Under the pieces are notes generated by a model. It ran no database searches and had not been told where the DNA came from. It saw only the letters and a list, made by a program, of their open reading frames with translations. A stretch of 64,000 nt of DNA, taken from positions 530 through 64,529 of the forward strand of contig VHCZ01000005.1 of assembly GCA_016871535.1 (NCBI GenBank). Direction: 5' to 3'. Numbering within the stretch: position 1 is the stretch's first letter; each line of letters starts with the position of its first letter. Shown here piece after piece: positions 1 through 64,000 of the stretch. Source of the stretch: Verrucomicrobiota bacterium. GTDB taxonomy: Bacteria > Verrucomicrobiota > Verrucomicrobiia > Limisphaerales > SIBE01. The position numbers and the translations under genes were made by a program.

Positions 1-355
1 GCCGCGTCAAGCGCTCCTGAATTCGAGGAGTCAACGGGATGATAAGAGCCGGCTCCTTGTTGGCTGTGGCGCGATTGACAGGGGGCGGCGACGGTCGCGG
101 AGCCGGAGGTTTCGGGCTGGGCGGCGGGGCCTGGGGAGGCGGTGGCAAAGGTTCGGCGAGCGCCGGTTCGTTCTCTTCGATCTGCTCGACGGCTGGATCA
201 GCAACGGGCTCAGGCACAGGCTCCGGAGTTCGGAACATGGACGGCGGCTCGGGGAGGTTTTGCAGCAACGCCTGGGTCCGGGCCTTCTCCTCGGCGAGGA
301 CAGCCTCTCGTAATCCTTTGAGTTCTTTGAGAGAGCTGGAGGCTTTGCTGCTCAT
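1..355 (-). CDS. hypothetical proline-rich protein (N-terminal part; ORF runs off the window edge)
   Basis: My own translation of the - strand from ATG 355..353 is open to position 1 (MSSKASSSLKELKGLREAVLAEEKARTQALLQNLPEPPSMFRTPEPVPEP...PLPPPPQAPPPSPKPPAPRPSPPPVNRATANKEPALIIPL...). The ATG overlaps the TGA of the upstream ParA-like gene (ATGA at 352..355). It is absent from the ORF track because it has no stop in the window. No family recognised. Confidence 0.45.
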   Translation of the reverse strand, partial: MSSKASSSLKELKGLREAVLAEEKARTQALLQNLPEPPSMFRTPEPVPEPVADPAVEQIEENEPALAEPLPPPPQAPPPSPKPPAPRPSPPPVNRATANKEPALIIPLTPRIQERLTR

Positions 356-939
356 TTAAGGATTTCGAGCGCCAGCGAAAATATTTTCTCCCGATTCTTT
401 CCTAAGACGGCGGTAAACCCCTCGATCTGCACGTTCTCATACGACGCCGCCAGGGGTAGAGAGTTCTTCAGGACTGGCAAACCGAGATCTTGCGCCATCT
501 CCAGCTCATCCTGGCGCCCTACCAAGGTGCGGTTCCGGACTTTGTTGAAGAGGATCATGGCTTTGGCTTCGGGCCGCATGTACTTTTTGACCAGTTCAAT
601 CATGGGGATCGACGCCTGAGTGCTAAACAGGCTCTTTTCCGAAACAATGACCAAGCGATCGCTGGATTGAATGATGGTCCGAAAGAAGCCCTCGTGCTCC
701 TCCTGGTTCAGATCGATCCGCCCCGGAGTGTCGCAGATAATCACCTCCGCCGTGGGGCATTCATGAATCATCGGCAGCTTGCCGATCTTATTTGTCCACA
801 TCGTGAGGGAGCCCTGGCTGTCGGTATCTTCAAAGGCCACCTGGTATCCCGCAGCGCTCAGAGCGGCGCCGATCAGAACGGTCGAGGTGGATTTCCCAAC
901 CCCTCCCTTCTGGTTCAAAAATGTTATCTTCAACGGCAT
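352..939 (-). CDS. ParA/Soj-family P-loop ATPase (small, about 195 aa)
   Basis: Deviant Walker A KGGVGKST in MPLKITFLNQKGGVGKSTSTVLIGAALSAAGYQVAFEDTDSQGSL. Start set to ATG 939 (M16 of track ORF 352..984) because AAGGG lies 6-10 nt upstream. Confidence 0.85.
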   Translation of the reverse strand: MPLKITFLNQKGGVGKSTSTVLIGAALSAAGYQVAFEDTDSQGSLTMWTNKIGKLPMIHECPTAEVIICDTPGRIDLNQEEHEGFFRTIIQSSDRLVIVSEKSLFSTQASIPMIELVKKYMRPEAKAMILFNKVRNRTLVGRQDELEMAQDLGLPVLKNSLPLAASYENVQIEGFTAVLGKNREKIFSLALEILK

Positions 940-1101
940 AACAACCCTTGATGAACTACCAAACTCTGGTAAATAATCCAACACAAACTTGCCGACTCAC
1001 TGAGCCGGCTTCATTTATGACTCCGCTATCCTCCACGGCCACGCTCGAACCGGCTTTGCGCGAAACAGCCGTGCCCTCGACGGCCATCTCCCGGTTGCCC
1101 T

Positions 1102-1965
1102 ATGGGTGTTGATATACTCTGTTTGCTTTTGGGACTCGGCGTGGGTTTCGGGACCGGCTGGCTGGCTCATCGGGGCCGGCAAGCTTCGCTCCTGCGGCTT
1201 GCGGAAGAGGAAAAACGCGCCCTGGAGGCAAACCAGAATGCGATCCAGATCGAACTCGCCAAGTTTGCCGAGCGAAACCGAATTCTTGACGACCAGCGCC
1301 AGACGCTTCAGGGTGAGTTGGCGCAAGAGCGGCAATTCAATATCTCCTTGCACGCGGAGCTTTCCAGGGAGCGCGCCAGCCGAAGTCACCTCGAGCAAAA
1401 GCTCGAACACCAGAAGACGGACCTTTCCCAGTTTCAAAACCGGCTCAGCCAGGAGTTCAAAAACGTCGTTCAGCAAGTTCTCGAGGAAAAGTCGCAGACT
1501 TTGAGCGATCTCAACAAGACCAACCTCAACCTGCTGCTCCAGCCGATTTCGGAGAAACTCCAGGATTTCAAACAAAAGATCGAGGAACAGCATTATCGGG
1601 AAACGCGCGAGTTGATCGTGCTGCACAACAAGCTGGCCAACCTGGAATCAGGCCGCTGGCGGCAGAGCAATGGCGCGCCCGTCACCGCCCCGCCCGCGAA
1701 CATTGTCTTTCCTCCGGCGAATGTGCCCGCGGTTGCCGATCAACCTGAGGCTTCCCCGCCGCCATTTGAGAAGGAAGTTGCTGACGCGCCCGCAGACGCG
1801 CCGGAACCGGAAGAAACCCGCAATGTCACGCCGCAGGAAAGGCCGCCAGAGCATCTTCGCGACGATGAAACGTTCCAGGGCTTTTCCCCAAAGCAACAAG
1901 TTGAGATCGACAATTTTCTGAAGCGCACTCTGGGTCGGCTGCAGAAAAAGAAGCCGGGAGAATAG
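1102..1965 (+). CDS. RmuC-like N-terminal membrane anchor and coiled coil, lacking the RmuC C-terminal (nuclease-like) domain; possible gene remnant
   Basis: N-terminal hydrophobic segment followed by a long coiled coil. The block SQEFKNVVQQVLEEKSQTLSDLNKTNLNLLLQPISEKLQDFKQKIEEQHYRETRELIVLHNKL matches my recollection of the conserved central block of RmuC proteins. The last ~100 aa are Pro/Ala/Glu-rich low complexity. No frame downstream encodes the missing domain. Confidence 0.6.
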   Translation: MGVDILCLLLGLGVGFGTGWLAHRGRQASLLRLAEEEKRALEANQNAIQIELAKFAERNRILDDQRQTLQGELAQERQFNISLHAELSRERASRSHLEQKLEHQKTDLSQFQNRLSQEFKNVVQQVLEEKSQTLSDLNKTNLNLLLQPISEKLQDFKQKIEEQHYRETRELIVLHNKLANLESGRWRQSNGAPVTAPPANIVFPPANVPAVADQPEASPPPFEKEVADAPADAPEPEETRNVTPQERPPEHLRDDETFQGFSPKQQVEIDNFLKRTLGRLQKKKPGE

Positions 1966-2208
1966 ACGCCTTGGCCAGCCCTGTTGGCCCCGTATTTCGC
2001 CCCAGGTTCTTTGCACTTGATTTAATCCCTGGTTGCGGCAAGTAATCTCCGCGTAGAGACACAGTCAATAAACCCAGAGTCGCGAAGTTCCGCCCAATAT
2101 CAGCGTTGTCCAGTTGTAATCCGAGACACGTGAAGCCGTCACTCCCGCCTGCAATTCACACGAATCCGTTCGAAGCTCGCGCGCGGCTCCTCCAGCACAC
2201 CAACTCAT

Positions 2209-3609
2209 ATGAAAAGTGATCGACTAGATACCCACCAGAAAGCGTTGCGCGTCAATTTGGACCCAACCAAGTACGGAGTTTTTGCTGAAATCGGGGCTGG
2301 ACAGGAAGTGGCGCGGTGGTTCTTCCGCGTCGGCGGAGCTGCCGGCACCATCGCGAAAACCATGTCCGCATACGACATGACTATCAGCGACGCCATCTAT
2401 GGGCCGAGCAAACGGTACGTGAGCCGTGAGCGGCTGCAAAAGATGCTGGAGCACGAGTACGAGTTGCTTTACGAGCGTTTGAAGGAGAAGCGAGGCAGCA
2501 ATACCAAGTTTTTTGTGTTTGCCGACACCGTGACTGCACGCAGCTTTACACGGCCGGACGAAGGCCAAGGCTGGATGGGAATCCGCATGCAAGTTCAGCC
2601 CGGTGGACCTCCGTCGGACATCATCATCCACGTGCGGATGCTGGACAAGGAAAACGTCCAGCAGCAGGAAACGCTCGGCACTATGGGGGTCAATCTGATT
2701 TATGGGGCGATATTCCTGCATCAAGATCCGGAAGAATTGATCTCGTCGCTAATGGACGGATTGACACCTGAGCGCGTCGAGGTGGACATGATCAAGTTCT
2801 CCGGGCCGGCTTTCGAGAAAGTCGATAACCGTTTGATGAGCCTGCAATTGGTCCAAAAGGGGTTGGCGCTGGCGGCGATGTTCAACGCCGACGGCGAAGT
2901 TGTGCAGGCGGCTGAGGTCCTTTACAAAAAACCGATCTTGGTCGAGCGCGGCAGTTTTCGCCCGGTCACTAAAACCACGCTGCACATGCTTCAATGCTCG
3001 CTCGCCCAGCTTGTTCAAGAGCCGCAAATCCAGGGAGACCAAGTGGTCGTGCTCCTGGAAATGACGCTGAAAAACCTCACTGATGGCGGGGTCATCGACT
3101 ACAAAGATTTCCTCGATCGAGTGGATATCCTGAGCTCGGTCGGCAAAACCGTCTTGATATCGAACTATCTGGAGTATCATCGGCTGGCGACTTACTTCTT
3201 CCGTAACACGAAGCAGTTGATTGGAGTGGCGTTGGGAGTTCCCACGCTGCGGGAGCTTTTTGAAGAGAAATATTACACGGATCTGGATGGGGGCATCCTC
3301 GAATCCTTTGGCCGGCTCTTTCGAAACGGACTGCGGCTCTATGTCTATCCTTACAAGGATCCGACTTCCGGGAGCGTGCTGACCGCAGGGAATCTGCGCG
3401 TGGCTTCGCACTTAAGGCATCTTTACGCCTATCTTATCGAAAACCAGTACATCCTGGGGTTGCGCGACTACGAAGAAAGTTACCTCTCCTATTTCTCCCG
3501 GGACGCGCTGGCCAAGATTCGGTCTGGCGATGCCGCCTGGGAAGAAATGGTTCCCCCGCAGGTTGCGAAGACGATCAAGGAGCGCAAGCTTCTCGGATAC
3601 AAGGGCTGA
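2209..3609 (+). CDS. conserved hypothetical protein (466 aa), family not placed
   Basis: Long ORF with non-repetitive globular-looking sequence, followed by a hairpin/T-run. The N-terminal block YGVFAEIGAGQEVARWFFRVGGAAGTIAKTMSAYDM looks like a conserved motif, but I cannot name the family. Confidence 0.7.
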   Translation: MKSDRLDTHQKALRVNLDPTKYGVFAEIGAGQEVARWFFRVGGAAGTIAKTMSAYDMTISDAIYGPSKRYVSRERLQKMLEHEYELLYERLKEKRGSNTKFFVFADTVTARSFTRPDEGQGWMGIRMQVQPGGPPSDIIIHVRMLDKENVQQQETLGTMGVNLIYGAIFLHQDPEELISSLMDGLTPERVEVDMIKFSGPAFEKVDNRLMSLQLVQKGLALAAMFNADGEVVQAAEVLYKKPILVERGSFRPVTKTTLHMLQCSLAQLVQEPQIQGDQVVVLLEMTLKNLTDGGVIDYKDFLDRVDILSSVGKTVLISNYLEYHRLATYFFRNTKQLIGVALGVPTLRELFEEKYYTDLDGGILESFGRLFRNGLRLYVYPYKDPTSGSVLTAGNLRVASHLRHLYAYLIENQYILGLRDYEESYLSYFSRDALAKIRSGDAAWEEMVPPQVAKTIKERKLLGYKG

Positions 3610-3611
3610 TT

Positions 3612-3627
3612 TGGCATTGACAGTGCT
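3612..3627 (+). promoter_or_regulatory. sigma54-like -24/-12 motif TGGCATTGACAGTGCT
   Basis: GG-N10-GC spacing is exact; TGGCAT (5/6) and GTGC (3/4) versus TGGCAC-N5-TTGC. It lies 3 nt after the stop of the 466-aa gene and ~40 nt before a terminator hairpin, so it may be a chance match. Confidence 0.3.
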
Positions 3628-3664
3628 TTTAGCGCACGCGACACTTTTAGCCGGAAAAAAATGA

Positions 3665-3705
3665 CAGGCACCGTGGCAAAACACCCAGGTGCCTGGGTAT
3701 TTTTT
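3665..3705 (+). terminator. Rho-independent terminator
   Basis: Perfect 8-bp stem CAGGCACC (3665-3672) / GGTGCCTG (3688-3695) with a 15-nt loop, followed by GGTATTTTTT (T6 at 3700-3705). Confidence 0.6.
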
Positions 3706-3794
3706 GTCCGGCGCACGTAATTCCTTGTGCCGCGCGCATGCGCGTTGCAAGTGCTAACGAGTCTAAGGCCCTCTTTGGGCTGCGACACTGTGCT

Positions 3795-4397
3795 ATGAGC
3801 CAAAAGACTTTCACATCACCCGCGACCTGGATTCCAAAGCTTTCGATCACCGTCGTCGTGGCGGCATTCATTCTCGTCTCCAGCCGTTGCCAAGTCTATT
3901 CTCAGGCAAGCAAGACTCAGGCATCTAAGAAATCACCGGCCTCGCCTGCTCCCGCCAGTCCTAAGCCAACCTCAAACCAAGGCTACCTGAGCAAGGCCGC
4001 ACCGTCCGGATTGAGGTTTGCCCCGCCGCCCAAGCCGCCCGTTGCGTACTTGCCACCATTGCCGATCACGTACGACCCGCAGCCTGTGTTTAGCTCCGAC
4101 TTTGCCCCTCCGACGACGGATTTGCCCCTTGGGAAAGGGGCACCATCAGCGCCACCCCCGACCGTGGTAGGTCCATCAGTGACTTCGCTCATCAGTAATT
4201 TCTCCACGAATCGTATCCAGGGCCAGATTCCTGCGGCGCCGGTAGATTTGGGGTCAGTGAGTCCCCAAATGCTCGTCCGATTCTTTTCAACCGGGAAGCC
4301 GAATGAGGTGGAATTGGTTCTGACCAACGCAGTGAGCTTCCGGGTGCCCGTCCGAGAGGATAAACCTTCAAGCTCTGCGAGTTACGAGGTTAAGTAA
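3795..4397 (+). CDS. secreted or membrane-anchored proline-rich hypothetical protein
   Basis: Track ORF 3738..4397. The internal ATG at 3795 gives MSQKTFTSPATWIPKLSITVVVAAFILVSSRCQVYSQ (signal/anchor-like), then a Pro/Ser/Ala-rich region. Only a 16-nt gap to the next gene. Confidence 0.55.
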   Translation: MSQKTFTSPATWIPKLSITVVVAAFILVSSRCQVYSQASKTQASKKSPASPAPASPKPTSNQGYLSKAAPSGLRFAPPPKPPVAYLPPLPITYDPQPVFSSDFAPPTTDLPLGKGAPSAPPPTVVGPSVTSLISNFSTNRIQGQIPAAPVDLGSVSPQMLVRFFSTGKPNEVELVLTNAVSFRVPVREDKPSSSASYEVK

Positions 4398-4413
4398 GAC
4401 CTGGGAACCACCC

Positions 4414-5763
4414 ATGAACACAGCGAAAACTGACCTCAGGTATCTTTGGTGCGTGGCCTGTGGAATCCTGTCGTTTGCCTGGCAACTGAATTCTGCCGAA
4501 CACTCCGCCTCAGGCCACAGCGAACCCGCGGCCACGCCTCCCTCTGCGCATGCTCCTCCAGCCACCAAACCTGCAAAGCCACTGGAATTGCCGAGCGATC
4601 TCACCATCGGAAAGAGCACGAACGACAATCTCTCTTTCAAAGCGATGCCAGAGTATCAATTGAGGCAAAGCGCGGAGGCTGTGGAGAAACTCCAGCGCGT
4701 TCGGGAATTGCGGGGCGAATCGAATGAGTTGTTCGAAGTCACAAAGATGCTTCGGGAAATCCTGAACAGCGGCGCCAGCAAGGATATCAAGATCGATATC
4801 AAGCGTTTGGCCCGGCTGCAACTGGCAGAAATCGCCGAGGCGAAAGTCGATTACGAGAACGCGCTGCAACTGCTTGCCGAATATATCGAAATCTTCCCGA
4901 CCGACACGATTGTCCCGGAGGTTCTGCTTCGCCAAGGATACATTCTGCGCAAGATGGGCGCCAGTGACCTGGCCATCTCGAAATTCTATCTGGTTGGAAC
5001 CGCAGCGACGCGGCTGCCCGTCGAAGACCTTCTCTATAGTCAACGTGTGACGCTCACTGCGAAGTCGGAGATTGCCGATACCACTTACTCACAAGGCAAA
5101 TACAAGGAGGCAGCGAAGTTTTACGAAGTCTTGCTCCAGGATCAAAGCGATGAACTGAATCGCGTTGTCATCAAGACCAAGCTCATTCGAGCCCTGGCAG
5201 ATGCCAAAGACCACAACGCCACTATCAAGCAGGGATTGGATTTCTTGGAACAGTACGGTGCCTCTGAGTATCAAGCAGAAGTTCGCTATCTCCTTGCCTC
5301 GGCCTACCAGATTTCCGGTCAAAAGCAGGAGGCCTTGCGCGAACTGATGCGACTCTTGGAAGCCGTCGAAGTTGCTCCGGAGAACTTGGCCAGCAAGTGG
5401 AAGGGCTGGAAAATGAAGGCTGGAAACGAAATTGGGAACCAGCTCTACCTCGAAGGAGATTTCCCCAATGCCGTCCAGGTGTATCGGGGGTTGGTCGGTC
5501 TGGATACTTCGCCAAGCTGGCAGCTTCCGCTCTACTACCAGGTGGGACTTTGCTGTGAGAAACTTGAGCAGCCTGCGGAAGCCCTGAAAGCCTATAGCGA
5601 AATCGTGGCGCTCGCCCAGAAAGACCCCGCCCAACTCTCCGAGAACCTTCAGTTTCTGGTGAGCATGGCGCGCGTTCGCATCGAAATCCTCTCTTGGGGG
5701 CTGTCGCTTGGAGCAGTGCCGCGCGCGACGGCAGAGACGAAAGTCGCTCAGAAACAAAACTGA
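4414..5763 (+). CDS. TPR-repeat protein with N-terminal signal-like segment
   Basis: N-terminus LRYLWCVACGILSFAWQLNSAEH. Repeated 34-aa-type helical pairs (e.g. YENALQLLAEYIEIFP, YKEAAKFYEVLLQ, FPNAVQVYRGLVGLD, PAEALKAYSEIVALAQ). Confidence 0.75.
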   Translation: MNTAKTDLRYLWCVACGILSFAWQLNSAEHSASGHSEPAATPPSAHAPPATKPAKPLELPSDLTIGKSTNDNLSFKAMPEYQLRQSAEAVEKLQRVRELRGESNELFEVTKMLREILNSGASKDIKIDIKRLARLQLAEIAEAKVDYENALQLLAEYIEIFPTDTIVPEVLLRQGYILRKMGASDLAISKFYLVGTAATRLPVEDLLYSQRVTLTAKSEIADTTYSQGKYKEAAKFYEVLLQDQSDELNRVVIKTKLIRALADAKDHNATIKQGLDFLEQYGASEYQAEVRYLLASAYQISGQKQEALRELMRLLEAVEVAPENLASKWKGWKMKAGNEIGNQLYLEGDFPNAVQVYRGLVGLDTSPSWQLPLYYQVGLCCEKLEQPAEALKAYSEIVALAQKDPAQLSENLQFLVSMARVRIEILSWGLSLGAVPRATAETKVAQKQN

Positions 5764-5787
5764 CGGTTGAGTTCAACCGGAACGACC

Positions 5788-6225
5788 ATGAGTCAGGCAG
5801 CGACGACCGAGCCTTTAGAGACTTTCGTAGATGAATTGCGGCATTACTTCAGGATCTGCGAGGAGATTCATTCGGTCGTTCGGCGCGAGAATCAGTATCT
5901 CAATTCCAAGGAACCTCAAGGAATCCACCAGTTTCAGCAGACCCGAAAAGACATTCTGGAGCGGTTGAGTGACGCCCAGATGCGGCTGTCGATTCACAAG
6001 ACCTCCTGGTTGCGCGTCCCGCCAGGGGCTCGCGCCAAACGGCCTGAGGTCGGCCACCTGATCCGGCAAACCCTCGACCTGATAATGAAGACCATCGTGC
6101 TGGATCGGGAGAATGAACAACTACTCCTGCGGCACCAGATGGTCCCGCCCAATCGCCTCCCTTCGGCGAACCGACAAAACCCGCATTTCGTGGCCCGGCT
6201 TTACACGGGCAAGAGAGCTTCTTGA
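5788..6225 (+). CDS. small helical/coiled-coil protein, FlgN-like by eye
   Basis: The track ORF starts at TTG 5767; the first ATG is 5788. The sequence ETFVDELRHYFRICEEIHSVVRRENQYLNSKEPQGIHQFQQTRKDILERLSDAQMRL resembles FlgN-type chaperone helices. It sits directly upstream of the sigma54 activator. Confidence 0.5.
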   Translation: MSQAATTEPLETFVDELRHYFRICEEIHSVVRRENQYLNSKEPQGIHQFQQTRKDILERLSDAQMRLSIHKTSWLRVPPGARAKRPEVGHLIRQTLDLIMKTIVLDRENEQLLLRHQMVPPNRLPSANRQNPHFVARLYTGKRAS

Positions 6226-6240
6226 CAGAGACTGTATCCG

Positions 6241-7707
6241 ATGCCTATCGAGAAAGTCATCCTGGTGGAAGACGAGGAGTTTCTTCGGAAGAATCTCGCG
6301 CATTACCTGCGGGGTCGGCGGATTGATGTCGCTGCCGTCGAGACGATTGAGGACGCGCAAAGCTATCTTGCCAGGGACAATTTCGATTTGATGTTCCTGG
6401 ATCTCCGTTTGCCGGATGGGGACGGGACGGAGTTTTTGAAGGAACTCAATCTCCGTCCGAGCAAACCGCTGATCGTCATAATGACCGGATTTGGTTCCGT
6501 GGAATCTGCGGTCGAATGTATGCGATGCGGCGCGTTCGACTACTTGATCAAGCCGTTCTCGAACGACCAGATTGATGTTGCGCTCAAGAAGGCCGAGAAA
6601 TTCACCCACATCCTCAAGGTTAACCAGTACTTCAGCCTCAACGAGGACCAGGAAAGTCAGAATGAGTTGCTGGGCAAGAGCAAAGCCATGGATCAACTCC
6701 GGCAACTCATCAGAAAGATCGCCCAGACTCAGGCGACGGTCCTCATCCAAGGGGAGAGTGGAACGGGAAAGGAGCTGGTCGCCAGAGCCTTGCACCGGCT
6801 CAGCCCTCGGTCAGGGGCGCCGTTCATCAAGGTGAATTGCGCCGCGTTGCCGGAAAACCTGGTTGAAAGCGAACTCTTTGGGCATGAGAAGGGCGCGTTC
6901 ACAGGCGCGCTCAACAAGAGGGAAGGCCGATTTGAACTCGCGCACGGTGGCACGATCCTGCTGGATGAGATCAGCGAGATTTCGCTCGCGATGCAGGCGA
7001 AACTGCTTCGCGTCCTTCAGGAAAGAGAATTCGAGCGCGTCGGCGGAACCCGCACGATCAAGGTGGACGTCCGCGTGCTTGCTACCACTAATCGAAAGCT
7101 GGAGGAAAGCGTTGAGAAAGGCGAGTTCAGGCAGGACCTTTATTTCCGCCTGAACGTCGTGCCGATTCATGTCGCCTCTTTGCGTGAGCGACCCGAAGAC
7201 GTCCTTTTCCTCGCGGAGAATTTTGCGCACCGCTTTGTGCGCAAACACGGGGTCAACGTGCGGGGATTAACCCCTGGGGCTCATCAAATCCTGCTGGGCC
7301 ACAAATGGCCGGGCAACGTCCGGGAACTGCAGAACGTAATTGAGCGCGCCGTGATTCTCTGCGAACCCGAAAGCTGCATCGGCTCCGAGCATTTGAACCT
7401 GGACTCGGGCGCCGCCAAGCATCAAGAGGTTCGCGAGGCATCCAACGGGCGGCCAGCCGAGATTGCCCAGGAGGATCAGCCCTTTCTGTCGCTTTACGAG
7501 ATCGAAAAGAAGCACATTCTGAATGCGCTGGATCTTTGCCAGCAGAACCGCACTCAAGCAGCAAAGCTCCTCGACATCAATATCCGGACCCTCCGAAACA
7601 AGCTCAACGAATACAAGCTGGCGTCACCCGAGCCATCCGCCCGCACCAGACCTCCAGGCCGAGAAGCTGCACCAACGGACGGTCCGTCATTCCAAGCGGA
7701 ACGTTAG
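6241..7707 (+). CDS. sigma54-dependent response regulator (NtrC family; FleR/FlrC-like by context)
   Basis: REC domain (ILVEDEEFLRKNL...DLMFLDLRLPDGDG). AAA+ domain with GESGTGKE Walker A and the sigma54-contact GAFTGA motif (EKGAFTGA). C-terminal Fis-type HTH (NRTQAAKLLDINIRTLRNKL). No histidine kinase is adjacent. Confidence 0.93.
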   Translation: MPIEKVILVEDEEFLRKNLAHYLRGRRIDVAAVETIEDAQSYLARDNFDLMFLDLRLPDGDGTEFLKELNLRPSKPLIVIMTGFGSVESAVECMRCGAFDYLIKPFSNDQIDVALKKAEKFTHILKVNQYFSLNEDQESQNELLGKSKAMDQLRQLIRKIAQTQATVLIQGESGTGKELVARALHRLSPRSGAPFIKVNCAALPENLVESELFGHEKGAFTGALNKREGRFELAHGGTILLDEISEISLAMQAKLLRVLQEREFERVGGTRTIKVDVRVLATTNRKLEESVEKGEFRQDLYFRLNVVPIHVASLRERPEDVLFLAENFAHRFVRKHGVNVRGLTPGAHQILLGHKWPGNVRELQNVIERAVILCEPESCIGSEHLNLDSGAAKHQEVREASNGRPAEIAQEDQPFLSLYEIEKKHILNALDLCQQNRTQAAKLLDINIRTLRNKLNEYKLASPEPSARTRPPGREAAPTDGPSFQAER

Positions 7708-7887
7708 TCAAACGGACCGAAAACGGGGATAAATTGGGCGCTGGAGAGTAATGGAGTATTGGGTTCAGGCTTGGCAACCTCCACTTCCCTCCTTTTCTCC
7801 GTTACTCCAATACTCCTCTACTCCCCTGCCCCCGGACTCTCCAAAGGATCGTGTGTATCCAGGTGTCCTCCCCCTCTCCCGCCTTTC

Positions 7888-7903
7888 TGGCTTACAATTT
7901 GCT
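7888..7903 (+). promoter_or_regulatory. sigma54 promoter TGGCTTACAATTTGCT upstream of fliD
   Basis: TGGC..-N-..TTGCT with exact GG-N10-GC spacing, 45 nt upstream of the fliD ATG. A sigma54 activator gene is immediately upstream. Confidence 0.6.
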
Positions 7904-7948
7904 CCGCCTCACACATTTGCTGTCAAAGTTGTGACGTCACTGTAAAGC

Positions 7949-9685
7949 ATGGCAGATCTTTCACTATCCGGTCTGGCATCGGGATTCGACTGGAAACCCG
8001 TTGTCGATCAATTGACCAACCTTGAGCGGGCGCCACAACGGCGCTTGCGGAACGAGCAAGCTACTCTTAACCAGAGGAAAGACGCCATTTCAACGCTCGT
8101 CGGTGAGATCGAGAACCTCAAATCAAAGGCGGAAGCGCTGACCAAGGCGGACTTTTTTACCGGTGCCGGAACTGCCGCATCGACAAACGATAAGTATGCG
8201 ACAGCCAGCGCCACGACTTCGACTCCAATCGGCAGCTACACATTCGTCTTCAATCAACTGGCGACCGCTGCAATCCGGAAGGGAACCACCAACGCCGGAG
8301 GGGCCGTCGATACGAGCGCAGCGTTCAGCAGTTCCGGGAGCGCTGGATTCGCCGTGTCCGTCACCACCGGCGCCTTCACGATCAACGGGAAGCAAATCAC
8401 AGTCGATGCCAACACCAAGCTCGGAACAGATGGTTCGACCGACGCAGACACCATCATTTACAAAATCAACAACTCAGGAGCCGGAGTCACCGCAACCTAC
8501 GACTCCGCCACGGACAAGATCACGTTAACGAGCGGGAGCAATATCACTCTGGGCGCGTCGAGCGACACGAGTAACTTCCTCCAGGCGGCGCGCCTGAGCA
8601 ACGCGCAAGGCGGTTCCAGCACCATCGTCAGCAGCACGGGAATTGGAGGCGTAAATCTCGGCAGCGCCATTGAGACGGTCAATTTTTCCACCGCGCTCAC
8701 TCAGACTTCAGGCAGCTTCAAGATCAACGGAGTTTCAATCAGCTATTCGGCAACGGATACCATCGGGCAAATCCTTCAGAAAATCTCCGATTCCGCCGCC
8801 CGCGTCACGGCGGGATATGATTCTGCGAACGACCAGTTCACGCTGACGAATAAGACCACCGGAGATATCGGCATCGCGCTCGAGGACGAGACCGGCAATT
8901 TCCTGGCAGCAACCCGGTTATCGACCGGCTCGACCACGGCGGGACTCAACGCGAAGTTCACCGTCAATGGCGGCGCAGAACTCGAAAGCCTGAGCAATAC
9001 GGTGACCGAGGTTGGCCACGGGATCACAGGGCTGTCCGTAACGGCCTTGAAAAAATCCGAATCAAGCGGCGCGGATTCTTCTGTCACGATCTCCGTGGGG
9101 AAAGACAACAGCGCGATCAAGAAGGGGTTGACGGACTTTGTGGATCAGTACAACAAGGTCCAATCCGTCATCGACACTCAGACCGCCAGTTCCACGGACT
9201 CGGAAGGCAAGGTCACAGCCGGAATCCTGGCGGCGGATCCAACGGTGGTGGAAGTCGCCAGTAAGCTGCGCGCCAAAATGGTCGGGGATGTCAGCGCGCT
9301 CTCCGGCACGATCAAGCGCCTGGAGTCAATCGGCTTCAAGAGCGACGGCAATTCCAACAAGATCTCGCTTTCGGATTCAGCCGCGCTGGACAAGGCGCTG
9401 GGCGAAAGCAGAAGCGACATCAAGACGATGTTTTCGGACACCACCGATGGCATCGGCACTCGCGTCAAAAGCTATCTGGAAACCGTCAGCGGAGTGGATG
9501 GTTCGCTGGTCGCGCACCGGGATACCTACGCCAAACGATCGACCCAGATCGACACGCAAATTGCTGAAATGGAAAAGCAGGTCCAGTCCTATCGTCAGCG
9601 CATGATCGCTGGCTTCCTGGCGATGGAAAAAGCCCAATCCCAGATTAACCAGCAGATGCAGTTCCTCGCGCAACGGTTCAAATAG
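7949..9685 (+). CDS. fliD: flagellar filament cap protein (hook-associated protein 2)
   Basis: N-terminus LSLSGLASGFDWKPVVDQLTNLERAPQRRLRNEQATLNQRKDAISTLVGEIENLK and C-terminal coiled coil YRQRMIAGFLAMEKAQSQINQQMQFL, both typical of FliD. Thr/Ser/Gly-rich middle. Confidence 0.9.
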   Translation: MADLSLSGLASGFDWKPVVDQLTNLERAPQRRLRNEQATLNQRKDAISTLVGEIENLKSKAEALTKADFFTGAGTAASTNDKYATASATTSTPIGSYTFVFNQLATAAIRKGTTNAGGAVDTSAAFSSSGSAGFAVSVTTGAFTINGKQITVDANTKLGTDGSTDADTIIYKINNSGAGVTATYDSATDKITLTSGSNITLGASSDTSNFLQAARLSNAQGGSSTIVSSTGIGGVNLGSAIETVNFSTALTQTSGSFKINGVSISYSATDTIGQILQKISDSAARVTAGYDSANDQFTLTNKTTGDIGIALEDETGNFLAATRLSTGSTTAGLNAKFTVNGGAELESLSNTVTEVGHGITGLSVTALKKSESSGADSSVTISVGKDNSAIKKGLTDFVDQYNKVQSVIDTQTASSTDSEGKVTAGILAADPTVVEVASKLRAKMVGDVSALSGTIKRLESIGFKSDGNSNKISLSDSAALDKALGESRSDIKTMFSDTTDGIGTRVKSYLETVSGVDGSLVAHRDTYAKRSTQIDTQIAEMEKQVQSYRQRMIAGFLAMEKAQSQINQQMQFLAQRFK

Positions 9686-9712
9686 GCTAAGTCCAATTGT
9701 CCTGCTTCAAGA

Positions 9713-10444
9713 ATGAAACCTACGATGAAATCCCAAACCCGATCAAGCGCCTGGACGCATTGGTCGTTCGCCGCGGGCCTTTTCTTTCTCGCTGGCTGCG
9801 CCACGCAGACGCCCCTGCACCCTGGCTTGACCGGTCCCTTCAATTACCACCTCACAGACCGCAAACTCCCAGAAGGGGTGAGGCGGGTCGCGATGCTGCC
9901 ATTGACCTCATCGGAAGAAGACCAGGCGGCCCGGGCGGGACGCGAGTCTTTGCAAACCATTCTGTATGGTGAACTGATCAAGGCGCGCCTCTTTGAAGTC
10001 GCGCTGGTTCCGCCGGAAAAGCTGGAACAATTGACGGGAAAACCAGCCTGGAATTCGGACGACCAACTGCCGGCGGATTTCCTGGTGAGGATTCGCGAGG
10101 CGACGGCGTGCGACGCGATCCTTTTCAGCCGATTATCCAATTATCGACCCTACCCGCCCTTAGCGATCGGCTGGCATATGCTGCTCGTCAACGCGGAAGA
10201 TGGGCGGACCATCTGGAAAATCGACGAAGTGTTCGATGCGGGAGAGCCCCGCGTTTGGAATAGCGCCCGGCGCTATGCCGTCGAGAACGAACGGACGCAG
10301 GCTGAATTCACCCGGCTCGCCGGGACCAAACACGGAGCGGCATTTCCGACGCGAGTGAGCGGGCTTGAGTGGATCAACTCGCCCCGGCACTTCGCGAAAT
10401 ACGCGGCCAGCGCGGCCATCGAAACGCTCACGCCGCCCAAGTAA
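9713..10444 (+). CDS. lipoprotein of unknown function
   Basis: Lipobox LFFLAGC in MKPTMKSQTRSSAWTHWSFAAGLFFLAGCATQTP. 27 nt after fliD, so probably co-transcribed. The body (VAMLPLTSSEED...CDAILFSRLSNYRPYPP...LLVNAEDGRTIWKIDE) loosely recalls DUF799/GNA1162-type lipoproteins (by eye only). Confidence 0.7.
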   Translation: MKPTMKSQTRSSAWTHWSFAAGLFFLAGCATQTPLHPGLTGPFNYHLTDRKLPEGVRRVAMLPLTSSEEDQAARAGRESLQTILYGELIKARLFEVALVPPEKLEQLTGKPAWNSDDQLPADFLVRIREATACDAILFSRLSNYRPYPPLAIGWHMLLVNAEDGRTIWKIDEVFDAGEPRVWNSARRYAVENERTQAEFTRLAGTKHGAAFPTRVSGLEWINSPRHFAKYAASAAIETLTPPK

Positions 10445-10460
10445 TGGTCGATGTTTTGCC

Positions 10461-10487
10461 TAAAGTTTTGGTTGGAACCGCCGATTT
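10461..10487 (+). promoter_or_regulatory. sigma28 (FliA) promoter TAAAGTTT-N11-GCCGATTT
   Basis: Matches the enteric FliA consensus TAAAGTTT-N11-GCCGATAA at 14 of 16 defined positions with exact spacing. It lies ~140 nt upstream of flgM, a classical sigma28 target. Confidence 0.7.
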
Positions 10488-10628
10488 TAGATGATAAAAG
10501 ATAATGTCGGATTGTCATGAAACCATTGACCTCAAGCTACAACGCGCAAATGCGCGCTTCAAAGGGCTGGACGGCCCGTGCCGGGGTCAACTTGGATTCG
10601 CGTGTAACCTGCGCTTTGGGAGGCAGCC

Positions 10629-10928
10629 ATGAGTGAGATCAATTTGAATGGCGCGAGTGGTTCTACGGGCATCGGGAGGTCCCTCAATGCCGGGCCCAGC
10701 CACAAGAGCGGAAGCGTGACACGAACTTCCGGGGACGATTCGGCTGAGTTTTCTCAGCTTCCCGACTTTTCGGCAATCGAGAGCGCCGTTGAAAAAGAGT
10801 TTGAAAGCCAGCGGTCACGGCTTCAAGCGGCGGCGGATTCCGAGTTATACCCGCCCTTGGAAACGATCGATAAGCTTTCCGCGATGCTGGCCCTTGACGT
10901 CGCTCCCGATCCAGGGAAGTCAGCATAA
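10629..10928 (+). CDS. flgM: anti-sigma-28 factor FlgM-like
   Basis: 99 aa with a Ser/Gly-rich disordered N-terminal half and a C-terminal helical part (SAIESAVEKEFESQRSRLQAAADSELYPPLETIDKLSAMLA). GGGAGG Shine-Dalgarno 6 nt upstream, sigma28 promoter upstream, and fliS next. Confidence 0.6.
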   Translation: MSEINLNGASGSTGIGRSLNAGPSHKSGSVTRTSGDDSAEFSQLPDFSAIESAVEKEFESQRSRLQAAADSELYPPLETIDKLSAMLALDVAPDPGKSA

Positions 10929-10960
10929 AGTCTGAGAACTTCTGTTGGTTGATCTCTTAG

Positions 10961-11410
10961 ATGTACCGGCCAAACAAGTACCAAACCTACCAGGCCAATG
11001 CCGTCTTCACGGCTTCGCCTGCGCAACTGGTTCTGATGCTCTTCGACGGGGCGATCAAATTCTTGCACATCGCGCTGGACGGCTTCAAACATACCGATCC
11101 GCTGGACTTCAACCTCTCCATCCACCAAAACACGCAAAAGGCGCAGGCGATCATCCGGGAACTCAAAGCGTGTCTGGACCCCGAAAAAGGTCCGGAGTTC
11201 TCGGAGAAAATGTCTGCCCTTTACGATTATTTCGACCGCCGCCTCCAGCAGGGCAACCTGAAGAAACAGCGCGAACCGCTGGAAGAAGTCAGCCGCCATC
11301 TCCAGGTGTTGCGGGAGGCCTGGCGGGAGATGATCGACAAACAAAACCTCTCTCAACCAGCAACCGCCCCCCAACCTGAACGCGTGGGCGAATGGTCGGC
11401 GACGGGCTAA
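10961..11410 (+). CDS. fliS: flagellin-specific export chaperone
   Basis: YQTYQANAVFTASPAQLVLMLFDGAIKFLHIA is the typical FliS N-terminal signature. ~150 aa. Confidence 0.9.
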   Translation: MYRPNKYQTYQANAVFTASPAQLVLMLFDGAIKFLHIALDGFKHTDPLDFNLSIHQNTQKAQAIIRELKACLDPEKGPEFSEKMSALYDYFDRRLQQGNLKKQREPLEEVSRHLQVLREAWREMIDKQNLSQPATAPQPERVGEWSATG

Positions 11411-11416
11411 TGCTCC

Positions 11417-11830
11417 ATGGATTCGAGTCGGGAACCTGGCGGCTTGTGCCATGAACTGCACGCGCTGCTCGCGCAGTGGAAAAAGCTCACCCTCGCCGAG
11501 AATGAGCTAATCCGGGCGAACGATTGGAGCGCCTTGGAGCAGCTCCAATCAAAGAAAGCTTCGCTCCAGCAATCCATCGAAAAACTCGAGGAACAGTTTT
11601 CCCAAAGCCCCTTGATACCGGAGGAGAGGAAGCGCCAGGAAAGAAAACACCTCAAGCAAGTCGCAACCGAGTTGCTCGCCCTGGAAAGGAACAACGAGGC
11701 TATTCTTTCGGAGAGGATCGCGGAGGCTGATCGCGAGCTTAAAAGCTCCAACAAGACCATCCAAAGCCTCCGCCACGTCCAAAAAGCCTACGGCAGCGGC
11801 AAGTCGTTCTTCTGGCAAGCTTACTCGTAA
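11417..11830 (+). CDS. small coiled-coil protein (FliT/FlgN-like candidate)
   Basis: Directly follows fliS with a 6-nt gap. LHALLAQWKKLTLAENELIRANDWSALEQLQSKKASLQQSIEKLEEQF is helical and chaperone-like. Assignment rests on position and composition only. Confidence 0.5.
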   Translation: MDSSREPGGLCHELHALLAQWKKLTLAENELIRANDWSALEQLQSKKASLQQSIEKLEEQFSQSPLIPEERKRQERKHLKQVATELLALERNNEAILSERIAEADRELKSSNKTIQSLRHVQKAYGSGKSFFWQAYS

Positions 11831-11937
11831 TAAGACTGAGCTTTTTCTGGGGCCAATCACGCGCGTTGCAAGATATTCACATCGCGGAGACTTCCCCCAT
11901 CTTCCCCCATTTCGGATGGCATTTTTTTCACCGCCTG

Positions 11938-11953
11938 AGGGCACAATCTTGCC
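11938..11953 (+). promoter_or_regulatory. possible sigma54 promoter AGGGCACAATCTTGCC upstream of flgF
   Basis: TTGC -12 element present. GG-N10-GC spacing holds only if the first two Gs of GGG are used; GGCAC is then one nt out of register. ~125 nt upstream of the flgF ATG. Confidence 0.3.
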
Positions 11954-12077
11954 GGGTCCATTCGAGGACGGCCGATCCAGCAGAATCCCCAAAGCTTAAA
12001 GCGCCAGGAAACCGTCGCTAGAGGCCAGGATCGGGCGCCGCAATCCAGTGGCATGCCGTCTGCTCGGATGGCCCCGA

Positions 12078-12836
12078 ATGAATAGCAGTTTGTACGGAGC
12101 CGCTGCTGCCTTGGACGGCAATATCAAGTGGCAGCAGATGATCGCGGAGAACCTGGCGGCGGGATCCACTCCGGCGTTCAAGAAGAGCGAAATCTCGTTT
12201 TCCACCGTCGTATCAGGGATTTTGGGCGCTGGCTCTGACACCGCTTCCGCGGAGCGCAACCCGACCGTCCTGCCCAAGCCGGCGTTCGCGACAAACTTCC
12301 ACCAAGGTTCCCTCGAGGGCACCGGTTCCCCAGCGGATCTGGCGCTTGATGGCAAAGGATTCCTTAGAGTGCGTCTGCCCGGCGAAAGATTTTACTACAC
12401 GCGCGACGGCACGTTCCGCGTCAACCTCCAGGGAGAAATCCGAAACAAGGATGGATACGAATTCGATTCGGAGGCGGGCGTTCCGATCATTGTCAACCCG
12501 CGGAACAAGGAATTCATTTCCGTTTCCCCCGAGGGCGATGTCAGCGAAGGCGGACTCATCCGAGGCAAACTTAGCCTCTACGAGTTTGCGGACGTCTCTC
12601 ATCTCACTCCAATCGGCAGTGGCTATTACTTGCCTAAACCCGGCACGCCTCCACCCGTCCCGGCCACAGAGACCACCGTCCACCAATCGCAACTGGAAGC
12701 TTCCAATACCCTCCCGATGGCCGAAGTCAGCAATTTGTTGCTCGCGCTTCGCCATTATGAGGCCAACCAACGCGTCATCCAGATGCACGACGAACGCATG
12801 GGCCGGGCGGTCCAGGAACTCTCAACGACCACGTAA
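12078..12836 (+). CDS. flgF: flagellar basal-body rod protein FlgF
   Basis: MNSSLYGAAAALDGNIKWQQMIAENLAAGSTPAFKK (rod N-terminal motif) and C-terminal LEASNTLPMAEVSNLLLALRHYEANQRVIQ. Start taken at ATG 12078 (M11 of the track ORF). Confidence 0.85.
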   Translation: MNSSLYGAAAALDGNIKWQQMIAENLAAGSTPAFKKSEISFSTVVSGILGAGSDTASAERNPTVLPKPAFATNFHQGSLEGTGSPADLALDGKGFLRVRLPGERFYYTRDGTFRVNLQGEIRNKDGYEFDSEAGVPIIVNPRNKEFISVSPEGDVSEGGLIRGKLSLYEFADVSHLTPIGSGYYLPKPGTPPPVPATETTVHQSQLEASNTLPMAEVSNLLLALRHYEANQRVIQMHDERMGRAVQELSTTT

Positions 12837-12851
12837 TTCAAGCGCTGCCTT

Positions 12852-13637
12852 ATGATTCGAGCACTCTTCTCCTCCGCGACCGGCATGGAGTCGCAGCAAA
12901 TGAACCTGGACGTCATCGCGAACAACCTCGCGAACGTCAACACCACCGGCTACAAGAAGAGCAAGATCGAGTTCCAAGATTTGCTCTACCAGACAACGCG
13001 GACGGCGGGTTCCGAACAAGGCGCGGGCAACCAGTTGCCGACCGGTATGCAAGTCGGCCACGGCTCGCGCGCGGTGGCTACCTCTCGAATCTTCACCACC
13101 GGCGAGTTGACTCAGACGGGCGAGAAACTCGATATCGCGGTTTCCGGGGACGGTTTCTTTCAAGTTCAAATGCCCGATGGCAGCCAGGCTTACACCCGGG
13201 ACGGCGCATTCAAAATCTCGTCCAATGGCGCCATCGTGACCAGTGACGGGTTGCAGGTCATCGGCGGCTTCCCACCGATCCCGGCCACAACCACCGCAGT
13301 CACCATTGCTCTAAGCGGTGAGATCTCCCTCACGGATTCGACTGGCACGACGCCGGCCGGTCGCGTGACTTTGACCCGATTTGCCAATCCGGCCGGTCTG
13401 GAAGCGATGGGGAAAAACTTGTTCAAAGAGAGCCCGGCTTCCGGCCCCCCGGAAACTGGGAATCCCGGCGAAAACGGCTTCGGTCAATTGCAGCAAGGGT
13501 ACCTCGAATTGTCGAACGTCAAGGTCGTCGAGGAAATGGTCAAACTCATCATGGCGCAGCGCGCTTATGAAGTGAACTCCAGAGCGATCCAGGCCGCGGA
13601 CGAAATGATGCAACAGAGCAACAACCTCCGTCGCTAA
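12852..13637 (+). CDS. flgG: flagellar distal rod protein FlgG
   Basis: MIRALFSSATGMESQQMNLDVIANNLANVNTTGYKKSKIEFQDLLYQT and C-terminal GYLELSNVKVVEEMVKLIMAQRAYEVNSRAIQAADEM, the canonical FlgG ends. Confidence 0.95.
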   Translation: MIRALFSSATGMESQQMNLDVIANNLANVNTTGYKKSKIEFQDLLYQTTRTAGSEQGAGNQLPTGMQVGHGSRAVATSRIFTTGELTQTGEKLDIAVSGDGFFQVQMPDGSQAYTRDGAFKISSNGAIVTSDGLQVIGGFPPIPATTTAVTIALSGEISLTDSTGTTPAGRVTLTRFANPAGLEAMGKNLFKESPASGPPETGNPGENGFGQLQQGYLELSNVKVVEEMVKLIMAQRAYEVNSRAIQAADEMMQQSNNLRR

Positions 13638-14477
13638 GTGATGACTGCTCAACTGGCCCTGAATCTCGGAGCGCTCGCCGTGGCCTCCTGGACGGCCTGG
13701 TCCGTCCAGGCGCAGACCACCGCGGCGGCACCGGCCCAGCCGGAAACCCGGTTTTTGGCTCGCATCGTCCCTCCCGTCGTGACCAACAGCGTGAGTGGGG
13801 TCGATGATTCCTTGCGCCGGCAAAATGACAAATACACGGAAAAGGATCTTCTCTTTTTGCTTTCAGCCAGACTCCAGCCCAAACCGGAGTTGGGTGAACT
13901 GGAAATAGAAGTTCAGCGAGTGGCCCCGCCGTGGAAGCCCATTCCGACTTCCAATGGATCCATCGATGTCCAGATTCTATATCGACCGAGTCTGACTTCA
14001 CAGTTCGGCGTCCAGTTCGAGGTGATCTGCGGCAACAAATCTCTTGGCGCTTATTTCGCGAACGTCAAAGCGCGTCTCTTTCGCGAGGTCTGGGTGGCTC
14101 CGGCGACTTTGAAACGAGGCACCACGCTCGATCAGTCCGGTCTGATAAAGGAACGCCGGGATGTAATCCATCTCCGCGACGCGACCTTTTCTCAAGACAA
14201 GTTCGATCTTTCCGACCTGCACCTGGCGGAAAGCGTGAATGCCGGCGGGATCGTGCTGGCACGCCAAGTTCAACTGCGTCCGGTCATGTTCCGAAACGAC
14301 CATGTCCAGGCCGTGATCGAAGATGACATGATGTCCGTGAGCACCATGGTGGTCGTGTTGTCGGACGGCGCCCCCGGCCAGCTTGTCAAAGCGCGCAACC
14401 TCCGCACTAAGAAGGAAATTCAAGGAAAAGTGATCGACTCGAACACCATCAAAGTTTCGAGGAAAGGCGACCAATGA
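13638..14477 (+). CDS. flgA: flagellar P-ring assembly chaperone FlgA
   Basis: Signal-like N-terminus. SAF-type C-terminus (GAPGQLVKARNLRTKKEIQGKVIDSNTIKV). Positioned between flgG and flgH. GTG 13638 or ATG 13641 as start. Confidence 0.8.
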   Translation: MMTAQLALNLGALAVASWTAWSVQAQTTAAAPAQPETRFLARIVPPVVTNSVSGVDDSLRRQNDKYTEKDLLFLLSARLQPKPELGELEIEVQRVAPPWKPIPTSNGSIDVQILYRPSLTSQFGVQFEVICGNKSLGAYFANVKARLFREVWVAPATLKRGTTLDQSGLIKERRDVIHLRDATFSQDKFDLSDLHLAESVNAGGIVLARQVQLRPVMFRNDHVQAVIEDDMMSVSTMVVVLSDGAPGQLVKARNLRTKKEIQGKVIDSNTIKVSRKGDQ

Positions 14478-15103
14478 GAAAACAGACCAGCATCTATTCC
14501 GGCGTCCTGTTTGCCCTGGGCGCTTTGTGTTTCGCGGGTTCAGCGTCCGCCGACTCGATCTGGACCAAAGATTCTGCGCTTTCGCTTGTCTCAGACAAAA
14601 CGGCCCGGGCCGTGGGCGACATCATCACGGTGATCGTTCAGGAGAGCAATACCACCAAGAAAGACACCAGCACTAAGAGCGACAAGACCTCTTCGCTGGA
14701 CGCGAGCCTTCAATCGTTCCTTTTCAGCCCTGCCGCCAGCAAATTCATGACTCACAATGGAAAACTTCCCGCGATGGGAATGACTTCCAAGAGCGGATTT
14801 GACGGCAAAGGCGCCATCGCCAATTCCGAAACGATCACGCATCGGTTTGGCGTGCGCGTGATCGACGTGCTCCCCAATGGAAACTTCATGGTCGAGGGAC
14901 TTCGCCATACCACCTTTTCCGGGGAATCCCAGATCGTCGTCCTGCGTGGCACGGTTCGGAAATACGACATCAACTCCGACAACACCGTTTTCAGCTACAA
15001 CCTGGCGGATGTTTCGATCCGGTTCGAGGATTCAGGCGCGATCAGCAACGCGCAGAAGAAGGGCTGGTTCAGCCGCGCCTGGGATGTCCTGACCCCGTTC
15101 TAA
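14474..15103 (+). CDS. flgH: flagellar L-ring lipoprotein FlgH
   Basis: SIWTKDSALSLVSDKTARAVGDIITVIVQESNTTKKDTSTKSDKTSSLD and the GESQIVVLRGTVR blocks are typical of FlgH. ATGA overlap with flgA. Confidence 0.92.
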   Translation: MRKQTSIYSGVLFALGALCFAGSASADSIWTKDSALSLVSDKTARAVGDIITVIVQESNTTKKDTSTKSDKTSSLDASLQSFLFSPAASKFMTHNGKLPAMGMTSKSGFDGKGAIANSETITHRFGVRVIDVLPNGNFMVEGLRHTTFSGESQIVVLRGTVRKYDINSDNTVFSYNLADVSIRFEDSGAISNAQKKGWFSRAWDVLTPF

Positions 15104-15108
15104 CCTTT

Positions 15109-16218
15109 ATGAAACGCCTTTACCCGGCCATTCTCCTGGCCTTGATCGCGGCCTCGGCCATTCCTTCTCATGCCGTGACCGTGCGCGTGCGGGACTTGAC
15201 CTTCGTTCATGGCGCGCGGCCCAATCAACTGAGCGGCGTCGGCTTGGTTTACGGCCTGGCCAATGATGGTGACAAAGATCCCGCTTACACAAAGGCGTCG
15301 CTCGCGAATACTCTGCGGCGGTTTGGAATCACTTTGCCTCCCGACGCGCTGACCTCCAAAAACGTCGCCGCCGTCATGGTAACGGCCGAACTCCCGCCCT
15401 ACGCCAAGTCGGGCAACACAATCGACGTGACGATCGCAGCCATGGGTGATGCCAAATCACTCCAAGGCGGCATTCTCGCTCAGACAGCTCTGTGGGGCGC
15501 AAATGGCGAAGTCTATGCCGTTGCCCAAGGCCAGCTCGCCGTGGGCGGTTTCGCCCTGGGCCAGGGCGGTGCCGGCGGCGGAACCGTCCAGAAGAATCAT
15601 CCCACCACCGCTAAAATCCCCAATGGCGCCCTGGTTGAAAAGGAAATCACGGTGACCCTGGTGGAAGGCGACGCAGTTCAGTTTGTATTGCGGGAACCCG
15701 ATTTCACAACCGCCGCGCGCATGGCCGAGGCCATCAATGCCATATTTCCCAGTTCCAGCCACGCCATGAACGGCGCGGCGGTGCGTGTCAAAATCCCCTA
15801 TCAGTTTCAGATCGTCCCAGTGGATTTCATCGCCCGCGTCCAGGCCATCGACGTGATCCCGGATACGCCGGCTCGAGTGATTATCAATGAGCGCACCGGA
15901 ACGGTCGTCGTCACGGCCCGGACAAAGATTTCGAGCTGCGCCGTTTCCCACGGCAACATCATCGTGAAAGTCGCCGAGACGCTGGACGTCTCCCAGCCGA
16001 GTCCCTTCGCCCAGGTGGGGCAGACCGCGGTCACGCCGCGCACCGACACGCAGGCGATCGAACAAGCCGCCAAAATGAAAGCCTTCCCGGAAATGCCTAC
16101 CGTCGAGAAAATCGCCGCTTCCTTGAACGAGTTGGGCGCGACTCCCAGAGATATGATGTCGATTTTTGAAGCGATGAAGGCCGCGGGCGCGTTGCAGGCG
16201 GAATTGGTGATCCAGTAA
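15109..16218 (+). CDS. flgI: flagellar P-ring protein FlgI
   Basis: VRVRDLTFVHGARPNQLSGVGLVYGLANDGDK, SLQGGILAQTAL, NERTGTVVV and ALQAELVIQ are all characteristic of FlgI. Confidence 0.95.
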   Translation: MKRLYPAILLALIAASAIPSHAVTVRVRDLTFVHGARPNQLSGVGLVYGLANDGDKDPAYTKASLANTLRRFGITLPPDALTSKNVAAVMVTAELPPYAKSGNTIDVTIAAMGDAKSLQGGILAQTALWGANGEVYAVAQGQLAVGGFALGQGGAGGGTVQKNHPTTAKIPNGALVEKEITVTLVEGDAVQFVLREPDFTTAARMAEAINAIFPSSSHAMNGAAVRVKIPYQFQIVPVDFIARVQAIDVIPDTPARVIINERTGTVVVTARTKISSCAVSHGNIIVKVAETLDVSQPSPFAQVGQTAVTPRTDTQAIEQAAKMKAFPEMPTVEKIAASLNELGATPRDMMSIFEAMKAAGALQAELVIQ

Positions 16219-16221
16219 TTC

Positions 16222-16578
16222 GTGACTATGGAAAGCAGTCCGGTCGCCCGAAAGCTCAAGCCGGCCGATTTGCCGCTGGAGCGCTTGGCGTCCAACAAGC
16301 AGTTATCGGAAGACGAAAAGCTCTCCGGGATCAGCCATCATTTTGAAGCCATTTTGCTGCGCCAGTTCTTGACGGAAGCGCAGAAGCCGCTTTTGAAGCC
16401 CCAAAGCGCCATGCTGAGCGCCAGCCATGACATTTATCAGGACATGATCGTGAACCAACTCGCTGAAGCCATCAGCAAAACCGGGACGTTTGGCCTGGCC
16501 AACTCTTTCCAGGCCCAGATGACTCACCCGCACAAGAACGATGGCCAGCCGGCGGATCCAGACGCTCCGAAGCCATGA
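16222..16578 (+). CDS. flgJ: rod-binding protein (FlgJ N-terminal domain only; no muramidase domain)
   Basis: ISHHFEAILLRQFLTEAQKP...MIVNQLAEAISKTGTFGLANSF matches the rod-binding domain. Only 118 aa. Positioned after flgI. Confidence 0.75.
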   Translation: MTMESSPVARKLKPADLPLERLASNKQLSEDEKLSGISHHFEAILLRQFLTEAQKPLLKPQSAMLSASHDIYQDMIVNQLAEAISKTGTFGLANSFQAQMTHPHKNDGQPADPDAPKP

Positions 16579-17072
16579 AGGCCGAACTGGAAAAACTGAT
16601 CGAGACCTTGCGGGACGAGCTCACCCAGTACGGTGAGCTTCTGGCCCTTTTAGAGCAGCAACAGGATCTGATCGTGAGCCGGTCTGCTGAAGGGTTGTTG
16701 GAAAACCTCGGCGCCATCAATGCCCAGGTGCCCATCGTCGCAGCGGCTCGCCAGCGCCGAGACCAACTTCGAAAAGAACTCGCCACCGCGCTGGGCCAGC
16801 CCACTACCCTCTCTTTCCGACAGCTCGTCGCGCTTGTCCCCAAGGAATACCAGCCGCTCCTGGAAGCGCTGGTCGAGGAAATCAACGATTTGCTGATGCG
16901 CTCCCAACAGCGGCTGCGCCAGAACCATCTGCTGCTGAGCCGTTCGCTCGATCTGATGCAACAGATGATCTTCAGCCTCTTCCCCTCGAGCGGCGGCCAG
17001 ACGTACACGCCGGCCGGAACGGTCAAGACTGGCGCGCTGCCTCAAAGCTCGCTCTGCGAGATGATCATCTAA
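16575..17072 (+). CDS. flgN: FlgN-family export chaperone
   Basis: LEKLIETLRDELTQYGELLALLEQQQDLIVSRSAEGLLENLGAINAQ is typical FlgN. ATGA overlap with the preceding gene; precedes flgK-flgL. Confidence 0.65.
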   Translation: MKAELEKLIETLRDELTQYGELLALLEQQQDLIVSRSAEGLLENLGAINAQVPIVAAARQRRDQLRKELATALGQPTTLSFRQLVALVPKEYQPLLEALVEEINDLLMRSQQRLRQNHLLLSRSLDLMQQMIFSLFPSSGGQTYTPAGTVKTGALPQSSLCEMII

Positions 17073-17091
17073 AACCGAAACCCGTCGCTCT

Positions 17092-18537
17092 ATGCCACTC
17101 GGCCTCATGGGAACCATGGAAGTCGCCAAGCGCGGGCTGGACGCCAACCGGCAAGGGATCGAACTGATCGGCCACAACCTTTCCAATGTCAGCAATCCGG
17201 CTTACGCGCGTCAGCGCCTCCGGATTCAAACCGCCGATGCGCTGCCCAGCTCCACCGGACCGGTAGGAACCGGGGCGAAAGTCTCGGCGATCGAACAAAT
17301 CCGGGACCGCCTGCTCGACAGCGAGATCGTGAGGGAGACCAGCGTATCCGGTTACCTCGAATCTCGGCAGAAAGCTTTGGAATTTGCGGAAGTGAATTTG
17401 GGCCAGCAGCTCCACCCCCTGCAGGCTTCTACGCCCGAAGGAGCCACGGCCAGCCTCGGAGTCGGCGGCCAGTTCGGCATCATCGAAGGGATCTCGGACT
17501 TTTTCAATGCCTGGCAAGCACTCAGCACCAGCCCGAGCTCGACGGCGGACCGCCAGATTGTTCTACTGAAGGGCGAAAGCCTCACCGAAAAGTTCAACAG
17601 CGTCACCACGCGGCTTTCAAATCTGCGCACCGACTTGAACCTCCGCGTTCAGGACGATGTGACTCTGGCGAACCAACTCCTGGCCGACATCAGCAACCTC
17701 AGCGTCAGCATCAGCGCGTCGGAGATCGGCGACCTCGGCAAATCCAATGACTTGCGGGATCGCCGCCAGGAGAAGCTCGAAGCCCTTTCCAAGCTGGCGA
17801 ACGTGACCTACTCCGAAGACTCTTTCACTCGACAATTGAACCTCTCCATCGGCGGCGCCAGCGTCATCGAGATCGACCGCGTCGTGGATACTTTGCAAGC
17901 AGTGGCGGATTCGAGCACCGGGGTTGAACGCACGCAGGTTCAAACCGCCGGCGGCGCCGCCGTCACGTTGACCAAGGGCGGCATCAAGGGCAGCATCGAC
18001 GCCCGAGATACTGAGATCAAAACGGTTTCCGACGATCTCGACACGCTGGCCGGCGAGTTAATCACGCAGGTCAATACGACCCATTCGGCAGGCATCGCGC
18101 TGGATGGGGTGAGCACGGGAGAGGTTTTCTTTTCCGGTTCGAATGCCTCCGACATCGCGTTGAACACGGGTTTGAGAGCCGACCCAAGCCGAATTCAAGC
18201 CAGTTCCACGGGCGATCCAGGCGACAACGGCGTGGCGCTGACTCTGGCCAGGATGGCGAACAAGCCTCAGGCAGCCCTGGGCAACCTCACGTTTTCCGAA
18301 CACTACAACCAGACGGTCGCTAACCTCGGCCAGGCGCTGAATAATACGAACAACCAGATGCAAGACCAGGATGCGGTGAACCGCATGCTGACTCGCCAGC
18401 GCGACTCCATCGGCGGCGTGTCCGTCGATGAGGAGATGGCCAACATGATCGTCTTTCAACGCGCCTTCCAAGCCTCGGCCCGCATGATCTCGACCCTGGA
18501 CGAACTGCTGCAAACCGTCATTAACCTGGCTCCGTAA
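17092..18537 (+). CDS. flgK: hook-associated protein 1 FlgK
   Basis: VAKRGLDANRQGIELIGHNLSNVSNPAYARQRL at the N-terminus and GVSVDEEMANMIVFQRAFQASARMISTLDELLQTVINL at the C-terminus. Confidence 0.9.
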   Translation: MPLGLMGTMEVAKRGLDANRQGIELIGHNLSNVSNPAYARQRLRIQTADALPSSTGPVGTGAKVSAIEQIRDRLLDSEIVRETSVSGYLESRQKALEFAEVNLGQQLHPLQASTPEGATASLGVGGQFGIIEGISDFFNAWQALSTSPSSTADRQIVLLKGESLTEKFNSVTTRLSNLRTDLNLRVQDDVTLANQLLADISNLSVSISASEIGDLGKSNDLRDRRQEKLEALSKLANVTYSEDSFTRQLNLSIGGASVIEIDRVVDTLQAVADSSTGVERTQVQTAGGAAVTLTKGGIKGSIDARDTEIKTVSDDLDTLAGELITQVNTTHSAGIALDGVSTGEVFFSGSNASDIALNTGLRADPSRIQASSTGDPGDNGVALTLARMANKPQAALGNLTFSEHYNQTVANLGQALNNTNNQMQDQDAVNRMLTRQRDSIGGVSVDEEMANMIVFQRAFQASARMISTLDELLQTVINLAP

Positions 18538-18560
18538 AACAATCCACCTCCCAGACCGAT

Positions 18561-19496
18561 ATGCGAGTCACCGCCAGTACTTTCCCGAACGTGATCCGGG
18601 CCCAACTGGAACGCCTCGCGACGCAGCAAGCGCGGCTCCATATTCAAGCCGGCACCGGCCAGCGGTTCCAAATGGCGAGCGAAGATCCGCGCGCCATGCG
18701 CAAGGTGCTCGACCTCCAAAACGAGATCAAAGCGATCACGCAATATGAGAAGAATATCGGGGCGTTGAAAGACGCACTGACCGCCTCCTTCGCGGCCATC
18801 GACGATTTGAAGAAAGTGTCGGATCGCGCGGGTGAAATCGCGACCCGGGCGGACAACCTTCGCACCCCCCAGGAACTTCAGGCCCTCTCCATCGAGGTGG
18901 ACCAACTGATCGAGCGCGCCCTCCAGTTGTCCAACACGCGCCACCAGGGGAACTACCTTTTCGGAGGGACCAAGAATACATCCTTGCCATTCGACCCGAC
19001 ACGGAACGCCCAGAATCAGATCACGAGCGTGGCCTACAACGGTTCCGAGACCGTCTCGTCCAGCGAAATTGCCGAGAATATCAATATTTCAGTGACCGTG
19101 CCTGGCGCAAACACGTCTGGCTCCGGGGAGCGCGGCTTGCTCCAGGACACTTCCGTTGGGGCCGATCTCTTTGCGCACTTGATTTCGCTGCGCGACAATC
19201 TCCTGAGTAACAAAACCGCGGCCATTCGAACGGGGGATCTCCCGAACCTGCTTAAGGACGAGGAAAACATCCTCTATCATTTCGGCAGCGTCGGCACGGA
19301 ACAGATTCGCCTGGATATGACCTCTTCAATCGCCAACACGCGCAAAATTTCCCTCGACAGCCTGGTTTCGAAGGAATCGGATGCAGACTTGGCCAAAACG
19401 CTCGTCTCCTTGAGCGAAATCCAGAACGCTTACGTGGCCGCGCTGAAAACCGGCGGCACCATCCTCAGCCAATCCCTCCTGGACTACATCAACTAA
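18561..19496 (+). CDS. flgL: hook-associated protein 3 FlgL
   Basis: MRVTASTF...LERLATQQARLHIQAGTGQRFQMASEDPRAMRKVLDLQNE (flagellin_N-like) and C-terminal LSEIQNAYVAALKTGGTILSQSLLDYI. Confidence 0.85.
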   Translation: MRVTASTFPNVIRAQLERLATQQARLHIQAGTGQRFQMASEDPRAMRKVLDLQNEIKAITQYEKNIGALKDALTASFAAIDDLKKVSDRAGEIATRADNLRTPQELQALSIEVDQLIERALQLSNTRHQGNYLFGGTKNTSLPFDPTRNAQNQITSVAYNGSETVSSSEIAENINISVTVPGANTSGSGERGLLQDTSVGADLFAHLISLRDNLLSNKTAAIRTGDLPNLLKDEENILYHFGSVGTEQIRLDMTSSIANTRKISLDSLVSKESDADLAKTLVSLSEIQNAYVAALKTGGTILSQSLLDYIN

Positions 19497-19517
19497 ACCC
19501 AGGCTTTTATTGGGTTC
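19495..19517. terminator. weak hairpin between convergent flgL and the glycan island
   Basis: AACCCA (19496-19501) / TGGGTT (19511-19516), a 6-bp stem with a 9-nt T-rich loop, in the 36-nt gap between convergent stops. Confidence 0.25.
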
Positions 19518-19532
19518 TCCAGAAAGCCGCAG

Positions 19533-22500
19533 CTACGACGGGTCCGCTTCTTGAAGCGCCTGATCGAGCATTGCCGCTGCTCTCGGCAGCACTTTGCGCA
19601 GCGCGGCAATTTGAGAATTGATCTTCTTCAATCCCTCCAGCGAGCGCGCGGCCAAGAGCCGCCGATACCAATTGACGAATTCCACGCTGAGCTGCGCTTC
19701 GTTTTCCGAGGGCGCGAGGGACGGAGTTTGGCCTTCCGCAAACTGGCAGATCAAGACCGCGGCCCGCGCGGAGGGTTCCTGAGCGTGGGCTGAATTCTGA
19801 AAGAACGGCAGGGCTTCGCTGAACCGGCCCCCCTTCAGCAACGCTTCGCCCCGCAACGCCCGGATCCCCGCGTGTTGCGGGAAATGCTTCAAGGCTTCCT
19901 CCGTCCAATCCACCGAGAACTCGGCGAACTCGGGTTTGCTGGCCGAGATGAAACTCCCCAGGTGCCAGAGATGCTCATCGTTGATGCCTTTGGCCATGAT
20001 GCCATGCAAGGTCTGCAGCGCTTCGAGTGAGCGGTCTGTGCGGTGCAGAAAATGGGCGTAATCGTGCAGGACGCCCGGCGTTTCGGGTTCAATGACGAGC
20101 GCCTGCTTGAAATGAGCCTCGGCCCGTTCGTTTTCTCCAATGACCGCGCAGCACTGGGCGAGCAGATGGTGCGGTCCCGCTTTGAACACTTGATGACACG
20201 GAGGCGTCAGCGTCGGCGCGTCGCGCTTGGCCAGACACGCTTCCAGATGCGGAATCGCCTCAGCGGCGCGTTTCATCCGCATCAGCGCGACCGCGGCCAG
20301 GAAGTGCATCGACGCGGTCGGCCCTGCGTCGCCGGCCAGACGCGAGGTCATGACATCCAGCACCTCGCCGAATAATTCCGCCTTGAGCGCGTGCACTCCG
20401 TAAATCGTGAGCAAGCGCTCGCGGACCTCAGGCAAAATGGACCCGGCCGGGTGCGGCGCCATGATGCGGAACGCGTGCCGGTATTTTTCCAGGCCTTCTT
20501 CCAGCCGCCCGTCGTTGACCAGGTCGAGTCCGTAATTCATGAGCAGCGCCGCTTCATTGGGCAGTTCCTGGACGGCTCGTTCCATCAGTCTGAGGTTCCG
20601 CTGGATTTTCTGCTTTCGTTTCACCAGGCCGGGATCGTAGCCATAGTGCATGATAGTCGCCGTGCCCATGGTCGCGTCCATGCCCCATTCGGCTTTGCGC
20701 GCAATCACGCTGGCGTAAATCTGCTCGTGAACCCGGCCGACGAAAAACAGGGCAGGCGCGTTTCGGAACAACCGCGGCACGTACGTCACGGAATCCGCCG
20801 CTTCATGAATGTTGCAGATCGGGATGCGGTAACCGAGCACGTTCGTCGCCGCCATGTCTCGGGACAGCTTTTCATGGCTTTCCTTCGGCAATTCTTCGTC
20901 CGCATCCAGAATCAAAACCCAATCGCCGCGCGCGTGCTCGTGCCCGGCGTTCCGCGCGTCGGCAAAATTGTCGTTCCAGTCAAAACGATAAATCTCCGCC
21001 CCGTGCTGCCGGGCAATCTCCACGGTGCGATCTTTGGATCCGGTGTCCACGACGACGATCTGGCTGGCGATGGGTTCCACCGACGCCAGGCACCGTCCGA
21101 TGTTGTCCTCTTCGTCTTTGGCGATGAGGCAGACGCTGAGGCGAGGTCTGTCGGGCCACTTGGGGAGCGGCGTCCAATTGATCTGGGACCGCTTGCCCTC
21201 GGCAGCGGTTTTGAGCGAAGCAAACACGCGCCGGGCCATTTCCCAGTTCGGTGTCATCCGAATCAAACGTTCCGCGCAAAGGAACGCCTGCCGTTCGTCG
21301 TCTGCCGACAGCGCAATCTCGATCATCTGCAAGTAGGCGTCGGGATGGAAAGGACGGAGTTTGATGGCTTCCAACGCCGCTTTCCACGCTTTCAAATACT
21401 TCTTCTGAGCCGCGAAATCTTGGGCCTTCTTCAACGAACCGATCAAGCCGGCGGCGGGTACTTCGATGGCCGGTTGCGGCGTCGCAGTCTCAGTTTTCGG
21501 GCGTTGAGTTAACCCAGCATCGCCTTCCCCCTCACCCCGGCCCTCTCCCCTGCCAGACTTTTCCGCAGCAGGGATCAGCCTTCCCTCTCCTTGGGGAGAG
21601 GGGCAGGGTGAGGGGAATCGTGCCACCGATTGCTCGCCGCGATTTGGATTCACGGCTGCGCGACCTGAATCCGGCAAAGTGATTGGACGAAGCCTAGTGG
21701 GATTCTCCGTCCGAGCCGCGAGGGCCTGCAAGCGTTTCTCGGCCGCTGCGGCCGCATGGGTCCAGGTCCATTTGCTGCGGACATGGACACTGGCGCGTTG
21801 CCCCAACAAGCGAGCCTCCGCAGGATGGGAGGCGACAAATTTCATCCGGTTGCTCAGAGCCTCCAGGTCAGGTTCCAGCAGCCAGCCTTGGCCCGCCAAT
21901 TCCAAATCTCCGACCTTGGTGCCGATGGATTGGCGCCGGGCGGGGATCCGGTACGCGAACTCTTCCGTCGCGAAATCGTCCGCCGCGCCTCCTGCCGTGA
22001 CGATCACGGGCAAACCGCACGCCATCGCCTCCAGAATCGGCAGCCCAAACCCCTCCCCGCGGTACGGATGAACCAGGCAATCGCAAGCCGTGTAGAGTCC
22101 GGGCATCTGTTCGGGCGCCAGGTCCTGGTTCAAGTAAACGATTTCCGGCGCGTTCGGATGACTCTGAAGCTGCCGGATCTGCGCTTCCAGCGTTTGGCCT
22201 TGGTAAAACGTGTTGGCGCCAAAATCCTTCACCACCAGGCAAACGTTATCCGCGGCCGTGAAGGATTTCAGATAAGCATTCAGCGCCAGGTCCGGTCCCT
22301 TGCGTCGAATCGTGCCGCCCACGAACAGGAACCTGAATTTCCGTGCCGTAGAGCAGGCATCCTGCCTGCCCTTCATTCCGTCTCGAGAGATTGAACCAGG
22401 CAAGCTGGAAGCCTGCCCTGCCTTTGGCAGCAAAAGCGGCGGCGCGTTCGGATGGAAACGATCGGGATTTGTCCCGTTGGGCACCACATAAACCTTCTCA

Positions 22501-23024
22501 GAAGGGATGCCGCTTTGAATGTAGCAATCTCGGACGAACGCACTTGGCACCCAGATTTCATCGACGCGATCTCGCAACACCGCGACCCAATCCTTCGGAA
22601 TGCAGCCAAATTCCCAGGGTTGAATGATCACCCAGTGACCGTCCTGGGGCGGCGTTGGGTTGAACGGCCATTGATGGCGCAAGTGAACGTGCGCCGGCCG
22701 GGCGAGAGGCGCGCGAACGCGACCGGCGATCTGGCCGAAGCGGGGATCAGCCTCCGGGCCGAATTGGTCGGGCTCGAACGGAAGAATGGAGAGGTCGTGG
22801 CCCCCCTCGATCAACTGGAGGCACAACTCGCGATTGATCAACGCCAGCGAATGGTGAACGAACTGCGACCCCTCCCAGATGATCGACAGCTTGCGTTCGG
22901 GGTGGCGCAGAGTTGCACTCTGCTGTATCGCCGATTTGGAATCGGAGGCGCGTGGACTGTTCGGAACGGATTCGAGTTTGCCGGCGCTTTGCAGGCTGCA
23001 ATCCTGCGATACGGCAGATTGCAA
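19533..23024 (-). CDS. multidomain glycosyltransferase: GT4-like, short TPR, GT2, C-terminal TPR array (1163 aa)
   Basis: GT4-type C-terminal half (LVHPYRGEGFGLPILEAMACGLPVIVT). GT2 (LSVCLIAKDEEDNIGRCLASVEPIASQIVVVDTGSKDRTVEIARQHGA...LILDADEEL). Multiple TPR-like helices at the C-terminus. No ATG start: the track uses TTG 23024. Contains in-frame repeat elements at 22348-22421 and 21527-21615. Confidence 0.85.
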   Translation of the reverse strand: MQSAVSQDCSLQSAGKLESVPNSPRASDSKSAIQQSATLRHPERKLSIIWEGSQFVHHSLALINRELCLQLIEGGHDLSILPFEPDQFGPEADPRFGQIAGRVRAPLARPAHVHLRHQWPFNPTPPQDGHWVIIQPWEFGCIPKDWVAVLRDRVDEIWVPSAFVRDCYIQSGIPSEKVYVVPNGTNPDRFHPNAPPLLLPKAGQASSLPGSISRDGMKGRQDACSTARKFRFLFVGGTIRRKGPDLALNAYLKSFTAADNVCLVVKDFGANTFYQGQTLEAQIRQLQSHPNAPEIVYLNQDLAPEQMPGLYTACDCLVHPYRGEGFGLPILEAMACGLPVIVTAGGAADDFATEEFAYRIPARRQSIGTKVGDLELAGQGWLLEPDLEALSNRMKFVASHPAEARLLGQRASVHVRSKWTWTHAAAAAEKRLQALAARTENPTRLRPITLPDSGRAAVNPNRGEQSVARFPSPCPSPQGEGRLIPAAEKSGRGEGRGEGEGDAGLTQRPKTETATPQPAIEVPAAGLIGSLKKAQDFAAQKKYLKAWKAALEAIKLRPFHPDAYLQMIEIALSADDERQAFLCAERLIRMTPNWEMARRVFASLKTAAEGKRSQINWTPLPKWPDRPRLSVCLIAKDEEDNIGRCLASVEPIASQIVVVDTGSKDRTVEIARQHGAEIYRFDWNDNFADARNAGHEHARGDWVLILDADEELPKESHEKLSRDMAATNVLGYRIPICNIHEAADSVTYVPRLFRNAPALFFVGRVHEQIYASVIARKAEWGMDATMGTATIMHYGYDPGLVKRKQKIQRNLRLMERAVQELPNEAALLMNYGLDLVNDGRLEEGLEKYRHAFRIMAPHPAGSILPEVRERLLTIYGVHALKAELFGEVLDVMTSRLAGDAGPTASMHFLAAVALMRMKRAAEAIPHLEACLAKRDAPTLTPPCHQVFKAGPHHLLAQCCAVIGENERAEAHFKQALVIEPETPGVLHDYAHFLHRTDRSLEALQTLHGIMAKGINDEHLWHLGSFISASKPEFAEFSVDWTEEALKHFPQHAGIRALRGEALLKGGRFSEALPFFQNSAHAQEPSARAAVLICQFAEGQTPSLAPSENEAQLSVEFVNWYRRLLAARSLEGLKKINSQIAALRKVLPRAAAMLDQALQEADPS
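21527..21615. repeat. G/C-rich imperfect palindromic element inside the 1163-aa ORF
   Basis: Arms CCCCTCACCCCGGCCCTCTCCCC (21527-21550) and GGGGAGAGGGGCAGGGTGAGGGG (21593-21615) are reverse complements with 2 mismatches. Translated in frame as ...PSPCPSPQGEGRLIPAAEKSGRGEGRGEGEG... Confidence 0.7.
22348..22421. repeat. 74-bp double-hairpin element (copy D), in frame inside the GT4 domain of the 1163-aa ORF
   Basis: gtagagcaggcatcctgcctgcc...caggcaagctggaagcctgccctgc is homologous to the 77-bp copies at 25017, 25734 and 26481. It encodes AGQASSLPGSISRDGMKGRQDACST. Confidence 0.75.
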
Positions 23025-23062
23025 ATCTGCGCTACGCGCAAGTTCGGGGCCGTCCTCAGGCG

Positions 23063-26000
23063 CTACCGTTTTTTTTTTCGCCGGGCAGGCTTGCTGGAGG
23101 AAGGCGGAGGAGAAGACGGCGGTTTAGTGAGCAAATCAAGATTCTCGCGGGCGACCGCATTCTGCGGATCGATCTGGAGAACTCGCTCGAAAACCATTTT
23201 CGCCGATTCCGCGTCGCCGGTTTTGTAGAAGCAAACCGCCAGCGGCAGCATCACTTCGGTGTCGTCCGGAGCCTGGAGAAGGATCTTGTGGTAGGTCTGG
23301 GCGGCGTCCTTGAAACGGTTCTCTCGAAAATTCAGGTCGGCCAACAACCGCAGCGCCGGGCGGTAGGTCGGATCATTTTCGAGCACGCGCCCAAGCACGG
23401 CTTCAAATTCGGGAATCCGTTCCAAACCCAGCAACGCCAGGGCCAGGCGAGTCTGGTAGTCCGAGGAATTGGGGAGCATCTGGGTTGCCCGCTGCAGTTC
23501 CTGGCAACTCGCGCTCAAGTCGCCCTTCTGGTAAAGGACACTGCCGAGGGCCGCGCAAATCTCGTGACTGTCGGGGCTCGCCTTCAGCGCTTCTTGGAGC
23601 GCCGCCGCAACCCCGGCCAGGTCTCCCGCAGACCACAATGCATTTGCCCGGGAAAGTTGCTCATCCAAAGCGCGCGTGCCGGCCTTCTCGATCGCGGAAT
23701 GCGGAGCGCGGAGTGCGGAATGGTCAGACTGCCCACTGACCTCTGACAACTGATCACTGGCCACTGATAACTGTCCACTCCCCTTCGCCACGCGAAGGTT
23801 GTCCAGGAGCACCTTCAGATTCTCCCTGGCCAATGTGTGTTCGGGTTCCAATTCCAGAATCCGCTCAAAAATCATTTTGGCGGTCTCGTAATCGCCTGTC
23901 TTGTAGAAGCAAACTGCCAGGGGCATCAGAACCTCCAGATCGTTCGGAGTCTGCTTGAGCATCTTCCCGAAAGCCTGGGCGGCGCTCTGGATCTTGCCTT
24001 GGTTGAAATCGACCTGCGCGCGGAGTCGAAGGGCGTCGAGGCAGTTCGAGTCCAATTCCATCGCCTTGGCCAACGCGGATTCAAATTCAGCCAATTCGCC
24101 CAACTGATAGTGGCACAACGCGAGTTGCACCCATTTGCCGGGATCGGACGGAGCAATCTGCACCAACCGTTCCAAATGAATGCGCGCCTGCCGCAAGTCG
24201 CCCAGTTGGAAACAAACTGTGCCGATCGCGGATAGAATCTCCGGAGAATCTGGCGCGAACGCCAGCGCCGCCTTGAGCGCGTCGCGCGCTTCGGCGAGGT
24301 TTTGCGACCCCACCGCCGCATCGGCCTTGGTCAACCACTGGTTCAACTGGGCAATTTCAGATTTCTCGGACTGCTGAGCCTCGGCAACCGACAACTGACC
24401 ACTGGCAACTGACAACTGGCCACTGTTCTCGCTCTTCTGGTCGAGCTGATAAAGATTCTCCCGCGCCGTGACATTGTTGGGGTCCATTTCGAGAACCCGG
24501 TTATAGACCATGCGAGCGGACTCGAAATCCGCGCCGCGATAAAAGCAAAGCCCCAGGCTCAGCAAGGTCTCCAGGTCATCCGGCTGGCGTTCCAGCAACT
24601 TGGCGTAGGCGCGGCCCGCGTCGCGCACCCGGTTGTTCTCCAGGTTGGTTTTGGCGAGAAACTTGAGCGCTTCGCGATGGTGCGGATCGATCTCCAGCGC
24701 GAGTCCGAGCGCGGCCTCCATTTCCTCGATGCGATTCACCTTCAGACAGGCCATGGCCAGCCGCGTATAGGCATCGACGTCGCGAGGCTTGATTTCGATC
24801 AATCGGCGGAATTGCTCCCGGGCCGCTTCGTAGTTTCCCTGGGTGAAGTGCAGGCTGCCCAGCGCCGAGCGAATCTGCGGGTCGCGCGGCGCCAATTCGA
24901 CCGCCTGTTCGAGAGTCTCCAGCGCGGCCTGCCGATTGCTGACCTCGCAGAAGAAATTCGCCTGGTCCATCAGTTTCGCCAAAGCCGACTGGTCGGTTGC
25001 CACTTGCGGTGGAGGAGTAGGGCAGGCATCCTGCCTGCCTTTCTTTCCGTCATCAGAGACCGTTGATTGAGGCAGGCTGGAAGCCTGCCCTACGTTCTCG
25101 ATTGCGGATTGAGACGACTGATCACTGACAACTGACAACTGATTACTCTCCCTGCCTTCCGACAGCTTCTGACGAATGGCCACCAGGTTCTCCTTCGCGA
25201 CCGGATCGTCCGGGTGCCGTTCCAAAGCGCGCTCAAAGACCAGTCTGGCCGTCTCCAGGTCGCCATCCTTGAAAAAGCAGACGCCGAGCGGCAACAGCGC
25301 GTCCAGGTCGTCCGGGTGCCGGCTCAAGATTTTCGTGTAGGCCTGAGCAGCATCCTTGAGGCGACCGTTCTGAACATTCAAATCGCCCAAAAGCTTCAGC
25401 GCATCGCGATGGTGGGGATCAATCTCCAGCGCCCGGCCCAGCGCGACTTCAAACTCCTCGATCTGATCGAGCTTCAAGTTAGCCAGCGCAAGCTGCACGA
25501 AGACCGCCGGATCGCGCCGGTTCACTTCGGTGGCCCGCTGTAGATACTGATAGGCCTGCTCGAATTCATTCAAAGCGAAACAAATCGCCCCGGCCGCGGC
25601 GAGCGCCCTCGGCTCATCACGCTCCAACCGCAACGCCTCGACCAACAGTTCTTTCGCTCTGGCGAGGTTCCCCCGCTGGTGTTCGGTCTGCGCCTTTTCC
25701 AGGAGACCATCGATTGCGGAGTGCGGTTGAAGAGCAGGGCAGGCATCCTGCCTGCCTGTCTTGCCCTCTTCCAAGACCGTTGATTCGGGCAGGCTGGAAG
25801 CCTGCCCTACGTTCTCCATCGCGGATTGTGGATTGCGGATTGCGGATTCGGGCGACTGATCACCGCTCACTGACAACGGATCACTGACCACTGATAACTG
25901 CCCCACGGCCATCCTCTGCCGGATCACATCGAGATTCTCCTTCGCCACGGGATTTCCGGGATGCTTCTCCAGCACGCGCTCGAACACCAGCTTCGCCGTC

Positions 26001-29000
26001 TCAAAATCGTTCACCTTGAAGAAGCAGACTCCCAGGGGCAACAACGCATCCAGATCGTCCGGATGGCGGCTGAGGATTTTTGTGTAAGCCTGGGCGGCGT
26101 CCTTGAACTGGTCGTTTCGAAGATTCAAATCGGCCAGCAACTTCAGCGCGTCGCGGTGGTACGGATCGAGGTCCAGGGCGCGTCCCAACGCCTGCTCGAA
26201 TTGATCGATGCGCTCCAGCCGGAGATGAGTCAAGGCGAGTTGAACGAACGCGGAGGGATCCGAAGGCATGATTTCCGTCAGCCGGCCGAAGTGACGCTGC
26301 GCCGTGATGAAATCGTTCAGAGCGAACGCAGCCATTCCGAGTTGTTCGATGACTCGAATGTTGTTCGGCGCTTGCTGCAGCGCTTGCTCCAGGATTTGTC
26401 GCGCGGACGAGTGATTCCCATTCTGGCTCTCCCGTTCTGCGCTCGCCAACAAGCGTTCGATTTCAGAGTTCGGCTGAAGAGTAGGGCAGGCCTCCTGCCT
26501 GCCTTTCTTACTGTCTTCAGAGATCGTTGATTCAGGCAGGCTGGAAGCCTGCCCTACGTTGGCCTGATTCAGTGCGGAGTGCGGAGTGCGGAGTGCGGAT
26601 CCAGGCGACTGATTACTGATTACTGATAACTGATCACTGACCACCCCCGAAGCCCTTTCCTCTATCTTCTTCTTGATCGCCGCCAAATTGTTGGCTGCGA
26701 GCGAATGATTCGGGGAGATTTGCAGAATGCGCTGATAGACTTCCCGGGCCGTTTCCCATTCATTCGCCTTAAAGAAGCAGGCGCCCAATCCGAGCAATGA
26801 GTCCAGGTCCTCCGGATTGCGCGAGATGATCTTCACGTAGGTCTGGCCGGCGTCCTTGTAACTTCCCTGCTTCAAGTTCAAATCCGCCAGGAGTTTGAGT
26901 GCGTCGCGGTAGTTCGGGTCGAGTTCCAGGGCGCGGCCCAGTGCCGCTTCGAAATCCTCGATCTGGTCGAGTTCAAGGTTCGCCAGGGCCAACTGGACGC
27001 GAACGCCAGGATCGTTTGGAGCCAACTCTGCGGCCTTTGCAAAATGCTCTCTGGCTGTGGCGAACTCATTCAAGCTGAACAAAATCGCCCCCAGCGTGGC
27101 GTGGATTCGCGGAGAGTTGGGCAGGTGTTGCAGCGCCTCCAGCAAGACGGAGCGGGCATTGGCGAGGTTGCCTTTGCGGTATTCGGCATCGGCTCGTTCC
27201 AGTAGCCGATTGGCCTCGGGCGATACAGGACCTATCTCTAAGTCCGGTTTCGGGTTGGAGTCGTGCGCGTCGTTCATCGAATGCACCGATTCTCGTTTAT
27301 AGCTGGGAATGCGGCCCTGTCGAGCCAGTTCTTGGCCAATTGCGGAGCCTTCGGGTGCGGAGTGCGGAGTGCGGAGTGCGGATTCTGACAACTGATTACT
27401 CCCCCCTGGCAACTGGCAACTGGCAACTGACAACGGATCACTGACCACTGATTCAGGCGAGAGGCGAGGGGCGTCAGGCGTCTGAGGGCGAACGGATTCT
27501 GACAACTGATCACTGACTACTGATAACTGATTACTGGTTTTGCCTCGCAACTCCTCCGCGATCTCCGCCAAGCGCCCGGCCGCAAGCTCCGCCACGCGAT
27601 CCCATTGCCATTTCTCGACCATGTCCTGCCGTGCGCGCGAGCCAATCCGGGCCATTTCCTCCGGCTGTTCAACCACGCGGGGCAACAGTTGAGCCAGATG
27701 GTCTCTCGAAGGTTCAGCCCAGCGATGCCCTCGGAAATACTCGATTTCGGATTCCGGGCCCACGTCGGCCATCTTGTAATCCAGCAAGATGCTGTTCCGC
27801 TCGGTCATGAACTCGCGCGTGCCACTCCATCCGGTCGCAATCACGGGCAATCCGCATGCCATGGCGTCCATCTGCGGCCTGCCCCAGCCTTCGCCCCGCG
27901 ACGGCGCGACGTAAGCGGTGGCGGCGGCGTAGAGATGCGGCAAGTCTGCTTCGGAGATGGGACAACCCAAAACAATAATCGGAGCCACCTGAGAGCGATT
28001 CAACTTCAAGATGCGGCTCAGAAAGGCATCAATGAACAAATTGATCTCGCGCGAAACATCCGGCGCCTCGGAGGCATTCAATGGATAAGCGCGCAGCACC
28101 AGGCAAACGTCGTCCTGAGGTTTGAAAGCGCGGGCCCACGAATGAAGGAGCACGTCCCAACCTTTGCGATAGCTCCATTCGAAGATCGATAGAAAGACGG
28201 TCTTTCGTCTTCCAGGAATTGGCAGAGGATTCAAACCGGGTCGAAAGCGGTCGGTATCGACTCCCCCCGGAATCTTGACCAATCGTGCCGTCACGCCGGA
28301 GTTCCTGAAGGACTCCAGCGAGTGCTCCGTCGGCACCCAGATTTCATCCATCCGATTGCACTTTTCGACCCACTCCTGCGGCAGCCGATCGGTCTCGAAC
28401 ATGGTTCTGCCAATGCAATAGGCAGCGCCCGGCAGCCGATCCAGGCAACGGCCTGAAACGTGAACCACCGCGGCAAACGGAGAAGGGATGTTCTTCTGCA
28501 GCAGGGCATCGAGTTTGTCGCGATCCGCCGAATCGATCTTGGCACGGCAACCTTCGGAAGCCGGGGCGAAGGAACGAATCGCCAGATTGATATTGTTGCT
28601 CTCCAGATTCAGGACAAAGTGCCGGGCTTCCTCAGCATAGCCACTGAAGCTGTAAAACAGGCCGTGCCACAGAACAGGCATCGCCGAAGCGGCGGACGAA
28701 GTCAGGTTTTCTCCTGCGCCACTTCCGCGCGCCGGCGAATCGACGGGCCGCACGAGGGGCTCGAAGGGAGGCGAGGCGTAAAGTGAACTCTGCTTCGTGT
28801 CCCCGCCAAACGCCAGCAGCATCTTGCTCCACAACTCCCTCGCGGCTGGATGCATGGGATCGAGCCTCAGGCACATCCGGACGTAATCCGCGCATTCCGC
28901 GTAGCGCTGAACTCGCGCGGTCTCGACCGCTTTCGCGAGCAACGCGTTCGGAGGCGCATTCTGCAATTCCGGGTCTTCCCAGGGGAACTTGAATTCGGCC

Positions 29001-32000
29001 TTGCGAGCCAAGATCACCCTTCCCACCTGGGTGTAACGCCGGTCATTATGGGTCACGGTACTGAATGGGCAGCACCGAATGGAAAAGCCTGCCGTCTTCA
29101 GGCGCTCGGAAAAATCGACATCCTCCAGTTGGTAGAATCCGCGTTGACCATCCCACTGCACGAGATCGGAAACGGCAGCCTTCATAATACAGAGGCCGCC
29201 GGTGACGTAAACGCGTGAATCGTATTCCGTGTATTCCAACAAGCGTTGCTCCGCTGCCGAGCCCGCCTTGGCCCAGTCCCAGAACCGCGTGCCGTCCGTA
29301 TTCAGAAGTCGAACACAGAGCACGTCGTAATTCTCCCCAAAATTGAGCAGCCCTTCGTAGAAATCCGCATGGAAAATCATGTCGTCGTCCGCGACGACGA
29401 GGCGGTCGTACTGGGCTCGCCGGCAAAGTTGATTCCGCATTTCCCCAAGCCGTCCGGCATGAGCCACCTCGGCCATCGGCACCGCGATGACATCGTCGAA
29501 ACCGGCTGGCACATCGCCGCCCACGAGGATTTCGCATTGAGGAATCTTGAGCGCCCGTATGCTTTGAATTTCCTCGCGCAGCTTGGCGGGGCGCTTGCCG
29601 TTCGTGATGATGCAGAAACTAAAACCCGGCGCGCGTTGTTTGGCGCACTGAGGCGCTGACGAATCGACTCGTTGGACGTTCACGGACGAAGCGTCGGCCA
29701 GCTTTTGCGCCGCGTCCGGTTCGTCCAAGAGGCTCTTCTCTGCCTTCTGCGTGCGCGGCGGCGTGGGCGGATGGAAGCGAGCCTTGGCATCGAACTGCAT
29801 GCTCCAGCGCTGGCCGAACAACTGCACGTTTTCAGGCACATGCTGCAAGCGCCCGGCGCTTTTGGCCTCGTGGTGGTACACGACCGTGCGCGGCTCATAA
29901 ACGACCTTCCAGCCCGCCGCGCGAACCCGCAGGCACAAATCGACATCCTCGCCGCCATTCTTGAAGCTTTCGTCAAACCCGTTCAACTCGAAGAACAGCG
30001 TTCGCGGAATCATCAGGCAAGCGCCGGTGACGATGTCCAGCTCGCGAAACACGTTGACTTCGGGCGCGGAAGCCGGGGCGAAACGATGCACGTGATCCAG
30101 CATCTGCCCGACCAACCCAAACCCCGCGTGCTGCACCCGTCCATCCGGATACAGCAGTTTCACGCCGACCACTCCGACTCGCGGCAAGCGCGCCGCCCAG
30201 ATCATCGAGTCGCACCAACCGGGCGTGACCCGCGTGTCGTTGTTCAGGAACAGCAACAAATGTCCGCGAGCCTCCAGCGCGCCTTGATTGCAGCCGCGGG
30301 CGAAGCCCACGTTTTGTGAATTCAGGAACGCGCGCAGCCGTCCGGCCTGTTGCTCGCGGCGCAAATAATCAGCCGTTCCGTCCGTTGACGCGTTGTCCAC
30401 CACGATAATCTCGCCCTTGGCGGGATCGATCGTTTCGTAAAGGGAAGCGAGGCACTCGCGGTTCAATTCGAGATTGTCGAAAGTCAGGACGATGATGGAG
30501 ACGAGCGGCAAGGATTGGATGGCTCCCTCTCTTCCACTCGAAGAGAGGAGCGGGCTGAGGAGAGGAGGACTATCGTGCTGACTTTTCCACTCTCCTCGAT
30601 CCTCTCCCCACTCATGCTTCGCGGGGAGAGGAGGAAGACCTACGGTCTCCGCACTCCGCACTCCGCATTCCGCAATGGTTGCCGGTTCCCCTCCGGGGAG
30701 GGGTGAAGCCGTGGGTTCACTGTTCGGCAACGAAGCAGATTCTTGTGAAGCAGCTTGAGCCTCGGCGGCCTGACGGCTTGCCAGCACTTCTCGTTTCATT
30801 CCTTCCAGGTACGCTTTTCGAGCCGCTTGCAGTTCCGGCCGCCCCGACACCAGATGTTCCGACTTCTCATAGACGCGCGTGGCGGTTCGCAGCATATCCG
30901 CCCGTTTGCCGCTGTTCATGCTCGTGCCGTCGAATCGCCAGCGAAACTCGCACGTGACTTTGGGAATATGGAAGAACTGGAAATGGCGCGACATGCGGAT
31001 CCACAAATCCCAATCCTCATGGCTGGTCAGCGATTCGTCGAATCCCCCGGCGGTTTCCCAGCACGCCTTTTCGTGCATGAAGCACAGCACGGGCACGAAA
31101 TTGCCCACCAGGATTTCATCCCGATCAAAGTCGCGTGAATACGGAACATCCCGGCGAACGATTTCATAACTGCCGCCCTTCTTCATTTGGTGGGCGCGCC
31201 AGGCATCTGTGTAGGCGACTTTCGCTCCGCTTTTTTGCAGAAACTCGTGCAGCGTTTGGAGATGGTCGGGAAGAAAAAGGTCGTCGTCGTCCAGATACGT
31301 GATGTATTTGCCGCGCGCCTGGTTGACGCCCGTATTTCTGGCCGCGGCCAGGCCGCGGTTCTGGAAGTGTTGGAAGTAACGGATCTTTCGCGAAGCGTTA
31401 AGGCCTTCGATCTGCTTGGAGACATCCTGCCCGGCGTCGTTGACGACCAGGATTTCAAAATCCTGGAACGTCTGGCTCAAGATGCTCTGGAGCGTTTCCG
31501 CGAGCATCTCTGGCCGGTTATAGGTCGGCACGATGACGGAAATGGCCGGCCCCTGGCTCTGGGCCTTCGGGTTCCCTTCTCCGCGCAAGAACCTCCGGGC
31601 AATCTCCACAATGTCCTTCGGATAGAGGTCAGGATGATTGGCGATAATGTTGATGCGGAGGATCGTGTCGCGTTTCAGCGCATCCTGAAAAAGCCCATCC
31701 GCTTTCTCGCGGTAGTGGAATAAGGGTTTGGCAATTCGCTTGCCCACGAATCCTTTTTCTCCGCAGCCAATCCAGAAATCCCAATCTTCGTATCCTTTGA
31801 CATTGGTCTTGTATCCGCCCACCGTTTCCCACGCCTGGCGGCGAAAGAGGGAACAATAACAAAGATGGTTCGCGTGGATCAGAACTTTGAAGTCGTACTC
31901 GGCGGTCGGTTGAATCCACGAACGCTCCCGGTTGAAAAAGATGGCATCCGTGTAAGCAATCGCTACGTCCGGGTTGGACTCTAGAATTTGCACGCACTCC

Positions 32001-35000
32001 GCCAGGAGGGTCGGCGCGATGCGGTCGTCAGCGTCCAATGGCAGGATGAATTCGCCTTGTGCTTCGGCAATTCCTCGGTTGCGGGAGATCGCCGGCTGGC
32101 CGGAGTTCGGCTGGTTGATGAGCTTGATTCGGTGCGTGGAATACCGGGCGCGAAGGCTTTCCGCGACCTGCGCGCTGTCATCAGTGCTCCCGTCGTTAAC
32201 GATGATAATCTCAAAATCCTGATAGGTCTGCTTGATGACGCTATCGACCGCCTCCGGCAGGTAGCGCTCGTAATTGTAGCAAGGGATGACCACGGACACT
32301 CGGGGCGGCGATTTCATGGGTTGCACCGCCGCTTCGCCCGATACGGCGCTCGGCAAAGCAATGGACCTTGTCGCTCGCGCCTGGTTCGCTTGGCGTTGAA
32401 ATTCACCGCGAAGCTCCGCCATTCGCGCGGACACACCGGCAGGCATCTCGAAATTCGCCTTGATGGGTTCGCCTTGGATCACTGACGTCCACGCTCGAAT
32501 AACGACGTTCCAACTGAAGCACGCCCCCCAGTGATCGTAGCCGCACTGGCCCAGCGCCTTTCTCAACTCCGTCTCTCGCAGCAACGTCGCAATAGCATTT
32601 GGAAACTCCGCCAGCGGCACGATGACGCCGCCGGCATTGTCGTGGACCGCGCCGCAGTTCGGTGTCGCCACCCATGCCTTCGCGTGGCTCATCGCTTCCA
32701 GAATGACGACGGGCGACGCTTCGGCGCGCGAGGGGAGCAGGATCAAATCCGCCGCTTCCATCGCTGCCGAAACCTTCTCCGGCGGCAAACCCGGAATCCA
32801 GATGACTTTGGGATCGCGTTCGACTGCCTCGCGAACAGCCTTGCCGTAATTCTGTTCCATCGTTGTGCCGCCGATGATGGCCAGGCGCCATTCTCCCGGA
32901 AGATTCTGCAGCGTCTCGAACAACCCCAGGTGATTCTTCACGCGGAACAGGTTCGCCACGTGCAGCAGCAAGGGCATGTCCTTAGGGATGCCGTGTTCGC
33001 GCCGGAAATCTCCCGCTGGCGCAACGACGTCAACCGCATTGGGGATGTAAGCGGGATCGATCTTCTCTTCCTGGAAGTAGCGATCCCCCGCCCCATGCCG
33101 TGTGATGGACACGACCGCGTGCGCTGATTGGAGAACAGAGCGGAGCGATTCACGAAACTCGCGATCGCCTCGCCAGTTGTGGAAGGCCGCATCGTTGATC
33201 ACCGGCTGGAGGATCAGCCGAAAACGGCGCGGAAGAGTCAGCCCATGAAACGCCCAAAACAAAAGGTTGGAAGGATCGGAAATCGCAATGCACGCGTCGT
33301 AGCGCCCGGAACAAACGAGTTCGCCCAATTGCACCGTGGCGCGCGGAAGGGTCGTTCCCGAAATCTTTTCACGATCCAATGAGATCACGCGCATTCCCAG
33401 ATGGTCGTCCGTTTGCCGCGCCTCATTGGAGTAGGCGGCAACTTCCACATCGAAATCCAGGAAGGACAAACGCCGGCCCAGGTTTTCGACGATGCTCTCG
33501 ACTCCGCCGACCGAAGGGTAGAAATGGGGACAAGCCAGGAGAACGCGCGGACGAGAAGTCCGGTTCGCCGTTTTTCGAGCCTCGACAATCCGGCTCGAAG
33601 CGCTTTGCACGCGCGGCCAATCGTAGAGCCTGAAATGGTTGACCGTGATTTGGGCCTTGAGAAGTTCGCGATTGCGATTCGCTCGATCGAGCAAGCCCGA
33701 GCCGTGTTTCCGATAGAAAAAGAGCGGCTCAGGGATGAGCCGCCCCTCCCAGCCTTTCTCCGCGAGGCTGATCCAAAAGTCCCAGTCTTCGTAGCCTTTG
33801 ACATTGAGTTTATATCCGCCAACCTCGGCCCAGAGCCGCTTTCGATAGAGCGCGCAATAAGGGACGCAATTGTCCTGGAGCAGATTTTGGAGCGTGAACT
33901 CGCCGCACCGCCAAATGTCCTGGCGATCGCCGAAATGCTGCAATTGAGAATAGACCACGCCGACCTTGCCGTCGGATTCGATGAGGTTTACGGCCTTTTC
34001 CAGGAAGGTGGGCGCAATTTTGTCGTCGGGATCCAGGGGAAGGACATATTCGCCTCGGGCCGCGTCGATGCCGGAGTTCCGCGCGCTCGCGGGCTGGCCG
34101 GAGTTGCTTTGCCGGATCAACGTGATGGGAAGGTCCTGATAGGTGTCGATAAGCTGCCGGGCTACGCTGGCCGTATTGTCCGTGCTGCCGTCATCGACAA
34201 TGATGATCTCGAAATCGCGGCATGTTTGCCGAGCAACGCTTTCGACTGCCTCCGGCAGAAAGTGCGCGTAGTTGTAGCAGGGGATGACGACGCTGACCTT
34301 CGGGGGCGGGATACTTTCCGCGTCAGCTTCAGGCCGGCGGGGCATTCGAGACTCTTGCGTCTGGAACAGATCGGAGCGGGCTTCATCCATCGAAGGCGCA
34401 TCGGCTTTGTGCAGGCTTTGCGGATCGCTACCCCCGCCGGTCAACCACGTCACTACAGCGTGTTTCGTTGCGCCGCAGACCGGCTCAAAAAACTCGCGCG
34501 ACTTCTGCTCTGACCAAGGCCTCGGTTGGATGGATTGACGGTTCGCCGCGAGCTTCTGAACGACGGCTCTCAACTCCGAAGCGGTTCGACATGTGAAGTC
34601 ATACTCTGCAAAGGGCATGACATTTTGATCGACAAAAAATTCTGAGAGCAACCCAATCGTGGTCCGGCCCGCATGAGCCGCCTCAAACTCGACCGAGGAT
34701 CCGTTGCAGATGACAACTTCGCTATCGACGAGCGCTTCGCTCGCGGACCGTTGCCCCACGATCATCTCCTCCGGCAGAGACGAAAGCTGCGCAATCCGGA
34801 GCGCCGTCTGGAGAAGTTCCGATTCGCGCCCCATCCGGGGATGAAACCGAATTTCCAGGCGGACATTGCGGATGGCATGGAGCGCTTCGATCGTCCGCGT
34901 GAGCATTTCCAGAGACGGCCCCGCTTCAATCACGAGGCACAACAAGACGCGCAAATGCGGGCCGGAAGATTGAGGAAGCGCGGCCGCCTTCGCGCCCGCC

Positions 35001-36355
35001 GGTTGGGTTAAGGCTTCAAAACGAAAAGCTGGCCAGACCGACGTTCTGCTTTCAGAGAAACCGTATTCGCGGAACATCCGCTGCCAATACTCTCCGTGAG
35101 TGGCCAGGCAGTCCGGAATCTGATTGGCCGTGAAGTCGCTTCGGGAAGGGAAATAGCTGAACCAAAACGGCGGCACCGGGCAATGTTGATAAGCGGTCAG
35201 TTTCGTTGCCGGCAGGAATTCGCGAACTCCTAACCTCAGTCCTTTCTCCCAGGGCTGGTTTTCATACGGATAAATCAAGTTCCCGACGGTGCTGCCCTGG
35301 CCGGCCAGGAATCTGCCGACGTGATAGAACTGCTGGGCAAAAAGCGGGCGCGCGATGCTCTGGTCGTGATGAAACGCCTCGAAGAGAAGCGGAGTCACAT
35401 CGACTCCCTCCAGAATCCACCGGCCTCTGAGTTTGAGCGTGAACTCGAGAAGACGTTGAGCCGTGCTTTCAAAAGCATCCAGATCAACACAATCTTCAAT
35501 AAAGAGACAGGGACCCGTGCCGCGAAAGACACCTTCGTAAATCTTTTCGATCGGATAAACCCAATCGAGTGGATTGACCAGGAAGACGACGCTCCCGCCG
35601 GCCTCCTCCAGCCAAAAAGGCAGAGGCCCGAAAAAGTCGTCTCGGCCAGCGCGGGCGTGCCTGGCGAAACTCTCAGGTTGAATCCAGGACACGAGGAGGT
35701 GATCAATCTGTTTCGGCAGCGCGCCTAAGGGGCGTCCAGCTTTTTGGCGAAGGTTCGCGACCAGTTCCTTCCGAGATCGGAGTCGGCCAATGAAATGCGA
35801 TGCGTGGGCCGCAAATTTGGATTTTTGATTCCTGCGATGCTGTCTGAGGGTTTTGAACAGAGCGCCTGCCTCTTCCTGATTGAAGGAACCCCAAAGCTGG
35901 ACCTCGCACTTTCCAGTCCTGGACGCGACTCTAGACAAGAAAGCTGCCAGGTATGCGTCGTCCACCACGATCAACAACTCACCGTCGATGTCTTCGAGGA
36001 TGCGCGGCAGAGAAAGAGCGGCGCAGAGATGGTAAAAGAGCATGGAAGAGAGCGGGCTTCGTTCGGCCACCGAGGTTGTCGCCCAGCGCAGGTCTGCGAC
36101 ATCCACTTCCACCACTTGATCTAAATTCAGGAACTCGCGCCAGATTCTGGAAGCCGTGGCATTGATATACTGGCCGCTGCAGACGTAAGTCGCGAATCGA
36201 TTTAGCCCCTCCTGTATGGAATAAAAAAAAGCCGCCTGATTCCCCAAATAGGTCCAACTGAATTGTCCGGAGGAGCGGAACCGCTCCAATGCCCGCGCCA
36301 ATTCGCTGGCTTGACTGAACACCACGGTCTTCTTTTTCATCGGATTTATGCCCAT
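23063..36355 (-). CDS. giant multidomain glycosyltransferase (4430 aa): unknown N-terminal domain, 4 GT2, 1 GT-A-like, 2 GT4 domains, six tandem TPR modules
   Basis: Uninterrupted 13,293-nt ORF. GT2 signatures: VSVVIPCYNYAHFLPEAVESV..DPDD (~34300), VSVVIPCYNYERYLPEAVDSV..DADD (~32310), ISVIVPTYNRPEMLAETLQS..DDDD (~31555), VSIIVLTFDNLELNRECL..NNDT (~30510). GT-A-like FSFCIITNGKR..ADDDM (~29625). GT4 signatures near 33550-32480 and 28680-27560 (SRGEGWGRPQMDAMACGLPVIAT). Six paralogous ~190-aa TPR modules span 27240-23110. Confidence 0.8.
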   Translation of the reverse strand: MGINPMKKKTVVFSQASELARALERFRSSGQFSWTYLGNQAAFFYSIQEGLNRFATYVCSGQYINATASRIWREFLNLDQVVEVDVADLRWATTSVAERSPLSSMLFYHLCAALSLPRILEDIDGELLIVVDDAYLAAFLSRVASRTGKCEVQLWGSFNQEEAGALFKTLRQHRRNQKSKFAAHASHFIGRLRSRKELVANLRQKAGRPLGALPKQIDHLLVSWIQPESFARHARAGRDDFFGPLPFWLEEAGGSVVFLVNPLDWVYPIEKIYEGVFRGTGPCLFIEDCVDLDAFESTAQRLLEFTLKLRGRWILEGVDVTPLLFEAFHHDQSIARPLFAQQFYHVGRFLAGQGSTVGNLIYPYENQPWEKGLRLGVREFLPATKLTAYQHCPVPPFWFSYFPSRSDFTANQIPDCLATHGEYWQRMFREYGFSESRTSVWPAFRFEALTQPAGAKAAALPQSSGPHLRVLLCLVIEAGPSLEMLTRTIEALHAIRNVRLEIRFHPRMGRESELLQTALRIAQLSSLPEEMIVGQRSASEALVDSEVVICNGSSVEFEAAHAGRTTIGLLSEFFVDQNVMPFAEYDFTCRTASELRAVVQKLAANRQSIQPRPWSEQKSREFFEPVCGATKHAVVTWLTGGGSDPQSLHKADAPSMDEARSDLFQTQESRMPRRPEADAESIPPPKVSVVIPCYNYAHFLPEAVESVARQTCRDFEIIIVDDGSTDNTASVARQLIDTYQDLPITLIRQSNSGQPASARNSGIDAARGEYVLPLDPDDKIAPTFLEKAVNLIESDGKVGVVYSQLQHFGDRQDIWRCGEFTLQNLLQDNCVPYCALYRKRLWAEVGGYKLNVKGYEDWDFWISLAEKGWEGRLIPEPLFFYRKHGSGLLDRANRNRELLKAQITVNHFRLYDWPRVQSASSRIVEARKTANRTSRPRVLLACPHFYPSVGGVESIVENLGRRLSFLDFDVEVAAYSNEARQTDDHLGMRVISLDREKISGTTLPRATVQLGELVCSGRYDACIAISDPSNLLFWAFHGLTLPRRFRLILQPVINDAAFHNWRGDREFRESLRSVLQSAHAVVSITRHGAGDRYFQEEKIDPAYIPNAVDVVAPAGDFRREHGIPKDMPLLLHVANLFRVKNHLGLFETLQNLPGEWRLAIIGGTTMEQNYGKAVREAVERDPKVIWIPGLPPEKVSAAMEAADLILLPSRAEASPVVILEAMSHAKAWVATPNCGAVHDNAGGVIVPLAEFPNAIATLLRETELRKALGQCGYDHWGACFSWNVVIRAWTSVIQGEPIKANFEMPAGVSARMAELRGEFQRQANQARATRSIALPSAVSGEAAVQPMKSPPRVSVVIPCYNYERYLPEAVDSVIKQTYQDFEIIIVNDGSTDDSAQVAESLRARYSTHRIKLINQPNSGQPAISRNRGIAEAQGEFILPLDADDRIAPTLLAECVQILESNPDVAIAYTDAIFFNRERSWIQPTAEYDFKVLIHANHLCYCSLFRRQAWETVGGYKTNVKGYEDWDFWIGCGEKGFVGKRIAKPLFHYREKADGLFQDALKRDTILRINIIANHPDLYPKDIVEIARRFLRGEGNPKAQSQGPAISVIVPTYNRPEMLAETLQSILSQTFQDFEILVVNDAGQDVSKQIEGLNASRKIRYFQHFQNRGLAAARNTGVNQARGKYITYLDDDDLFLPDHLQTLHEFLQKSGAKVAYTDAWRAHQMKKGGSYEIVRRDVPYSRDFDRDEILVGNFVPVLCFMHEKACWETAGGFDESLTSHEDWDLWIRMSRHFQFFHIPKVTCEFRWRFDGTSMNSGKRADMLRTATRVYEKSEHLVSGRPELQAARKAYLEGMKREVLASRQAAEAQAASQESASLPNSEPTASPLPGGEPATIAECGVRSAETVGLPPLPAKHEWGEDRGEWKSQHDSPPLLSPLLSSSGREGAIQSLPLVSIIVLTFDNLELNRECLASLYETIDPAKGEIIVVDNASTDGTADYLRREQQAGRLRAFLNSQNVGFARGCNQGALEARGHLLLFLNNDTRVTPGWCDSMIWAARLPRVGVVGVKLLYPDGRVQHAGFGLVGQMLDHVHRFAPASAPEVNVFRELDIVTGACLMIPRTLFFELNGFDESFKNGGEDVDLCLRVRAAGWKVVYEPRTVVYHHEAKSAGRLQHVPENVQLFGQRWSMQFDAKARFHPPTPPRTQKAEKSLLDEPDAAQKLADASSVNVQRVDSSAPQCAKQRAPGFSFCIITNGKRPAKLREEIQSIRALKIPQCEILVGGDVPAGFDDVIAVPMAEVAHAGRLGEMRNQLCRRAQYDRLVVADDDMIFHADFYEGLLNFGENYDVLCVRLLNTDGTRFWDWAKAGSAAEQRLLEYTEYDSRVYVTGGLCIMKAAVSDLVQWDGQRGFYQLEDVDFSERLKTAGFSIRCCPFSTVTHNDRRYTQVGRVILARKAEFKFPWEDPELQNAPPNALLAKAVETARVQRYAECADYVRMCLRLDPMHPAARELWSKMLLAFGGDTKQSSLYASPPFEPLVRPVDSPARGSGAGENLTSSAASAMPVLWHGLFYSFSGYAEEARHFVLNLESNNINLAIRSFAPASEGCRAKIDSADRDKLDALLQKNIPSPFAAVVHVSGRCLDRLPGAAYCIGRTMFETDRLPQEWVEKCNRMDEIWVPTEHSLESFRNSGVTARLVKIPGGVDTDRFRPGLNPLPIPGRRKTVFLSIFEWSYRKGWDVLLHSWARAFKPQDDVCLVLRAYPLNASEAPDVSREINLFIDAFLSRILKLNRSQVAPIIVLGCPISEADLPHLYAAATAYVAPSRGEGWGRPQMDAMACGLPVIATGWSGTREFMTERNSILLDYKMADVGPESEIEYFRGHRWAEPSRDHLAQLLPRVVEQPEEMARIGSRARQDMVEKWQWDRVAELAAGRLAEIAEELRGKTSNQLSVVSDQLSESVRPQTPDAPRLSPESVVSDPLSVASCQLPGGSNQLSESALRTPHSAPEGSAIGQELARQGRIPSYKRESVHSMNDAHDSNPKPDLEIGPVSPEANRLLERADAEYRKGNLANARSVLLEALQHLPNSPRIHATLGAILFSLNEFATAREHFAKAAELAPNDPGVRVQLALANLELDQIEDFEAALGRALELDPNYRDALKLLADLNLKQGSYKDAGQTYVKIISRNPEDLDSLLGLGACFFKANEWETAREVYQRILQISPNHSLAANNLAAIKKKIEERASGVVSDQLSVISNQSPGSALRTPHSALNQANVGQASSLPESTISEDSKKGRQEACPTLQPNSEIERLLASAERESQNGNHSSARQILEQALQQAPNNIRVIEQLGMAAFALNDFITAQRHFGRLTEIMPSDPSAFVQLALTHLRLERIDQFEQALGRALDLDPYHRDALKLLADLNLRNDQFKDAAQAYTKILSRHPDDLDALLPLGVCFFKVNDFETAKLVFERVLEKHPGNPVAKENLDVIRQRMAVGQLSVVSDPLSVSGDQSPESAIRNPQSAMENVGQASSLPESTVLEEGKTGRQDACPALQPHSAIDGLLEKAQTEHQRGNLARAKELLVEALRLERDEPRALAAAGAICFALNEFEQAYQYLQRATEVNRRDPAVFVQLALANLKLDQIEEFEVALGRALEIDPHHRDALKLLGDLNVQNGRLKDAAQAYTKILSRHPDDLDALLPLGVCFFKDGDLETARLVFERALERHPDDPVAKENLVAIRQKLSEGRESNQLSVVSDQSSQSAIENVGQASSLPQSTVSDDGKKGRQDACPTPPPQVATDQSALAKLMDQANFFCEVSNRQAALETLEQAVELAPRDPQIRSALGSLHFTQGNYEAAREQFRRLIEIKPRDVDAYTRLAMACLKVNRIEEMEAALGLALEIDPHHREALKFLAKTNLENNRVRDAGRAYAKLLERQPDDLETLLSLGLCFYRGADFESARMVYNRVLEMDPNNVTARENLYQLDQKSENSGQLSVASGQLSVAEAQQSEKSEIAQLNQWLTKADAAVGSQNLAEARDALKAALAFAPDSPEILSAIGTVCFQLGDLRQARIHLERLVQIAPSDPGKWVQLALCHYQLGELAEFESALAKAMELDSNCLDALRLRAQVDFNQGKIQSAAQAFGKMLKQTPNDLEVLMPLAVCFYKTGDYETAKMIFERILELEPEHTLARENLKVLLDNLRVAKGSGQLSVASDQLSEVSGQSDHSALRAPHSAIEKAGTRALDEQLSRANALWSAGDLAGVAAALQEALKASPDSHEICAALGSVLYQKGDLSASCQELQRATQMLPNSSDYQTRLALALLGLERIPEFEAVLGRVLENDPTYRPALRLLADLNFRENRFKDAAQTYHKILLQAPDDTEVMLPLAVCFYKTGDAESAKMVFERVLQIDPQNAVARENLDLLTKPPSSPPPSSSKPARRKKKR
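23069..23078. repeat. homopolymer T10 (A10 on the coding strand) in the last codons of the giant ORF
   Basis: Coding strand reads CGA AAA AAA AAA CGG TAG (R K K K R stop). This is the longest homopolymer I found in the window. Confidence 0.95.
25017..25093. repeat. 77-bp double-hairpin element (copy A) with terminal inverted repeats GTAGGGCAGGC / GCCTGCCCTAC
   Basis: gtagggcaggcatcctgcctgcctttctttccgtcatcagagaccgttgattgaggcaggctggaagcctgccctac. Hairpins GGCAGG-cat-CCTGCC and GGCAGGC-tggaa-GCCTGCC. In frame: VGQASSLPQSTVSDDGKKGRQDACPT. Confidence 0.8.
25734..25810. repeat. 77-bp double-hairpin element (copy B)
   Basis: gcagggcaggcatcctgcctgcctgtcttgccctcttccaagaccgttgattcgggcaggctggaagcctgccctac. 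In frame: VGQASSLPESTVLEEGKTGRQDACPA. Confidence 0.8.
26481..26557. repeat. 77-bp double-hairpin element (copy C)
   Basis: gtagggcaggcctcctgcctgcctttcttactgtcttcagagatcgttgattcaggcaggctggaagcctgccctac. In frame: VGQASSLPESTISEDSKKGRQEACPT. Confidence 0.8.
26572..26599. repeat. perfect tandem heptanucleotide array (GTGCGGA)x4
   Basis: Counted directly. In frame it reads SALRTPHSAL. Degenerate versions occur at ~23693-23722, 25100-25113 and 25818-25850, and in inverse orientation at ~30647-30685. Confidence 0.9.
27355..27382. repeat. perfect tandem heptanucleotide array (GTGCGGA)x4
   Basis: Counted directly. In frame it reads SALRTPHSA. Confidence 0.9.
27406..27454. repeat. heptanucleotide-periodic array (CTGGCAA)x3 then CTGACAA CGGATCA CTGACCA CTGATTC
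   Basis: Counted directly. The same ACTGAYN-type 7-nt periodicity occurs at ~23735-23779, 24384-24427, 25115-25152, 25855-25900, 26606-26645 and 27495-27540. It translates as QLSVVSDQLSV-type linkers. Confidence 0.85.
30601..30631. repeat. G/C-rich hairpin CCTCTCCCC-N13-GGGGAGAGG within an in-frame palindromic linker (about 30520-30690)
   Basis: Perfect 9-bp stem. The neighbouring hairpin CTCTCTT-N7-AAGAGAG lies at ~30526-30548, and an inverted (ACTCCGC)n tract at ~30647-30685. Translated as ...AIAECGVRSAETVGLPPLPAKHEWGEDRGEWKSQHDSPPLLSPLLSSSGREGAIQS... Confidence 0.7.
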
Positions 36356-36474
36356 GACCGCTTAAGGCCAGTTTCAAAAGTGGCAGCCGAGAGTTTTGAT
36401 CCGTCAAGGCCTCGAAACCAGGAGGAAGAATTGGCGGAGAGAATGAAAGAAGCGAGAAGAAGAATCCGACCTGT

Positions 36475-37242
36475 CTACAAGGGTGGCGTCGATTCAACGT
36501 CGTCGGTATAGCCGTGCCGTTTGAGCCAGAATTCTGCCTGGGGAATTTGCCATTCGTAGTCCACGTCCAGCCCGCCCCAATTGTGAACCGGAAAGATCTT
36601 CTTTCCCATCCAGCGCTGAGGCAGGAGCCCCTCATGCAGGTTCTCTAAACAGCGAGGCCGGACCACCGACACCCCCATGTCCGCGTAATAAACATTGCCT
36701 TGGGAGTCGCGGTCGCAGGACAATTTCGATGGGTCGCCAAAAGCGTCGAAAGGCACGAACGGCTGCAAGCACCCGTCTTCATCCGCACGCCGGGCGCGCA
36801 ACGGACTCCACATGTTGTAACAGGAGACCGTGACGGCGCTGTCCAGCGCTCCGTTTCTCCGCAAGGTCTTGACCCCCTCTTCAATCAAGCGACTGGTCAC
36901 GGTTGGGGAATTCGCGAACAGCAGCACCATCAACTCGATTTCTTTACCCTCCTGCCGCCAGAGCTCGCGGATGTGCCGATACCCATGCGCAAAAGCATCC
37001 TCGCCCAGGGCCGTGGCCGTGCAAAGCTCCGGGGGGCGGACGATGATTCTCGCGCCGTGTTGCCGTCCGACCGCCATGATTTCTGGAGAATCGGTGGAAA
37101 CAAAAACTTCGTTGACAAATTTGCAGCCCCGCGCCGCCAGAATGGGGTAAGCCATCATGGGCCGGCCCAACAGAGGATACAGATTCTTGTTCGGCATGGT
37201 CACGCTGCCGCCGCGACCCAGTAAAAGCGCAGGAATAGCCAT
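36475..37242 (-). CDS. acylneuraminate (nonulosonate) cytidylyltransferase family protein (NeuA/PseF/LegF-like)
   Basis: MAIPALLLGRGGSVTMPNKNLYPLLGRPMMAYPILAARGCKFVNEVFVSTDSPEI matches the CMP-NulO synthetase N-terminal signature (IPAR.GS...KN...L.G.P). Confidence 0.85.
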   Translation of the reverse strand: MAIPALLLGRGGSVTMPNKNLYPLLGRPMMAYPILAARGCKFVNEVFVSTDSPEIMAVGRQHGARIIVRPPELCTATALGEDAFAHGYRHIRELWRQEGKEIELMVLLFANSPTVTSRLIEEGVKTLRRNGALDSAVTVSCYNMWSPLRARRADEDGCLQPFVPFDAFGDPSKLSCDRDSQGNVYYADMGVSVVRPRCLENLHEGLLPQRWMGKKIFPVHNWGGLDVDYEWQIPQAEFWLKRHGYTDDVESTPPL

Positions 37243-37268
37243 AATTGTTTAATCTGTTCGCAACCTTT

Positions 37269-37541
37269 TTACTGCAGTGATATCTCCGCCCGTGCCACAG
37301 AGAGGGATTGTTCAGCCTGGGTTCCGAATTCGATCGAGGCTTCTATCATCTTTCTGACATCCATGAGTCCGCGTCGGGACGAAGCGTAAGGACCGCCGGC
37401 AAGATGCTTCAGCATGTCGCGCTCTGAATCCCCCAGATCAACGCTTCGCGTGGCGGCCTCCGGATCGTCTAAGAGCAGCAACCTGAAGGGCTCATTTTCC
37501 ACGGCCTTGTTCACGATATCCCAGAGATTTTGCAGAGACAT
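37269..37541 (-). CDS. 90-aa ORF with NHLP/Nif11-leader-like N-terminal half and a double-glycine motif (candidate RiPP precursor; alternatively a divergent carrier protein)
   Basis: MSLQNLWDIVNKAVENEPFRLLLLDDPEAATRSVDLGDSERDMLKHLAGG-PYASSRRGLMDVRKMIEASIEFGTQAEQSLSVARAEISLQ. Gaps to its neighbours are 21 nt and 26 nt in the same orientation. The family call is by eye only. Confidence 0.55.
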   Translation of the reverse strand: MSLQNLWDIVNKAVENEPFRLLLLDDPEAATRSVDLGDSERDMLKHLAGGPYASSRRGLMDVRKMIEASIEFGTQAEQSLSVARAEISLQ

Positions 37542-37562
37542 ACTCGCACCCGGTTTCCACTT

Positions 37563-39134
37563 CTAATAACACTCCAAAGCCGTGCGTTTGGCGTCGTAAA
37601 CGCCATCCAGATACTCTTTCCTTAATTGAGCGAACATGCGGTTTCCTTCGCCATCAAACCGCTCGGCGATGCGAATCCTCGAAAACTCAGACCGGGGCAG
37701 CTTGGCGTACAGAACGAATGTCCTTTGCAGCCCAAGCAACTCGGTCTTTGAGATGGTCGGCATGTTGAGAATGGTTTTGAAATACGGATAATCACCGCTC
37801 AACGAGATATCGATGACCTGGTCGTCCTCAGCTTTTGGCAGATACCCCTTTCGCTCGCAGACCTTGTAGAGTTCAGTCCCTTTGTACGGATTGAACAGAT
37901 AAGCGTTGATCGTCGCGGACTGGATGTGCCGATTGAGTGCGATGGTGTCGAAAACCAACTCCCGGGTTTCATCCGGGAACCCCATGATGTTATTAACCGT
38001 CGTGGGGATTCCGGCATTGTGCAGGAGTTGAAGCCCATTGATGATGAGTTCATTCCTCATCGAACGCTTCAGCACTTCGCGTCGAAACGTTTCATTGCCG
38101 TGTTCCAGGCCAATGTTGATGTGGGCCACCCCCATCTCTTTCAGCAGGTCAATGCGAGGCTGAGTAATCGTCTCGGGCCGGGTCTGCAGCCAGAATGGCA
38201 GCCGTATTTCTTTCGCGTAGGACTCGCCCATCGCAACAAAATCGTCATTGGGCATGGCGAAGAACGTTTCGGCGTTGAAATAAATGAATTCGGCGCCGTG
38301 TCGCTCGACGAGGGACTTGATTTCGTCGATCAAACGTCCTGGGCTCTTGGCGCGGTGGTAACGCTGGTTGACCCGTTTGTAGAGGACATTCAGCATGGGA
38401 TCTTCACAAAACGCGCACTGGTAAGGGCACCCTCGGTGCATTTCGACCGGAAGTATCCGCATCACGCGCCCCTGCATGGAACGGTAAAAGCGCGCCGGCT
38501 CAAAGATGTCGTAGTCGGAGAACGGCAAGCTATCGACATTCACCGTCGGTCCGATCTCATTCTTAATGATCGTGCCGTCCGGCTTTTTGATCCAAAGGTT
38601 CGGGATGGTATCCAGACTCTTGCCCTCGGCCATTCGGCGCACCAGCTCTAAAAGCGCGTTCTCTCCCTCTCCCACACAAACGAGGTCAACGGATTCTTCC
38701 TGCGCGACAACTTCCGGCGCAAAAGTCGCCATAATGCCGCCGGCAACCACCGGAATCCCTCGACGATGAGCTTCACGCATCAACGGGATTCCAATGGGAA
38801 ACGTATCTTCCAGCAAAGACACTCCTAGGAGATCTGGATCGTACTCGTCGAGGAGTTGGCGGAAGTCCTCCACGATGTCGGACTCTTTATAGAGTACCCC
38901 GCTGTCCTCCAGTTTGAATCGTTTGAGTTGCAGCAACTCGAGGCGAATGTCATCGAAGCTTTTATCCTGAGGCCGATACAGCGTGGTGTCGAACAAGCGG
39001 GTCTCAAACCCTGCGCGTTTCAAGACGGCGGATAGAATCGATATGCCCGCGGGAAGGAGCAGGTGTGCCATCTGAAAGTTGGGGTACAAGAAAAGAATCC
39101 GGCCCCGAAATTGTTTCGATGGAAATCTTGTCAT
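37563..39134 (-). CDS. B12-binding domain radical SAM protein (class B rSAM)
   Basis: N-terminal Rossmann-like B12-binding region (RILFLYPNFQMAHLLLPAGISILSAVLKRAGFE...VVAGG) and the rSAM cluster motif HRGCPYQCAFCEDP (CX3CX2C). Paralog of the next gene. Confidence 0.9.
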   Translation of the reverse strand: MTRFPSKQFRGRILFLYPNFQMAHLLLPAGISILSAVLKRAGFETRLFDTTLYRPQDKSFDDIRLELLQLKRFKLEDSGVLYKESDIVEDFRQLLDEYDPDLLGVSLLEDTFPIGIPLMREAHRRGIPVVAGGIMATFAPEVVAQEESVDLVCVGEGENALLELVRRMAEGKSLDTIPNLWIKKPDGTIIKNEIGPTVNVDSLPFSDYDIFEPARFYRSMQGRVMRILPVEMHRGCPYQCAFCEDPMLNVLYKRVNQRYHRAKSPGRLIDEIKSLVERHGAEFIYFNAETFFAMPNDDFVAMGESYAKEIRLPFWLQTRPETITQPRIDLLKEMGVAHINIGLEHGNETFRREVLKRSMRNELIINGLQLLHNAGIPTTVNNIMGFPDETRELVFDTIALNRHIQSATINAYLFNPYKGTELYKVCERKGYLPKAEDDQVIDISLSGDYPYFKTILNMPTISKTELLGLQRTFVLYAKLPRSEFSRIRIAERFDGEGNRMFAQLRKEYLDGVYDAKRTALECY

Positions 39135-39145
39135 GTGAGCGCTCT

Positions 39146-40819
39146 TTAGTTGCTCGTCGCCATGGAAGGTTCTGCAACCGACTCGCGACCGGGCCCTGTC
39201 CCAAGCATGGCCTTGTAACGCGAATCAACCATCCCGAGAATCGAAGCTTCGGCGGCGTCGTTGATCTTGAAATCATCTTTCTCCAACTCGATCTTGCCGG
39301 CATCGTCATTCTCGTTTCGGTCGCCCCAGTGCATGAAGTTTTCGAGGACTTCCTGCCGCAACTCGTCCCAAACGCGGTCTCCTTCCGGAGTCAATTCCTC
39401 AGCCTTCCGAACTTCTGACCATCTGGATTTCGGAAGTTTCACGTAAATCACGAAACATCGCCGCAGCCCTTCGATCTCTTCTTTTGACCAATGCGGCATG
39501 CGGAGCATCGTGGGCTTCATGATGGAGCGAGTGATCTCGCCCGGTTTCACGTAGCCGAGCAGTTCCGCCATGGTCCTCAAAGGGGTGCCGTGGAAAGGCG
39601 TGAAGGAATAGGCATTCATGCCGTCCGATCGGATGCGCCGGTTGAGATCGATCGTGTCGAAGGCCAGTTCTCTGTTCTCCCGAGGGAAGCCCATGATGTT
39701 GTTCACGCTGAAGGGCACTCCCAGCTCGTGGAGGATATTCAAATTGTTGACGATGGTTTCGTTGTCGATCCGGCGCAACAGCACTTTCTCGCGAAACCGT
39801 TCGTTCCCGTGCTCGACACCGAAAGCGACGCGCAGGATCCCCGCCTCTTTCAATCGTTTGAATTTATGCCGCGTCACGGTCTCCGGCCGCGTTTGGATCC
39901 AGAACGGCAGCTTGAATTCGGAGTACATGTCGCAGAACTCCTCAAACTCCGCATCCGTGACGGCCAGGAATGTGTCGGCCCAGAAATAAAAGGAATCCGG
40001 TTTGTAGCGCTCCCGCAGATAGACGAGTTGGTCTTTGATTCTCTGCACCCTCGTCTTCCGGAAGAATTTCTGTTTGGCCTCCTGGTGAATGATGATTTGC
40101 GAAGGCGAGTTGCAGTAGGCGCACGTATAGGGGCAGCCTCGGATCGTCTCGACCGGAAACATGCGCCAAACTTTTCCCTGCATCGGCCGATAAAACCGGC
40201 TTTCCTCGAAGAAATTGTAATTCGGGAGCGGCACATCATTGGGATCCAGCACCACCGGAAGCGGGTTTCGATGAAATGACCCGTCCTTCTTCAGAAAACA
40301 GATGCTGGGTATGCTGGCCACTTCGCGGCCCGACTCCAAACGCCGGCAAAGCTCCGGCAGAGTCGTTTCCCCCTCTCCGGTCAGGAGGTAATCGATCATG
40401 CCGTCGGCCTTCCGCAAGGCCAGCTCCGGGGCGAAAGTCGGGAAGACCCCGCCCGCCACGACTTTGGGCCGGTCCCGTTTGTCCAACGCCCGGAGCAACT
40501 CCAGGGCATTCGGGTACATGTCTTCTGTGACCGAGAAAGCGAGAAGATCGGGAGAGAATTCCCTGATCTTCCACCGGAAATCTTCTGTCGGCGAACCATG
40601 TTTCTCGTTCTGCCGCAGCAACCGGTCGTCAAAAGGTCGCGCGTTCAGTCGCTCTTCTTTGAGCTTATCGCTGTCGAGGCTCCCCCAGTCGGAGTAAGTG
40701 GTGGTGTCGAACAAGGCAGTCTGATGCCCTTCCCGCAGCAAGCAGCTATTCAGAATGCCAATTGCCGGAGGCAGCATGTTCATCCCGAAAAGATTCGGAT
40801 AGACCAGGAGAATCTTCAT
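39146..40819 (-). CDS. B12-binding domain radical SAM protein (class B rSAM), tandem paralog
   Basis: MKILLVYPNLFGMNMLPPAIGILNSCLLREGHQ...VVAGG, and IRGCPYTCAYCNSP (CX3CX2C). Long blocks shared with 37563..39134, e.g. FW(I/L)QTRPET(V/I)T...G(V/L)EHGNE(R/T)FR.....VNNIMGFP.E(N/T)REL.FDTI.LNR.I. Confidence 0.9.
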   Translation of the reverse strand: MKILLVYPNLFGMNMLPPAIGILNSCLLREGHQTALFDTTTYSDWGSLDSDKLKEERLNARPFDDRLLRQNEKHGSPTEDFRWKIREFSPDLLAFSVTEDMYPNALELLRALDKRDRPKVVAGGVFPTFAPELALRKADGMIDYLLTGEGETTLPELCRRLESGREVASIPSICFLKKDGSFHRNPLPVVLDPNDVPLPNYNFFEESRFYRPMQGKVWRMFPVETIRGCPYTCAYCNSPSQIIIHQEAKQKFFRKTRVQRIKDQLVYLRERYKPDSFYFWADTFLAVTDAEFEEFCDMYSEFKLPFWIQTRPETVTRHKFKRLKEAGILRVAFGVEHGNERFREKVLLRRIDNETIVNNLNILHELGVPFSVNNIMGFPRENRELAFDTIDLNRRIRSDGMNAYSFTPFHGTPLRTMAELLGYVKPGEITRSIMKPTMLRMPHWSKEEIEGLRRCFVIYVKLPKSRWSEVRKAEELTPEGDRVWDELRQEVLENFMHWGDRNENDDAGKIELEKDDFKINDAAEASILGMVDSRYKAMLGTGPGRESVAEPSMATSN

Positions 40820-40856
40820 CGCGCTGATGGCTTTCGCATCAAATCCTCTTCAGCCG

Positions 40857-40872
40857 AGCAAGTTGCGCGCCA
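40857..40872 (-). promoter_or_regulatory. sigma54 promoter TGGCGCGCAACTTGCT (read on the - strand)
   Basis: One mismatch to TGGCACG-N4-TTGCW with exact GG-N10-GC spacing. It lies in the 198-nt gap upstream of the first B12-rSAM gene (ATG at 40819), ~38 nt upstream of the ATG. Confidence 0.6.
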
Positions 40873-41017
40873 CGGAATTGAAGCCCCATTTCTACTTCCG
40901 AAACCCAAGAATGCACCATGTTGGGCGTCTTGGGTCGCCCGCCCTGGGAATAATATTCCGCCCTGCGGACGAAATTGTCCCGGGGCCAGTCGGATGGGAA
41001 GCCGGCCTGCTGAAAAG

Positions 41018-41800
41018 TTAGCGCCTCACAAATACCGTGTTCAGGCTGTCCTCATACGGACTCCCCGCTAGTTGCCGGCTCGAATGGTCGGTGAAGTCCG
41101 TGATTCTTACAAATCCGAGGCGCAGCAGCAGATTCGCGATCGGATCCGAGTCTCCCTTCTTCTTGGAGACTTCGACCAGGACAGAGCGGAGGCGCGGGTC
41201 GAACAGAGTGGAAAGCGCGCCCTGGAATACCTTTTCCTCCAGGCCGTCCACATCCACTTTGAGATGATTCGGGAATTTGAACCCCCATTGCTTCCAGAGA
41301 AAATCCAAATCGACGCCCACAGTGCCCTGGCAATGGACCGGCTGGAATTCATGACCGCAGCAATCCTGCGTAGTCCCAAAGCTGTGCAGCGCGGCGCCGC
41401 TGAGCAGTTGCGCGCCCTTTCCTTCTGTAAAACTGAACTGCTGGGGATGGATGTTCAGTCGGTCAAAACAGAGCCTGTCTGCGATCGCCACGTTGCAGGG
41501 GAGGATGCAGTTCGAGAGCCCGTTCAGGTAGATGTTCTTGCTTAACTGCGCGTAATTCAGCGCCTCAGGTTCAAACGCGTAAATCGAGCAGTTCCCGTTC
41601 AGGACTCGAGCCGCGTAAAGGGAATATTGACCAATGTTCGCCCCGACGTCGTACATCGTGTCGCCGGGCCGAAAAAGGCGTTCAATCCACTCCAGAGTTT
41701 CCGGTTCCTTCGTCCCGAACGTGTTGGCTCGAAAATCCTCGATCGGTGAATCGACACAAAGCCGGATGGAGTGGCCTTTGACAATACAGGTTTTGATCAT
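41018..41800 (-). CDS. FkbM-family SAM-dependent methyltransferase
   Basis: PGDTMYDVGANIGQYSLYAARVLNGNCSIYAFEPEALNYAQLSKNI is the typical FkbM motif (DVGANiG.ys...v.aFEP). Confidence 0.85.
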   Translation of the reverse strand: MIKTCIVKGHSIRLCVDSPIEDFRANTFGTKEPETLEWIERLFRPGDTMYDVGANIGQYSLYAARVLNGNCSIYAFEPEALNYAQLSKNIYLNGLSNCILPCNVAIADRLCFDRLNIHPQQFSFTEGKGAQLLSGAALHSFGTTQDCCGHEFQPVHCQGTVGVDLDFLWKQWGFKFPNHLKVDVDGLEEKVFQGALSTLFDPRLRSVLVEVSKKKGDSDPIANLLLRLGFVRITDFTDHSSRQLAGSPYEDSLNTVFVRR

Positions 41801-41806
41801 AGCAAT

Positions 41807-42907
41807 TTAGCTGGCTTCCAGCTCGCACAGCAGGTGCTGAAGACACTCGGCGAACTCGATCATCAAGCCGGGCGGACCCAGGGTGACCCGAATGCAACCG
41901 GAGATACAGGCTGAATCGAAAGGTCCTTTCACCAGGTAACCTTGCTCCTTCAGACGAAGGACCAGTTGCTTCGGGCTTACGAGGTGGGCCACACGGATCA
42001 ACATGAAGTTCGTGCTGGTCGGGAGAGGAATCAACCCCATCTCAGTCAGGCGCTTCGCCAATAGACGCGCCGCGGAGTGAACTTCATTCTTATAGGCTTC
42101 GACTATTTCCGGATGATCCAGAATCAGTCTTGCACAAAGCATCGCCATACTGTTCACGTCGTGGGCTGATCGCACCTTGAACAGGCTTTCGGTGATTTCG
42201 GATGCCGCCGCCACCCAACCAATCCTCAGCCCGGCTAACCCGCACGCCTTCGAAAACGTTCGAAGGATGAGCAGATGTGGGTGCTCGCGGACAGACGGAA
42301 GATTGGTCACATCGGAAAATGGGTAATAGGCCTCGTCAACCGCCACCAGAGCCCCCGCGCGAATCGCTCGGTCGAGCACGCCGAGAACGGTGTCCGGCTT
42401 GAGAATTGTGCCGGTAGGCTGATTTGGATTGGCGAGCACCACCAGTCGAACGCCCGAACCTGCCGCGTCCATGAGCGCCTGCTCGTCCAGGCTGAGATCC
42501 AGATTGAAACCAATCTGAATCGGTAAAGCCTCGAACATTCGGGCATAAATGGGATACATCGCGTAGCTTGGATCAAGCATGAGCACTCGGTCACCCGGGC
42601 TGACGTACGCCTGGAACAACGCCTTGATCGCCGCATCTGATCCGGCCGTTAACAACAGCATCTCTTCCGGCAGGCCCGTCTGGCGGGCCAACTGCGGAAG
42701 CAATTCGTCCTGAAACGGGTAACGCGTGAGCAACTCGCTTGAAACCATCGATCGTATCTTTTCGATGAACCAGCCCGGCAATGGCGAAAGCCGCTCATTT
42801 CGGTCCAAGCAAACGTACCGATGGTGGTCGCTGCCCGGATCGCGAACTCGGCGCAATCCTGCGATAGGGGGCCGGGCGGATAGATCAAAAGCATGCATGC
42901 GCTGCAC
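41807..42907 (-). CDS. class I/II PLP-dependent aminotransferase (HisC-like)
   Basis: LDRNERLSPLP, LANPNQPTGT and RTFSKACGLAGLRIGW (PLP lysine in SK) fit the histidinol-phosphate aminotransferase family pattern. Confidence 0.85.
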   Translation of the reverse strand: MQRMHAFDLSARPPIAGLRRVRDPGSDHHRYVCLDRNERLSPLPGWFIEKIRSMVSSELLTRYPFQDELLPQLARQTGLPEEMLLLTAGSDAAIKALFQAYVSPGDRVLMLDPSYAMYPIYARMFEALPIQIGFNLDLSLDEQALMDAAGSGVRLVVLANPNQPTGTILKPDTVLGVLDRAIRAGALVAVDEAYYPFSDVTNLPSVREHPHLLILRTFSKACGLAGLRIGWVAAASEITESLFKVRSAHDVNSMAMLCARLILDHPEIVEAYKNEVHSAARLLAKRLTEMGLIPLPTSTNFMLIRVAHLVSPKQLVLRLKEQGYLVKGPFDSACISGCIRVTLGPPGLMIEFAECLQHLLCELEAS

Positions 42908-42910
42908 GGG

Positions 42911-44044
42911 TTAAATGACGGTACACCTCTGGCAAGGAGAAAGACTGTTTCGTCGATGCGCCAGGTGAGCTTCGCGATAGGCGCTGTATTTTGGCCCGGT
43001 CCAGAGTGCGGACAAACCTTCGTTCCGGGCGTTCCCTACCTTTAGTGTGGAGAGGTAGTCCACGTCACATGGATTCACCGTTCCGTCGAACCACACGAAC
43101 ATACGCCGCCAAAGATCGGAGCACGGAGTCGAAACATTGTTGACGGGGCGTTGATAGGTGTTCTCCCAGGGATTGTAATCCACAAAAGCGACCTGATCGA
43201 CCAGTTCGCCCCAAAATTTCTCCATTTGATCGAGGTTCTGCGCGGAGTTGTATCGGACCCCTGAAACACGCGTGATCAAGTTCGAAGCAGAGTAGTCACG
43301 CCGCCGTATCTCGAGGAACCGTTCGACGTTGGCCTGAACCCGCTCCAGCTTTCCATTGACCCGCAATTGGCTGTACAGAGGCTCGGCCGCCGCATCCGCC
43401 GAAAACACCAGGGTGTTCGCGCCCGATTGCAGAATGGCGTGCGCCTTTTCCTCGTCCAGGAGTGAGGCGTTCGTGTTGATTTTCAGGCCGAGGAATTTCC
43501 CGCGGACGTAAGCCAGCATTTTGACGATGTCCCGGCAGACCAGAGGTTCTCCCCGCGAGGCCAGCGTGATGGCCTCGCATTTGCCTTCGGCTTCGTCGAT
43601 AATCTTCCGAAACAAATCATAGCTCATCATCCCCATGTGTCCGCCTCGGGCGTCCGTCAAGTGCGAGTCAGTTTGGTAGCAAAATACGCAGCGATAATTG
43701 CAGATCGAAGTCGGTTCGATTTGCAGGCAGGGAGGAAAATCATCCACGGTCCGGCTTTTCGGAAAGACGTCGTACCGGTAACGATAGAACAGATACCGGG
43801 GAAGGTCAGCCTGGGAAACTCGACTCAGTTCCTCCACGACGTGAGGTCGCAAAGAAAAACGATCTGGAGAACTCTCCTCGGAGAGCAGATCACTACAAGC
43901 CTTCTGGACAATGGTGCGACGGTAGTCAGGAAGCTTCAGTTCGCTCCGATCAATCGCCGCGATGCGCTGAAGGATCGCCTGCGGATCGTGGCCTCTCTGG
44001 CGCAGCTCGCGAAGGCTGTCCGCCTTCAAATAAAGTTTGTCCAT
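42911..44044 (-). CDS. radical SAM enzyme with truncated SPASM/twitch-type C-terminal Cys motif
   Basis: EPTSICNYRCVFCYQT (CX3CX2C). C-terminal CX12GX4C (PCSDLWRRMFVWFDGTVNPC) then CQRC at the very end. Start taken at ATG 44044 (M41); the track start 44164 would overlap the upstream gene by 35 nt. Confidence 0.85.
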   Translation of the reverse strand: MDKLYLKADSLRELRQRGHDPQAILQRIAAIDRSELKLPDYRRTIVQKACSDLLSEESSPDRFSLRPHVVEELSRVSQADLPRYLFYRYRYDVFPKSRTVDDFPPCLQIEPTSICNYRCVFCYQTDSHLTDARGGHMGMMSYDLFRKIIDEAEGKCEAITLASRGEPLVCRDIVKMLAYVRGKFLGLKINTNASLLDEEKAHAILQSGANTLVFSADAAAEPLYSQLRVNGKLERVQANVERFLEIRRRDYSASNLITRVSGVRYNSAQNLDQMEKFWGELVDQVAFVDYNPWENTYQRPVNNVSTPCSDLWRRMFVWFDGTVNPCDVDYLSTLKVGNARNEGLSALWTGPKYSAYREAHLAHRRNSLSPCQRCTVI

Positions 44045-44129
44045 GATGACTCTTGTTTGCCTGGAAACACAGTCGCGTACTCCGCTCCAACGCCGACGTG
44101 CATGCGTGATTTGTCGGATGCTTGATTTC

Positions 44130-46112
44130 TTACTGAAGTCTCTGATTGAGTCGCGACAAGACATCGCTAAGTGTGTGGACCCCTGGACTAGTCGCGCTGT
44201 TCATAGGTTCCCTTTGCTTGAGGGAGCGTCCATCCCGACAAACGTTTTTCAGGAACGAAATCACGCGCCGGGCACAGGGCTCACCACCACGATGGAGCAT
44301 GTATTTATTCATGAAAGTCGTCGTGTCGATCCGCCGCAACTCCTCAACAAACGGATGCGGGTCCTTTGCCAGGCGACGCACGGCGTTGATCAGCGCGTCG
44401 TCCGTCTTGCACCACAGGCAAGCGCGCTCCAAGTCTTCGATGAAATGGGGCAAAAGCAGGATTTGCGTGGGATCTAGATAGAGGATTGTTGGCTTGTTCA
44501 GAGCCACGCCTTCGTTGAACGCGTTGCAGCTTGTCGAGTCGCAGATGATGAGGTCGCTTGCGAGCATCAAATTGGCCAGCGATTGATTCGGTTCCACGCT
44601 GATCGAAGGCAATCTGGCCAACTCCAGCCAGCGCGGCGTCGCTTGGGCTGCGAGCTCTCCGGGGAAAGGCCTGTAAATCACACGGAGTTTCGCGGCCTGG
44701 CCCAGGATCTCGAGGCATTTCCTCTGCATGAGGTAACGCTTCGTGTCTTCAAGCGGGCCGTTCGTGTTCTTCAAGGAGACTTCACCAATCCAGAGCGCCG
44801 TTAGAAACGGCAGCGGACCGCGCGAGCTCGAATGCAACCGCAACGCTTCCAATCGAGCCGAGCCAACGGGCACATATTTGGCGCGCGTTGGCAAACATGG
44901 ATTGGGGGGGGGCACGATACCATCCCCGTAACTCAAGAAGTAGTCCGCATGGGCCATCTCAGTAAGGGCATGAGACGGAACGTCGTGCGTGCCATAGCAA
45001 GCTCCGTGCTGATAGCACACCGACGGGATTCCACGTTGGCGTGCGTGAAAGGCCAAGCGTTTTGTGGGAAGCCATGGCATTGCGAAAAAGCACACGGCAT
45101 CTGGCTGGCAAACCTCCAACGCCCGCAGGGCCACGGCGTCTGTATGCCGAACCAGCGTCGGCATCTGCACGACCATGGATTTCAGGTAATTCCGTAGGGC
45201 CGGATAAAGGTCCAGTCCCAACACCTTCAACGTCGGAGGCTCCGGCCGGCTGCGCTCCCAATCATCGAATAACACAGCCAAGTCTGCTAATTCCTTTGCG
45301 GTCACTTTTGGAGGCCCAATCCCCAAGTCGCGACCGCCGTCTTGCCCCACATCGTGGAGAAACGGCTTGTAGTAATACAGCCAGTCCCGCAAGCCGGCGA
45401 AACTCCCTTCGATGGCGAAACACTGGACTTCTGCATCGGCGAGCAGATCGGGCAAAACGGCGGCCCAATCATAGACTCGACTGTGGGCCAGCAAAAGCCT
45501 CAGTTTGGAGGGATTGTAGTGATTTTTTGAATTACCCGGAAGCTCAGAGTCTCTGCGAGCCAAGGAAGGGAGCACGCTCGCAGGATTGGAGGAGCATTGA
45601 AAGGCGCCTTTGAAACCGGACGGGAGGCCCGAACCAGGGTTGGCGCGCCTTCCCTGGAGCACGTCCAACCATGGGTTCTGGGTATATCCGTCATCTTGGA
45701 ACCACGTATTCAACTGCCCCGAAAGAATCGTTACCTGAGAAGGTGAACACGCTCGAATAACTTCACGCATCAAATGCGAACGCGCAGCCACGACCAACAT
45801 TGCGCACCGCAAGTAATAGGCGTTTTCGCTTACGAAGCCCGGCCCGTCAAACCGCGCTAGATCGCAACGTGCCCCGATAAATGTCTCGATCTCCTTTCCA
45901 AGTTCGACGACCTCGTGGCAAAACTGCCGCTCAGCCAGGAGAATCGGTCTGAATTCAGCGTAGGCTGATATTGGCTCGTGCGGCAGGTTCCGCTCCTCGA
46001 GAGCCTGGAGCGCCTCGGCCGTAATCGCGATCAGCCTTGCCGATACATAAGATTTGTCATCCTCCATCCAATTGAGAACCTGCTCGCGATCTTCAAAAAA
46101 GACTAAGTGCAT
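44130..46112 (-). CDS. 660-aa protein of unknown function, possible GT-B-like surface-carbohydrate transferase
   Basis: Long ORF. The C-terminal half pattern (..VCYQHGACYG..., ...LRVIYRPFPGE..., ...LMLASDLIICDSTSCNAFNEGVALNKPTI) resembles capsule/teichoic-type GT-B enzymes and, loosely, the N-terminal domain of the giant ORF. Contains a C9 tract. Confidence 0.6.
   Translation of the reverse strand: MHLVFFEDREQVLNWMEDDKSYVSARLIAITAEALQALEERNLPHEPISAYAEFRPILLAERQFCHEVVELGKEIETFIGARCDLARFDGPGFVSENAYYLRCAMLVVAARSHLMREVIRACSPSQVTILSGQLNTWFQDDGYTQNPWLDVLQGRRANPGSGLPSGFKGAFQCSSNPASVLPSLARRDSELPGNSKNHYNPSKLRLLLAHSRVYDWAAVLPDLLADAEVQCFAIEGSFAGLRDWLYYYKPFLHDVGQDGGRDLGIGPPKVTAKELADLAVLFDDWERSRPEPPTLKVLGLDLYPALRNYLKSMVVQMPTLVRHTDAVALRALEVCQPDAVCFFAMPWLPTKRLAFHARQRGIPSVCYQHGACYGTHDVPSHALTEMAHADYFLSYGDGIVPPPNPCLPTRAKYVPVGSARLEALRLHSSSRGPLPFLTALWIGEVSLKNTNGPLEDTKRYLMQRKCLEILGQAAKLRVIYRPFPGELAAQATPRWLELARLPSISVEPNQSLANLMLASDLIICDSTSCNAFNEGVALNKPTILYLDPTQILLLPHFIEDLERACLWCKTDDALINAVRRLAKDPHPFVEELRRIDTTTFMNKYMLHRGGEPCARRVISFLKNVCRDGRSLKQREPMNSATSPGVHTLSDVLSRLNQRLQ
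44904..44912. repeat. homopolymer G9 (C9 on the coding strand) inside the 660-aa ORF
   Basis: Coding strand reads GTG CCC CCC CCC AAT (V P P P N), at roughly codon 400 of 660. This is the only G/C run longer than 7 nt that I found. Confidence 0.95.
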
Positions 46113-46291
46113 CGTATGGGTGTGTAACTGTCTTGCGCATGCACAGGCGTCCGCTTAACGCTGCGTCTGTTCGCGAAGAATTTAGCAACCCCAGGTTGAA
46201 AGAACAAGTCCGGTTCAACAAGGTTGTTTCTAGTGGCGCATTTCCTTAATGCAACAAGAAGCATACGCCGACTTGGGAAGCACTCGGTGGC

Positions 46292-47398
46292 CTAGCAGCA
46301 GGATTTGCTGCTTTGGTTCGAGCAGCGTGCTGGCGAACTGGAGGCTTGAATAGCGGCAAGCTGGTACCGGGCCCTCAGAGTGTCCAACGCGTCATCAATG
46401 TCTGACTGCTCAGGAAGGCCGAGCATGAACTGGCAGTTGCGGCACGCATCAATGTCGTGTCGTTTGCCAGTGAGGTGTTTCAGGCGAAAATTGAGAAGGT
46501 GTTCTCCTTGCCAGATATCCACAACGGATTCCTTGGAGGCGTTACCGACGACCGTGCCATGGCTCCAGTCAACGCAGCAGACCGAAACGCTCCCATCAAA
46601 ATTGATGGCGATTCCTTTGAACGGTTCTGGACAGGCAATCCGGTTCTTCTTGAGCGGACTTGCGCCACACATCCCGGTTTTGGGCTCTTGACCCAGCGTA
46701 AAGTCTTTGACGTTCGATTTGCTCCATCCCATCATCTCCTCGATGTTGATTTCATCGCAATACTCGGAAAAGTCGTTTAGAAACTTCTGCTTTTCCTCCT
46801 GCGACAACCCAATGTCCAGAATCTTAACGTAAACTCGTAGCTTCACCGACTTTCGAATCTTCTCCAAGTAAAGAGATCTCACGTTTTGCAGAATCGACTC
46901 ATACTTCGTAGCAGTTTGCGTAACTTCCTTGTACCCTGTGTCACTCACGTGTTCGATGGAGATCTTGATATAGTCCAGGCCTGCTTCAATGACTTCGACC
47001 GCCCGATCCGTAGTAAGTAATGATCCGTTTGTGACGGTGCGGATGGATTCGGCGATGCCTTTGTCTTTCGCGTAGGCAATCATTTTGCCGAGTGATTTGT
47101 TCAAAAATGGCTCGCCATCTTTGTGAAGCCACAAAACCTTGACCTTGTCATCGAAACCTGAAACATCGTCGATGATCTTGCAGAAGAGATCCCAACTCAT
47201 CACGCCCTTCGGTCTTTGCACTGAACGCAACAAATCGAAGTCCCCCGTTGGGCAAAAACTGCAACGGAAATTGCACGCATTAGCTGGATCAATCATAATA
47301 CTGAAGGGCGTGCGGAGTGGAAGAACGTCGCTCAGCTTGACCAGGTGAGCACTTACGTTAGCGCGGTACGATTCGACTCGCTCTATTGGATCGGTCAT
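46292..47398 (-). CDS. radical SAM enzyme with truncated SPASM/twitch-type motif (paralog of 42911..44044)
   Basis: DPANACNFRCSFCPTG (CX3CX2C). CX12GX4C (CPEPFKGIAINFDGSVSVC) then CRNC. AGGAGG Shine-Dalgarno 5 nt upstream. The gene and its flanks are visibly more AT-rich than the rest of the island. Confidence 0.88.
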   Translation of the reverse strand: MTDPIERVESYRANVSAHLVKLSDVLPLRTPFSIMIDPANACNFRCSFCPTGDFDLLRSVQRPKGVMSWDLFCKIIDDVSGFDDKVKVLWLHKDGEPFLNKSLGKMIAYAKDKGIAESIRTVTNGSLLTTDRAVEVIEAGLDYIKISIEHVSDTGYKEVTQTATKYESILQNVRSLYLEKIRKSVKLRVYVKILDIGLSQEEKQKFLNDFSEYCDEINIEEMMGWSKSNVKDFTLGQEPKTGMCGASPLKKNRIACPEPFKGIAINFDGSVSVCCVDWSHGTVVGNASKESVVDIWQGEHLLNFRLKHLTGKRHDIDACRNCQFMLGLPEQSDIDDALDTLRARYQLAAIQASSSPARCSNQSSKSCC

Positions 47399-47671
47399 TG
47401 GAAACCTCCTATGGGGGCGGGCTGTTGGCCATACTTAGGTGATTGATAACTTCAAAGTGCGGTAACCAGTTCCTGAATAGACCAGTTGGCTGCCTCGCGG
47501 GTCGTGTGTCCAAGGAATTCAGCAGCAAAACTTGTGAACTTTGTGACACCAGCTCTGCTAAGCGATTTTTGGCCGCAATCACACCGTTTTCTTGGCTTTT
47601 ACGAAATCAAAGCCGCATTTTTGAGGTTCAATGTCTTCCTCAGATTCTAGAGAAGACTTTACTGCGGCGAC

Positions 47672-48376
47672 CTAGACTAGCCCGGACTGTCTTGTCTGCA
47701 AGCGCTCCAGAGTCTGGGTCATAAGTCGCAATTCGGAACAGTCCTCACCCCGTCTCCCCACAATTGTCGCCGGGACGCCAAGAAGCATGGAGTTGTAGGG
47801 GAATTCGCCGCAGACCACCGAGTTGGGACCCACGACCACGCCATCTCCCAGCACTGAACTCATCAAGACATTCACATTGCTGGCCAACCAGACATCCGCG
47901 CCGATGATCACGGGTTCATGATGGTAACCTTGCGCCAGAATGGTTCTTCCCGGTGCGACTCGATGCGTGCCGGCGTTGATGTGGATATAGCTGGAGAATA
48001 AGCAATTCGGGCCAATGAAAACATCGGCACCAGCGTTGATCACCAGATCCTTTCCCACGGCGGTTCGGGTTCCAACTCGGATCGTGGCCTCGCGCGCGGC
48101 TACGATCCGTGCGTCGTTGTCAAAAAGACAATCATCCTCGACCTGGATGGCTCCGTTCTCGCGGTTGCGGAGATCGACCAGGCCCGCGAAGGTCACGTTG
48201 TTTCCGATTCGTATTCGCTTCGGATCACCCTGGAACTTCCACCGAACCTGACCGCCGAACCGCACATTCCGTCCCACGTCAACGCCGAATGACCGCAGGA
48301 CGGTGGACCAAAAGATGGACCTTGCAATCGTGCGTCCGTTCCGAGCCCCATTGAAGACGCGCAGCAAGACGCTCAT
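47672..48376 (-). CDS. left-handed beta-helix (hexapeptide-repeat) acyl/acetyltransferase
   Basis: Hexapeptide-type repeats (IGNNVTFAG, VGKDLVINAGADVFIGPNCLF, IGADVWLASNVNVL, LGDGVVVGPNSVV). Paralogous to the N-terminal domain of the next gene. 4-nt overlap with it. Confidence 0.85.
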   Translation of the reverse strand: MSVLLRVFNGARNGRTIARSIFWSTVLRSFGVDVGRNVRFGGQVRWKFQGDPKRIRIGNNVTFAGLVDLRNRENGAIQVEDDCLFDNDARIVAAREATIRVGTRTAVGKDLVINAGADVFIGPNCLFSSYIHINAGTHRVAPGRTILAQGYHHEPVIIGADVWLASNVNVLMSSVLGDGVVVGPNSVVCGEFPYNSMLLGVPATIVGRRGEDCSELRLMTQTLERLQTRQSGLV

Positions 48377-51018
48377 GCCGCCTCCGCGCCTGGATGCTCG
48401 CTGAGATATTTAGATCGGCATTCATTGCGGCTTATTTTCCCGCTGCTTGTCTTCATCACCCAGCCGGGTTCTTTCAAGACGAAATGGTTCACGACGCATT
48501 CCAGTTTCTGAAAAACTGCCTGTTTGACCTCGGCCTCTACGGCCTCGGACAACACGGAACCGTCGCTATCGCGCTCGGCCACGACGACCAGATCTTCAGT
48601 CCCGGTTCTGGAGTTCTCACTGCCGAAAGCCACAACCCGTCCGGATTTTACTTCTGCCAGTGCGCCGACGATTTCCTCGATGTCCTGCGGATAGAAATTC
48701 CGCCCGGCGATGATGATCAGGTCCTTCTTGCGCCCCGTGACGTACAATTCCTCTTCCCACAAAAAACCCAAATCGCCGGTCAAGTACCAGCCGTCCCTGA
48801 AGGCGGTCCGCGTTGCTTCCGGATTGCGACAGTACTCCTTGAGCAGGCAATCGCTCTGGATGCTGATCTCGCCGACAACGCCTTCGGGCCGTTCCCTGCC
48901 CGCCTCATCCATAATGCGAATTCTTGTCTGTGCGATCGGCTTGCCTTGGGACACGATTCCGCGTCCGGCTTTCGCGAGTTTGACCCGGCCCTCCTGCGCG
49001 AGGAAAGCGGCATCAATGTGGATGACTCTATGGTAGGCAGCCTGGGTCGCAGCGAACACATTCTCCGCCATCGCGTAACAGCTCCACAGTTTGTCCAGAG
49101 TCAAACCCAGTTCCCGGAATGCTTGATGAAATCGTTCCCAGGTGCTGGCAGAGACGGGCTCGGAACAACTGACCAAGGCGCGAATCGAGGTCAGGTCTAT
49201 CTCTGTGAACTGACTTGGCCGGACTCTCTCGGCGAGCAATTCGAAAGCGAAGTTGGGCATCCACGCGAGGGTCCCCCGGTAGCGGCTGCACAACTCGAAG
49301 AGGAGTTTCGGATTCGTGATCCACTCGAAGGGAGAAACCATCACGACCGGCACACCCACCAGCAACGGCATGAGAAAGCACGCGATGAATCCCATGTCAT
49401 GATAGAGCGGCAACCAGCTCACAATCAAATCGTCTGTCCGCAATTCGAGCGCGCGGCCATACTGGCTCACCTGGTGGCAGATCGCGCGATGGCTCATGGC
49501 TACACCCTTCTGAATGCCGGTCGTGCCGGAAGAATGTTGGACGACCACTGTTTCATCCAATGACACCGGAACAAACTCCTCCAACCGCGATTGGCTGCGC
49601 CATCCATCGCCGCTGAGAATGCTTGTGGCCGGCGGCACCATCGGTCCGAGGTGGACCGCGAGATCCTTGGAGCAAAAGATTCCCTTGAATCCAACACGCG
49701 AGAAAATATCGGCGTGGTTGCGGGCATAAATCTCGAAGGGAACTTTGGCGCTCGGATAAGAGAGAATGGAGGGAACAACTCCCGCCTGGAGACAACCCGC
49801 GAAGGCGACAAACAAGTCTTCGGAGAGCGGAAGCACCAGACCGAGCCTGTCACCGGCTTCCAGCCGGTTTGCTCGAAGATAGGCGGCGAATCTTTGAGCC
49901 CGCTGCAGGAGATCGCCATAGGTCAGCGCCAAGAACTCGCCCTGCTCAGGTTTGAAGCGAAGGATTACTTTGTCGGGTTCCGCGCTCCCTCTCCTGCGGA
50001 GCCTCTCGAACAAATGGGCTGGCTCCTCTTCGATGCGCAGCGGAGTTCCACCACCTGTCTTGTGAACTTCGTCGTGGCCCACCAGATGGCCGGCAATATC
50101 GAGGATGCTGTCGAACTCCGGTGAAAGAAAAGCGCTCTCCGCAATGACCGGACCAAAGCGCCTGGAAATTTCTTCGGCAAGCAAAGCCCAATTCAAACTG
50201 TCGATCAATCCGTCGCGCCGCAGCCGCGCCGTCGGCGTCGGCGTTTCACGGACGATCTTCAGGTCCAGCAGTAGCGCCTGGATTTCGGCGACGGCAGCTT
50301 GAAGGCTCGAAAATTGACGCCTCTGAACAGGCGATTTCGCGGGTGCAGCTTTCTGCGGCGCGAGCGCCCGGTTGCGCCTCGGATCCTTGTAGAGTCTTTG
50401 ACCGACGACCCGGCCCGGATTCCCCATCACGATGGAATACGCAGGAAAGTGCCCGGAAATAACTGAATTAGCCCCGACAATCACACCCTCTTCAATCGTC
50501 GTACCCATCAAGACATTGACGCTATTGGCCAGCCAGACGTCGCGCCCGATCACGACCGGCTCTTGCACGTAGCCCTGTTCACAAATCGGTTGATCCCGAA
50601 ATGTCGGGTGTCCCGAGCCATTGATGTGAACATGGCTGGAGATCAGACAATTCTCACTGAGAGTGACATTGGCCCCGGCGTTGATCACCAGGTCGAGGCC
50701 AACCTGGGTCTTGCGGCCAATCCGGATCGTCGATTCCCGCGCCGCTACGAGCCTCAGATCCTGGTCGAAATAGCAGCCGCGCTCGATGACGATCGACCCG
50801 TTCTCGCGGTTACGCAGATCAATATCCCCCGTGAAGGTGACCTCATCTTCGATGCAGATTCGTCTCGGATCGCCGTTGAATTTCCAGCGAACTCGCCCAC
50901 CAAAGACCACTCGCTTTCCAACTTTCACTCCCAGCAGCCGCAAAAAAATTCCCCACCGCATCGAATTCAGACGCAGTGGCGCTCGCTTGAGAAACTTGAA
51001 GAAAGTCAGGGCAGCCAT
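48373..51018 (-). CDS. tri-domain fusion: LbH acyltransferase, carrier-protein-like domain, fatty-acyl-AMP ligase/adenylation domain
   Basis: The N-terminal LbH domain is colinear with 47672..48376 (RVRWKFNGDPRRICIEDEVTFTG...). The linker has a carrier-like DGLIDSLNWALLAEEISRRFG. AMP-binding motifs are HSSGTTGIQKGV, YLTGDLGF and GRKKDLIIIAGRNFYPQDIEE. Start taken at ATG 51018 (M74); the track start 51237 would overlap the upstream gene by ~200 nt. Confidence 0.85.
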   Translation of the reverse strand: MAALTFFKFLKRAPLRLNSMRWGIFLRLLGVKVGKRVVFGGRVRWKFNGDPRRICIEDEVTFTGDIDLRNRENGSIVIERGCYFDQDLRLVAARESTIRIGRKTQVGLDLVINAGANVTLSENCLISSHVHINGSGHPTFRDQPICEQGYVQEPVVIGRDVWLANSVNVLMGTTIEEGVIVGANSVISGHFPAYSIVMGNPGRVVGQRLYKDPRRNRALAPQKAAPAKSPVQRRQFSSLQAAVAEIQALLLDLKIVRETPTPTARLRRDGLIDSLNWALLAEEISRRFGPVIAESAFLSPEFDSILDIAGHLVGHDEVHKTGGGTPLRIEEEPAHLFERLRRRGSAEPDKVILRFKPEQGEFLALTYGDLLQRAQRFAAYLRANRLEAGDRLGLVLPLSEDLFVAFAGCLQAGVVPSILSYPSAKVPFEIYARNHADIFSRVGFKGIFCSKDLAVHLGPMVPPATSILSGDGWRSQSRLEEFVPVSLDETVVVQHSSGTTGIQKGVAMSHRAICHQVSQYGRALELRTDDLIVSWLPLYHDMGFIACFLMPLLVGVPVVMVSPFEWITNPKLLFELCSRYRGTLAWMPNFAFELLAERVRPSQFTEIDLTSIRALVSCSEPVSASTWERFHQAFRELGLTLDKLWSCYAMAENVFAATQAAYHRVIHIDAAFLAQEGRVKLAKAGRGIVSQGKPIAQTRIRIMDEAGRERPEGVVGEISIQSDCLLKEYCRNPEATRTAFRDGWYLTGDLGFLWEEELYVTGRKKDLIIIAGRNFYPQDIEEIVGALAEVKSGRVVAFGSENSRTGTEDLVVVAERDSDGSVLSEAVEAEVKQAVFQKLECVVNHFVLKEPGWVMKTSSGKISRNECRSKYLSEHPGAEAA

Positions 51019-51035
51019 GCGCACGGGAACAGCCT

Positions 51036-52883
51036 TCAAGGAGCAGTCTCGATCCATTGCTGAAACCACAGCTCGAGGTTCAGGATTTGCCAAATGAGCA
51101 TGCCATGCTGGACCTCGCCAGCCAAGTGCTCGCGCAGAACTCTGTCCGCTGCCTGCGCCCGAAGGACACCTCGCTCCCGAAACCGCCGCGATCCAACCGT
51201 ATCCTGGACCAAGTCGCCCAGGCCCGATCGGAGCCATTGATCAAACGGCAGGTTGAAACCCGTCTTGGCAACCCGCAGCCGAATGTGGTCCGGGACAATG
51301 CTGTCTGTAATTCTCCGGATCAGATACTTGTTGACGCCGTCGCGGATTTTGTAGCGGTGCGGAATGCACCAGGTGTACTCGAACAGGTCCAAATCCCAAA
51401 ATGGATCGCACCCGGTGATCCCGTACCGCCATCCCATGATGTCTTCGGCCCAAATCGCGGGTGGCAAGGCATCCTTCGTGATTTCCTGAACGGTGTAGCT
51501 TCTCACATAATCGCCATACGACTCGACCGGCGGCGGAAGCCGGTATGCTGCCGCATATTCATCGGATAGCATTTCCAGCGACGGGCATAACCTGGCTTCG
51601 CCCTGAACAAGAACGCCAGCCCGTCGGATATCGACGGAATTGCGGAAGAAATTCTCGACGGTCTGGTACGACTTGGGCCACCGCGGCACGGAATGATGCT
51701 CAATCCACTTTCGAACTTCGTGCCGAAGCAACTCTTCCTGACCGGAGTTCTTCAGATACGCAAAGAAGTGGAGAAAATTCGGGTACGCTCCGGCCATGTG
51801 GTGGTCTCCTCCCGATCCGCTGATCAGACACTGGAGTCCTGCTTCAGCCGCCCCGCGATTGAGCCGCTCTTGCGCGTACACGGTGGCCGTCGTCCACGGT
51901 TGGTCATAGTGAGCGTAGAGGTTGGCGATCTCGTTCTTGAACTTTTCAACCGTAGGCTGAATGTTGTGCCATTCCCTGAGATACCGTCTTGCCACCGGCT
52001 CGATCAGGTCGAGTTCGTTCGCCCGGTCATCCATCGGATAGGTGACGGAGACGCCAACCTGTTTTTCTCCTGTCAGCTTGCAAACGTAGCCCAGGACCGT
52101 GTTCGAATCCATTCCGCCACTGAGCGAAAAGCCCTTTTTCGAAGGCATGGGAGCGACCCGCTGAGTAATCGCCTTTTCTAACAACGCGGCCATTTCCTGA
52201 TGAAGCTGCCGCTCGGACTTGTCCTCGAAAAACGGCTGGCTCGCATCAAACCGCCAATAGACGCGCTCACTGAGCTGGCCGTCGTGCCAACTCAGAGCTG
52301 CTGCCGGTAAGATCTGAGACACATTTCTAAAAAAGGTGTTCTTTCGCCCATAGACCGTCGAGTAATGGCTCGTGGCATAGAGCGCAATGATTTCGGGATT
52401 TGGCTCGCGTTTGCCCGACGGTATGTCTGCCAGCAAACTGGCGTAGGACGAAAAATAAAAGACGCCGTCATGTAGCAAATAGAACATCGGCTTGAGCCCC
52501 CAACGGTCCCTGAACATCTTCACGAGGTTCTTGGCCGCATCAAGCGCGAGGATGCAGAACGCTCCCTGCAATTGATTCACGAAATCGTCGCCGCTAACGC
52601 GGTGCAATTCCGCCACGTCCAGTGCGCCAAGGAGTTTGTCTCCAAAGTGGACCGTTCCTTCGACCAAGAAGAGCGGGCCATCGTCCCTCTGGAAGGCTCG
52701 ATACGGGCTCCTTGCAGAGGCGACGTAAAGAACCGCGGCAGTCCCCGAACTGGATTCCCATTTCCCTCGTTCCAGAGCGAGGCAATTCGCGCTCAGGGCC
52801 TCGAGTCGCTCCAGCCAGGGCTTGTGCCGAACCACGAGGTCGGGACGCGCATGTGACGCCAGGTAACCGAACAATCGAGCCAT
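51036..52883 (-). CDS. asparagine synthetase-family protein lacking the N-terminal Cys nucleophile
   Basis: Starts MARLFGYL (no MCG). The synthetase-domain PP-loop FSLSGGMDSNTVLGY is present. Overall colinear with the AsnB paralogs downstream. Confidence 0.85.
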   Translation of the reverse strand: MARLFGYLASHARPDLVVRHKPWLERLEALSANCLALERGKWESSSGTAAVLYVASARSPYRAFQRDDGPLFLVEGTVHFGDKLLGALDVAELHRVSGDDFVNQLQGAFCILALDAAKNLVKMFRDRWGLKPMFYLLHDGVFYFSSYASLLADIPSGKREPNPEIIALYATSHYSTVYGRKNTFFRNVSQILPAAALSWHDGQLSERVYWRFDASQPFFEDKSERQLHQEMAALLEKAITQRVAPMPSKKGFSLSGGMDSNTVLGYVCKLTGEKQVGVSVTYPMDDRANELDLIEPVARRYLREWHNIQPTVEKFKNEIANLYAHYDQPWTTATVYAQERLNRGAAEAGLQCLISGSGGDHHMAGAYPNFLHFFAYLKNSGQEELLRHEVRKWIEHHSVPRWPKSYQTVENFFRNSVDIRRAGVLVQGEARLCPSLEMLSDEYAAAYRLPPPVESYGDYVRSYTVQEITKDALPPAIWAEDIMGWRYGITGCDPFWDLDLFEYTWCIPHRYKIRDGVNKYLIRRITDSIVPDHIRLRVAKTGFNLPFDQWLRSGLGDLVQDTVGSRRFRERGVLRAQAADRVLREHLAGEVQHGMLIWQILNLELWFQQWIETAP

Positions 52884-52889
52884 ACGCGA

Positions 52890-54635
52890 TTATGTCTCCA
52901 CTTCGAAGGTGGACATCCAAACCTCAACGCAAAGCACCTGCCAAAGGATCCGCCAGAGCGCGGTGTTCCCTCGCTCGAATTGTGTCATCAGTCCCTCGAT
53001 TCCGCGGAGGTCGAACAGCGTCGCAATCCGAGCGTTCGGGCTTACACTGTCCTTGAAGAAAGTATTGAACTCTCCGCGAGCGAGCGACTCGGCAATCGGG
53101 GTATCGAAAGCCTGTTTGGGACGGTGAACCAGTTCGTGAGGCAGATAACGCTCGGCAAGTCTCTTCAAAATGAATTTGCCTTCCGTGGGGTGAATCTTCA
53201 ACTCCGGCGCCAGCCGATTGGCATATTCGACCAGCGGCCAATCCAGGAATGGGACACGCACTTCGATCCCGCAAGCCATCCCCATTCGATCCTGCCGCTG
53301 CAAAAGATGCGGGAGGTAAGTGGATTGGTCATAGAGGAGCAACTGATTGCCGTCAGCTTCTCCCTTGAGATCTGTCGCGAGGCGTTCTCGAAAGTCGAAC
53401 CGCCGCTGACGATTGGGCCAGAAGCGTTCGATCCGGGGAAACGCAACCTCATTGCGCCCGTAAACGACCACGTCTTCCTTGCCGCTCCGGTAAGCGCGCA
53501 ACGATTCCCGATATCGATCGTAGCCTCCAAAGGTTTCGTCCGCTCCTTCACCTGACAGAAGCACCTTGACGCCGAACCGTGAGATCTCACGACACAGCTT
53601 GTAGAGACCGATGGTGTTGGTCTGGATGATTGGTTCATCGTAGAACCACGTCACTTTGCGGAGCAGTTCGAGCGCGTCGGCACTGTCGATGTCGATAGTA
53701 TGAAGCGGAATCCCATTTGCTTCCGACACCATCGTCGCGTATTGGGTTTCATCATAACCCTCGCTCGGATGGCGCAACGTGAACGCCTGGATTCCGGGTT
53801 GCTCCTGGTTAGCGAATAACGTCATGAGACTGGAGTCTACGCCGCCGCTCAGGAGCGCCGCCAGTGGAACATCCGAGATCAATTGATAGCGCACCGCGCG
53901 CCGAATCTTGGCCTCCAGACAGTCCAATGCCTCGCCGGTTTCTTGGATCAGATCGGCGTGTCCCTTTGCTTTCCAGAATCGGCCGATCGTGAATTCGCGG
54001 TCCAGGATTGTGAACCAATGGGCCGGTTCAAGCTGATAGATCCCTTCGTAAAGCGTGTTCGGGCCAGCCACAAACCCAAAAACGAGATACTCGAACAGGG
54101 TGTCCTGACGAAGCTTTCGCGGAACGCGGGCATCGCAAAACAGCCCCTTGATTTCAGAAGCGCAAATGAACTGCTGCTCGTCCCGATAGTAATAGAGCGG
54201 TTTGACGCCGAGATGATCGCGCGCCCCAAACACGAGGTGCCTTTTCTCGTCGTAGATGACGAAAGCAAAAATCCCGTTCAAGTGCTGGAGCACATCCATG
54301 CCAAATTCGATGTAACCGCGCAGCAAAGCCTCGGCATCGCAGTTCGTGCGGAAGACGTGGCCGCACCCGATGAGCCGCTGGCGGATCTCTCTGTAATTGT
54401 AGATTTCGCCGTTAAATGTCAGCGCCACGCCTGCCGACTTGTCCACGACTGGCTCTTGTCCGTCTTCCGGACTGATAATGGCAAGACGGCAGTGTCCGAT
54501 CTCAATCCGGTTTTTCGACCAAGTCCCCGTGCCATCCGGACCGCGATGCCGAAGCGAGGCCATCGCCCGTGCCAGTACGCCGTCATCGCTTGGCACCGAG
54601 CGATTGAACAGGTAGCGACAGACAATGGCGCACAT
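52890..54635 (-). CDS. asparagine synthetase (glutamine-hydrolysing) family amidotransferase
   Basis: Starts MCAIV (Cys2 present), with GPDG, ALLSGGVDSS PP-loop and MACGIEVRVPFLD. Confidence 0.9.
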   Translation of the reverse strand: MCAIVCRYLFNRSVPSDDGVLARAMASLRHRGPDGTGTWSKNRIEIGHCRLAIISPEDGQEPVVDKSAGVALTFNGEIYNYREIRQRLIGCGHVFRTNCDAEALLRGYIEFGMDVLQHLNGIFAFVIYDEKRHLVFGARDHLGVKPLYYYRDEQQFICASEIKGLFCDARVPRKLRQDTLFEYLVFGFVAGPNTLYEGIYQLEPAHWFTILDREFTIGRFWKAKGHADLIQETGEALDCLEAKIRRAVRYQLISDVPLAALLSGGVDSSLMTLFANQEQPGIQAFTLRHPSEGYDETQYATMVSEANGIPLHTIDIDSADALELLRKVTWFYDEPIIQTNTIGLYKLCREISRFGVKVLLSGEGADETFGGYDRYRESLRAYRSGKEDVVVYGRNEVAFPRIERFWPNRQRRFDFRERLATDLKGEADGNQLLLYDQSTYLPHLLQRQDRMGMACGIEVRVPFLDWPLVEYANRLAPELKIHPTEGKFILKRLAERYLPHELVHRPKQAFDTPIAESLARGEFNTFFKDSVSPNARIATLFDLRGIEGLMTQFERGNTALWRILWQVLCVEVWMSTFEVET

Positions 54636-54754
54636 ATCGGAGGTTCTTTTTATTCGAGAGATCGTGGAAGGATCACGAACGGTCTTGCACGCATTCGATG
54701 CAACCAGCTTCGATTTGAGTTGCGATTGTCATTCTCTCGGCGGTCGGCTCTTGC

Positions 54755-54781
54755 GTATCGGCCACGGCTCTTCAGGTTTTA
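54755..54781 (-). promoter_or_regulatory. sigma28-type promoter TAAAACCT-N11-GCCGATAC (read on the - strand)
   Basis: TAAA (54781-54778), 15-nt spacer, GCCGATAC (54762-54755), versus the consensus TAAA-N15-GCCGATAA. The -35 overlaps the TAA stop of the 115-aa ORF. ~120 nt upstream of the AsnB-family ATG at 54635. Confidence 0.55.
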
Positions 54782-55126
54782 GGTTGGGAGGCGAAATCTC
54801 TGGTCGAGCCACTCGATCACCTGTCCTTGCTCCTGGCGGAGATAAGCCTCGAACTCGTCCATTCGCTCTGGATCGACTATCACCACAAACATCTTGTCTT
54901 GAGGGTTGTTCACGAGGGCAGTCTTGAAACCTTGTTTCACCAAGCGCGCATTGACCGATGGCGTCGCGTAGAAACCCCAGCTCTTAGCGGTGAAATCGTG
55001 CTCCTTGCCCGAAGAAGTCACAAACGTGACCTGTTCATCCGGTTCGAGACGAATGGTCGCGCAGTCTGAAATCTGAACCCGTCCCACTTGATAGCGGCGC
55101 GGCGGCTCTTTGCGGTCGATCTTCAT
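54779..55126 (-). CDS. hypothetical protein (115 aa)
   Basis: ATG 55126 forms an ATGA overlap with the stop of the upstream amidotransferase gene. MKIDRKEPPRRYQVGRVQISDCATIRLEPDEQVTFVTSSGKEHDFTAKSWGFYATP... No family recognised. Confidence 0.55.
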   Translation of the reverse strand: MKIDRKEPPRRYQVGRVQISDCATIRLEPDEQVTFVTSSGKEHDFTAKSWGFYATPSVNARLVKQGFKTALVNNPQDKMFVVIVDPERMDEFEAYLRQEQGQVIEWLDQRFRLPT

Positions 55127-56241
55127 TTCCAGTTCCAATTCTCCACCAGGAAACCCGGGATGATCCACTTGGCGTTTCGCTTCACCCAGATGTCCGGATT
55201 GCGGAATCTCTCCGCGATTTCAAAGAACCGTTCCCGAGTGATCCCGACGAAGGCGCAAAACTTCTCGATGTCCGCTTCGGGTGTTTGGTCCCCTTTCTCA
55301 AGCACGATTTCAACCGCCTGCTCGCGAGTCAATCGGCCGTTCCGAATCTCGAGCGACAAGTTGTCGAAGAGACGCGTGAATCCAAACTTGTACCACTTCA
55401 AATGATGGTGGATGGAGATGAAATCGTCGTCGATGTCCGCGAAATCGTAAAAGCCCGTCTTTGGACCGCTGGGGCTGGCCCGAAAACCATGCGCCTGGGC
55501 AACAGCCAGGCTGGTGGCGGCATCCCAGGCAAAATAGTACCCTAGGAAAACCGCTCGCACTCCGGCTTGTTCGACTTCTTCATCTTCGGGACCGAAATAA
55601 GGTGTGAGCTCCCTGACGGTCAAATCCACGGCTGCCCAGTCTGCAGCGGTCGTTCCATGCGTGACGCCATAGGTGCGGAGCCAGCGCCGATCCAGGCGAA
55701 AGCCAGTGAGCGCTTCGTCTGTGGTGCCGTATTCAAAGGCGGAGTTCTCTCCCCACACCACCAGGGGAATCTCCAGGCGAATGGCGAGCTTGAGGGGAAT
55801 ATTGAAGATCGCCAGGTGCATCGGGATGGCCGTCGAACCGTACCGCTCGAACGTCCGCAGCATGAATTTGCGTTCCACCCTGGGATTGACTTGATAGTCC
55901 ACGTGATCGACGCCAAGGCTCACGAGGTTGGCCAGATTCTGCGCTCCGATCTTAGTTCGGGCGGGCGTCTTCCAAGTCACGGCCAGGGGATTCAGTCCGC
56001 ACTCCAGACACCGGATGACCTGCCAGGTGCTGTCTTTCCCTCCGCTTACAGGGATGAGGCAGTCATATCCCTTGCTGCGGCTCTTCGCGAATTCCACGAC
56101 GCCGCGAAACGCGTGTTCGCGCTCGGCACAATCGATGTCGCGCTTGCGGGCATGCGCACGGCAGGCGTTACAGACACCGTCGGCATCAAGGACGATGTTC
56201 GGACGCGTGTCTGGGATGATGCATTTGACGCAATATTTCAC
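55123..56241 (-). CDS. N-acetyl sugar amidotransferase (WbuX/PseA family PP-loop enzyme)
   Basis: MKYCVKCIIPDTRPNIVLDADGVCNACRAH (Zn-ribbon-like start) and CLIPVSGGKDSTWQV PP-loop are typical of the acetamidino-forming sugar amidotransferases. Confidence 0.88.
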   Translation of the reverse strand: MKYCVKCIIPDTRPNIVLDADGVCNACRAHARKRDIDCAEREHAFRGVVEFAKSRSKGYDCLIPVSGGKDSTWQVIRCLECGLNPLAVTWKTPARTKIGAQNLANLVSLGVDHVDYQVNPRVERKFMLRTFERYGSTAIPMHLAIFNIPLKLAIRLEIPLVVWGENSAFEYGTTDEALTGFRLDRRWLRTYGVTHGTTAADWAAVDLTVRELTPYFGPEDEEVEQAGVRAVFLGYYFAWDAATSLAVAQAHGFRASPSGPKTGFYDFADIDDDFISIHHHLKWYKFGFTRLFDNLSLEIRNGRLTREQAVEIVLEKGDQTPEADIEKFCAFVGITRERFFEIAERFRNPDIWVKRNAKWIIPGFLVENWNWK

Positions 56242-58070
56242 GCGGCGAATTCCTCCAAAAAGATTTTACTGTTGAGAAAATAGAAAAGGAATTTGCTTTC
56301 GCTGTTCGGGAGATGCTCTTTGCGGAGCAATTGCTCGATGCGCTCGCGCTTAACCAAATCAAAGACCGGGCTTCGGTCGAGCAGACTTTCACGCACGTCT
56401 GAACTCCGCACGTTCAAGCAGGAGAGAATCGGAGCGTTGAAGCCGACTTTTCGGCGGTTGTCCAACACCCCATCCGGGGCAATGCCTCTCATCGCATCCC
56501 GCAGCACCGCCTTGGCCCGCCCCTCTCGAACCAGATGTCGTGTTGGAACGCTCTGACAAAACTCGAAAAGTTCGCGGTCCAAAAACGGCGATCGGTTTTC
56601 GATGGAGTAATACATCGCATTCAGGTCGTCCTCGTGCAGGATAACAGGCACGGCTTCGTGAAAAAGTTCGTTGAGCATCCGATTCCGGAGCAGACTCCCC
56701 GTGAACGTTTCCTCGAAAAACGGTTCGGACCAGTCCCGCGTCAGGTACTCCGCAAACTCATCGGCATTAAGGAAGATGTGCTCGCGGAAATCCGGCCTCT
56801 CGACAAACAAGTCAGGGTTTCCCAAAAACGGATTCCGAACGACGGGTTTCACGTGCTCTAACCAGGCCTGCCTTGCGGCCCGGCAAAGCCCGGTATCGTT
56901 TCGGACTTCGTAGAGATAGGCCAGATGGTGGTCATAGTAGCCGGAGAATAGCTCATCCGCGGCGGTTCCACTGATTGAAATGTGGTAACCATGCCGGGCC
57001 ACATTCTCCATCAACTGCCAGTGAGCGAAGTAAGTGATCGTGTAAACCGGCGCGTCATGATGCCGCACCAGCGTCCGCAGTTTGGGAAGAAATTCAGCCG
57101 TGCTGATCGGGACATACGTGTGTCGGATACCGAGTTCGCGGACGGCGAGGTCCACCATGTCCTTCTCCTCGTACCGGGCGTCCGTGTTCAAGATCGTGAA
57201 CCCATGCACGTCGTATCCGAAGACTTTTTTTGCGGTCGCGACCAAGGCGTTCGAATCGATTCCGCCGCTCAGACAAAAAGCGAGCGGCACGTCCGCGCGC
57301 AGACGCAATTTGACGGCGCGAAAGAGTTTGTCCCGCGCTCCGGCGGTCGCTTCGGCTGCCGACATTCTGCCGTCCGGACGATAGACCGGCTGCCAGTAGC
57401 GTTTCTGGCGTATCGTCCCATCAGCGTCGATATGCAAAGCCGTGGACGGGGATAATTCGCTCAGTCCTTTGAAAAACGTCGCCTTCTTCTTGTACAATGC
57501 CTTGTAGCCATTAACTAGGTAACGGCAAATCTGGTCCAGATTTAATTCCAGTTTCGTGCCGAGCAAGGCCTGGATAAACTTCGCCTCGGAGCCAAAGAAC
57601 AGCCCCGATTCATCCTGGTACAAGTAGAGGGGTTTTTCTCCGAAGCGATCCCGGCAAAGGAGCAGCGAACCATTTTGTTCATCGTAAACGGCGAACGCCC
57701 ACATGCCTTCACAGCGGTCCAGCGCTTCCCAACCGCAATAATCGATCGCTCGCAGGAGCACCTCGGTGTCCGATTCCGTGGCGAATTGGATCCCTTCCTT
57801 CTTCAGTTCCTCCCGAAGCTCCAGATAATTGTAAAGTTCGCCATTGTACACCATCCACCTGAATCCGACGCGGAACGGTTGATGGGCGCGCTCGTCCAGA
57901 TCGATGATGCTCAGACGTGTGAACAACAAATACGCCCTGCGGCCGGAGGAAGTTGTCCAGCAGCGCCAGGCGGCATGATCCGGGCCGCGACGGTGCATCC
58001 GCTCCAGGCAAGTCTCGATGCGGTTTGGCTCCAACTCTCGAGTGCCAAAATATCCTGCAATCCCGCACAT
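56238..58070 (-). CDS. asparagine synthetase (glutamine-hydrolysing) family amidotransferase
   Basis: Canonical MCGIAGYFG start, RGPD, FNGELYNY-like YNGELYNY and the FCLSGGIDSNALV PP-loop. Confidence 0.92.
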   Translation of the reverse strand: MCGIAGYFGTRELEPNRIETCLERMHRRGPDHAAWRCWTTSSGRRAYLLFTRLSIIDLDERAHQPFRVGFRWMVYNGELYNYLELREELKKEGIQFATESDTEVLLRAIDYCGWEALDRCEGMWAFAVYDEQNGSLLLCRDRFGEKPLYLYQDESGLFFGSEAKFIQALLGTKLELNLDQICRYLVNGYKALYKKKATFFKGLSELSPSTALHIDADGTIRQKRYWQPVYRPDGRMSAAEATAGARDKLFRAVKLRLRADVPLAFCLSGGIDSNALVATAKKVFGYDVHGFTILNTDARYEEKDMVDLAVRELGIRHTYVPISTAEFLPKLRTLVRHHDAPVYTITYFAHWQLMENVARHGYHISISGTAADELFSGYYDHHLAYLYEVRNDTGLCRAARQAWLEHVKPVVRNPFLGNPDLFVERPDFREHIFLNADEFAEYLTRDWSEPFFEETFTGSLLRNRMLNELFHEAVPVILHEDDLNAMYYSIENRSPFLDRELFEFCQSVPTRHLVREGRAKAVLRDAMRGIAPDGVLDNRRKVGFNAPILSCLNVRSSDVRESLLDRSPVFDLVKRERIEQLLRKEHLPNSESKFLFYFLNSKIFLEEFAA

Positions 58071-58090
58071 CGGATTAGCGTTCTTGCGTT

Positions 58091-59104
58091 CTACTCAAAA
58101 TGGCTCTCCAGAATGACCTCGTGGGCCTTCAACGGCACGCGGAGCCTGCGGCCAACTAACCGCTGAGCTGCCGAAGGCGGCAATCCGCCCATCGGTCGAA
58201 CGTATTCCAGGTCGGCCAGCGCCAATCGATCTCCCAGAGCCAGATCTCGCGCCGCGACGATACAGCGTCGCATCGTTGCCGCGGATTCCAACTCCGCCGG
58301 CGATGGACGTTTTTCGCCGTTTCCCAAGATCGCGTCCGCGTTGCGAGTGATCGCAGCCAGTCGACGCAGGTCCTCTGGATCGGCGGATAAGGCATGATCT
58401 CTAAACGAATCCCGCTTCTTATCGAGTGTGAAGTGCTTTTCAATGATGCGAGACCCCAAGGCCAAGGCGAGCAGTGCCGCCTCAATCCCCAACGTGTGAT
58501 CGGAGTAGCCGACTGTTAACCCAAACTCCGCCCGCAGGGTTTGGATGGCCCGAAGATTCGCTTCCTGGAGGGGGGTCGGATACATGCTCACGCAATGAAG
58601 CAAGGCAAGTCTGGAAGACAGCGATTGCTCACGGGGAAGATGTCTCGCAATCTCGTTTACGGCCACGTTGATTTCCGGCAGGCTCCACGTCCCGGTCGAG
58701 AGGAAGATAGGCTTCCCCAGCCTCGCCGCTCTCGCAAGAAGCGGCCAGAAATCCAAATCACCTGACGCGATCTTGACTGCGGCAACGAGGTCGCTGATCT
58801 CGTCCAGAGACTGTTCATCGAAGGCTGAGGCCATGAACAAAACACCTTTGGCGTTGGCCGCAGCCGCCAAATCAGCGAAGACTGAATGCGGAAGCCGGAA
58901 TCGCGACAACTGCTTGATCCGCGCCGCCTGCGACCGATTGACCAATCGGTCCGGCCTGATGACCTGGACTTTGACCGCGCCGGCTCCGGATTCAGCGGCG
59001 GCCTGGACGAGTTCCAATGCCAGCCGGGGGTCTCCTTCATGATTGTTGCCGATTTCGGCAACCAGCAGAACTTCGCGTTCCAGATCAACTGAGCCAACTT
59101 TCAT
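58091..59104 (-). CDS. nonulosonic acid synthase (NeuB/PseI/LegI family) with C-terminal SAF domain
   Basis: LLVAEIGNNHEGDPRLALELVQAAAESGAGAVKVQ, YSDHTLG, and C-terminal RRCIVAARDLALGDRLALADLEYVRP. Start at ATG 59104 (ATGA overlap with the GNAT gene) gives 337 aa, the usual family size. I discard the track's 66-aa N-terminal extension. Confidence 0.88.
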   Translation of the reverse strand: MKVGSVDLEREVLLVAEIGNNHEGDPRLALELVQAAAESGAGAVKVQVIRPDRLVNRSQAARIKQLSRFRLPHSVFADLAAAANAKGVLFMASAFDEQSLDEISDLVAAVKIASGDLDFWPLLARAARLGKPIFLSTGTWSLPEINVAVNEIARHLPREQSLSSRLALLHCVSMYPTPLQEANLRAIQTLRAEFGLTVGYSDHTLGIEAALLALALGSRIIEKHFTLDKKRDSFRDHALSADPEDLRRLAAITRNADAILGNGEKRPSPAELESAATMRRCIVAARDLALGDRLALADLEYVRPMGGLPPSAAQRLVGRRLRVPLKAHEVILESHFE

Positions 59105-59862
59105 GGTCCAACCGATCCTTTCTCCACGTGGGCATGCAACACGTAGGTCGTCTCGCTCGTGCGGAATCCGCAGCGTTCGTACAGGCGGATCGACGGGACA
59201 TTCGCAGCCTGCGTGCCCACTCTTAATGATGCGGCTCGGCCGGCCGACTGCGCGATGAAGGTCTGCACCAGCCTTCGCCCTACGCCGCGGCCTTGACAGC
59301 ACTTCGCGACTCCCACGAGATCAATAACGCGCTCTCGTCCTTTGTGCCCGGTCCTGCTCAGGATGGCCAGGAAGCCGACAAGTGCTCCCTCTTCTTCTGC
59401 CACCAGCAGCCGATCCCCGCGAGTGCCCTGGAAGTAGCTGTCTGCCCAGGCGCGTTTGACCGAATCAGCGAGAGCACGTGGAATTCGTGGATCGAGATGA
59501 AAGCGAGAATACGCAAAGCAACTTGCTGCGATTCCCAGCACGGCTTCTCGGTCACGCAGTTCAAAATCCCGAACCAGTGGATCGATTGATCCTGGAACTG
59601 AAGCCGGACCCGGCTCGCGTTCGAGTGAGACGTTGACGTCCACGACTCTGAATCCCACCTGAGTCAAAGCATTCACTTGATCGATCCGTCGCGTAGGAAC
59701 CCTGGCAAAATAGAAAGCCGGGCGTCCCTGGGAAGTCTCGCGAAGAAATGCTTCTAAACGAGCCCTTGCATCCGGTTCGCCCTCGGATTCGTCGAGGGTC
59801 ACCTTGAAGACGGGATAACCAAATACCTGGCTAAGCCACGCATCAGGCTCGAACTTCATCAA
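59101..59862 (-). CDS. GNAT-family N-acetyltransferase (PseH/WecD-like)
   Basis: Acetyl-CoA motif VGVAKCCQGRGVGRRLVQTF and ANVPSIRLYERCGFR. Positioned between sugar aminotransferase/dehydratase genes and the NulO synthase. Confidence 0.8.
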   Translation of the reverse strand: MMKFEPDAWLSQVFGYPVFKVTLDESEGEPDARARLEAFLRETSQGRPAFYFARVPTRRIDQVNALTQVGFRVVDVNVSLEREPGPASVPGSIDPLVRDFELRDREAVLGIAASCFAYSRFHLDPRIPRALADSVKRAWADSYFQGTRGDRLLVAEEEGALVGFLAILSRTGHKGRERVIDLVGVAKCCQGRGVGRRLVQTFIAQSAGRAASLRVGTQAANVPSIRLYERCGFRTSETTYVLHAHVEKGSVGP

Positions 59863-59933
59863 GTGCGTTGCAAGGCTTACGACGACCTATGGACGCCGGC
59901 GGGGGCGTCAAGGAATCGATTTGGAGAAGCGCC

Positions 59934-60980
59934 TCAGGCCGCCATCCGGTCTTCCCGCCAATAGTGGTAATCCTTTTGAAGCTTCTTGTACCAGTGAATG
60001 TAGTTGGTAAACCCTACTTCAATCGGGTACTGCGGCTCATATCCGAGTAGTTCCCGAGCTTTGCGGATGCTCAAAGTGCCCCGATACGGCATCAGTTTGT
60101 CGCGTTCCACGTACTGGACTGGGGATTCGGGAAATGCCTCCCGAATGATCGCCACCAACTCGTTCACGGATCGGGATTGGCCAAACGTTAAATTGAAGAT
60201 TTGGTTCCTCGCGTTGGGATTCGTAATGGCCAGTTCAATCCCGGCGGCGAGGTCGCCAATGAAAGTGAAGTCCAGTTTCTCCGATCCGTCACCGTCCACC
60301 CGCAATGCTCCGCCGCTCATCGCGCTTTCGATGAAGATTTGCCCAACCCGTCGGCTGACACAGCGTGGACCATACAGTGCGGAGGGCCGGATGATCGTGT
60401 AAGGCAAGTCAAACACCTGCTGGTATGCGATCACCATCTTTTCCCCGGCCACCTTCAACGCACCGTAGATTCCAATGGGCTCCAGAGGATGCTCTTCGCT
60501 GACTTCCTCCGTGAGAAAATTGCCATACACCATGCTCGAAGAAAAATAAATGAACTGCTCGACCTGCCCGCGAGCGTTGTCGAGGGCGTTTTCCAGTGTC
60601 CGCAAGCTGTGGTCAAACGTGCTGTATGGGTCTTTGTTCGAGCGCCCGGCGTGCGAAACCGCGGCTAGGTGGACGATCACATGCGGGCGAACCTTGGCCA
60701 GCACATGACTCAACCCGTGATAATCACGCGCATCCTGAATGTGGAGCTGGATGCCCGCTTCACGGAGCAAATCCAATCGCTGGTTGATGATCTGAAGATA
60801 AAGATCGCGGTTATGAAAGTCGGTGTTGCCGGACACGAACGTCAGGAGATTATTTACCTGGAGCCCGTCAATTATTTCCACGTGCGCCCCTTGCCGGGCC
60901 AGGCTGAGCGCCAGATTATGACCAATAAACCCGGCGCCGCCAATCAACGCGATCCGCCGCTTCTTCAGCTCGATCTTCAT
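59934..60980 (-). CDS. NAD-dependent sugar epimerase/dehydratase (extended SDR)
   Basis: IALIGGAGFIGHNL (GxxGxxG), YGALKVAGE (YxxxK), ~348 aa. Confidence 0.9.
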   Translation of the reverse strand: MKIELKKRRIALIGGAGFIGHNLALSLARQGAHVEIIDGLQVNNLLTFVSGNTDFHNRDLYLQIINQRLDLLREAGIQLHIQDARDYHGLSHVLAKVRPHVIVHLAAVSHAGRSNKDPYSTFDHSLRTLENALDNARGQVEQFIYFSSSMVYGNFLTEEVSEEHPLEPIGIYGALKVAGEKMVIAYQQVFDLPYTIIRPSALYGPRCVSRRVGQIFIESAMSGGALRVDGDGSEKLDFTFIGDLAAGIELAITNPNARNQIFNLTFGQSRSVNELVAIIREAFPESPVQYVERDKLMPYRGTLSIRKARELLGYEPQYPIEVGFTNYIHWYKKLQKDYHYWREDRMAA

Positions 60981-62140
60981 ACGTTAGTCTCTTCTTTCAC
61001 GATGCTTACAAACGCCTGGGCGACGTAGTCGATATCCGCTGTCGTCAGATGTGGACCGACAGGCAGAGCGATCGATTGGTCGCTGATCGCCTCTGCGGAG
61101 CAACAAGCTTGCCGGTTGTAGCCATACTTCGCCCGGTAATACGTCATTCGGGGCACCGGTTGGGGGTAGTACACGCTGGTTCCCACGCCAACCGTGTTCA
61201 GCCGGGCAATCACGCGATTCCTGAACTCGACCGAGGCCTTCTCCAGAACCACGCTCAGGCAGTAATGACTGTTGGCCATTTGCTGATCCTGGGAATCCAA
61301 AACTCGGACCTCACGCAAAGAGGACAAGCCACTTCTCAGCCGTTCAAAGTTTTCCTTACGGATCGCCAGGTTTTGCCTCATCCGCCGCAACTGGGACCGG
61401 CCCAATGCTGCCTGCATTTCGCTCATTCGGTAATTCAATCCCAGGGTCGGCACGTCGTACATCCCCGGAATCGCACGCTCAGAATGCTTGCGGTCCACCC
61501 CAAAGGCCCTCAGCTTGCTCACCGCCTCTGCGACTGACGGGTGCCGGCTGACAAACATTCCGCCTTCTCCGGTGGTAAGATGCTTGACGGGATAGAACGA
61601 AAAACAACCCGCATCACCCCATAGGCCGACATGCTTGCCTCGGCAGTGCGAGCCCAAGGCGATAGCGCAGTCTTCAATGATTCGCAGCCCGTGCAGTTCG
61701 GCCAGGGAAACGATCCCGGCCATCTCACAGGGGATCCCAACGAAATGCACCATCGAGACCGCCTTTGTCCGTCGAGTGATGGCTTTGGCGATGGCGTCTG
61801 CTGTCACGTTGCCGGTTCGCGGATCGCAATCCACAAAAACCGGTCTGGCACCGACCCACTCGACCGCATGCGCAGTGGCGGTGTGGGTTTGGGCTGGCAC
61901 GATGACTTCATCCCCGGGACCGATGCCGAAGTGGAGATAAGCCAGGTGCAGCGCCGCCATGCACGAACTGACCGAAACACAATGAGCGCCTTCGCCCAGA
62001 AACGCTCCGAATTCTTCCTCGAACGCCTTGCAATGCGGTCCGTGGGTTAGAATGTGGCCGTTCAGAACTTCAAGCACCGCCTGGCGGTCGTCCTCCGTGA
62101 TCCAGGGGCGGGCGAACGGAATCTGCCGCGCGTCACTCAT
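60977..62140 (-). CDS. DegT/DnrJ/EryC1/StrS-family sugar aminotransferase
   Basis: IPFARPWITEDDRQAVLEVLNGHILTHGPHCKAFEEEF and SFYPVKHLTTGEGG (PLP lysine). Confidence 0.92.
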   Translation of the reverse strand: MSDARQIPFARPWITEDDRQAVLEVLNGHILTHGPHCKAFEEEFGAFLGEGAHCVSVSSCMAALHLAYLHFGIGPGDEVIVPAQTHTATAHAVEWVGARPVFVDCDPRTGNVTADAIAKAITRRTKAVSMVHFVGIPCEMAGIVSLAELHGLRIIEDCAIALGSHCRGKHVGLWGDAGCFSFYPVKHLTTGEGGMFVSRHPSVAEAVSKLRAFGVDRKHSERAIPGMYDVPTLGLNYRMSEMQAALGRSQLRRMRQNLAIRKENFERLRSGLSSLREVRVLDSQDQQMANSHYCLSVVLEKASVEFRNRVIARLNTVGVGTSVYYPQPVPRMTYYRAKYGYNRQACCSAEAISDQSIALPVGPHLTTADIDYVAQAFVSIVKEETNV

Positions 62141-63168
62141 ACGTATTGAATTTCGATCTTTTGATCTTTCGCCATCGCGTCATCAGCCCCAACGCAGGCG
62201 CTGATGACGTCAAATTCGCGCTGGGCCTCGGCCTCGGTCTTGTCCGGATCGAGAATTCCTCGAATGAATCCGGGAATGAGGTCGCCCTTGGAAGCGGGGA
62301 GCGGCGGCAAATCGATCTTCCTCGCCGCCACGCCGGGCTCACGCGCGTCGTGAATCCGGGGGCCTTGATCGTCATAAACGAATGTCTTCTTGGTGCCGAA
62401 AATACGGACGATATGATGATGCCGGTGCACGCAGCCAAAATTCGCTGTGATCCGCCCAACCATTCCGGACGAGAACTGGAAAGTGGCTGCGTGGAAATCC
62501 GGGTAGCAAAAGGCCGTCCCGGTCGTGCAGATCCTGTTGCCCGAGGCCGTAACAGAATCGGGTTTTTGTCCGGTGATCCACAGCATGAGATCGACCAGAT
62601 GCACCCCGCCTCCCAGCATCACCGAGTAATTCGAAACGTCCTTTCGCCAGCCCTGCGTGATCTTGCCGAGCCGTCCGTAGAGGTAATCTCCGTCAAACGC
62701 GTAAATCTCGCCGAACTCGCCCTGTTGAATCACCGCTTTCAACCAGAGGCAGAGCGGCGCGGCTCGCAGAACCAGATTCGAGACCAGCCGCCGTCCGCCG
62801 CTCTCGATCCACGTTTGCTTGAGCGCGCGCACTTCATCGAGCGTGCGGCACAGCGGTTTTTCGACAAAAACATGCTTGGCCGCCCGCAGCGCTTGCACCG
62901 CCTGGCCAAAGTGAGCGTCGTCAAACGAGGCGATGGAAATGATCTGGACTTCCGGATCGGACACGATCGTTTCAAAATCCGGCGCCGCGGCTCCCACGCC
63001 CAGTTTTTCGGCAAGCGTTCGGGCGCGGGCAGGCTCCAGATCATAGAGCCATCGAATCTGGCACGTGGGAAGACTGCGAAAAGCGACCGCGTGTTGTTCG
63101 CCGACGCCCAACCCGCAAACCGCGACCGTCAAGGGCTTTCTCACAGAGTGGATTGGGCTGCTGACCAT
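62137..63168 (-). CDS. Gfo/Idh/MocA-family oxidoreductase
   Basis: N-terminal Rossmann LTVAVCGLGVGEQHAVAFRSL...AAKHVFVEKPL is the family signature. Confidence 0.85.
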   Translation of the reverse strand: MVSSPIHSVRKPLTVAVCGLGVGEQHAVAFRSLPTCQIRWLYDLEPARARTLAEKLGVGAAAPDFETIVSDPEVQIISIASFDDAHFGQAVQALRAAKHVFVEKPLCRTLDEVRALKQTWIESGGRRLVSNLVLRAAPLCLWLKAVIQQGEFGEIYAFDGDYLYGRLGKITQGWRKDVSNYSVMLGGGVHLVDLMLWITGQKPDSVTASGNRICTTGTAFCYPDFHAATFQFSSGMVGRITANFGCVHRHHHIVRIFGTKKTFVYDDQGPRIHDAREPGVAARKIDLPPLPASKGDLIPGFIRGILDPDKTEAEAQREFDVISACVGADDAMAKDQKIEIQYV

Positions 63169-63803
63169 TGTTCCAGCCGGCGCAGATCCTCGATCGTATC
63201 CACAGCGAGGCTTTGCTCCGCCAGTTTTGGATTGGCCGATACGATGTTGACGATGCGATATCGCTCCGGGTGGGTGTAGAAGACTTTCGTCGCGTGCTCC
63301 TGCTCCTCTTCCGACAGCGTTCCCGGGTCGATCTCAGCGAAGGTCGCGGAATTGACCAATTCCAGGCTTTGACCCCGCGGAAACGTCCGGCGCTGGATGT
63401 TGGTCACCAGATCGACATCACGAGCCCGTTCGGACAGCATCCGGTTGACTAAACTCGGGTCCAACAGCGGACTATCGGCGCACACGCGGAAAAACCATCC
63501 GCACGGGAAACTGCTTAAAGATTCTCGAAAGCGCAAGAACACGTTTTCCAACGGCCCGCGGAAGACGGCGACGCCCAGGCCTGTTGCATAGGCGGCCAAA
63601 GGATCATCTGAGGCATCCGTGGAAGTTGCGACCACGATGCGATCTCGCGGCACAGCTTGCGAAAGCCTCTCCACCACGTGACGAATAATTGGGCGCCCGA
63701 GAAACGGAGCCAGGACCTTCCCCGGAAACCGGCTGGAACTGGTTCTGGCCTGGACGAAGACACGCGTGTCATCCATGGCTGCTCGTCGGTTCGCCGGAAT
63801 CAT
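63141..63803 (-). CDS. SpsF/FlmC-type cytidylyltransferase-like protein
   Basis: VFVQARTSSSRFPGKVLAPFLGRPIIRHVVERL matches the SpsF-type signature (QAR..SsR.PgK). Start chosen at ATG 63803 (ATGA overlap with the upstream partial ORF); alternatives are 63824 and 63776. Confidence 0.8.
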   Translation of the reverse strand: MIPANRRAAMDDTRVFVQARTSSSRFPGKVLAPFLGRPIIRHVVERLSQAVPRDRIVVATSTDASDDPLAAYATGLGVAVFRGPLENVFLRFRESLSSFPCGWFFRVCADSPLLDPSLVNRMLSERARDVDLVTNIQRRTFPRGQSLELVNSATFAEIDPGTLSEEEQEHATKVFYTHPERYRIVNIVSANPKLAEQSLAVDTIEDLRRLEQWSAAQSTL

Positions 63804-64000
63804 GCCGCGAGTTCCGGGGCGCAAGGGGAGTTCCTGGCGCCCGTGCCGGCCGCGAATTCCAACTCAGCCTCGGCGGCCGGGTGCGACGGATGCAACCTGC
63901 GCAGAGCATCGATCGCAAACTCGTGGGTTTGCGGATCTTTGCAGACACGGGCGAGGTGCGCCAGCGCGAGTAACCCGCGCCCAACAATTCTTGAATCCGC
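63800..64000 (-). CDS. C-terminal end of an upstream gene (helical, TPR-like tail)
   Basis: My translation of the - strand frame entering at 64000 is ADSRIVGRGLLALAHLARVCKDPQTHEFAIDALRRLHPSHPAAEAELEFAAGTGARNSPCAPELAA-stop (TGA at 63802..63800). It is open-ended, so it is not in the ORF track. Confidence 0.35.
   Translation of the reverse strand, partial: ADSRIVGRGLLALAHLARVCKDPQTHEFAIDALRRLHPSHPAAEAELEFAAGTGARNSPCAPELAA

Follow-up and report, generated by a model that had tools for sequence, protein, structure and literature searches.

The four 74–77-bp palindromic elements in the window, i.e. the 64,000-nucleotide stretch of verrucomicrobial DNA analysed here, very probably represent REPIN-like inverted doublets of a REP that carries a GTAG tag and is specific to one genus. 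This non-autonomous element is probably moved by a RAYT, and copies of it survive in frame within many genes. The insertions, both real and recent, exemplify a type of event that had been reported from this phylum as early as 2013.

The four elements of the window

All four elements were recovered at the coordinates assigned to them by an earlier, sequence-only reading of this DNA (Table 1). The common orientation and reading frame it described were likewise retrieved, with the peptide (V/A)GQASSLP...GRQ(D/E)AC(P/S)(T/A), as was the 3-nt gap of the copy in the GT4 domain. The terminal 11-mer GTAGGGCAGGC occurs nine times in the window (≤1 mismatch), compared to a mean of 0.64 in shuffled sequence, and nine occurrences were reached in none of 100 shuffles. 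Pairwise identity among the three linker copies amounts to 87–92 %, and the tags of the GT4 copy have degenerated to GCAG...CTAC. The two small internal hairpins proposed previously exist as an alternative fold; the best single-strand fold of each copy, however, is a single long hairpin formed by mutual pairing of the two terminal units (−25 to −27 kcal/mol, z about −6.5, for the linker copies; −18.2 kcal/mol, z −3.5, for the GT4 copy).

Table 1 Host genes and REP doublets of the window, and doublets next to the RAYT-like segment on contig C42
Feature	Position	Strand	Context and basis
Host gene 1, 1163 aa	19533..23024	-	GT4 (GT-B fold), GT2 and TPR parts; Pfam matches; Foldseek matches to GT4 enzymes
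Host gene 2, 4430 aa	23063..36355	-	Multi-glycosyltransferase with C-terminal series of TPR modules
REP doublet, 74 bp	22348..22421	-	In frame, GT4 domain of 1163-aa protein; sequence, frame, orthologs, model
REP doublet, 77 bp	25017..25093	-	In frame, linker between TPR modules of 4430-aa protein; peptide VGQASSLPQSTVSDDGKKGRQDACPT
REP doublet, 77 bp	25734..25810	-	In frame, next TPR linker of 4430-aa protein; peptide VGQASSLPESTVLEEGKTGRQDACPA
REP doublet, 77 bp	26481..26557	-	In frame, third TPR linker of 4430-aa protein; peptide VGQASSLPESTISEDSKKGRQEACPT
Doublet beside RAYT-like segment	C42:15292-15397		
Doublet beside RAYT-like segment	C42:16030-16132		

Insertion into the GT4 domain

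Compared to its orthologs, the 1163-aa protein carries a net addition of 75 nt, corresponding to 25 residues (KAGQASSLPGSISRDGMKGRQDACS, residues 201–225, window 22350–22424). Exactly these residues are missing from all 14 orthologs aligned, as anticipated by the sequence-only reading, which had regarded this copy as an independent insertion; the insert was also compared at the codon level with the same-genus genome G002. The structure model places the insert between the final N-domain strand and the initial C-domain strand, i.e. in the interdomain linker, which agrees with the suggested location in a tolerated loop. It is the sole internal segment with a pLDDT below 50 in an otherwise confident GT-B model and is predicted to be disordered. 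The flanks of this copy share no homology with those of the copies in the TPR linkers, and the interdomain linker was almost certainly reached by transposition of the whole doublet.

Origin of the linker copies

Low-complexity linkers, which consist partly of tandem heptanucleotide repeats, connect the successive TPR modules in the 4430-aa protein. Duplication of module-plus-linker units, considered earlier as the source of the three linker copies, is refuted: the same-genus ortholog (G002:C5) contains the same TPR modules in one-to-one correspondence with no element in those linkers, and the elements (87–92 % identity) are far more alike than the flanking module DNA (about 45–80 %). The spacer is common to all four copies of the window and absent elsewhere in the genome, which identifies them as one young, locally copied lineage. 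Occurrence at these four sites only, previously named as a finding that would count against a mobile element, holds true for the exact 77-bp variant, but not for the terminal hairpin, the family of which extends genome-wide (218 units, 61 doublets). Most probably, this sub-lineage postdates the divergence from the closest sequenced relative and multiplied locally over a distance of 4.2 kb; from one to another of the three similar TPR linkers, it would have spread by repeated insertion or gene conversion.

A possible though rather doubtful variant assumes a single insertion into a TPR linker, from which the other two linker copies were derived by gene conversion or unequal recombination. The linker copies indeed share upstream flanks (heptamer tracts ending in ...GAGAAC; two of the three pairs show 76–78 % identity over the adjoining 60 nt) as well as TCTTCAACCGCA-like sequence downstream, and they have a spacer that occurs at this locus only. 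Such a route would, however, leave the GT4 copy with its non-homologous flanks unexplained, and the sharp drop of identity outside the element would require very short conversion tracts, while the family is found to insert de novo at many unrelated sites.

A genus-specific REP family

The repeat unit reads GTAG-GGCAGGC-(TTCCA/ATCCT)-GCCTGCC (23 nt, 7-bp stem). Overall, 218 units were detected in the draft genome with the search pattern GTAGGGCAGGC[AT]TCC[AT]GCCTGCC (≤3 mismatches) as opposed to none in 2.6 Mb of shuffled sequence; as repeats break assemblies and the present one comprises 460 contigs, these copy numbers represent lower bounds and the intragenic share is possibly inflated. Hairpins with exact stems number 159, their commonest outer flank being GTAG or CTAC. 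The units form 61 doublets with outward-facing tags versus a single one in the opposite arrangement, and 96 of the 218 are single units. Most doublets possess unique spacers, next to one sub-family with a conserved spacer (14 copies, about 100 bp). The dispersed units and ordered doublets corroborate the notion of a REP-like mobile palindrome advanced by the sequence-only reading. At ≤1 mismatch, three genomes of the genus contain 138, 48 and 109 units, compared to 0–1 in ten further genomes from the same family; judged from these counts, the REP is confined to one genus.

A genome-wide survey of copy number, location and target-site duplications had been suggested before; it revealed dispersed copies, many of them in genes, but no target-site duplication, since flanking direct repeats (k = 2–9, four boundary offsets) are no commoner than expected by chance. 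Filled and empty sites differ by net lengths of 75 nt (74+1) at the GT4 site and 153 nt (152+1) at C96:11432, the latter being the only site to align cleanly at the DNA level; insertion boundaries are fixed only to about 2 nt. Two adenines occupy positions −3 and −2 in 83 % of the ends, and this A-A/AAN flank may be part of the unit or reflect a target preference.

Insertions within genes

In total, 25 of the 61 doublets and 18 of the 96 single units are located in frame within long ORFs of positive coding score, compared to 43.5 % of random windows. When counted as independent loci, 19 of 55 doublets reside in coding sequence versus 43.5 % of random windows (p = 0.22) and are thus hardly depleted from it; the extragenic predominance expected of REPIN-RAYT systems is not found in this family. 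About 40 % of the doublets lie in real genes, confirmed as such by Pfam matches, and the in-frame hosts include MutS, PheS, DnaE, GcvP, NuoL and DNA ligase. Functions in replication and repair are represented by MutS, DnaE, DNA ligase and two DinG/XPD-type helicases. The doublets are free of stop codons in four of six frames, and maintenance of the frame suggests that the inserts are translated as part of the host protein. An embedded copy at C190:8143 was treated as non-coding, since its coding scores are weak and five relatives lack a homolog.

Inserts missing in other genera were observed for MutS, a CofH/MqnC-type radical SAM enzyme, GcvP, PheS, CstA, a PKS, a second helicase, DnaE (second site), a DUF1553 protein and others. 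Those of PheS, the CofH/MqnC-type enzyme, NuoL and GcvP are common to G000 and G002, with diverged spacers in which all indels are in frame, while others, among them those of CstA, the PKS and C84, occur in G000 only. At the first DnaE site, in DNA ligase and in the radical-SAM gene of contig C140, presence or absence is ambiguous because loop length varies in other genera too. At the level of these genome comparisons, insertions of several ages, kept in frame, are shown.

It seems unlikely that the elements are retained for their usefulness, be it as peptide loops or as DNA/RNA hairpins acting in transcription, mRNA stability or RAYT binding. Orthologous inserts have remained in frame ever since the G000/G002 split, doublets are hardly depleted from coding sequence (19/55 vs 43.5 %, p = 0.22), and the hosts resemble those behind the excess of replication/repair genes reported in PMC3733652. 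On the other hand, the host proteins are unrelated to one another, nearly all orthologs lack inserts, the spacer peptides have drifted freely apart in G000 and G002, the GT4 insert is predicted to be disordered, and selection acting on the host protein already suffices to explain the preserved frame.

Candidate transposase and proposed mechanism

The genome contains 13 Y1_Tnp matches, of which C42:15715-15954 alone is located near REP units, with a doublet on each side (Table 1), while no REP units were detected within 3 kb of the other 12. The encoded segment displays HVH and SWKSY motifs and scores above the cut-off of PF01797; its match to NF047646 (REP_Tyr_transpos; E = 6e-19, 68.4 bits) falls below the curated cut-off of 80, and a PDB sequence search (phmmer) with the segment retrieved no match. 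The candidate RAYT possesses neither a start nor a stop codon of its own, but is read through in frame inside a DinG-like helicase gene, which is occupied at the same site in two genera. At this helicase site, G002 contains a single doublet and no RAYT, and its genome still harbours 109 REP units; therefore, another RAYT may serve the family. Based on its sequence and the flanking doublets, the C42 RAYT-like gene appears to be the best candidate for mobilising this REP.

A RAYT-type HUH/Y1 transposase would recognise the REP hairpin in single-stranded DNA and copy it in trans, leaving no target-site duplication. Insertions land genome-wide, coding sequence included, and their survival in genes would require a net length that is a multiple of three, a GTAG tag not read as a TAG stop, and a loop or linker tolerating 18–51 extra, mostly disordered residues. 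The surviving copies would then be read through as protein segments.

A classical MITE, derived by deletion from a DDE-type insertion sequence and mobilised via its terminal inverted repeats, is very improbable: terminal inverted repeats of 11–23 nt and the small size would suit it, but target-site duplications are lacking at every boundary offset tested, the element has a GTAG tag with a hairpin behind it, units often occur singly (96/218), spacers are unique in most doublets, and the only unit-flanked transposase gene is of the HUH/Y1 type. That the elements merely encode an ordinary conserved linker or loop peptide, palindromic in DNA by chance, is practically out of the question, as no support for it was found, the element is missing both from the GT4 protein's 14 orthologs and from the giant protein's ortholog in G002, and these DNA termini are found at 218 places, whether coding or not.

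Implications

The REP doublets provide a clean, well-dated case of selfish hairpin repeats adding loops to proteins, including those encoded by the essential genes pheS, dnaE and mutS. Three insertion ages are separable in one genome (G000-specific, genus-shared, missing in other genera), and one sub-lineage is caught spreading within 4 kb. For annotation purposes, the family explains odd low-complexity peptides (VGQASSLP, GRQDACPT, AGWKPAL) in verrucomicrobial proteins. Tentatively, the REP-RAYT system of this verrucomicrobial lineage may even be adapted to life inside coding sequence. The observations behind this idea are the stop-free frames, the little depletion from genes, the RAYT without start and stop in the helicase gene, the persistence in frame beyond a genus-level split and the local copying of whole doublets. 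If adaptation rather than passive tolerance applied, the system would occupy an intein-like niche without splicing; in the literature, no paper describing such a coding niche for RAYTs was found.

Comparison with known systems

REPIN-RAYT systems (Bertels & Rainey 2011, PMC3116915; E. coli TnpA-REP) resemble the present family in doublets folding as one long hairpin, in lineage specificity, in a RAYT flanked by its own REPs and in the lack of target-site duplications. Classical REPINs, in contrast, are overwhelmingly extragenic and have conserved spacers, which here applies to the spacers of the 14-copy, about 100-bp sub-family only, and the candidate RAYT differs from classical ones in residing within a helicase gene without its own start and stop.

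As far as portrayed in PMC3733652, the Rickettsia RPEs (Ogata et al. 2000, 2002; Claverie & Ogata 2003) are likewise palindromes inserted in frame into many unrelated genes, essential ones included, where they add surface peptide segments while function is kept. According to the same account, RPE-4 and RPE-6 carry a CGTC tag and lack a dedicated transposase. The present family has a GTAG tag and an unrelated sequence; RPE-1 is longer, and the RPE host is an obligate intracellular alphaproteobacterium. The resemblance to RPEs is one of behaviour only.

Palindromic repeats that enter ORFs without breaking them had been called rare and poorly described, which does not hold: RPEs have been known since 2000, and GTAG REPs were catalogued in 2013 (Di Nocera, De Gregorio & Rocco 2013, BMC Genomics 14:522, PMC3733652), including in-frame singles and dimers encoding 20–30 residues. 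No new category is opened here. Among GTAG REPs, intragenic units are recognised as a minority (PMC3733652, Table 1), the highest number being found in the verrucomicrobium Opitutus terrae. The GTAG REPs of PMC3733652, especially those of this member of the same phylum, share with the present family the tag followed by a 6–9-bp stem, the frequent inverted dimers with often variable spacers of 20–100 bp, the REPtrons (RAYT genes flanked by the REPs), and dimers in ORFs with hosts enriched in replication/repair genes and tRNA synthetases. Stem and loop differ from those of O. terrae, for which the peptides VGPALAAG and GTGVPPV are listed as opposed to VGQASSLP here. Two further features set the present family apart from the GTAG REPs of PMC3733652: a very high intragenic share (about 35–41 % of doublets), which is near random expectation, and a private-spacer sub-lineage that was copied four times in 4.2 kb.

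Structure and genome-wide distribution of the repeat

The four palindromic copies described in the sequence-only reading were all recovered at their positions within two glycosyltransferase genes (see table). Matches to the terminal 11-mer (≤1 mismatch) numbered nine in the window versus 0.64 expected from shuffles. On the gene strand, the copies are composed of GTAGGGCAGGC-TTCCA-GCCTGCC, a 31-nt spacer and GGCAGGC-AGGAT-GCCTGCCCTAC. The copy within the GT4 domain has degenerate tags (GCAG...CTCTAC), and its reported 3-nt deletion locates in the spacer. As claimed, all four copies translate in the same frame, yielding (V/A)GQASSLP...GRQ(D/E)AC(P/S)(T/A). The best single-stranded DNA fold predicted for each is one long hairpin with both ends paired (−25 to −27 kcal/mol, z ~ −6.5; GT4 copy −18.2 kcal/mol, z −3.5).

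Coordinates of the repeat copies, host genes and further elements
Feature	Location	Strand	Remarks
Host ORF 1	window 19533–23024	minus	1163 aa
Host ORF 2 (giant)	window 23063–36355	minus	4430 aa
GT4 copy	window 22348–22421
GT4 insert	window 22350–22424		25 residues (201–225)
Linker copies	window 25017–25093, 25734–25810, 26481–26557
Second palindromic element	window 21528–21615		GT4–GT2 linker
Heptanucleotide arrays	window 25114–25141, 25880–25900, 26571–26598, 26612–26639, 27361–27381, 27502–27536
PF01797 match	G000:C42:15715–15954		one doublet each side
Transposase cassette	G000:C42:15292–16132		L033, ORF 13–2583; ~256 residues
Alanyl-tRNA synthetase gene	G000:C141		L035 427–3267
Doublet in G002 giant ORF	G002:C5:80–179		L065/L067
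G002 MutS insertion	G002:C373:15872–17053		L053

The genome-wide search proposed earlier, with coding context and frame recorded, covered a fragmented assembly (G000; 6.67 Mb, 460 contigs broken by repeats, 60% G+C). The 23-nt unit GTAGGGCAGGC[AT]TCC[AT]GCCTGCC (≤3 mismatches) was detected 218 times versus none in 2.6 Mb of shuffled sequence. Altogether 122 units form 61 doublets with outward GTAG tags, the opposite arrangement occurring in one pair only; 96 units are single. Doublets measure 48–296 bp end to end (modes at 74–79 bp and 100 bp), and the three bases outside the tag read AAN at 83% of ends. Spacers are mostly unique, a shared one being confined to one sub-family (14 copies, ~100 bp); that of the four window copies has no other occurrence in the genome. 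Direct repeats flanking doublets are at chance level, and thus no target-site duplication was found. This, the GTAG tag, the short G+C-rich hairpin and the inverted doublets together mark the element as a GTAG-type REP with REPIN-like doublets. At ≤1 mismatch, the genus has 138, 48 and 109 units in its three genomes versus 0–1 in ten other genomes of the family, relatives which do not represent independent samples; the REP is thus genus-specific.

Doublets within coding sequences

Doublets were counted as intragenic if both flanks had an open frame of ≥90 codons and scored positive for codon usage; gene calls derive from a home-made codon-usage score, and 18 host genes were checked by Pfam and orthologs. 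By this strict criterion 25 of the 61 doublets are intragenic, as are 43.5% of random windows. Excluding non-independent and doubtful copies leaves 19 of 55 (p = 0.22), so that doublets are barely depleted from coding sequence; depletion is stronger for single units (18 of 96). Intragenic doublets use only the two frames avoiding TAG (18 and 7 times). Hosts confirmed by Pfam comprise MutS, UreF, a CofH/MqnC-type radical SAM enzyme, a NuoL-type subunit, GcvP, an XPD/DinG-type helicase, PheS, PKS, CstA, ATP-dependent DNA ligase, DnaE (two inserts), DUF1549/1553 and others.

Alignable orthologs from four other genera of the family lack the inserts, except at three loops of variable length. At the first DnaE site (C231) and in the DNA ligase (C201) and a radical SAM gene (C140), comparably long extra segments, different in sequence, occur in the orthologs of other genera as well, which suggests that particular loops are repeatedly occupied by different inserts.

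Inserts common to G000 and the same-genus genome G002 locate in PheS, the CofH/MqnC-type enzyme, NuoL, GcvP, a Gfo/Idh/MocA gene, the C140 radical SAM gene and the second DnaE site; G002 lacks those in CstA, PKS, the C84 Fe-S/FAD oxidoreductase, the second helicase, a RuBisCO-like gene and DUF1553. Alignment of the first four shared sites revealed diverged spacers with every indel in frame. From this distribution, insertion has continued over time, old inserts being kept in frame. In MutS, G000 carries a 100-bp doublet and G002, at the same site, an unrelated in-frame insertion of ~190 residues. Net inserted lengths were 74+1 and 152+1 nt. From the maintenance of frame in essential genes we infer that the inserts are translated.

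Origin of the four window copies

The ortholog alignment bore out an independent insertion into the GT4 domain, since all 14 orthologs, including that of the same genus, lack the insert. The AlphaFold2 model of this domain (pLDDT 85.9, pTM 0.87) matches the fold of the GT4 enzymes GlgM, sucrose-phosphate synthase, WaaG, MshA and PimA. The insert is the sole internal segment with pLDDT <50, as is partly to be expected from the gaps in the alignment at this point, and is placed between the final strand of the N-terminal Rossmann domain and the opening strand of its C-terminal counterpart, in agreement with the predicted loop location. The GT4–GT2 linker of the same protein harbours a second, unrelated palindromic element in frame (...SPCPSPQGEGR...GRGEGRGEGEG), whose 23-nt arms (CCCCTCACCCCGGCCCTCTCCCC / GGGGAGAGGGGCAGGGTGAGGGG) are 91% complementary; the arm motif has 263 occurrences over 125 contigs.

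A syntenic G002 contig encodes an orthologous giant protein with TPR modules matching one-to-one. The linker copies share 87–92% identity, and the surrounding module DNA ~45–80% per 60-nt bin. Given the absence of the elements from G002, the private spacer and the high copy identity, all four copies descend from a single founder in the G000 lineage and are younger than its separation from G002. The lack of homology between the GT4 flanks and the linkers favours transposition of the entire doublet into this site. For the linker copies, gene conversion among the three linkers, the flanks of which are similar, is a possible source. The proposed duplication of module plus linker does not hold, as the G002 ortholog possesses the modules without any of the three elements.

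G002 has a different doublet of its own (HVGQVSGLP...AGRKPALH) in another linker, which lies upstream of the first TPR module and in G000 contains no doublet. In the giant ORF, tandem heptanucleotide arrays make up part of the TPR linkers; they are read in three frames, with (CAGTNAT)n encoding QLSVVSD-like and (CCGCAMT)n ALRTPHS-like peptides. Such arrays are dispersed genome-wide (34 of the first type on 28 contigs, 20 of the second on 18; none in shuffles), and one adjoins a REP unit on C60.

Candidate transposase

PF01797, the HUH/Y1 transposase family, has 13 matches in the genome, of which only one, on contig C42, has REP units nearby, in an arrangement corresponding to a REPtron. The segment between its doublets contains HVH and SWKSY motifs and matches NCBIfam REP_Tyr_transpos (E = 6e-19, 68 bits; below the curated cut-off of 80); sequence search retrieved no PDB relative. 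By analogy with IS200/IS605 and REP-associated (RAYT) enzymes, the REP hairpin would be recognised in single-stranded DNA, cleaved at the GTAG tag and copied or inserted in trans.

The complete cassette of doublet, RAYT-like transposase and doublet lies in frame within a DinG-like helicase gene, after ...TSATLATK and before YFAKRVGG..., and has neither its own start codon nor its own stop codon. G002 has one doublet only at this exact site; G005, of another genus, has a RAYT there with a related flanking REP (VGQASRLSP), and the helicase is uninterrupted in all remaining relatives searched. Two separate RAYT-like Y1 segments (RRNLPHFERPW... and KRNLPHFEKPW...) also lie in frame in the alanyl-tRNA synthetase gene, each with recurring peptide motifs on both sides, and are members of REP families distinct from the GTAG-GGCAGGC family studied here.

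Relation to known systems

Di Nocera et al. 2013 (PMC3733652) defined the GTAG and CGTC super-families of REPs, together with the corresponding dimers and REPtrons. There, GTAG counts peak in Opitutus terrae (Verrucomicrobia), more than half of the intragenic units are dimers or grouped repeats encoding 20–30 residues, and many hosts are replication and repair genes. The in-frame doublets of G000 are the same kind of element as these catalogued GTAG REPs, differing in sequence and in an unusually high intragenic share. In behaviour, Rickettsia RPEs represent an older precedent. Classical REPINs (PMC3116915) have the doublet-hairpin logic in common with the present family, but are extragenic.

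Follow-up and report, generated by a model that had tools for sequence, protein, structure and literature searches.

A 4430-residue protein with eight glycosyltransferase-like modules and six TPR modules, encoded beside flagellar genes, as a candidate glycosylation enzyme for flagellar proteins

The 64 kb stretch of DNA analysed here (the window) encodes a protein of 4430 amino acids in which eight transferase-like modules are followed by six TPR modules and a polybasic tail, and whose most likely role is to assemble a complex glycan on the flagellar filament protein. Its gene (positions 23063–36355, reverse strand) sits between an island of nonulosonic-acid genes and flgK–flgL, a location that supports flagellin as the acceptor. 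The protein is known from a metagenome-assembled genome and its function is read from sequence. A homology search identifies it as NCBI entry MBM3836640.1, annotated as 'glycosyltransferase' from a Verrucomicrobia MAG. The computed molecular weight is 493.6 kDa and the computed pI is 5.9, and no transmembrane segment is predicted in the whole 4430-residue chain.

The sequence-only reading had described a single uninterrupted ORF between 23 and 36.4 kb. This ORF is 13,293 nt long, starts with ATG and has its sole stop codon at the end. The same 13,293 nt ORF was assembled independently on a contig from another metagenome sample (L082), with two substitutions and no indels. Since the DNA comes from a short-read metagenome assembly, and six paralogous modules with low-complexity linkers made of 7 nt tandem tracts are error-prone, one might suspect a chimeric or collapsed repeat assembly, or neighbouring genes joined by error, in which case a 494 kDa protein would not exist. 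We consider such an artefact very improbable. The longest internal repeat of the gene is 119 nt and its repeat copies are at most 85% identical, so that collapse or expansion of repeats is unlikely; together with the second contig, these short and diverged repeats rule out assembly collapse. Furthermore, all six modules occur in unchanged order in the single ORF of an ortholog, paralogous stretches differ at synonymous sites only, and unrelated assemblies also contain ORFs of comparable size (3,000 to at least 4,312 amino acids).

Residues 1–3030 were scanned with Pfam in eight segments, and all glycosyltransferase (GT) and TPR assignments made from the sequence alone were upheld by the domain annotation. 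Four GT2 domains match PF00535 with scores of 68–133 bits against a cut-off of 23.3. All lie on the reverse strand, as do the other GT domains: domain 1 (33551–34303, residues 685–935, motifs DPDD and YEDWD, 1e-38 for segment 681–960), domain 2 (31586–32305, residues 1351–1590, DADD and YEDWD, 4e-36 for segment 1341–1600), domain 3 (30866–31546, residues 1604–1830, DDDD and HEDWD, 4e-33 for segment 1601–1880) and domain 4 (29711–30508, residues 1950–2215, NNDT and GEDVD, 1e-18 for segment 1881–2290). Domains 1 and 2 are 50% identical. A fifth, GT-A-like domain (28946–29626, residues 2244–2470, DDDM and LEDVD) rises above the cut-off on PF13641 only, where segment 2291–2580 scores 32.6 bits against 27 (1e-7); this domain had been claimed from its ADDDM motif, and the match to it is weaker. 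When the five GT-A domains are aligned, the last Asp of DPDD/DADD/DDDD/NNDT/DDDM (the DxD position) is invariant, and so is an E-D-x-D motif further downstream. The Pfam matches and the aligned motifs thus agree with four GT2 domains having intact DxD-type motifs.

The two GT4 domains claimed earlier are likewise present. The first (GT-B domain 1; 32456–33535, residues 941–1300) scores 69 bits and contains an EX7E motif at Glu1212–Glu1220 (EASPVVILE), with matches to PF00534 (4e-19) and PF13692 (7e-16) in segment 961–1340. The second (GT-B domain 2; 27536–28678, residues 2560–2940) scores 52.6 bits on PF13692 (7e-14, with PF00534 at 5e-12, in segment 2581–3030), and the second acid of its motif is an aspartate (EX7D, Glu2822–Asp2830, EGWGRPQMD). 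The pair formed by GT-A-like domain 5 and this second GT4 domain recurs in three relatives (L030, L039 and L063). The Maf domain PF01973 is found neither in the eight segments covering residues 1–3030 nor among the best 25 of 44 whole-protein matches. It is also absent from the window ORFs scanned with Pfam, and an NCBIfam scan of the remaining ORFs gave no Maf-type family. No segment of the protein has a Pfam or NCBIfam match to the TagF-like domain (PF04464; CDP-glycerol/polyol-phosphate transferase).

The N-terminal module (34421–36355, reverse strand, residues 1–645) had been left unplaced in the sequence-only reading, which counted seven or more GTs. Pfam indeed has no family for residues 1–680, but the module can now be placed. 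With a relaxed threshold, NCBIfam gives a match to TIGR04326 (O_ant_LIC13510), a family of surface carbohydrate biosynthesis proteins. The match covers residues 358–607 only and scores 63 bits (E = 1.7e-17) against a curated cut-off of 250 bits, which makes the module a distant relative of this family and not a member. The AlphaFold2 model (pLDDT 90.8) predicts a GT-B fold, and the best 50 Foldseek matches comprise GT-B enzymes together with proteins of the UDP-GlcNAc 2-epimerase type, which have the same two-Rossmann fold. On this model the N-terminal module is an eighth transferase-like module, and as the N-terminal 645 residues themselves form a GT-B-fold module the total is eight and not seven. 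Sialyltransferases are not singled out by Foldseek; its matches are generic GT-B proteins, and the fold alone therefore does not specify the donor sugar.

A full HMMER search returned a family of 1469 proteins, most of them standalone and about 620 amino acids long. Glu365, His505 and Pro506 are invariant across 76 members. The best sequence match of the family profile in the PDB is the CMP-Kdo transferase KpsC, a local match of about 85 residues (E = 2e-4) in which His505-Pro506 aligns with the VHP of KpsC. An HP motif is common to CMP-sialic-acid and CMP-Kdo transferases (PMC10148158, PMC2169525, PMC5420450). In other loci, standalone homologs of the module adjoin cytidylyltransferases or KdsA/B/C-like genes, and relatives are annotated as surface-carbohydrate proteins. 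Taken together, the GT-B model, the HP motif and the cytidylyltransferase or Kds-like neighbours make the module a candidate CMP-ulosonic-acid transferase. An alternative candidate for the nonulosonic-acid transferase is a LIC12162-like protein of 660 amino acids encoded in the adjacent island, which has weak local similarity to the N-terminal module (E = 0.004).

The C-terminal part of the protein (residues 3031–4430) is densely covered by TPR matches in a whole-protein Pfam scan. Six paralogous modules of about 190 residues had been proposed, and we find six of about 180–195 residues each, spaced about 215–260 residues apart. On the reverse strand these are module 1 (26651–27238, residues 3040–3235), module 2 (25901–26458, residues 3300–3485), module 3 (25136–25708, residues 3550–3740), module 4 (24416–24988, residues 3790–3980), module 5 (23771–24343, residues 4005–4195) and module 6 (23126–23653, residues 4235–4410). 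They are followed by a Pro/Ser-rich spacer and the polybasic tail (23066–23125, reverse strand), and the chain ends in ...SSSKPARRKKKR, with the basic stretch KPARRKKKR at the C-terminus as had been noted.

Among themselves the six modules are 34–59% identical. They pair one-to-one with those of the ortholog L002, with identities of 70, 65, 62, 83, 72 and 70% for modules 1 to 6, respectively (62–83% on the diagonal compared with 31–57% off the diagonal). Modules 2 and 3 had been called nearly identical; in fact they are 59% identical overall and have a single identical stretch of 30 residues. The DNA encoding this stretch differs at 16 of 90 nt, and all 16 differences are synonymous with none non-synonymous, which points to purifying selection on the TPR modules. 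The recent tandem duplication suggested for this pair does not hold: the one-to-one pairing with an ortholog that is itself only 59% identical, the 59% identity of the two modules and the 16 synonymous changes rule out recent duplication or gene conversion between them. As judged from these sequence comparisons, the six modules are ancient and individually conserved.

The cytidylyltransferase gene closest to the giant gene (CTP_transf_3, PseF-like; 36475–37242, reverse strand) lies 119 nt upstream of it, and close homologs of this enzyme adjoin standalone homologs of the N-terminal module in other loci. Beyond it lies a co-directional island for nonulosonic-acid synthesis and modification (37563–63824, reverse strand). 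This island encodes two B12-radical-SAM enzymes, FkbM, an aminotransferase, two radical-SAM/SPASM enzymes, the LIC12162-like protein and an acetyltransferase, as well as a fatty-acyl-AMP-ligase fusion, three AsnB-like enzymes, NeuB, an epimerase, DegT, a GFO/IDH-type enzyme and a second cytidylyltransferase. NeuB, the DegT-type aminotransferase, the epimerase and the two cytidylyltransferases bear out the nonulosonic-acid assignment made earlier.

On the other side, 38 nt downstream of the giant gene, a partner gene of 1163 codons (19533–23024, reverse strand) encodes a GT4–GT2–TPR protein and converges on flgL; it is also present on the L082 contig. The flagellar genes (7949–19496, forward strand) are fliD, flgF, flgG, flgA, flgH, flgI, a flgJ-like gene and flgN, flgK and flgL, and they converge on the GT genes. 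The array as a whole is thus convergent with flgK–flgL as first described, but the gene directly facing flgL is that of the 1163-residue partner. The window contains no flagellin gene, and a search with FlgL as probe returned FlgL itself only. Neither an initiating phosphoglycosyl transferase nor a flippase, polymerase or ABC transporter is encoded in the 64 kb, and there is no polytopic membrane protein, as no ORF of the window has more than two hydrophobic segments. A 466-residue ORF at 2209–3609 has no Pfam match.

The protein had been presented as an extreme and undescribed variant. A search of the literature on multi-domain GT giants near flagellar genes gave no relevant paper, in line with the second part of that claim. 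It is not a singleton: the databases hold many multi-GT/TPR giants of 2,400–3,950 amino acids, and one of at least 4,312, from five or more phyla. Its size is not unique but marks the upper end of a broad class of uncharacterised proteins. The ortholog L002 is 59% identical to it; the six modules, the tail (ending in ...PQAKKKR), the partner GT gene and the adjacent flagellar genes are all retained there. Among related loci of at least 15 kb, 31 of 99 (15 of 59 from genomes and 16 of 40 from metagenomes) have flgK, flgL, flgI or fliD within 10 kb; they belong to Verrucomicrobiota, Brocadia, Acidobacteriota and Nitrospirales. The other two thirds or so have no flagellar gene within that distance, and the wider class is therefore not exclusively flagellar. 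In one relative of 3269 amino acids (P0010), whose gene lies between flgK/flagellin_N and fliD, four GT2 domains are fused to Maf (PF01973), radical-SAM, FkbM and TPR domains.

[quoted passage not shown] The GT-B domain of FlmG sets the CMP-sugar donor (PMC7591256; bioRxiv 10.1101/2022.03.25.485807). Like the giant, FlmG combines TPR and GT-B, and its gene accompanies those for pseudaminic or legionaminic acid; it is cytoplasmic and independent of a lipid carrier, as we propose for the giant. The comparison is one of layout and description: FlmG has 596 residues and consists of a single N-terminal TPR domain and a single GT, whereas the TPR array of the giant is C-terminal, six-fold and about 1,400 residues long, and seven further GT modules lie between its GT-B module and this array. 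With its 4430 residues and eight GT-like modules the giant does not have the FlmG layout (about 600 residues, N-terminal TPR and one C-terminal GT-B), and none of the best 150 relatives of the N-terminal module combines the length and layout of FlmG. GmaR, the flagellin O-GlcNAc transferase of Listeria monocytogenes, likewise has an N-terminal GT followed by TPR and glycosylates flagellin in the cytoplasm (PMC9638930). It differs in having 637 residues, one GT and one sugar, and an anti-repressor domain that is not seen in the giant. Maf transferases are defined by PF01973, which the giant lacks, its candidate nonulosonic-acid transferase being the GT-B module with the HP motif; the link to Maf is the Maf-bearing relative in a flagellar locus.

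Several GT modules per chain are also found in KpsC (GT107) and WbbB (GT99 with further GT modules). In both, a GT-B module carries an HP motif and depends on a CMP-ulosonic acid (PMC10148158, PMC9587256), and the profile of the N-terminal module aligns at the HP region of KpsC. Unlike the giant, these proteins comprise two to three modules; their substrates are lipid-linked glycans, and their genes accompany those for ABC-transporter export. Cps3D, Cps7D and Bcs3 (TagF-like) are multi-enzyme chains in which TPR is fused to GT-B modules (PMC11666461), and Cps3D is among the Foldseek matches of the N-terminal module. In these proteins the TPR domain is a dimerization or stability scaffold and a polyol-phosphate transferase domain is present, which is absent in the giant; they reach at most about 1,300 residues with one TPR domain each, compared with six modules in the giant.

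On balance, we think it probable that the giant is a soluble, cytoplasmic, single-polypeptide O-glycosylation megaenzyme for flagellin or another exported axial protein of the flagellum. Before export, flagellin in an unfolded or chaperone-bound state would be captured by the TPR array, in the manner of FlmG and Maf-1. The eight transferase modules, together with the 1163-residue GT4–GT2–TPR partner, would then build a hetero-oligosaccharide directly on Ser/Thr, to which the N-terminal module may add a heavily modified CMP-activated nonulosonic acid supplied by the upstream genes. Fusion into a single chain would hold these steps stoichiometric and close together. Synthesis on a TPR-bound substrate may be processive and ordered, and the sixfold array may reflect several flagellins, several copies or a scaffold. 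Against flagellin as the acceptor stands the missing flagellin gene in the window. The kinship of the N-terminal module to TIGR04326 and KpsC, which come from O-antigen and capsule loci, also argues against it, as does the analogy with Cps3D-type TPR domains, which are dimerization scaffolds and not acceptor binders (PMC11666461).

The protein might instead synthesize or polymerize a cell-surface polysaccharide, be it O-antigen, capsule or a different glycan, working on a lipid-linked acceptor at the membrane's inner face. Its TPR modules would serve oligomerization or as a scaffold for partners and its tail would be a membrane anchor, the flagellar genes being nearby by coincidence or for co-regulation. 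The polybasic C-terminal tail would suit such membrane work on a lipid-linked acceptor, and ABC-transporter-dependent synthesis of O-antigen and capsule typically employs multi-module GT2/GT4 proteins (WbbB and KpsC; PMC9587256, PMC10148158). TPR domains mediate dimerization in the Cps3D capsule polymerase (PMC11666461), the GT2 modules of the giant resemble chondroitin synthases, heparosan synthases and PglI, relatives of the N-terminal module are annotated as surface-carbohydrate proteins with KpsC as best PDB match, and the majority of related loci are without flagellar genes. We nevertheless judge this function unlikely. The window lacks an initiating transferase, flippase, polymerase, ABC transporter and any polytopic membrane protein, and the TagF-like domain was not found. 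Flagellar neighbours recur across phyla far above chance, and the Maf-bearing sister megaprotein is encoded inside a flagellar locus.

The substrate might also be a non-flagellar protein (an S-layer protein, pilin or adhesin) or several, with the six TPR modules of a protein O-glycosyltransferase complex recognizing different clients. Pilins and other proteins are also substrates of TPR–GT enzymes such as the cyanobacterial Ogt (PMC9306852), S-layer proteins carry O-glycans terminated by nonulosonic acids (PMC5420450), and six modules as divergent as these (34–59% identity) could mean six specificities. Yet the giant gene and its ortholog both adjoin flgK–flgL, and no S-layer, pilin or adhesin gene is seen in the window; such a substrate appears distinctly improbable to us.

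The known flagellin glycosyltransferases (FlmG, Maf, GmaR and Fgt) have one or two domains and attach a single sugar or a short chain. If the giants glycosylate flagellin, Verrucomicrobiota, anammox Planctomycetota, Nitrospirota and Acidobacteriota would make their complex flagellar glycans with single megaenzymes that have a built-in acceptor-binding array. This would constitute a compact, soluble and lipid-independent system for making defined oligosaccharides on proteins, useful for glycoengineering, and a natural set of shuffled GT-module orders in which to study how specificity and order are encoded. It would also make the N-terminal module, which has about 1,500 uncharacterised homologs, the candidate founder of a new CMP-nonulosonic-acid transferase family. 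The finding also draws attention to a large group of giant genes in environmental genomes that lack annotation.

A stricter version of the flagellin reading is a true glycan assembly line, the carbohydrate counterpart of the NRPS and PKS megasynthases. Here, the six-module array would hold flagellin while eight fixed transferases build a defined, nonulosonic-acid-capped oligosaccharide of about eight or more sugars directly on it, without a lipid carrier. The 7 nt tracts, of which every linker between modules is made, would be sites of slippage or recombination; there, modules could come, go or be silenced, so that the flagellar glycan varies within a population. We regard this version as speculative and unlikely. 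The 7 nt tandem tracts build the low-complexity linkers between the modules of the giant. They were considered as a general trait of such giants and rejected as such, being absent in Nitrospirales, Geomonas, Brocadia and most other loci; owing to this absence from most related loci they do not define the class, and they are found mainly in the giant and its ortholog L002 and in a few other loci.

The giant protein is encoded by a single minus-strand ORF (23063..36355) that runs without interruption for 13.3 kb and specifies 4430 amino acids (493.6 kDa, pI 5.9). It is deposited as MBM3836640.1 ('MAG: glycosyltransferase [Verrucomicrobia bacterium]') from a 65.9 kb contig and contains no hydrophobic segment, the maximum 19-residue Kyte–Doolittle mean being 1.47. 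Another JGI sample (3300020197) yielded a contig, L082, whose ORF has equal length and the same neighbours and differs by two nucleotides and one amino acid. The longest internal DNA repeat measures 119 nt and repeat identity does not exceed 85%, which makes collapse or expansion by a short-read assembler unlikely.

Pfam was searched with the whole protein and with eight segments of it. GT2 domains are found at residues 685–935 (1e-38), 1351–1590 (4e-36), 1604–1830 (4e-33) and 1950–2215 (1e-18), a GT4 domain (Glycos_transf_1) at 941–1300 (4e-19), a weaker GT-A domain at 2244–2470 (PF13641, 32.6 bits against a cut-off of 27) and a second GT-B domain at 2560–2940 (PF13692, 7e-14), while TPR matches are dense over residues 3031–4430. 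When the five GT-A domains are aligned, the Asp of the DxD position and the E-D-x-D motif are both invariant, and the GT4 motif is EX7E in the first domain and EX7D in the second. The modules are true members of GT2 and GT4 and, judged from their sequences, all seven look catalytically competent. Nearest in sequence to the GT2 modules are chondroitin synthase K4CP, PglI, GalT1 and SpsA, all ordinary nucleotide-sugar-dependent GT2 enzymes.

The N-terminal module (residues 1–645) had been left unplaced in the sequence-only reading. It indeed has no Pfam match and scores 63 bits against NCBIfam TIGR04326 ('surface carbohydrate biosynthesis protein'), far under the 250-bit cut-off, yet its fold and HP motif place it as transferase-like. 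The AlphaFold2 model is confident (pLDDT 90.8, pTM 0.91) and all of its Foldseek matches have the GT-B fold (LmbT, NeuC, UDP-GlcNAc 2-epimerases, Cps3D, CalG and OGT). A full HMMER search returned 1469 relatives, nearly all standalone proteins of 600–650 amino acids annotated as hypothetical; across an alignment of 76 relatives only Glu365, His505 and Pro506 are invariant. The best PDB sequence match of the family profile is the CMP-Kdo-dependent transferase KpsC (E = 2.3e-4), with 'vvvkfHPkm' of the profile aligned to 'IWVKVHPDV' and 'SgvafEAlaaGvPv' to 'SQYGFEALLAGKPV'. The HP motif is a signature common to CMP-sialic-acid and CMP-Kdo transferases (PMC2169525, PMC5420450, PMC10148158). The gene immediately upstream of the giant encodes a cytidylyltransferase, close homologs of which adjoin standalone N-module homologs in the related loci L053, L086, L089, L094 and L100. 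In locus L001 (8437–11851), described as a KdsA/KdsB/KdsC-like context, the standalone homolog P0004 (a TIGR04326-family protein in the JGI annotation) directly follows KdsA-like, KdsC-like and two cytidylyltransferase genes, a gene order that supports a tie of the family to CMP-activated keto-deoxy sugars. Fold, HP motif and this context together lead us to read the N-terminal module as the eighth transferase module, probably with a CMP-activated ulosonic acid as donor, and its family as a possible new group of nonulosonic-acid transferases. Elsewhere in the window, a 660-residue protein (44130–46112, minus strand) without a Pfam match is weakly related to TIGR04331 (LIC12162 family transferase). 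Over the last ∼110 residues it resembles the nucleotide-binding half of the N-terminal module (E = 0.004), and it is an alternative candidate nonulosonic-acid transferase.

The TPR half consists of six modules of about 180–195 residues joined by low-complexity linkers of 25–65 residues, with a Pro/Ser spacer and a polybasic tail after module 6. Pairwise identity between the modules is 34–59%. The closest ortholog (L002, groundwater Verrucomicrobia MAG, 59% identity) lies on a contig that ends upstream of TPR module 1, and over the TPR half covered by the comparison it retains the same six modules, arranged as in the giant, and its tail is similar (...AKKKR). The matrix of module identities between the two proteins is strictly diagonal (62–83% on and 31–57% off the diagonal), which indicates that the six-module array predates the divergence of the two lineages. 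Modules 2 and 3, previously described as near-identical over long stretches and recently duplicated in tandem, are 59% identical overall and share one identical stretch of 30 residues, KDAAQAYTKILSRHPDDLDALLPLGVCFFK (25268–25357 and 26015–26104). Of the 90 nucleotides that encode this stretch, 16 differ between the two copies and every change is synonymous, which is the mark of purifying selection and rules out recent duplication or gene conversion; for duplication the diagonal matrix leads to the same verdict. The stretch is a strongly constrained surface of the TPR modules, possibly a binding site. The remaining architecture proposed from the sequence (one unbroken ORF, four GT2, one GT-A-like and two GT4 domains, six paralogous TPR modules and a basic tail) is borne out.

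From 63824 down to 19533 every gene lies on the minus strand. The array starts with a nonulosonic-acid pathway (cytidylyltransferase, GFO/IDH-type enzyme, DegT, epimerase and NeuB) and continues with three AsnB-like amidotransferases, a fatty-acyl-AMP-ligase fusion (954 residues, the first ∼400 without an assigned domain), an acetyltransferase, two radical-SAM/SPASM enzymes, the LIC12162-like protein, an aminotransferase, an FkbM methyltransferase, two B12-radical-SAM enzymes, a second cytidylyltransferase and the giant. The last gene, 38 nt downstream of the giant, encodes a 1163-residue GT4-GT2-TPR protein (19533–23024) and converges on flgL; its L002 counterpart has 1649 residues with two GT4-like domains and a GT2. 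Upstream of flgL, on the plus strand, are flgK, flgN, flgJ-like, flgI, flgH, flgA, flgG, flgF and fliD, in agreement with the claimed nonulosonic-acid island converging with flagellar genes. A sigma-54 activator with a receiver domain (6241–7707) and a 449-residue TPR protein (4414–5763) are encoded upstream of fliD, where the ORFs at 2209–3609 (466 residues) and 3738–4397 (219 residues) have no Pfam match; those at 9713–10444 and 10823–11461 belong to no Pfam family. The sugar-modification set of the island (37563–58070, minus strand) is unusually rich, with its two B12-radical-SAM and two radical-SAM/SPASM enzymes, FkbM, three AsnB-like amidotransferases, acetyltransferase and fatty-acyl-AMP-ligase fusion, and points to a nonulosonic acid with extensive C-methylation, amidation or acylation.

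Scanning GTDB genomes and JGI metagenomes gave 160 related loci, with sizes taken from stop-to-stop ORFs that contain several GT modules of the giant, often together with a TPR module. Large relatives occur in Verrucomicrobiota (3949, 3755, 3707 and 3182 residues), Nitrospirales (3500), Sulfotelmatobacter (3248) and Geomonas edaphica (3053). An ORF of at least 4312 residues, incomplete because its lake-metagenome contig ends (L095, 3232–16167), combines TPR, methyltransferase, GT4 and several GT2 domains, and therefore 4430 residues is probably not the upper limit. Sub-blocks recur in varied orders, namely GT2-GT2-GT2 (modules 2-3-4), GT2-GT4 (1-B1) and GT-A-GT4 (5-B2, B1 and B2 being the two GT4/GT-B domains). 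Fusion of the N-terminal module to a multi-GT chain is rare; N-module fusions are seen in L086 (with GT2), P0032 (with a methyltransferase) and P0116 (1627 residues). Given these large relatives and reshuffled sub-blocks, the giant is the largest complete member among the relatives found of a broad, shuffled and uncharacterized class. A literature search found no publication on such multi-GT/TPR proteins, consistent with the claim of an undescribed variant, but comparable giants abound in databases and this one is not a singleton.

Flagellar genes (flgK, flgL, flgI, flgH or fliD) are located within 10 kb in 15 of 59 genome loci and in 16 of 40 metagenome loci of at least 15 kb, spanning Verrucomicrobiota, Brocadia, Acidobacteriota and Nitrospirales. 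This is far above the one or two percent that we estimate for a random gene. The related protein P0010 (3269 residues; in order, methyltransferase, FkbM, Maf (PF01973), radical SAM/SPASM, TPR and four GT2) is encoded between flgK/flagellin_N and fliD (L163, 10001–19810; L164, 1962–11771). Maf is the classical flagellin nonulosonic-acid transferase, and its presence in P0010 ties the class of giants to flagellin glycosylation. P0010 is itself a different flagellar 'megaenzyme' into which sugar-modifying enzymes are also fused.

In known systems, the N-terminal TPR of FlmG binds all six Caulobacter flagellins while its GT-B domain sets Pse/Leg specificity (PMC7591256, bioRxiv 10.1101/2022.03.25.485807), the C-terminal TPR of Maf-1 binds flagellin (bioRxiv 10.1101/2023.12.03.569772) and GmaR combines a GT with TPRs (PMC9638930). 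Its architecture excludes the giant from the FlmG family. PF01973 is absent from the eight segments (residues 1–3030) and from the 25 of 44 whole-protein matches listed, so the giant is no Maf protein, and neither is it a TagF-like polymerase, since those segments contain no TagF-like domain. By analogy, we favour with moderate confidence a TPR-guided flagellin glycosyltransferase enlarged to eight catalytic and six acceptor-binding modules. It would probably O-glycosylate flagellin, or a different axial protein that is exported, in the cytoplasm and without a lipid carrier. In this scheme the acceptor would sit on the TPR array, the GT2 and GT4 modules would use nucleotide sugars to attach neutral or amino sugars, and the N-terminal module would add the modified nonulosonic acid. 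Domains, motifs, fold, gene context, conservation and selection are observed; acceptor, donor sugars, order of action and processivity are inferred from context in an uncultured organism.

The main rival is a lipid-linked surface polysaccharide synthase in which the TPRs would act as a scaffold, a role they have in the capsule polymerase Cps3D (PMC11666461). The polybasic tail and the association of the N-module family with surface polysaccharides speak for such an enzyme; however, no ORF in the 64 kb window has more than two hydrophobic segments, so that it lacks an initiating phosphoglycosyl transferase, flippase, polymerase and ABC permease, and this absence of export and initiation genes, together with the recurring flagellar synteny among relatives, leaves a synthase unlikely. 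No flagellin gene is present in the window. Action on a non-flagellar protein substrate is in our view less likely than a polysaccharide synthase. An assembly artefact, against which the short, diverged repeats argue, is very improbable and again ranks below the synthase. The giant is real, conserved and striking, and it raises testable questions about megaenzyme glycan synthesis on a protein and about the N-terminal module as a possible new kind of nonulosonic-acid transferase.

All linkers of the TPR half, and that between GT2 domains 3 and 4, are made of 7-nt tandem tracts (23693–27536 and 30647–30674). AGTGCGG is repeated four times perfectly at 26571–26599 and at 27355–27382, CTCCGCA four times at 30647–30674, and the other linkers contain imperfect ACTGAYM runs. 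The 13.3 kb gene has nine heptamer tracts and the remaining 50.7 kb of the window has none; tracts of period 6, 8 or 9 were not found in the gene. L002 has eleven heptamer tracts in the equivalent linkers, with different repeat units; most other giants examined have none. A change of three units would keep the frame and a change of one would truncate the array, and the tracts may be sites of slippage or recombination.

What the first reader, a model, noticed from the sequence alone, without database searches (positions are those of the whole stretch)
23690..27545. Interdomain linkers built from heptanucleotide-periodic DNA (GTGCGGA and ACTGAYN families) kept in frame six times
- **Composition.** Every junction between TPR modules, and the junction between GT4 and the first TPR module, consists of 7-nt-periodic repeats.
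- **Perfect arrays.** (GTGCGGA)x4 at 26572-26599 and at 27355-27382, and (CTGGCAA)x3 at 27406-27426.
- **Degenerate arrays.** ~23693-23779, 24384-24427, 25100-25152, 25818-25900, 26606-26645 and 27495-27540. An inverted (ACTCCGC)n copy lies at ~30647-30685.
- **Frame behaviour.** Because 7 is not a multiple of 3, the protein sees a 7-aa period (SALRTPH, QLSVVSD). Any gain or loss of a single unit would shift the frame and truncate the protein at that linker.
- **Possible consequence.** All six linkers are nevertheless in frame and translated in the same register. Slipped-strand change in unit number could therefore act as a switch that sets how many C-terminal TPR modules are made.
- **Simpler reading.** The repeats are a genome-wide intergenic repeat family that has been recruited as flexible linker sequence.
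Basis: seen in the sequence. Interest (0 to 1): 0.65.

Follow-up and report, generated by a model that had tools for sequence, protein, structure and literature searches.

The report
Dispersed repeats translated as protein linkers
The linkers between the domains of a giant glycosyltransferase from a lake Verrucomicrobium are made of three families of dispersed repeats that settled there recently and in frame; this is a striking example of tolerated repeat DNA inside a gene, and nothing found shows it acts as a genetic switch.

Summary
All six linkers of a 4430-aa ORF (23063..36355, minus strand) contain 7-nt-periodic DNA, and nothing else in the 64 kb does. The linkers hold three separate repeat families:
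- TAACTGA-type heptamers, already published, always in the one orientation that lacks stop codons.
- GTGCGGA/ATTGCGG-type heptamers, which I found in more than 120 MAG loci from at least 15 differently named bacterial groups.
- In three linkers, a 77-nt GTAG-tagged REP doublet. A fourth copy sits in frame in the next gene.

Intragenic GTAG REP dimers are already described, most abundantly in a Verrucomicrobium.

Orthologues settle the origin. A relative with 67% FlgI identity has the same TPR modules but ordinary linkers with no repeats. A relative with 75% identity has only remnants and lacks the REP insertion. Within the gene, the TPR modules are saturated at synonymous sites, while the linker repeats are 75-93% identical. 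The repeats are therefore recent arrivals.

The slipped-strand switch is not supported. Arrays have at most 4 perfect units. Independent assemblies show no change in unit number: four to five cover linkers L2-L5, one covers L0-L1.

A real polymorphism that changes the C-terminus does exist, but elsewhere: a 13-nt indel beside an A10 tract at the stop codon.

The parts
23063..36355 (-). Host gene: a 4430-aa ORF with several GT2 and GT4 glycosyltransferase domains followed by six TPR modules.
   Evidence: ORF list, translation, Pfam. Other assemblies call the same 4430-aa gene.
27340..27545 (-). Linker L0 (GT4 to TPR1). CAGTNNT arrays at 27495-27541 and 27406-27451, and (GTGCGGA)x4 at 27355-27382. 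No REP doublet. Possibly a former intergenic spacer.
   Evidence: M3027, just downstream, is the start chosen for a truncated contig (1404-aa call in L250). In relative L259 the TPR protein is a separate 1462-aa gene.
26481..26645 (-). Linker L1. CAGTNNT array at 26606-26645, (GTGCGGA)x4 at 26572-26599, and GTAG-REP doublet at 26481-26557.
   Evidence: RNA hairpin of -50.6 kcal/mol, z = -8.0.
25734..25900 (-). Linker L2. CAGTNNT array at 25858-25900, degenerate (GCGGATT)x4 at 25818-25848, and REP doublet at 25734-25810.
   Evidence: Hairpin of -49.9 kcal/mol, z = -7.3.
25017..25148 (-). Linker L3. CAGTNNT array at 25113-25148, about 1.5 TCCGCAA units at 25100-25111, and REP doublet at 25017-25093.
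   Evidence: Hairpin of -49.0 kcal/mol, z = -7.1.
24384..24427 (-). Linker L4. CAGTNNT array only (GQLSVASGQLSV).
   Evidence: Absent from orthologue L259, which reads SPIATVSAAKAPAPKEPPQG there. Array SNPs at 24410 and 24398 in other assemblies.
23693..23779 (-). Linker L5. CAGTNNT array at 23728-23779 and degenerate (TCCGCRY)x3.9 at 23693-23719.
   Evidence: Orthologue L259 keeps only a degenerate TCAGNNG x4 here and has no TCCGCAC array.
30647..30675 (-). GTGCGGA-type array in the opposite orientation, read as AECGVRSAE between two GT domains, followed by a different GE-rich palindrome.
22348..22421 (-). Fourth GTAG-REP doublet. It sits in frame between the two Rossmann halves of the GT4 domain of the next gene and is read as AGQASSLPGSISRDGMKGRQDACST.
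   Evidence: Pfam Glyco_transf_4 ends at residue 189 and Glycos_transf_1 starts at 229. Orthologues L259 and L261 lack these 25 residues. Hairpin z = -5.3.
22901..23037 (-). A 135-nt hairpin repeat between the giant ORF and the next ORF. It belongs to another dispersed family.
   Evidence: 73-80% identical copies in L157, L211, L152 and L161. Fold z = -4.8. Contigs L254, L255 and L256 end inside it, at 23035, 23035 and 23026.
23066..23083 (-). A10 tract (23069-23078) directly before the TAG stop, and the site of a 13-nt indel polymorphism (after 23083).

Best explanation
The linkers of this giant verrucomicrobial glycosyltransferase-TPR protein have been colonised by three unrelated families of dispersed, stop-free repeat DNA:
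1. TAACTGA-type heptamers, always in the reverse orientation, the only one without stop codons.
2. GTGCGGA/ATTGCGG-type heptamers, which are open in all six frames.
3. GTAG-tagged REP doublets (REPIN-like hairpins), which are open in two of three frames.

**How it works**
- Inter-domain linkers tolerate extra hydrophilic, probably disordered peptide, so repeats that land or expand there survive only if the total length keeps the downstream modules in frame. 'In frame six times' is therefore survivorship, not design.
- The repeats arrived after the TPR modules had duplicated and diverged. A single composite (CAGTNNT array, TCCGCAM array, REP doublet) then spread between linkers.
- The result is a set of flexible spacers. 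No switch is involved.

**Shown:** the repeat families, their wide dispersal, in-frame translation, absence from orthologues, and youth relative to the modules.

**Inferred:** the neutral or selfish nature of the repeats, and how the composite spread between linkers. Candidates are short-tract gene conversion or template switching seeded by identical stretches, or movement of the composite as a unit.
For: **Families and dispersal**
- TAACTGA repeats are published. The reverse orientation reads LSVISYQ, and the forward orientation has stops in all three frames. All 23 matches here are on the coding strand.
- (TCCGCAM)x3 occurs in more than 120 MAG loci from at least 15 differently named bacterial groups, against about 2 expected by chance (my arithmetic). 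It is in frame inside genuine genes such as a protein kinase, a molybdopterin oxidoreductase and an FtsX permease.
- The palindrome has the GTAG tag, a 7-bp stem and a 5-nt loop, paired in inverted orientation. It occurs in at least 118 metagenome loci.
- One locus has such REPs flanking a RAYT-like gene (NCBIfam REP_Tyr_transpos, E = 6e-16).
- It lies in frame inside polA, uvrC, uvrD and pfkB genes, matching published intragenic GTAG REP dimers that encode 20-30 aa.

**Recent, lineage-specific arrival**
- Orthologue L261 has one-to-one TPR modules, ordinary Pro/Ser/Glu-rich linkers, no period-7 DNA and no REP arm in 21 kb.
- Orthologue L259 has no heptamers in L4, only a remnant in L5, and no REP doublet in the neighbouring GT4.
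- Paralogous TPR cores are 49-62% identical in DNA and 32-48% at third codon positions.
- Linker repeats are 75-93% identical, and identity drops sharply at the end of the REP doublet.
- The junctions between components are shared by L1-L3, which points to one ancestral composite.

**No switch**
Against: - The three families are not associated with one another in other genomes: 1 of 157 REP arms has a heptamer array within 150 nt. Why they stack in the same order in several linkers of one gene is only partly explained.
- REP arms are more conserved than the spacer between them (by my own base count for L1 against L2, 2 of 46 arm bases differ against about 8 of 31 spacer bases; sequences). This hints at constraint or homogenisation at the DNA or RNA level rather than pure neutrality.
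- Three hairpins of about -50 kcal/mol inside a coding region might be expected to be costly, yet they persist.
- Genome-wide copy numbers in the source organism could not be counted. Within the 64-kb window, all copies of the two heptamer families and of the GGCAGGC-type REP lie inside ORFs rather than between genes.
Confidence: 0.7

Rival explanations
1. **Slipped-strand switch.** Gain or loss of one heptamer unit shifts the frame and truncates the protein at that linker, so the population varies in how many C-terminal TPR modules it makes.
For: - The unit length is not a multiple of 3.
- In silico, adding or removing one unit at any of the 12 arrays gives a stop within 3-79 codons.
- Two arrays are perfect 4-unit tracts although the neighbouring coding DNA is highly diverged. 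Either some array homogenisation occurs or the arrays are young.
Against: - The maximum is 4 perfect units. The known heptanucleotide phase-variable tract (hmw1A) is studied at 13-24 units.
- No unit-number difference appears in any independent assembly: one extra for L0-L1 and four to five for L2-L5, with only SNPs.
- In 132 arrays from other genomes, length is capped at 3-4 units (122 of 132).
- The same arrays sit inside housekeeping genes, where switching would be harmful.
- The arrays are absent from orthologues.
Confidence: 0.05
2. **The linker repeats work at the nucleic-acid level.** The near-identical linkers would serve as in-frame recombination substrates that add or remove whole TPR modules, and/or the -50 kcal/mol REP hairpins would pause ribosomes between modules or stabilise segments of the 13-kb mRNA.
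For: - Linkers share 75-93% identity, including 23-30-nt perfect stretches. Homologous positions are spaced by 717, 747 and 783 nt, all multiples of 3, so unequal exchange would stay in frame.
- The hairpins are very stable, z = -7 to -8.
- REP arms are better conserved than the spacer (my base count on the sequences).
- A REP role as an RNA element is discussed in the literature.
Against: - All assemblies carry the same module number and gene length, 4430 aa.
- Orthologues function with ordinary linkers.
- The same REPs are scattered in unrelated genes and intergenic DNA, as expected of selfish elements.
Confidence: 0.15
3. **Ancient linkers.** The repeats were present in the first linker-plus-module unit, were copied with it by tandem duplication, and have been kept by selection on the encoded peptides.
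For: The six units (linker plus module) align colinearly, with linkers at homologous positions.
Against: - Module duplication predates the species splits. Modules are one-to-one orthologous: the aligned C-terminal region, linkers included, is 66% identical to L259 and 55% to L261 in protein, against 33-59% between paralogous module cores. Yet the orthologues lack the repeats.
- Linker DNA is far more similar than the saturated synonymous sites of the modules. Peptide-level selection cannot produce that.
Confidence: 0.03
4. **Assembly artefact.** Dispersed repeats were wrongly joined into one long ORF.
For: Some contigs end at repeats: L250 at about 27549 (my arithmetic from the record range), and L254-L256 at 23026-23035.
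Against: Contigs from several samples and sources (JGI, ENA, Logan) agree base for base across the linkers at 99.9% identity. One 41-kb contig spans the whole gene with the same 4430-aa call.
Confidence: 0.01

Closest known systems
Intragenic GTAG-tagged REP dimers / REPINs (Di Nocera et al. 2013, PMC3733652; Bertels & Rainey 2011, PMC3116915)
   Same: - A GTAG tetranucleotide followed by a short stem-loop, with two units in inverted orientation around a 20-100-nt spacer.
- Dimers inside ORFs encode 20-30 aa. They are most numerous in a Verrucomicrobium (Opitutus terrae) and are often placed in flexible linkers of modular proteins.
- The window's four copies encode about 25 aa each.
   Different: - All four copies in the window are intragenic.
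- Three sit at equivalent positions of tandem paralogous modules, each fused to heptamer arrays.
- A RAYT gene could not be looked for in the source genome.
TAACTGA heptamer direct repeats (MacGregor 2015, PMC4679880)
   Same: - The same unit family (NNACTGA on the plus strand here).
- Arrays are short, 2-6 units.
- Inside ORFs only the reverse orientation is possible, reading LSVISYQ-like peptides.
   Different: - The published cases come from Beggiatoaceae, Thiocystis violascens, Cyanobacteria and Bacteroidetes, are mostly just upstream of start codons, and have a suggested role in translation.
- Here the host is a Verrucomicrobium, the units are degenerate (a 21-nt super-period that avoids stops), and the arrays are inter-domain linkers.
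Rickettsia palindromic elements (RPE; my own knowledge of Ogata et al. 2000, and as summarised in PMC3733652)
   Same: Palindromic repeats inserted in frame in many unrelated protein-coding genes and translated as extra peptide segments.
   Different: - RPEs are CGTC-tagged or longer elements of an obligate intracellular alphaproteobacterium.
- There is no sequence relationship, and no heptamer component.
Simple-sequence contingency loci (for example the ATCTTTC heptanucleotide tract of Haemophilus influenzae hmw1A, PMC8262952)
   Same: A tandem 7-nt unit whose gain or loss changes expression. The frame logic holds here.
   Different: - Known tracts are long (13-24 units in that study) and variable between isolates.
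- Here arrays have at most 4 units, lie in the 3' third of the gene, and are invariant across assemblies.
Heptameric SSR over-representation in bacteria (GGGAATC in Xanthomonas, GGGGAYT in Nostoc, STRR of Calothrix; Rehm et al. 2015, PMC4692102)
   Same: Short heptamer arrays, mostly intergenic and sometimes as inverted pairs able to form hairpins. The GTGCGGA-type arrays behave the same way.
   Different: - The unit sequence differs, and there is no G-quadruplex potential.
- The library search found no paper naming GTGCGGA/ATTGCGG repeats.

Membership tests
REP / REPIN (GTAG-tagged repetitive palindromes) | A GTAG (GT[AG]G) tetranucleotide at one end, followed by a short imperfect palindrome. 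| tested here: met
   GTAG + GGCAGGC + 5-nt loop + GCCTGCC. There are 8 arms in the window against 0.01 expected.
REP / REPIN (GTAG-tagged repetitive palindromes) | [quoted passage not shown] | tested here: met
   Four doublets with a 29-31-nt spacer. Folding energy is -40.6 to -50.6 kcal/mol, z = -5.3 to -8.0.
REP / REPIN (GTAG-tagged repetitive palindromes) | Many dispersed copies in the genome, mainly extragenic. | tested here: inconclusive
   Only 64 kb of the source genome is available, with 4 doublets, all inside ORFs. The same arm occurs in at least 118 metagenome loci, many of them intergenic.
REP / REPIN (GTAG-tagged repetitive palindromes) | An associated RAYT (REP-associated tyrosine transposase) gene flanked by REPs. 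| tested here: inconclusive
   There is none in the window (tblastn). Metagenome locus L135 has a gene with NCBIfam REP_Tyr_transpos E = 6e-16 (58.6 bits, below the cut-off of 80) and Pfam Y1_Tnp 22.2 bits (cut-off 23), flanked by such REPs. The source genome is not available.
TAACTGA heptamer direct repeats | Tandem direct repeats of TAACTGA or single-base variants, a few units long. | tested here: met
   Units TAACTGA, TCACTGA, CAACTGA, CCACTGA and TTACTGA, 2-7 per array.
TAACTGA heptamer direct repeats | Inside ORFs only the reverse orientation occurs, because the forward orientation has stops in all frames. | tested here: met
   All 23 pattern matches are on the coding strand as CAGTNNT. 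The rule is stated.
TAACTGA heptamer direct repeats | Predominantly intergenic, just upstream of start codons. | tested here: not met
   Every copy in the window is inside the giant ORF.
SSR phase-variable (contingency) locus | Unit length not divisible by 3, inside a reading frame. | tested here: met
   The unit is 7 nt. Adding or removing one unit truncates within 3-79 codons.
SSR phase-variable (contingency) locus | A long, perfect tract prone to slippage. | tested here: not met
   At most 4 perfect units. The comparator hmw1A is studied at 13-24 units.
SSR phase-variable (contingency) locus | Tract length differs between strains or within populations. | tested here: not met
   No unit-number change in L246 (L0, L1) or in L248-L251 and L253 (L2-L5). 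Read-level data were not testable.
Rickettsia palindromic elements | A palindromic repeat inserted in frame in unrelated protein genes. | tested here: met
   Copies lie in the giant gene and in the neighbouring GT4. Related copies lie in polA, uvrC, uvrD and pfkB.
Rickettsia palindromic elements | Sequence family of Rickettsia RPEs (CGTC tag). | tested here: not met
   The arms carry GTAG, not CGTC. RPE features are given.

The most novel reading that the evidence does not exclude
The near-identical, frame-matched linkers are not just tolerated junk. They would form a built-in system for reshaping a modular protein. Their 23-30-nt identical stretches, spaced by multiples of 3, would let whole TPR modules be gained or lost in frame by unequal exchange. 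Their -50 kcal/mol hairpins would pause translation between modules. Together with the 13-nt indel and A10 site that fuses the next ORF, the C-terminal architecture of this cell-surface glycosylation enzyme would be a variable, population-level trait.
Probability: 0.1. Interest if true: 0.6.

Novelty: new member of a known kind. Interest (0 to 1): 0.35.

Why it matters
- **A clean natural example.** Dispersed bacterial repeats that lack stop codons can become protein sequence. Orthologues give a before-and-after picture: ordinary linkers in one relative, remnants in another, fully repeat-built linkers here.
- **A warning for annotators and protein-family builders.** Peptides such as QLSVVSD, SALRTPH/SAIRNPQ and VGQASSLP...GRQDACPT are translated repeat DNA, not conserved motifs.
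- **A caution about repeat units.** A unit length that is not a multiple of 3 inside a gene is not by itself evidence of phase variation.
- **A lead worth following.** The GTGCGGA/ATTGCGG heptamer family is spread across many bacterial groups with a sharply fixed size of 3-4 units, and I found no description of it. It may deserve study in its own right.

Tried and rejected
- **Linker peptide search.** A word-indexed protein search with a 61-aa linker peptide found no candidate. This is uninformative and probably reflects a limit of the index.
- **Close relatives.** None were found for the GT4-linker-TPR segment; the best hits share at most 56% identity over the GT4 domain only. The gene's own product is not listed.
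- **Exact-sequence look-ups.** Look-ups of the giant protein, the neighbouring ORF (M-start version) and FlgK failed. Flanking genes and FlgI homologues served as anchors instead. L258 ended too early to help.
- **Profile search.** A profile of the four REP-encoded peptides against 1.84 billion representatives gave only 16 weak hits in short proteins. The motif is too short for this method.
- **Rfam.** Nothing reached any family's threshold; two miRNA-like hits and one whalefall-1 hit fall below gathering score.
- **Composite mobile element.** I tested whether the three repeat families travel together in other genomes. They do not: 1 of 157 REP arms has a heptamer array nearby.
- **Same-frame idea.** I first thought the next ORF was in the same frame as the giant ORF. 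Translation showed it is offset by one base.
- **Literature.** A search for the GTGCGGA-type unit found nothing relevant.

Full report
**1. What is there**

The region lies inside one ORF on the minus strand, 23063..36355, encoding 4430 aa. Pfam finds several GT2 and GT4 glycosyltransferase domains followed by a long TPR region. The TPR region resolves into six paralogous modules, each preceded by a linker.

At a threshold of 15 of 21 matches, lag 7 gives 13 segments, all within 23689-30680. Lags 4-6 and 8-11 give 0-4 segments. Pattern counts are far above shuffled expectation: 23 against 0.01 for three CAGTNNT units, and 17 against 0.86 for two TCCGCAC units.

On the coding strand, a full linker is a composite of three parts:
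- a CAGTNNT array, read as QLSVVSD-like peptide;
- a TCCGCAM array, read as SALRTPH or SAIRNPQ;

L0 and L5 have only the two heptamer arrays, and L4 only the CAGTNNT array.

The (CTGGCAA)x3 array is CAGTTGC on the coding strand, a variant of the first family.

**2. The three components are three known kinds of dispersed repeat**

*(a) The ACTGAYN family is the published TAACTGA heptamer.*
- It was described in Beggiatoaceae, Thiocystis violascens, Cyanobacteria and Bacteroidetes as mostly intergenic arrays of 2-6 units.
- The forward orientation has stops in all three frames. Inside ORFs only the reverse orientation is found, reading LSVISYQ (PMC4679880).
- All 23 matches in the window are in that reverse orientation.

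*(b) The GTGCGGA family is widespread.*
- The hits come from MAGs of Acidobacteriota, Verrucomicrobiota, Planctomycetota, Gemmatimonadota, Chloroflexota, Bacteroidota, Nitrospirota, Armatimonadota and other groups.
- About 2 hits are expected by chance for uniform base composition (my arithmetic).
- The arrays have no conserved flanks. 122 of 132 have 3 or 4 units.
- A quarter have an inverted partner array, always in the arrangement GCGGATT...AATCCGC (33 to 1).
- They are depleted in long ORFs: 28% have at least 100 codons of open frame on both sides, against 52% of random positions.
- Some lie in frame in genuine genes, including a protein kinase, a molybdopterin oxidoreductase and an FtsX permease.
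- I found no paper naming this unit.

*(c) The palindrome is a GTAG-tagged REP doublet.*
- Each arm is GTAG, a 7-bp stem (GGCAGGC/GCCTGCC) and a 5-nt loop. Two arms in inverted orientation flank a spacer of about 30 nt.
- As RNA each doublet folds at -49 to -51 kcal/mol, z = -7 to -8.
- The arm occurs in at least 118 metagenome stretches, often as doublets.
- In L135 such REPs flank a gene whose best match is NCBIfam REP-associated tyrosine transposase (E = 6e-16, below the curated cut-off).
- Related copies lie in frame in polA (between exonuclease domains), uvrC, uvrD and pfkB.
- Di Nocera et al. (PMC3733652) already described this: intragenic GTAG REP dimers encoding 20-30 aa, most numerous in the Verrucomicrobium Opitutus terrae, frequent in repair genes, and probably tolerated in linkers of modular proteins.
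- A fourth doublet in the window (22348-22421) lies in frame between the two Rossmann halves of the GT4 domain of the next gene.

**3. Source and independent assemblies**

Exact-protein look-ups place the window in freshwater metagenomes, for example JGI 3300020197 contig Ga0194128_10001436. I recall the Ga01941xx series as Lake Tanganyika samples; no tool output named the lake. FlgI is 91% identical to a protein named 'MAG: Verrucomicrobia bacterium'.

Contigs from several samples and sources (JGI, ENA, Logan) match the window at 99.9% identity.
- L246 covers 26475-40903, which includes L0 and L1.
- L248-L251 cover 5109-26218, which includes L2-L5.
- L253 reaches 24407.

None differs in the unit number of any array. 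The only differences in the repeats are SNPs at 24410, 24398 and 26492. The region is therefore not a misassembly, and there is no evidence of length variation at consensus level.

**4. The orthologues are decisive**

Two syntenic relatives were recovered through FlgI.

*L261 (FlgI 67% identical):*
- It carries one 5101-aa gene with one-to-one orthologous TPR modules.
- Its linkers are ordinary Pro/Ser/Glu-rich sequence.
- There is no 7-nt periodicity and no REP arm anywhere in 21 kb.

*L259 (FlgI 75% identical):*
- It has orthologous modules. The aligned C-terminal region, linkers included, is 66% identical in protein to the window.
- It has no heptamers in L4.
- In L5 it has only a degenerate TCAGNNG x4 plus a different GE-rich palindrome.
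- It has no TCCGCAC array.

Both relatives lack the 25-residue REP insertion in the neighbouring GT4. L259 reads PLSIPTQKSFKFLFVGG where the window reads PLLLPK[AGQASSLPGSISRDGMKGRQDACST]ARKFRFLFVGG.

L259 has its own (TCAGAAA)x4 array in another inter-domain linker. Linkers of this gene cluster therefore repeatedly pick up heptamers.

**5. Age of the linker repeats relative to the modules**

- Paralogous TPR cores in the window are 33-59% identical in protein, 49-62% in DNA and 32-48% at third codon positions. Synonymous sites are saturated.
- Module duplication predates the species splits, because the modules are one-to-one orthologous across the three genomes.
- The linker repeats of L1-L3 are 75-93% identical in 30-nt windows. 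Identity falls to 30-57% immediately after the last base of the REP doublet.
- The non-repeat junctions between components are also shared.

The composite therefore spread between linkers long after the modules diverged. It was not simply co-duplicated, and peptide-level selection cannot explain the DNA identity.

How it spread is inferred, not shown. Candidates are short-tract conversion or template switching seeded by identical stretches, or movement of the composite as a unit. In other genomes the three families are not associated: 1 of 157 REP arms has a heptamer array nearby.

**6. The switch hypothesis**

The arithmetic is right: adding or removing one unit at any of the 12 arrays gives a stop within 3-79 codons. 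Every other expectation of a contingency locus fails.
- Arrays have at most 4 perfect units, against 13-24 in the hmw1A heptanucleotide tract.
- Apart from the inverted copy at about residue 1894, they lie in the last third of the gene.
- They are invariant across assemblies.
- The family-wide length distribution is capped at 3-4 units.
- The same arrays sit inside housekeeping genes.

'Same register' carries no information for a 7-nt repeat. The 28-nt arrays are not multiples of 3, so the frame is a property of the whole linker. I put the switch at about 5%.

**7. Best explanation**

Stop-free dispersed repeats colonised permissive inter-domain linkers in this lineage. Purifying selection on the downstream modules removed every out-of-frame variant, which is why all six linkers are in frame. 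The encoded peptides act as flexible spacers.

Some residual oddities keep a nucleic-acid-level role open at about 15%:
- the same stacking order in several linkers;
- REP arms better conserved than the spacers;
- three very stable hairpins inside a coding region.

Candidate roles are in-frame recombination between linkers (their spacings are multiples of 3) or translational pausing.

**8. A real C-terminal polymorphism, found in passing**

The giant ORF ends ...RRKKKR-TAG, with an A10 tract at 23069-23078. The next ORF (GT4-GT2-TPR, 19533..23024) has no convincing start codon of its own and is offset by one base.

Contigs L249 and L251 carry a 13-nt insertion (GGGTATCCGGCGC after 23083) that puts the two ORFs in one frame, giving a product of about 5600 aa. 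The window, L248, L250 and L253 lack it. A +1 slip in A10 would have the same effect (my reading of the frames). In L261 the two parts are natively fused; in L259 they are separate.

So the number of C-terminal domains does vary in this population, but through an indel at the stop codon rather than through the heptamers.

**9. Verdict**

- The simpler reading is supported and refined.
- The switch is not supported.
- This is a new member of known kinds (REP-decorated proteins and heptamer SSR families).
- Interest is moderate to low. The added value is the orthologue-dated picture of repeat colonisation and the apparently undescribed, widely distributed GTGCGGA-type heptamer family.

Noticed in passing
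window 23063-23083; L249 and L251 (locus position about 17961): An A10 tract sits directly before the giant ORF's TAG stop. Two independent contigs carry a 13-nt insertion (GGGTATCCGGCGC) after 23083, and four sequences (the window and three contigs) lack it. The insertion shifts the frame by +1 and fuses the giant ORF to the downstream GT4-GT2-TPR ORF. A +1 slip in A10 would do the same. Relative L261 has the two parts natively fused (5101 aa), while L259 has them separate.
   Followed up: partly
window 22901-23037: A 135-nt hairpin repeat (z = -4.8) lies between the two ORFs. Copies 73-80% identical occur in four unrelated metagenome contigs (L157, L211, L152, L161). Three assemblies end inside it. 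It supplies the only in-frame start candidate (TTG at 23024) of the next ORF, so the annotated N-terminus of that ORF is probably not real protein.
   Followed up: partly
L001-L120 (genome-contig scan): (TCCGCAM)n arrays occur in MAGs from at least 15 differently named bacterial groups. They have a sharply preferred size (57 with 3 units, 65 with 4, only 10 longer) and no conserved flanks. There is a 33:1 bias for the inverted-pair arrangement GCGGATT...AATCCGC. Other heptamers (AATTACG, CACCAAT, AAATCCA, GGAGGCA) sit beside them. I found no publication naming this unit.
   Followed up: partly
window 27240-27545 (linker L0), residue M3027: L0 may be a former intergenic spacer. In relative L259 the TPR array is a separate 1462-aa gene. 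When the upstream sequence is missing (L250), the gene caller starts a 1404-aa product at M3027, just after the heptamer arrays.
   Followed up: partly
window 30560-30640 and 21527-21616: A further repeat type, a GE-rich palindrome (CCTCCTCTCCCC...GGGGAGAGGA), is translated as LPPLPAKHEWGEDRGEW in the giant ORF and as SPCPSPQGEGR...GRGEGRGEGEGD in the next ORF. The second site gives sub-threshold Rfam hits (whalefall-1 at 27.5 bits against 37). L259 has related sequences at the equivalent place and in its L5 linker.
   Followed up: no
L259 16671-16717: The orthologous neighbouring gene of a relative has its own (TTTCTGA)x4 array. It is read as KSEIRNQKSEIR in the linker between two duplicated GT4 domains. 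This is another heptamer family in another linker of the same gene cluster.
   Followed up: no
L124, L139, L150, L173, L130 (metagenome loci): GTAG-REP units of the same arm family lie in frame inside uvrC, a pfkB kinase, a UvrD-type helicase and DNA polymerase I (between the 5'-3' and 3'-5' exonuclease domains), as confirmed by Pfam. By eye, one also lies in a spermidine-synthase-like membrane protein (L130, not checked with Pfam). They mostly use the same reading frame (VGQAS(S/R)LP...).
   Followed up: yes
window 20549 (L253) and 26492 (L246): There is population variation elsewhere. A 1-nt deletion in one contig splits the neighbouring gene into 335-aa and 796-aa calls. A C/A SNP in the loop of a REP arm changes E3288 to D, restoring the GRQDACPT version seen in the other copies.
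   Followed up: no
window 40000-40903 versus L246: 89 of the 90 differences between the window and contig Ga0194128_10001436 are concentrated in the last 900 nt of the overlap (40000-40903). This suggests a recombination boundary or a strain-mixed contig end.
   Followed up: no
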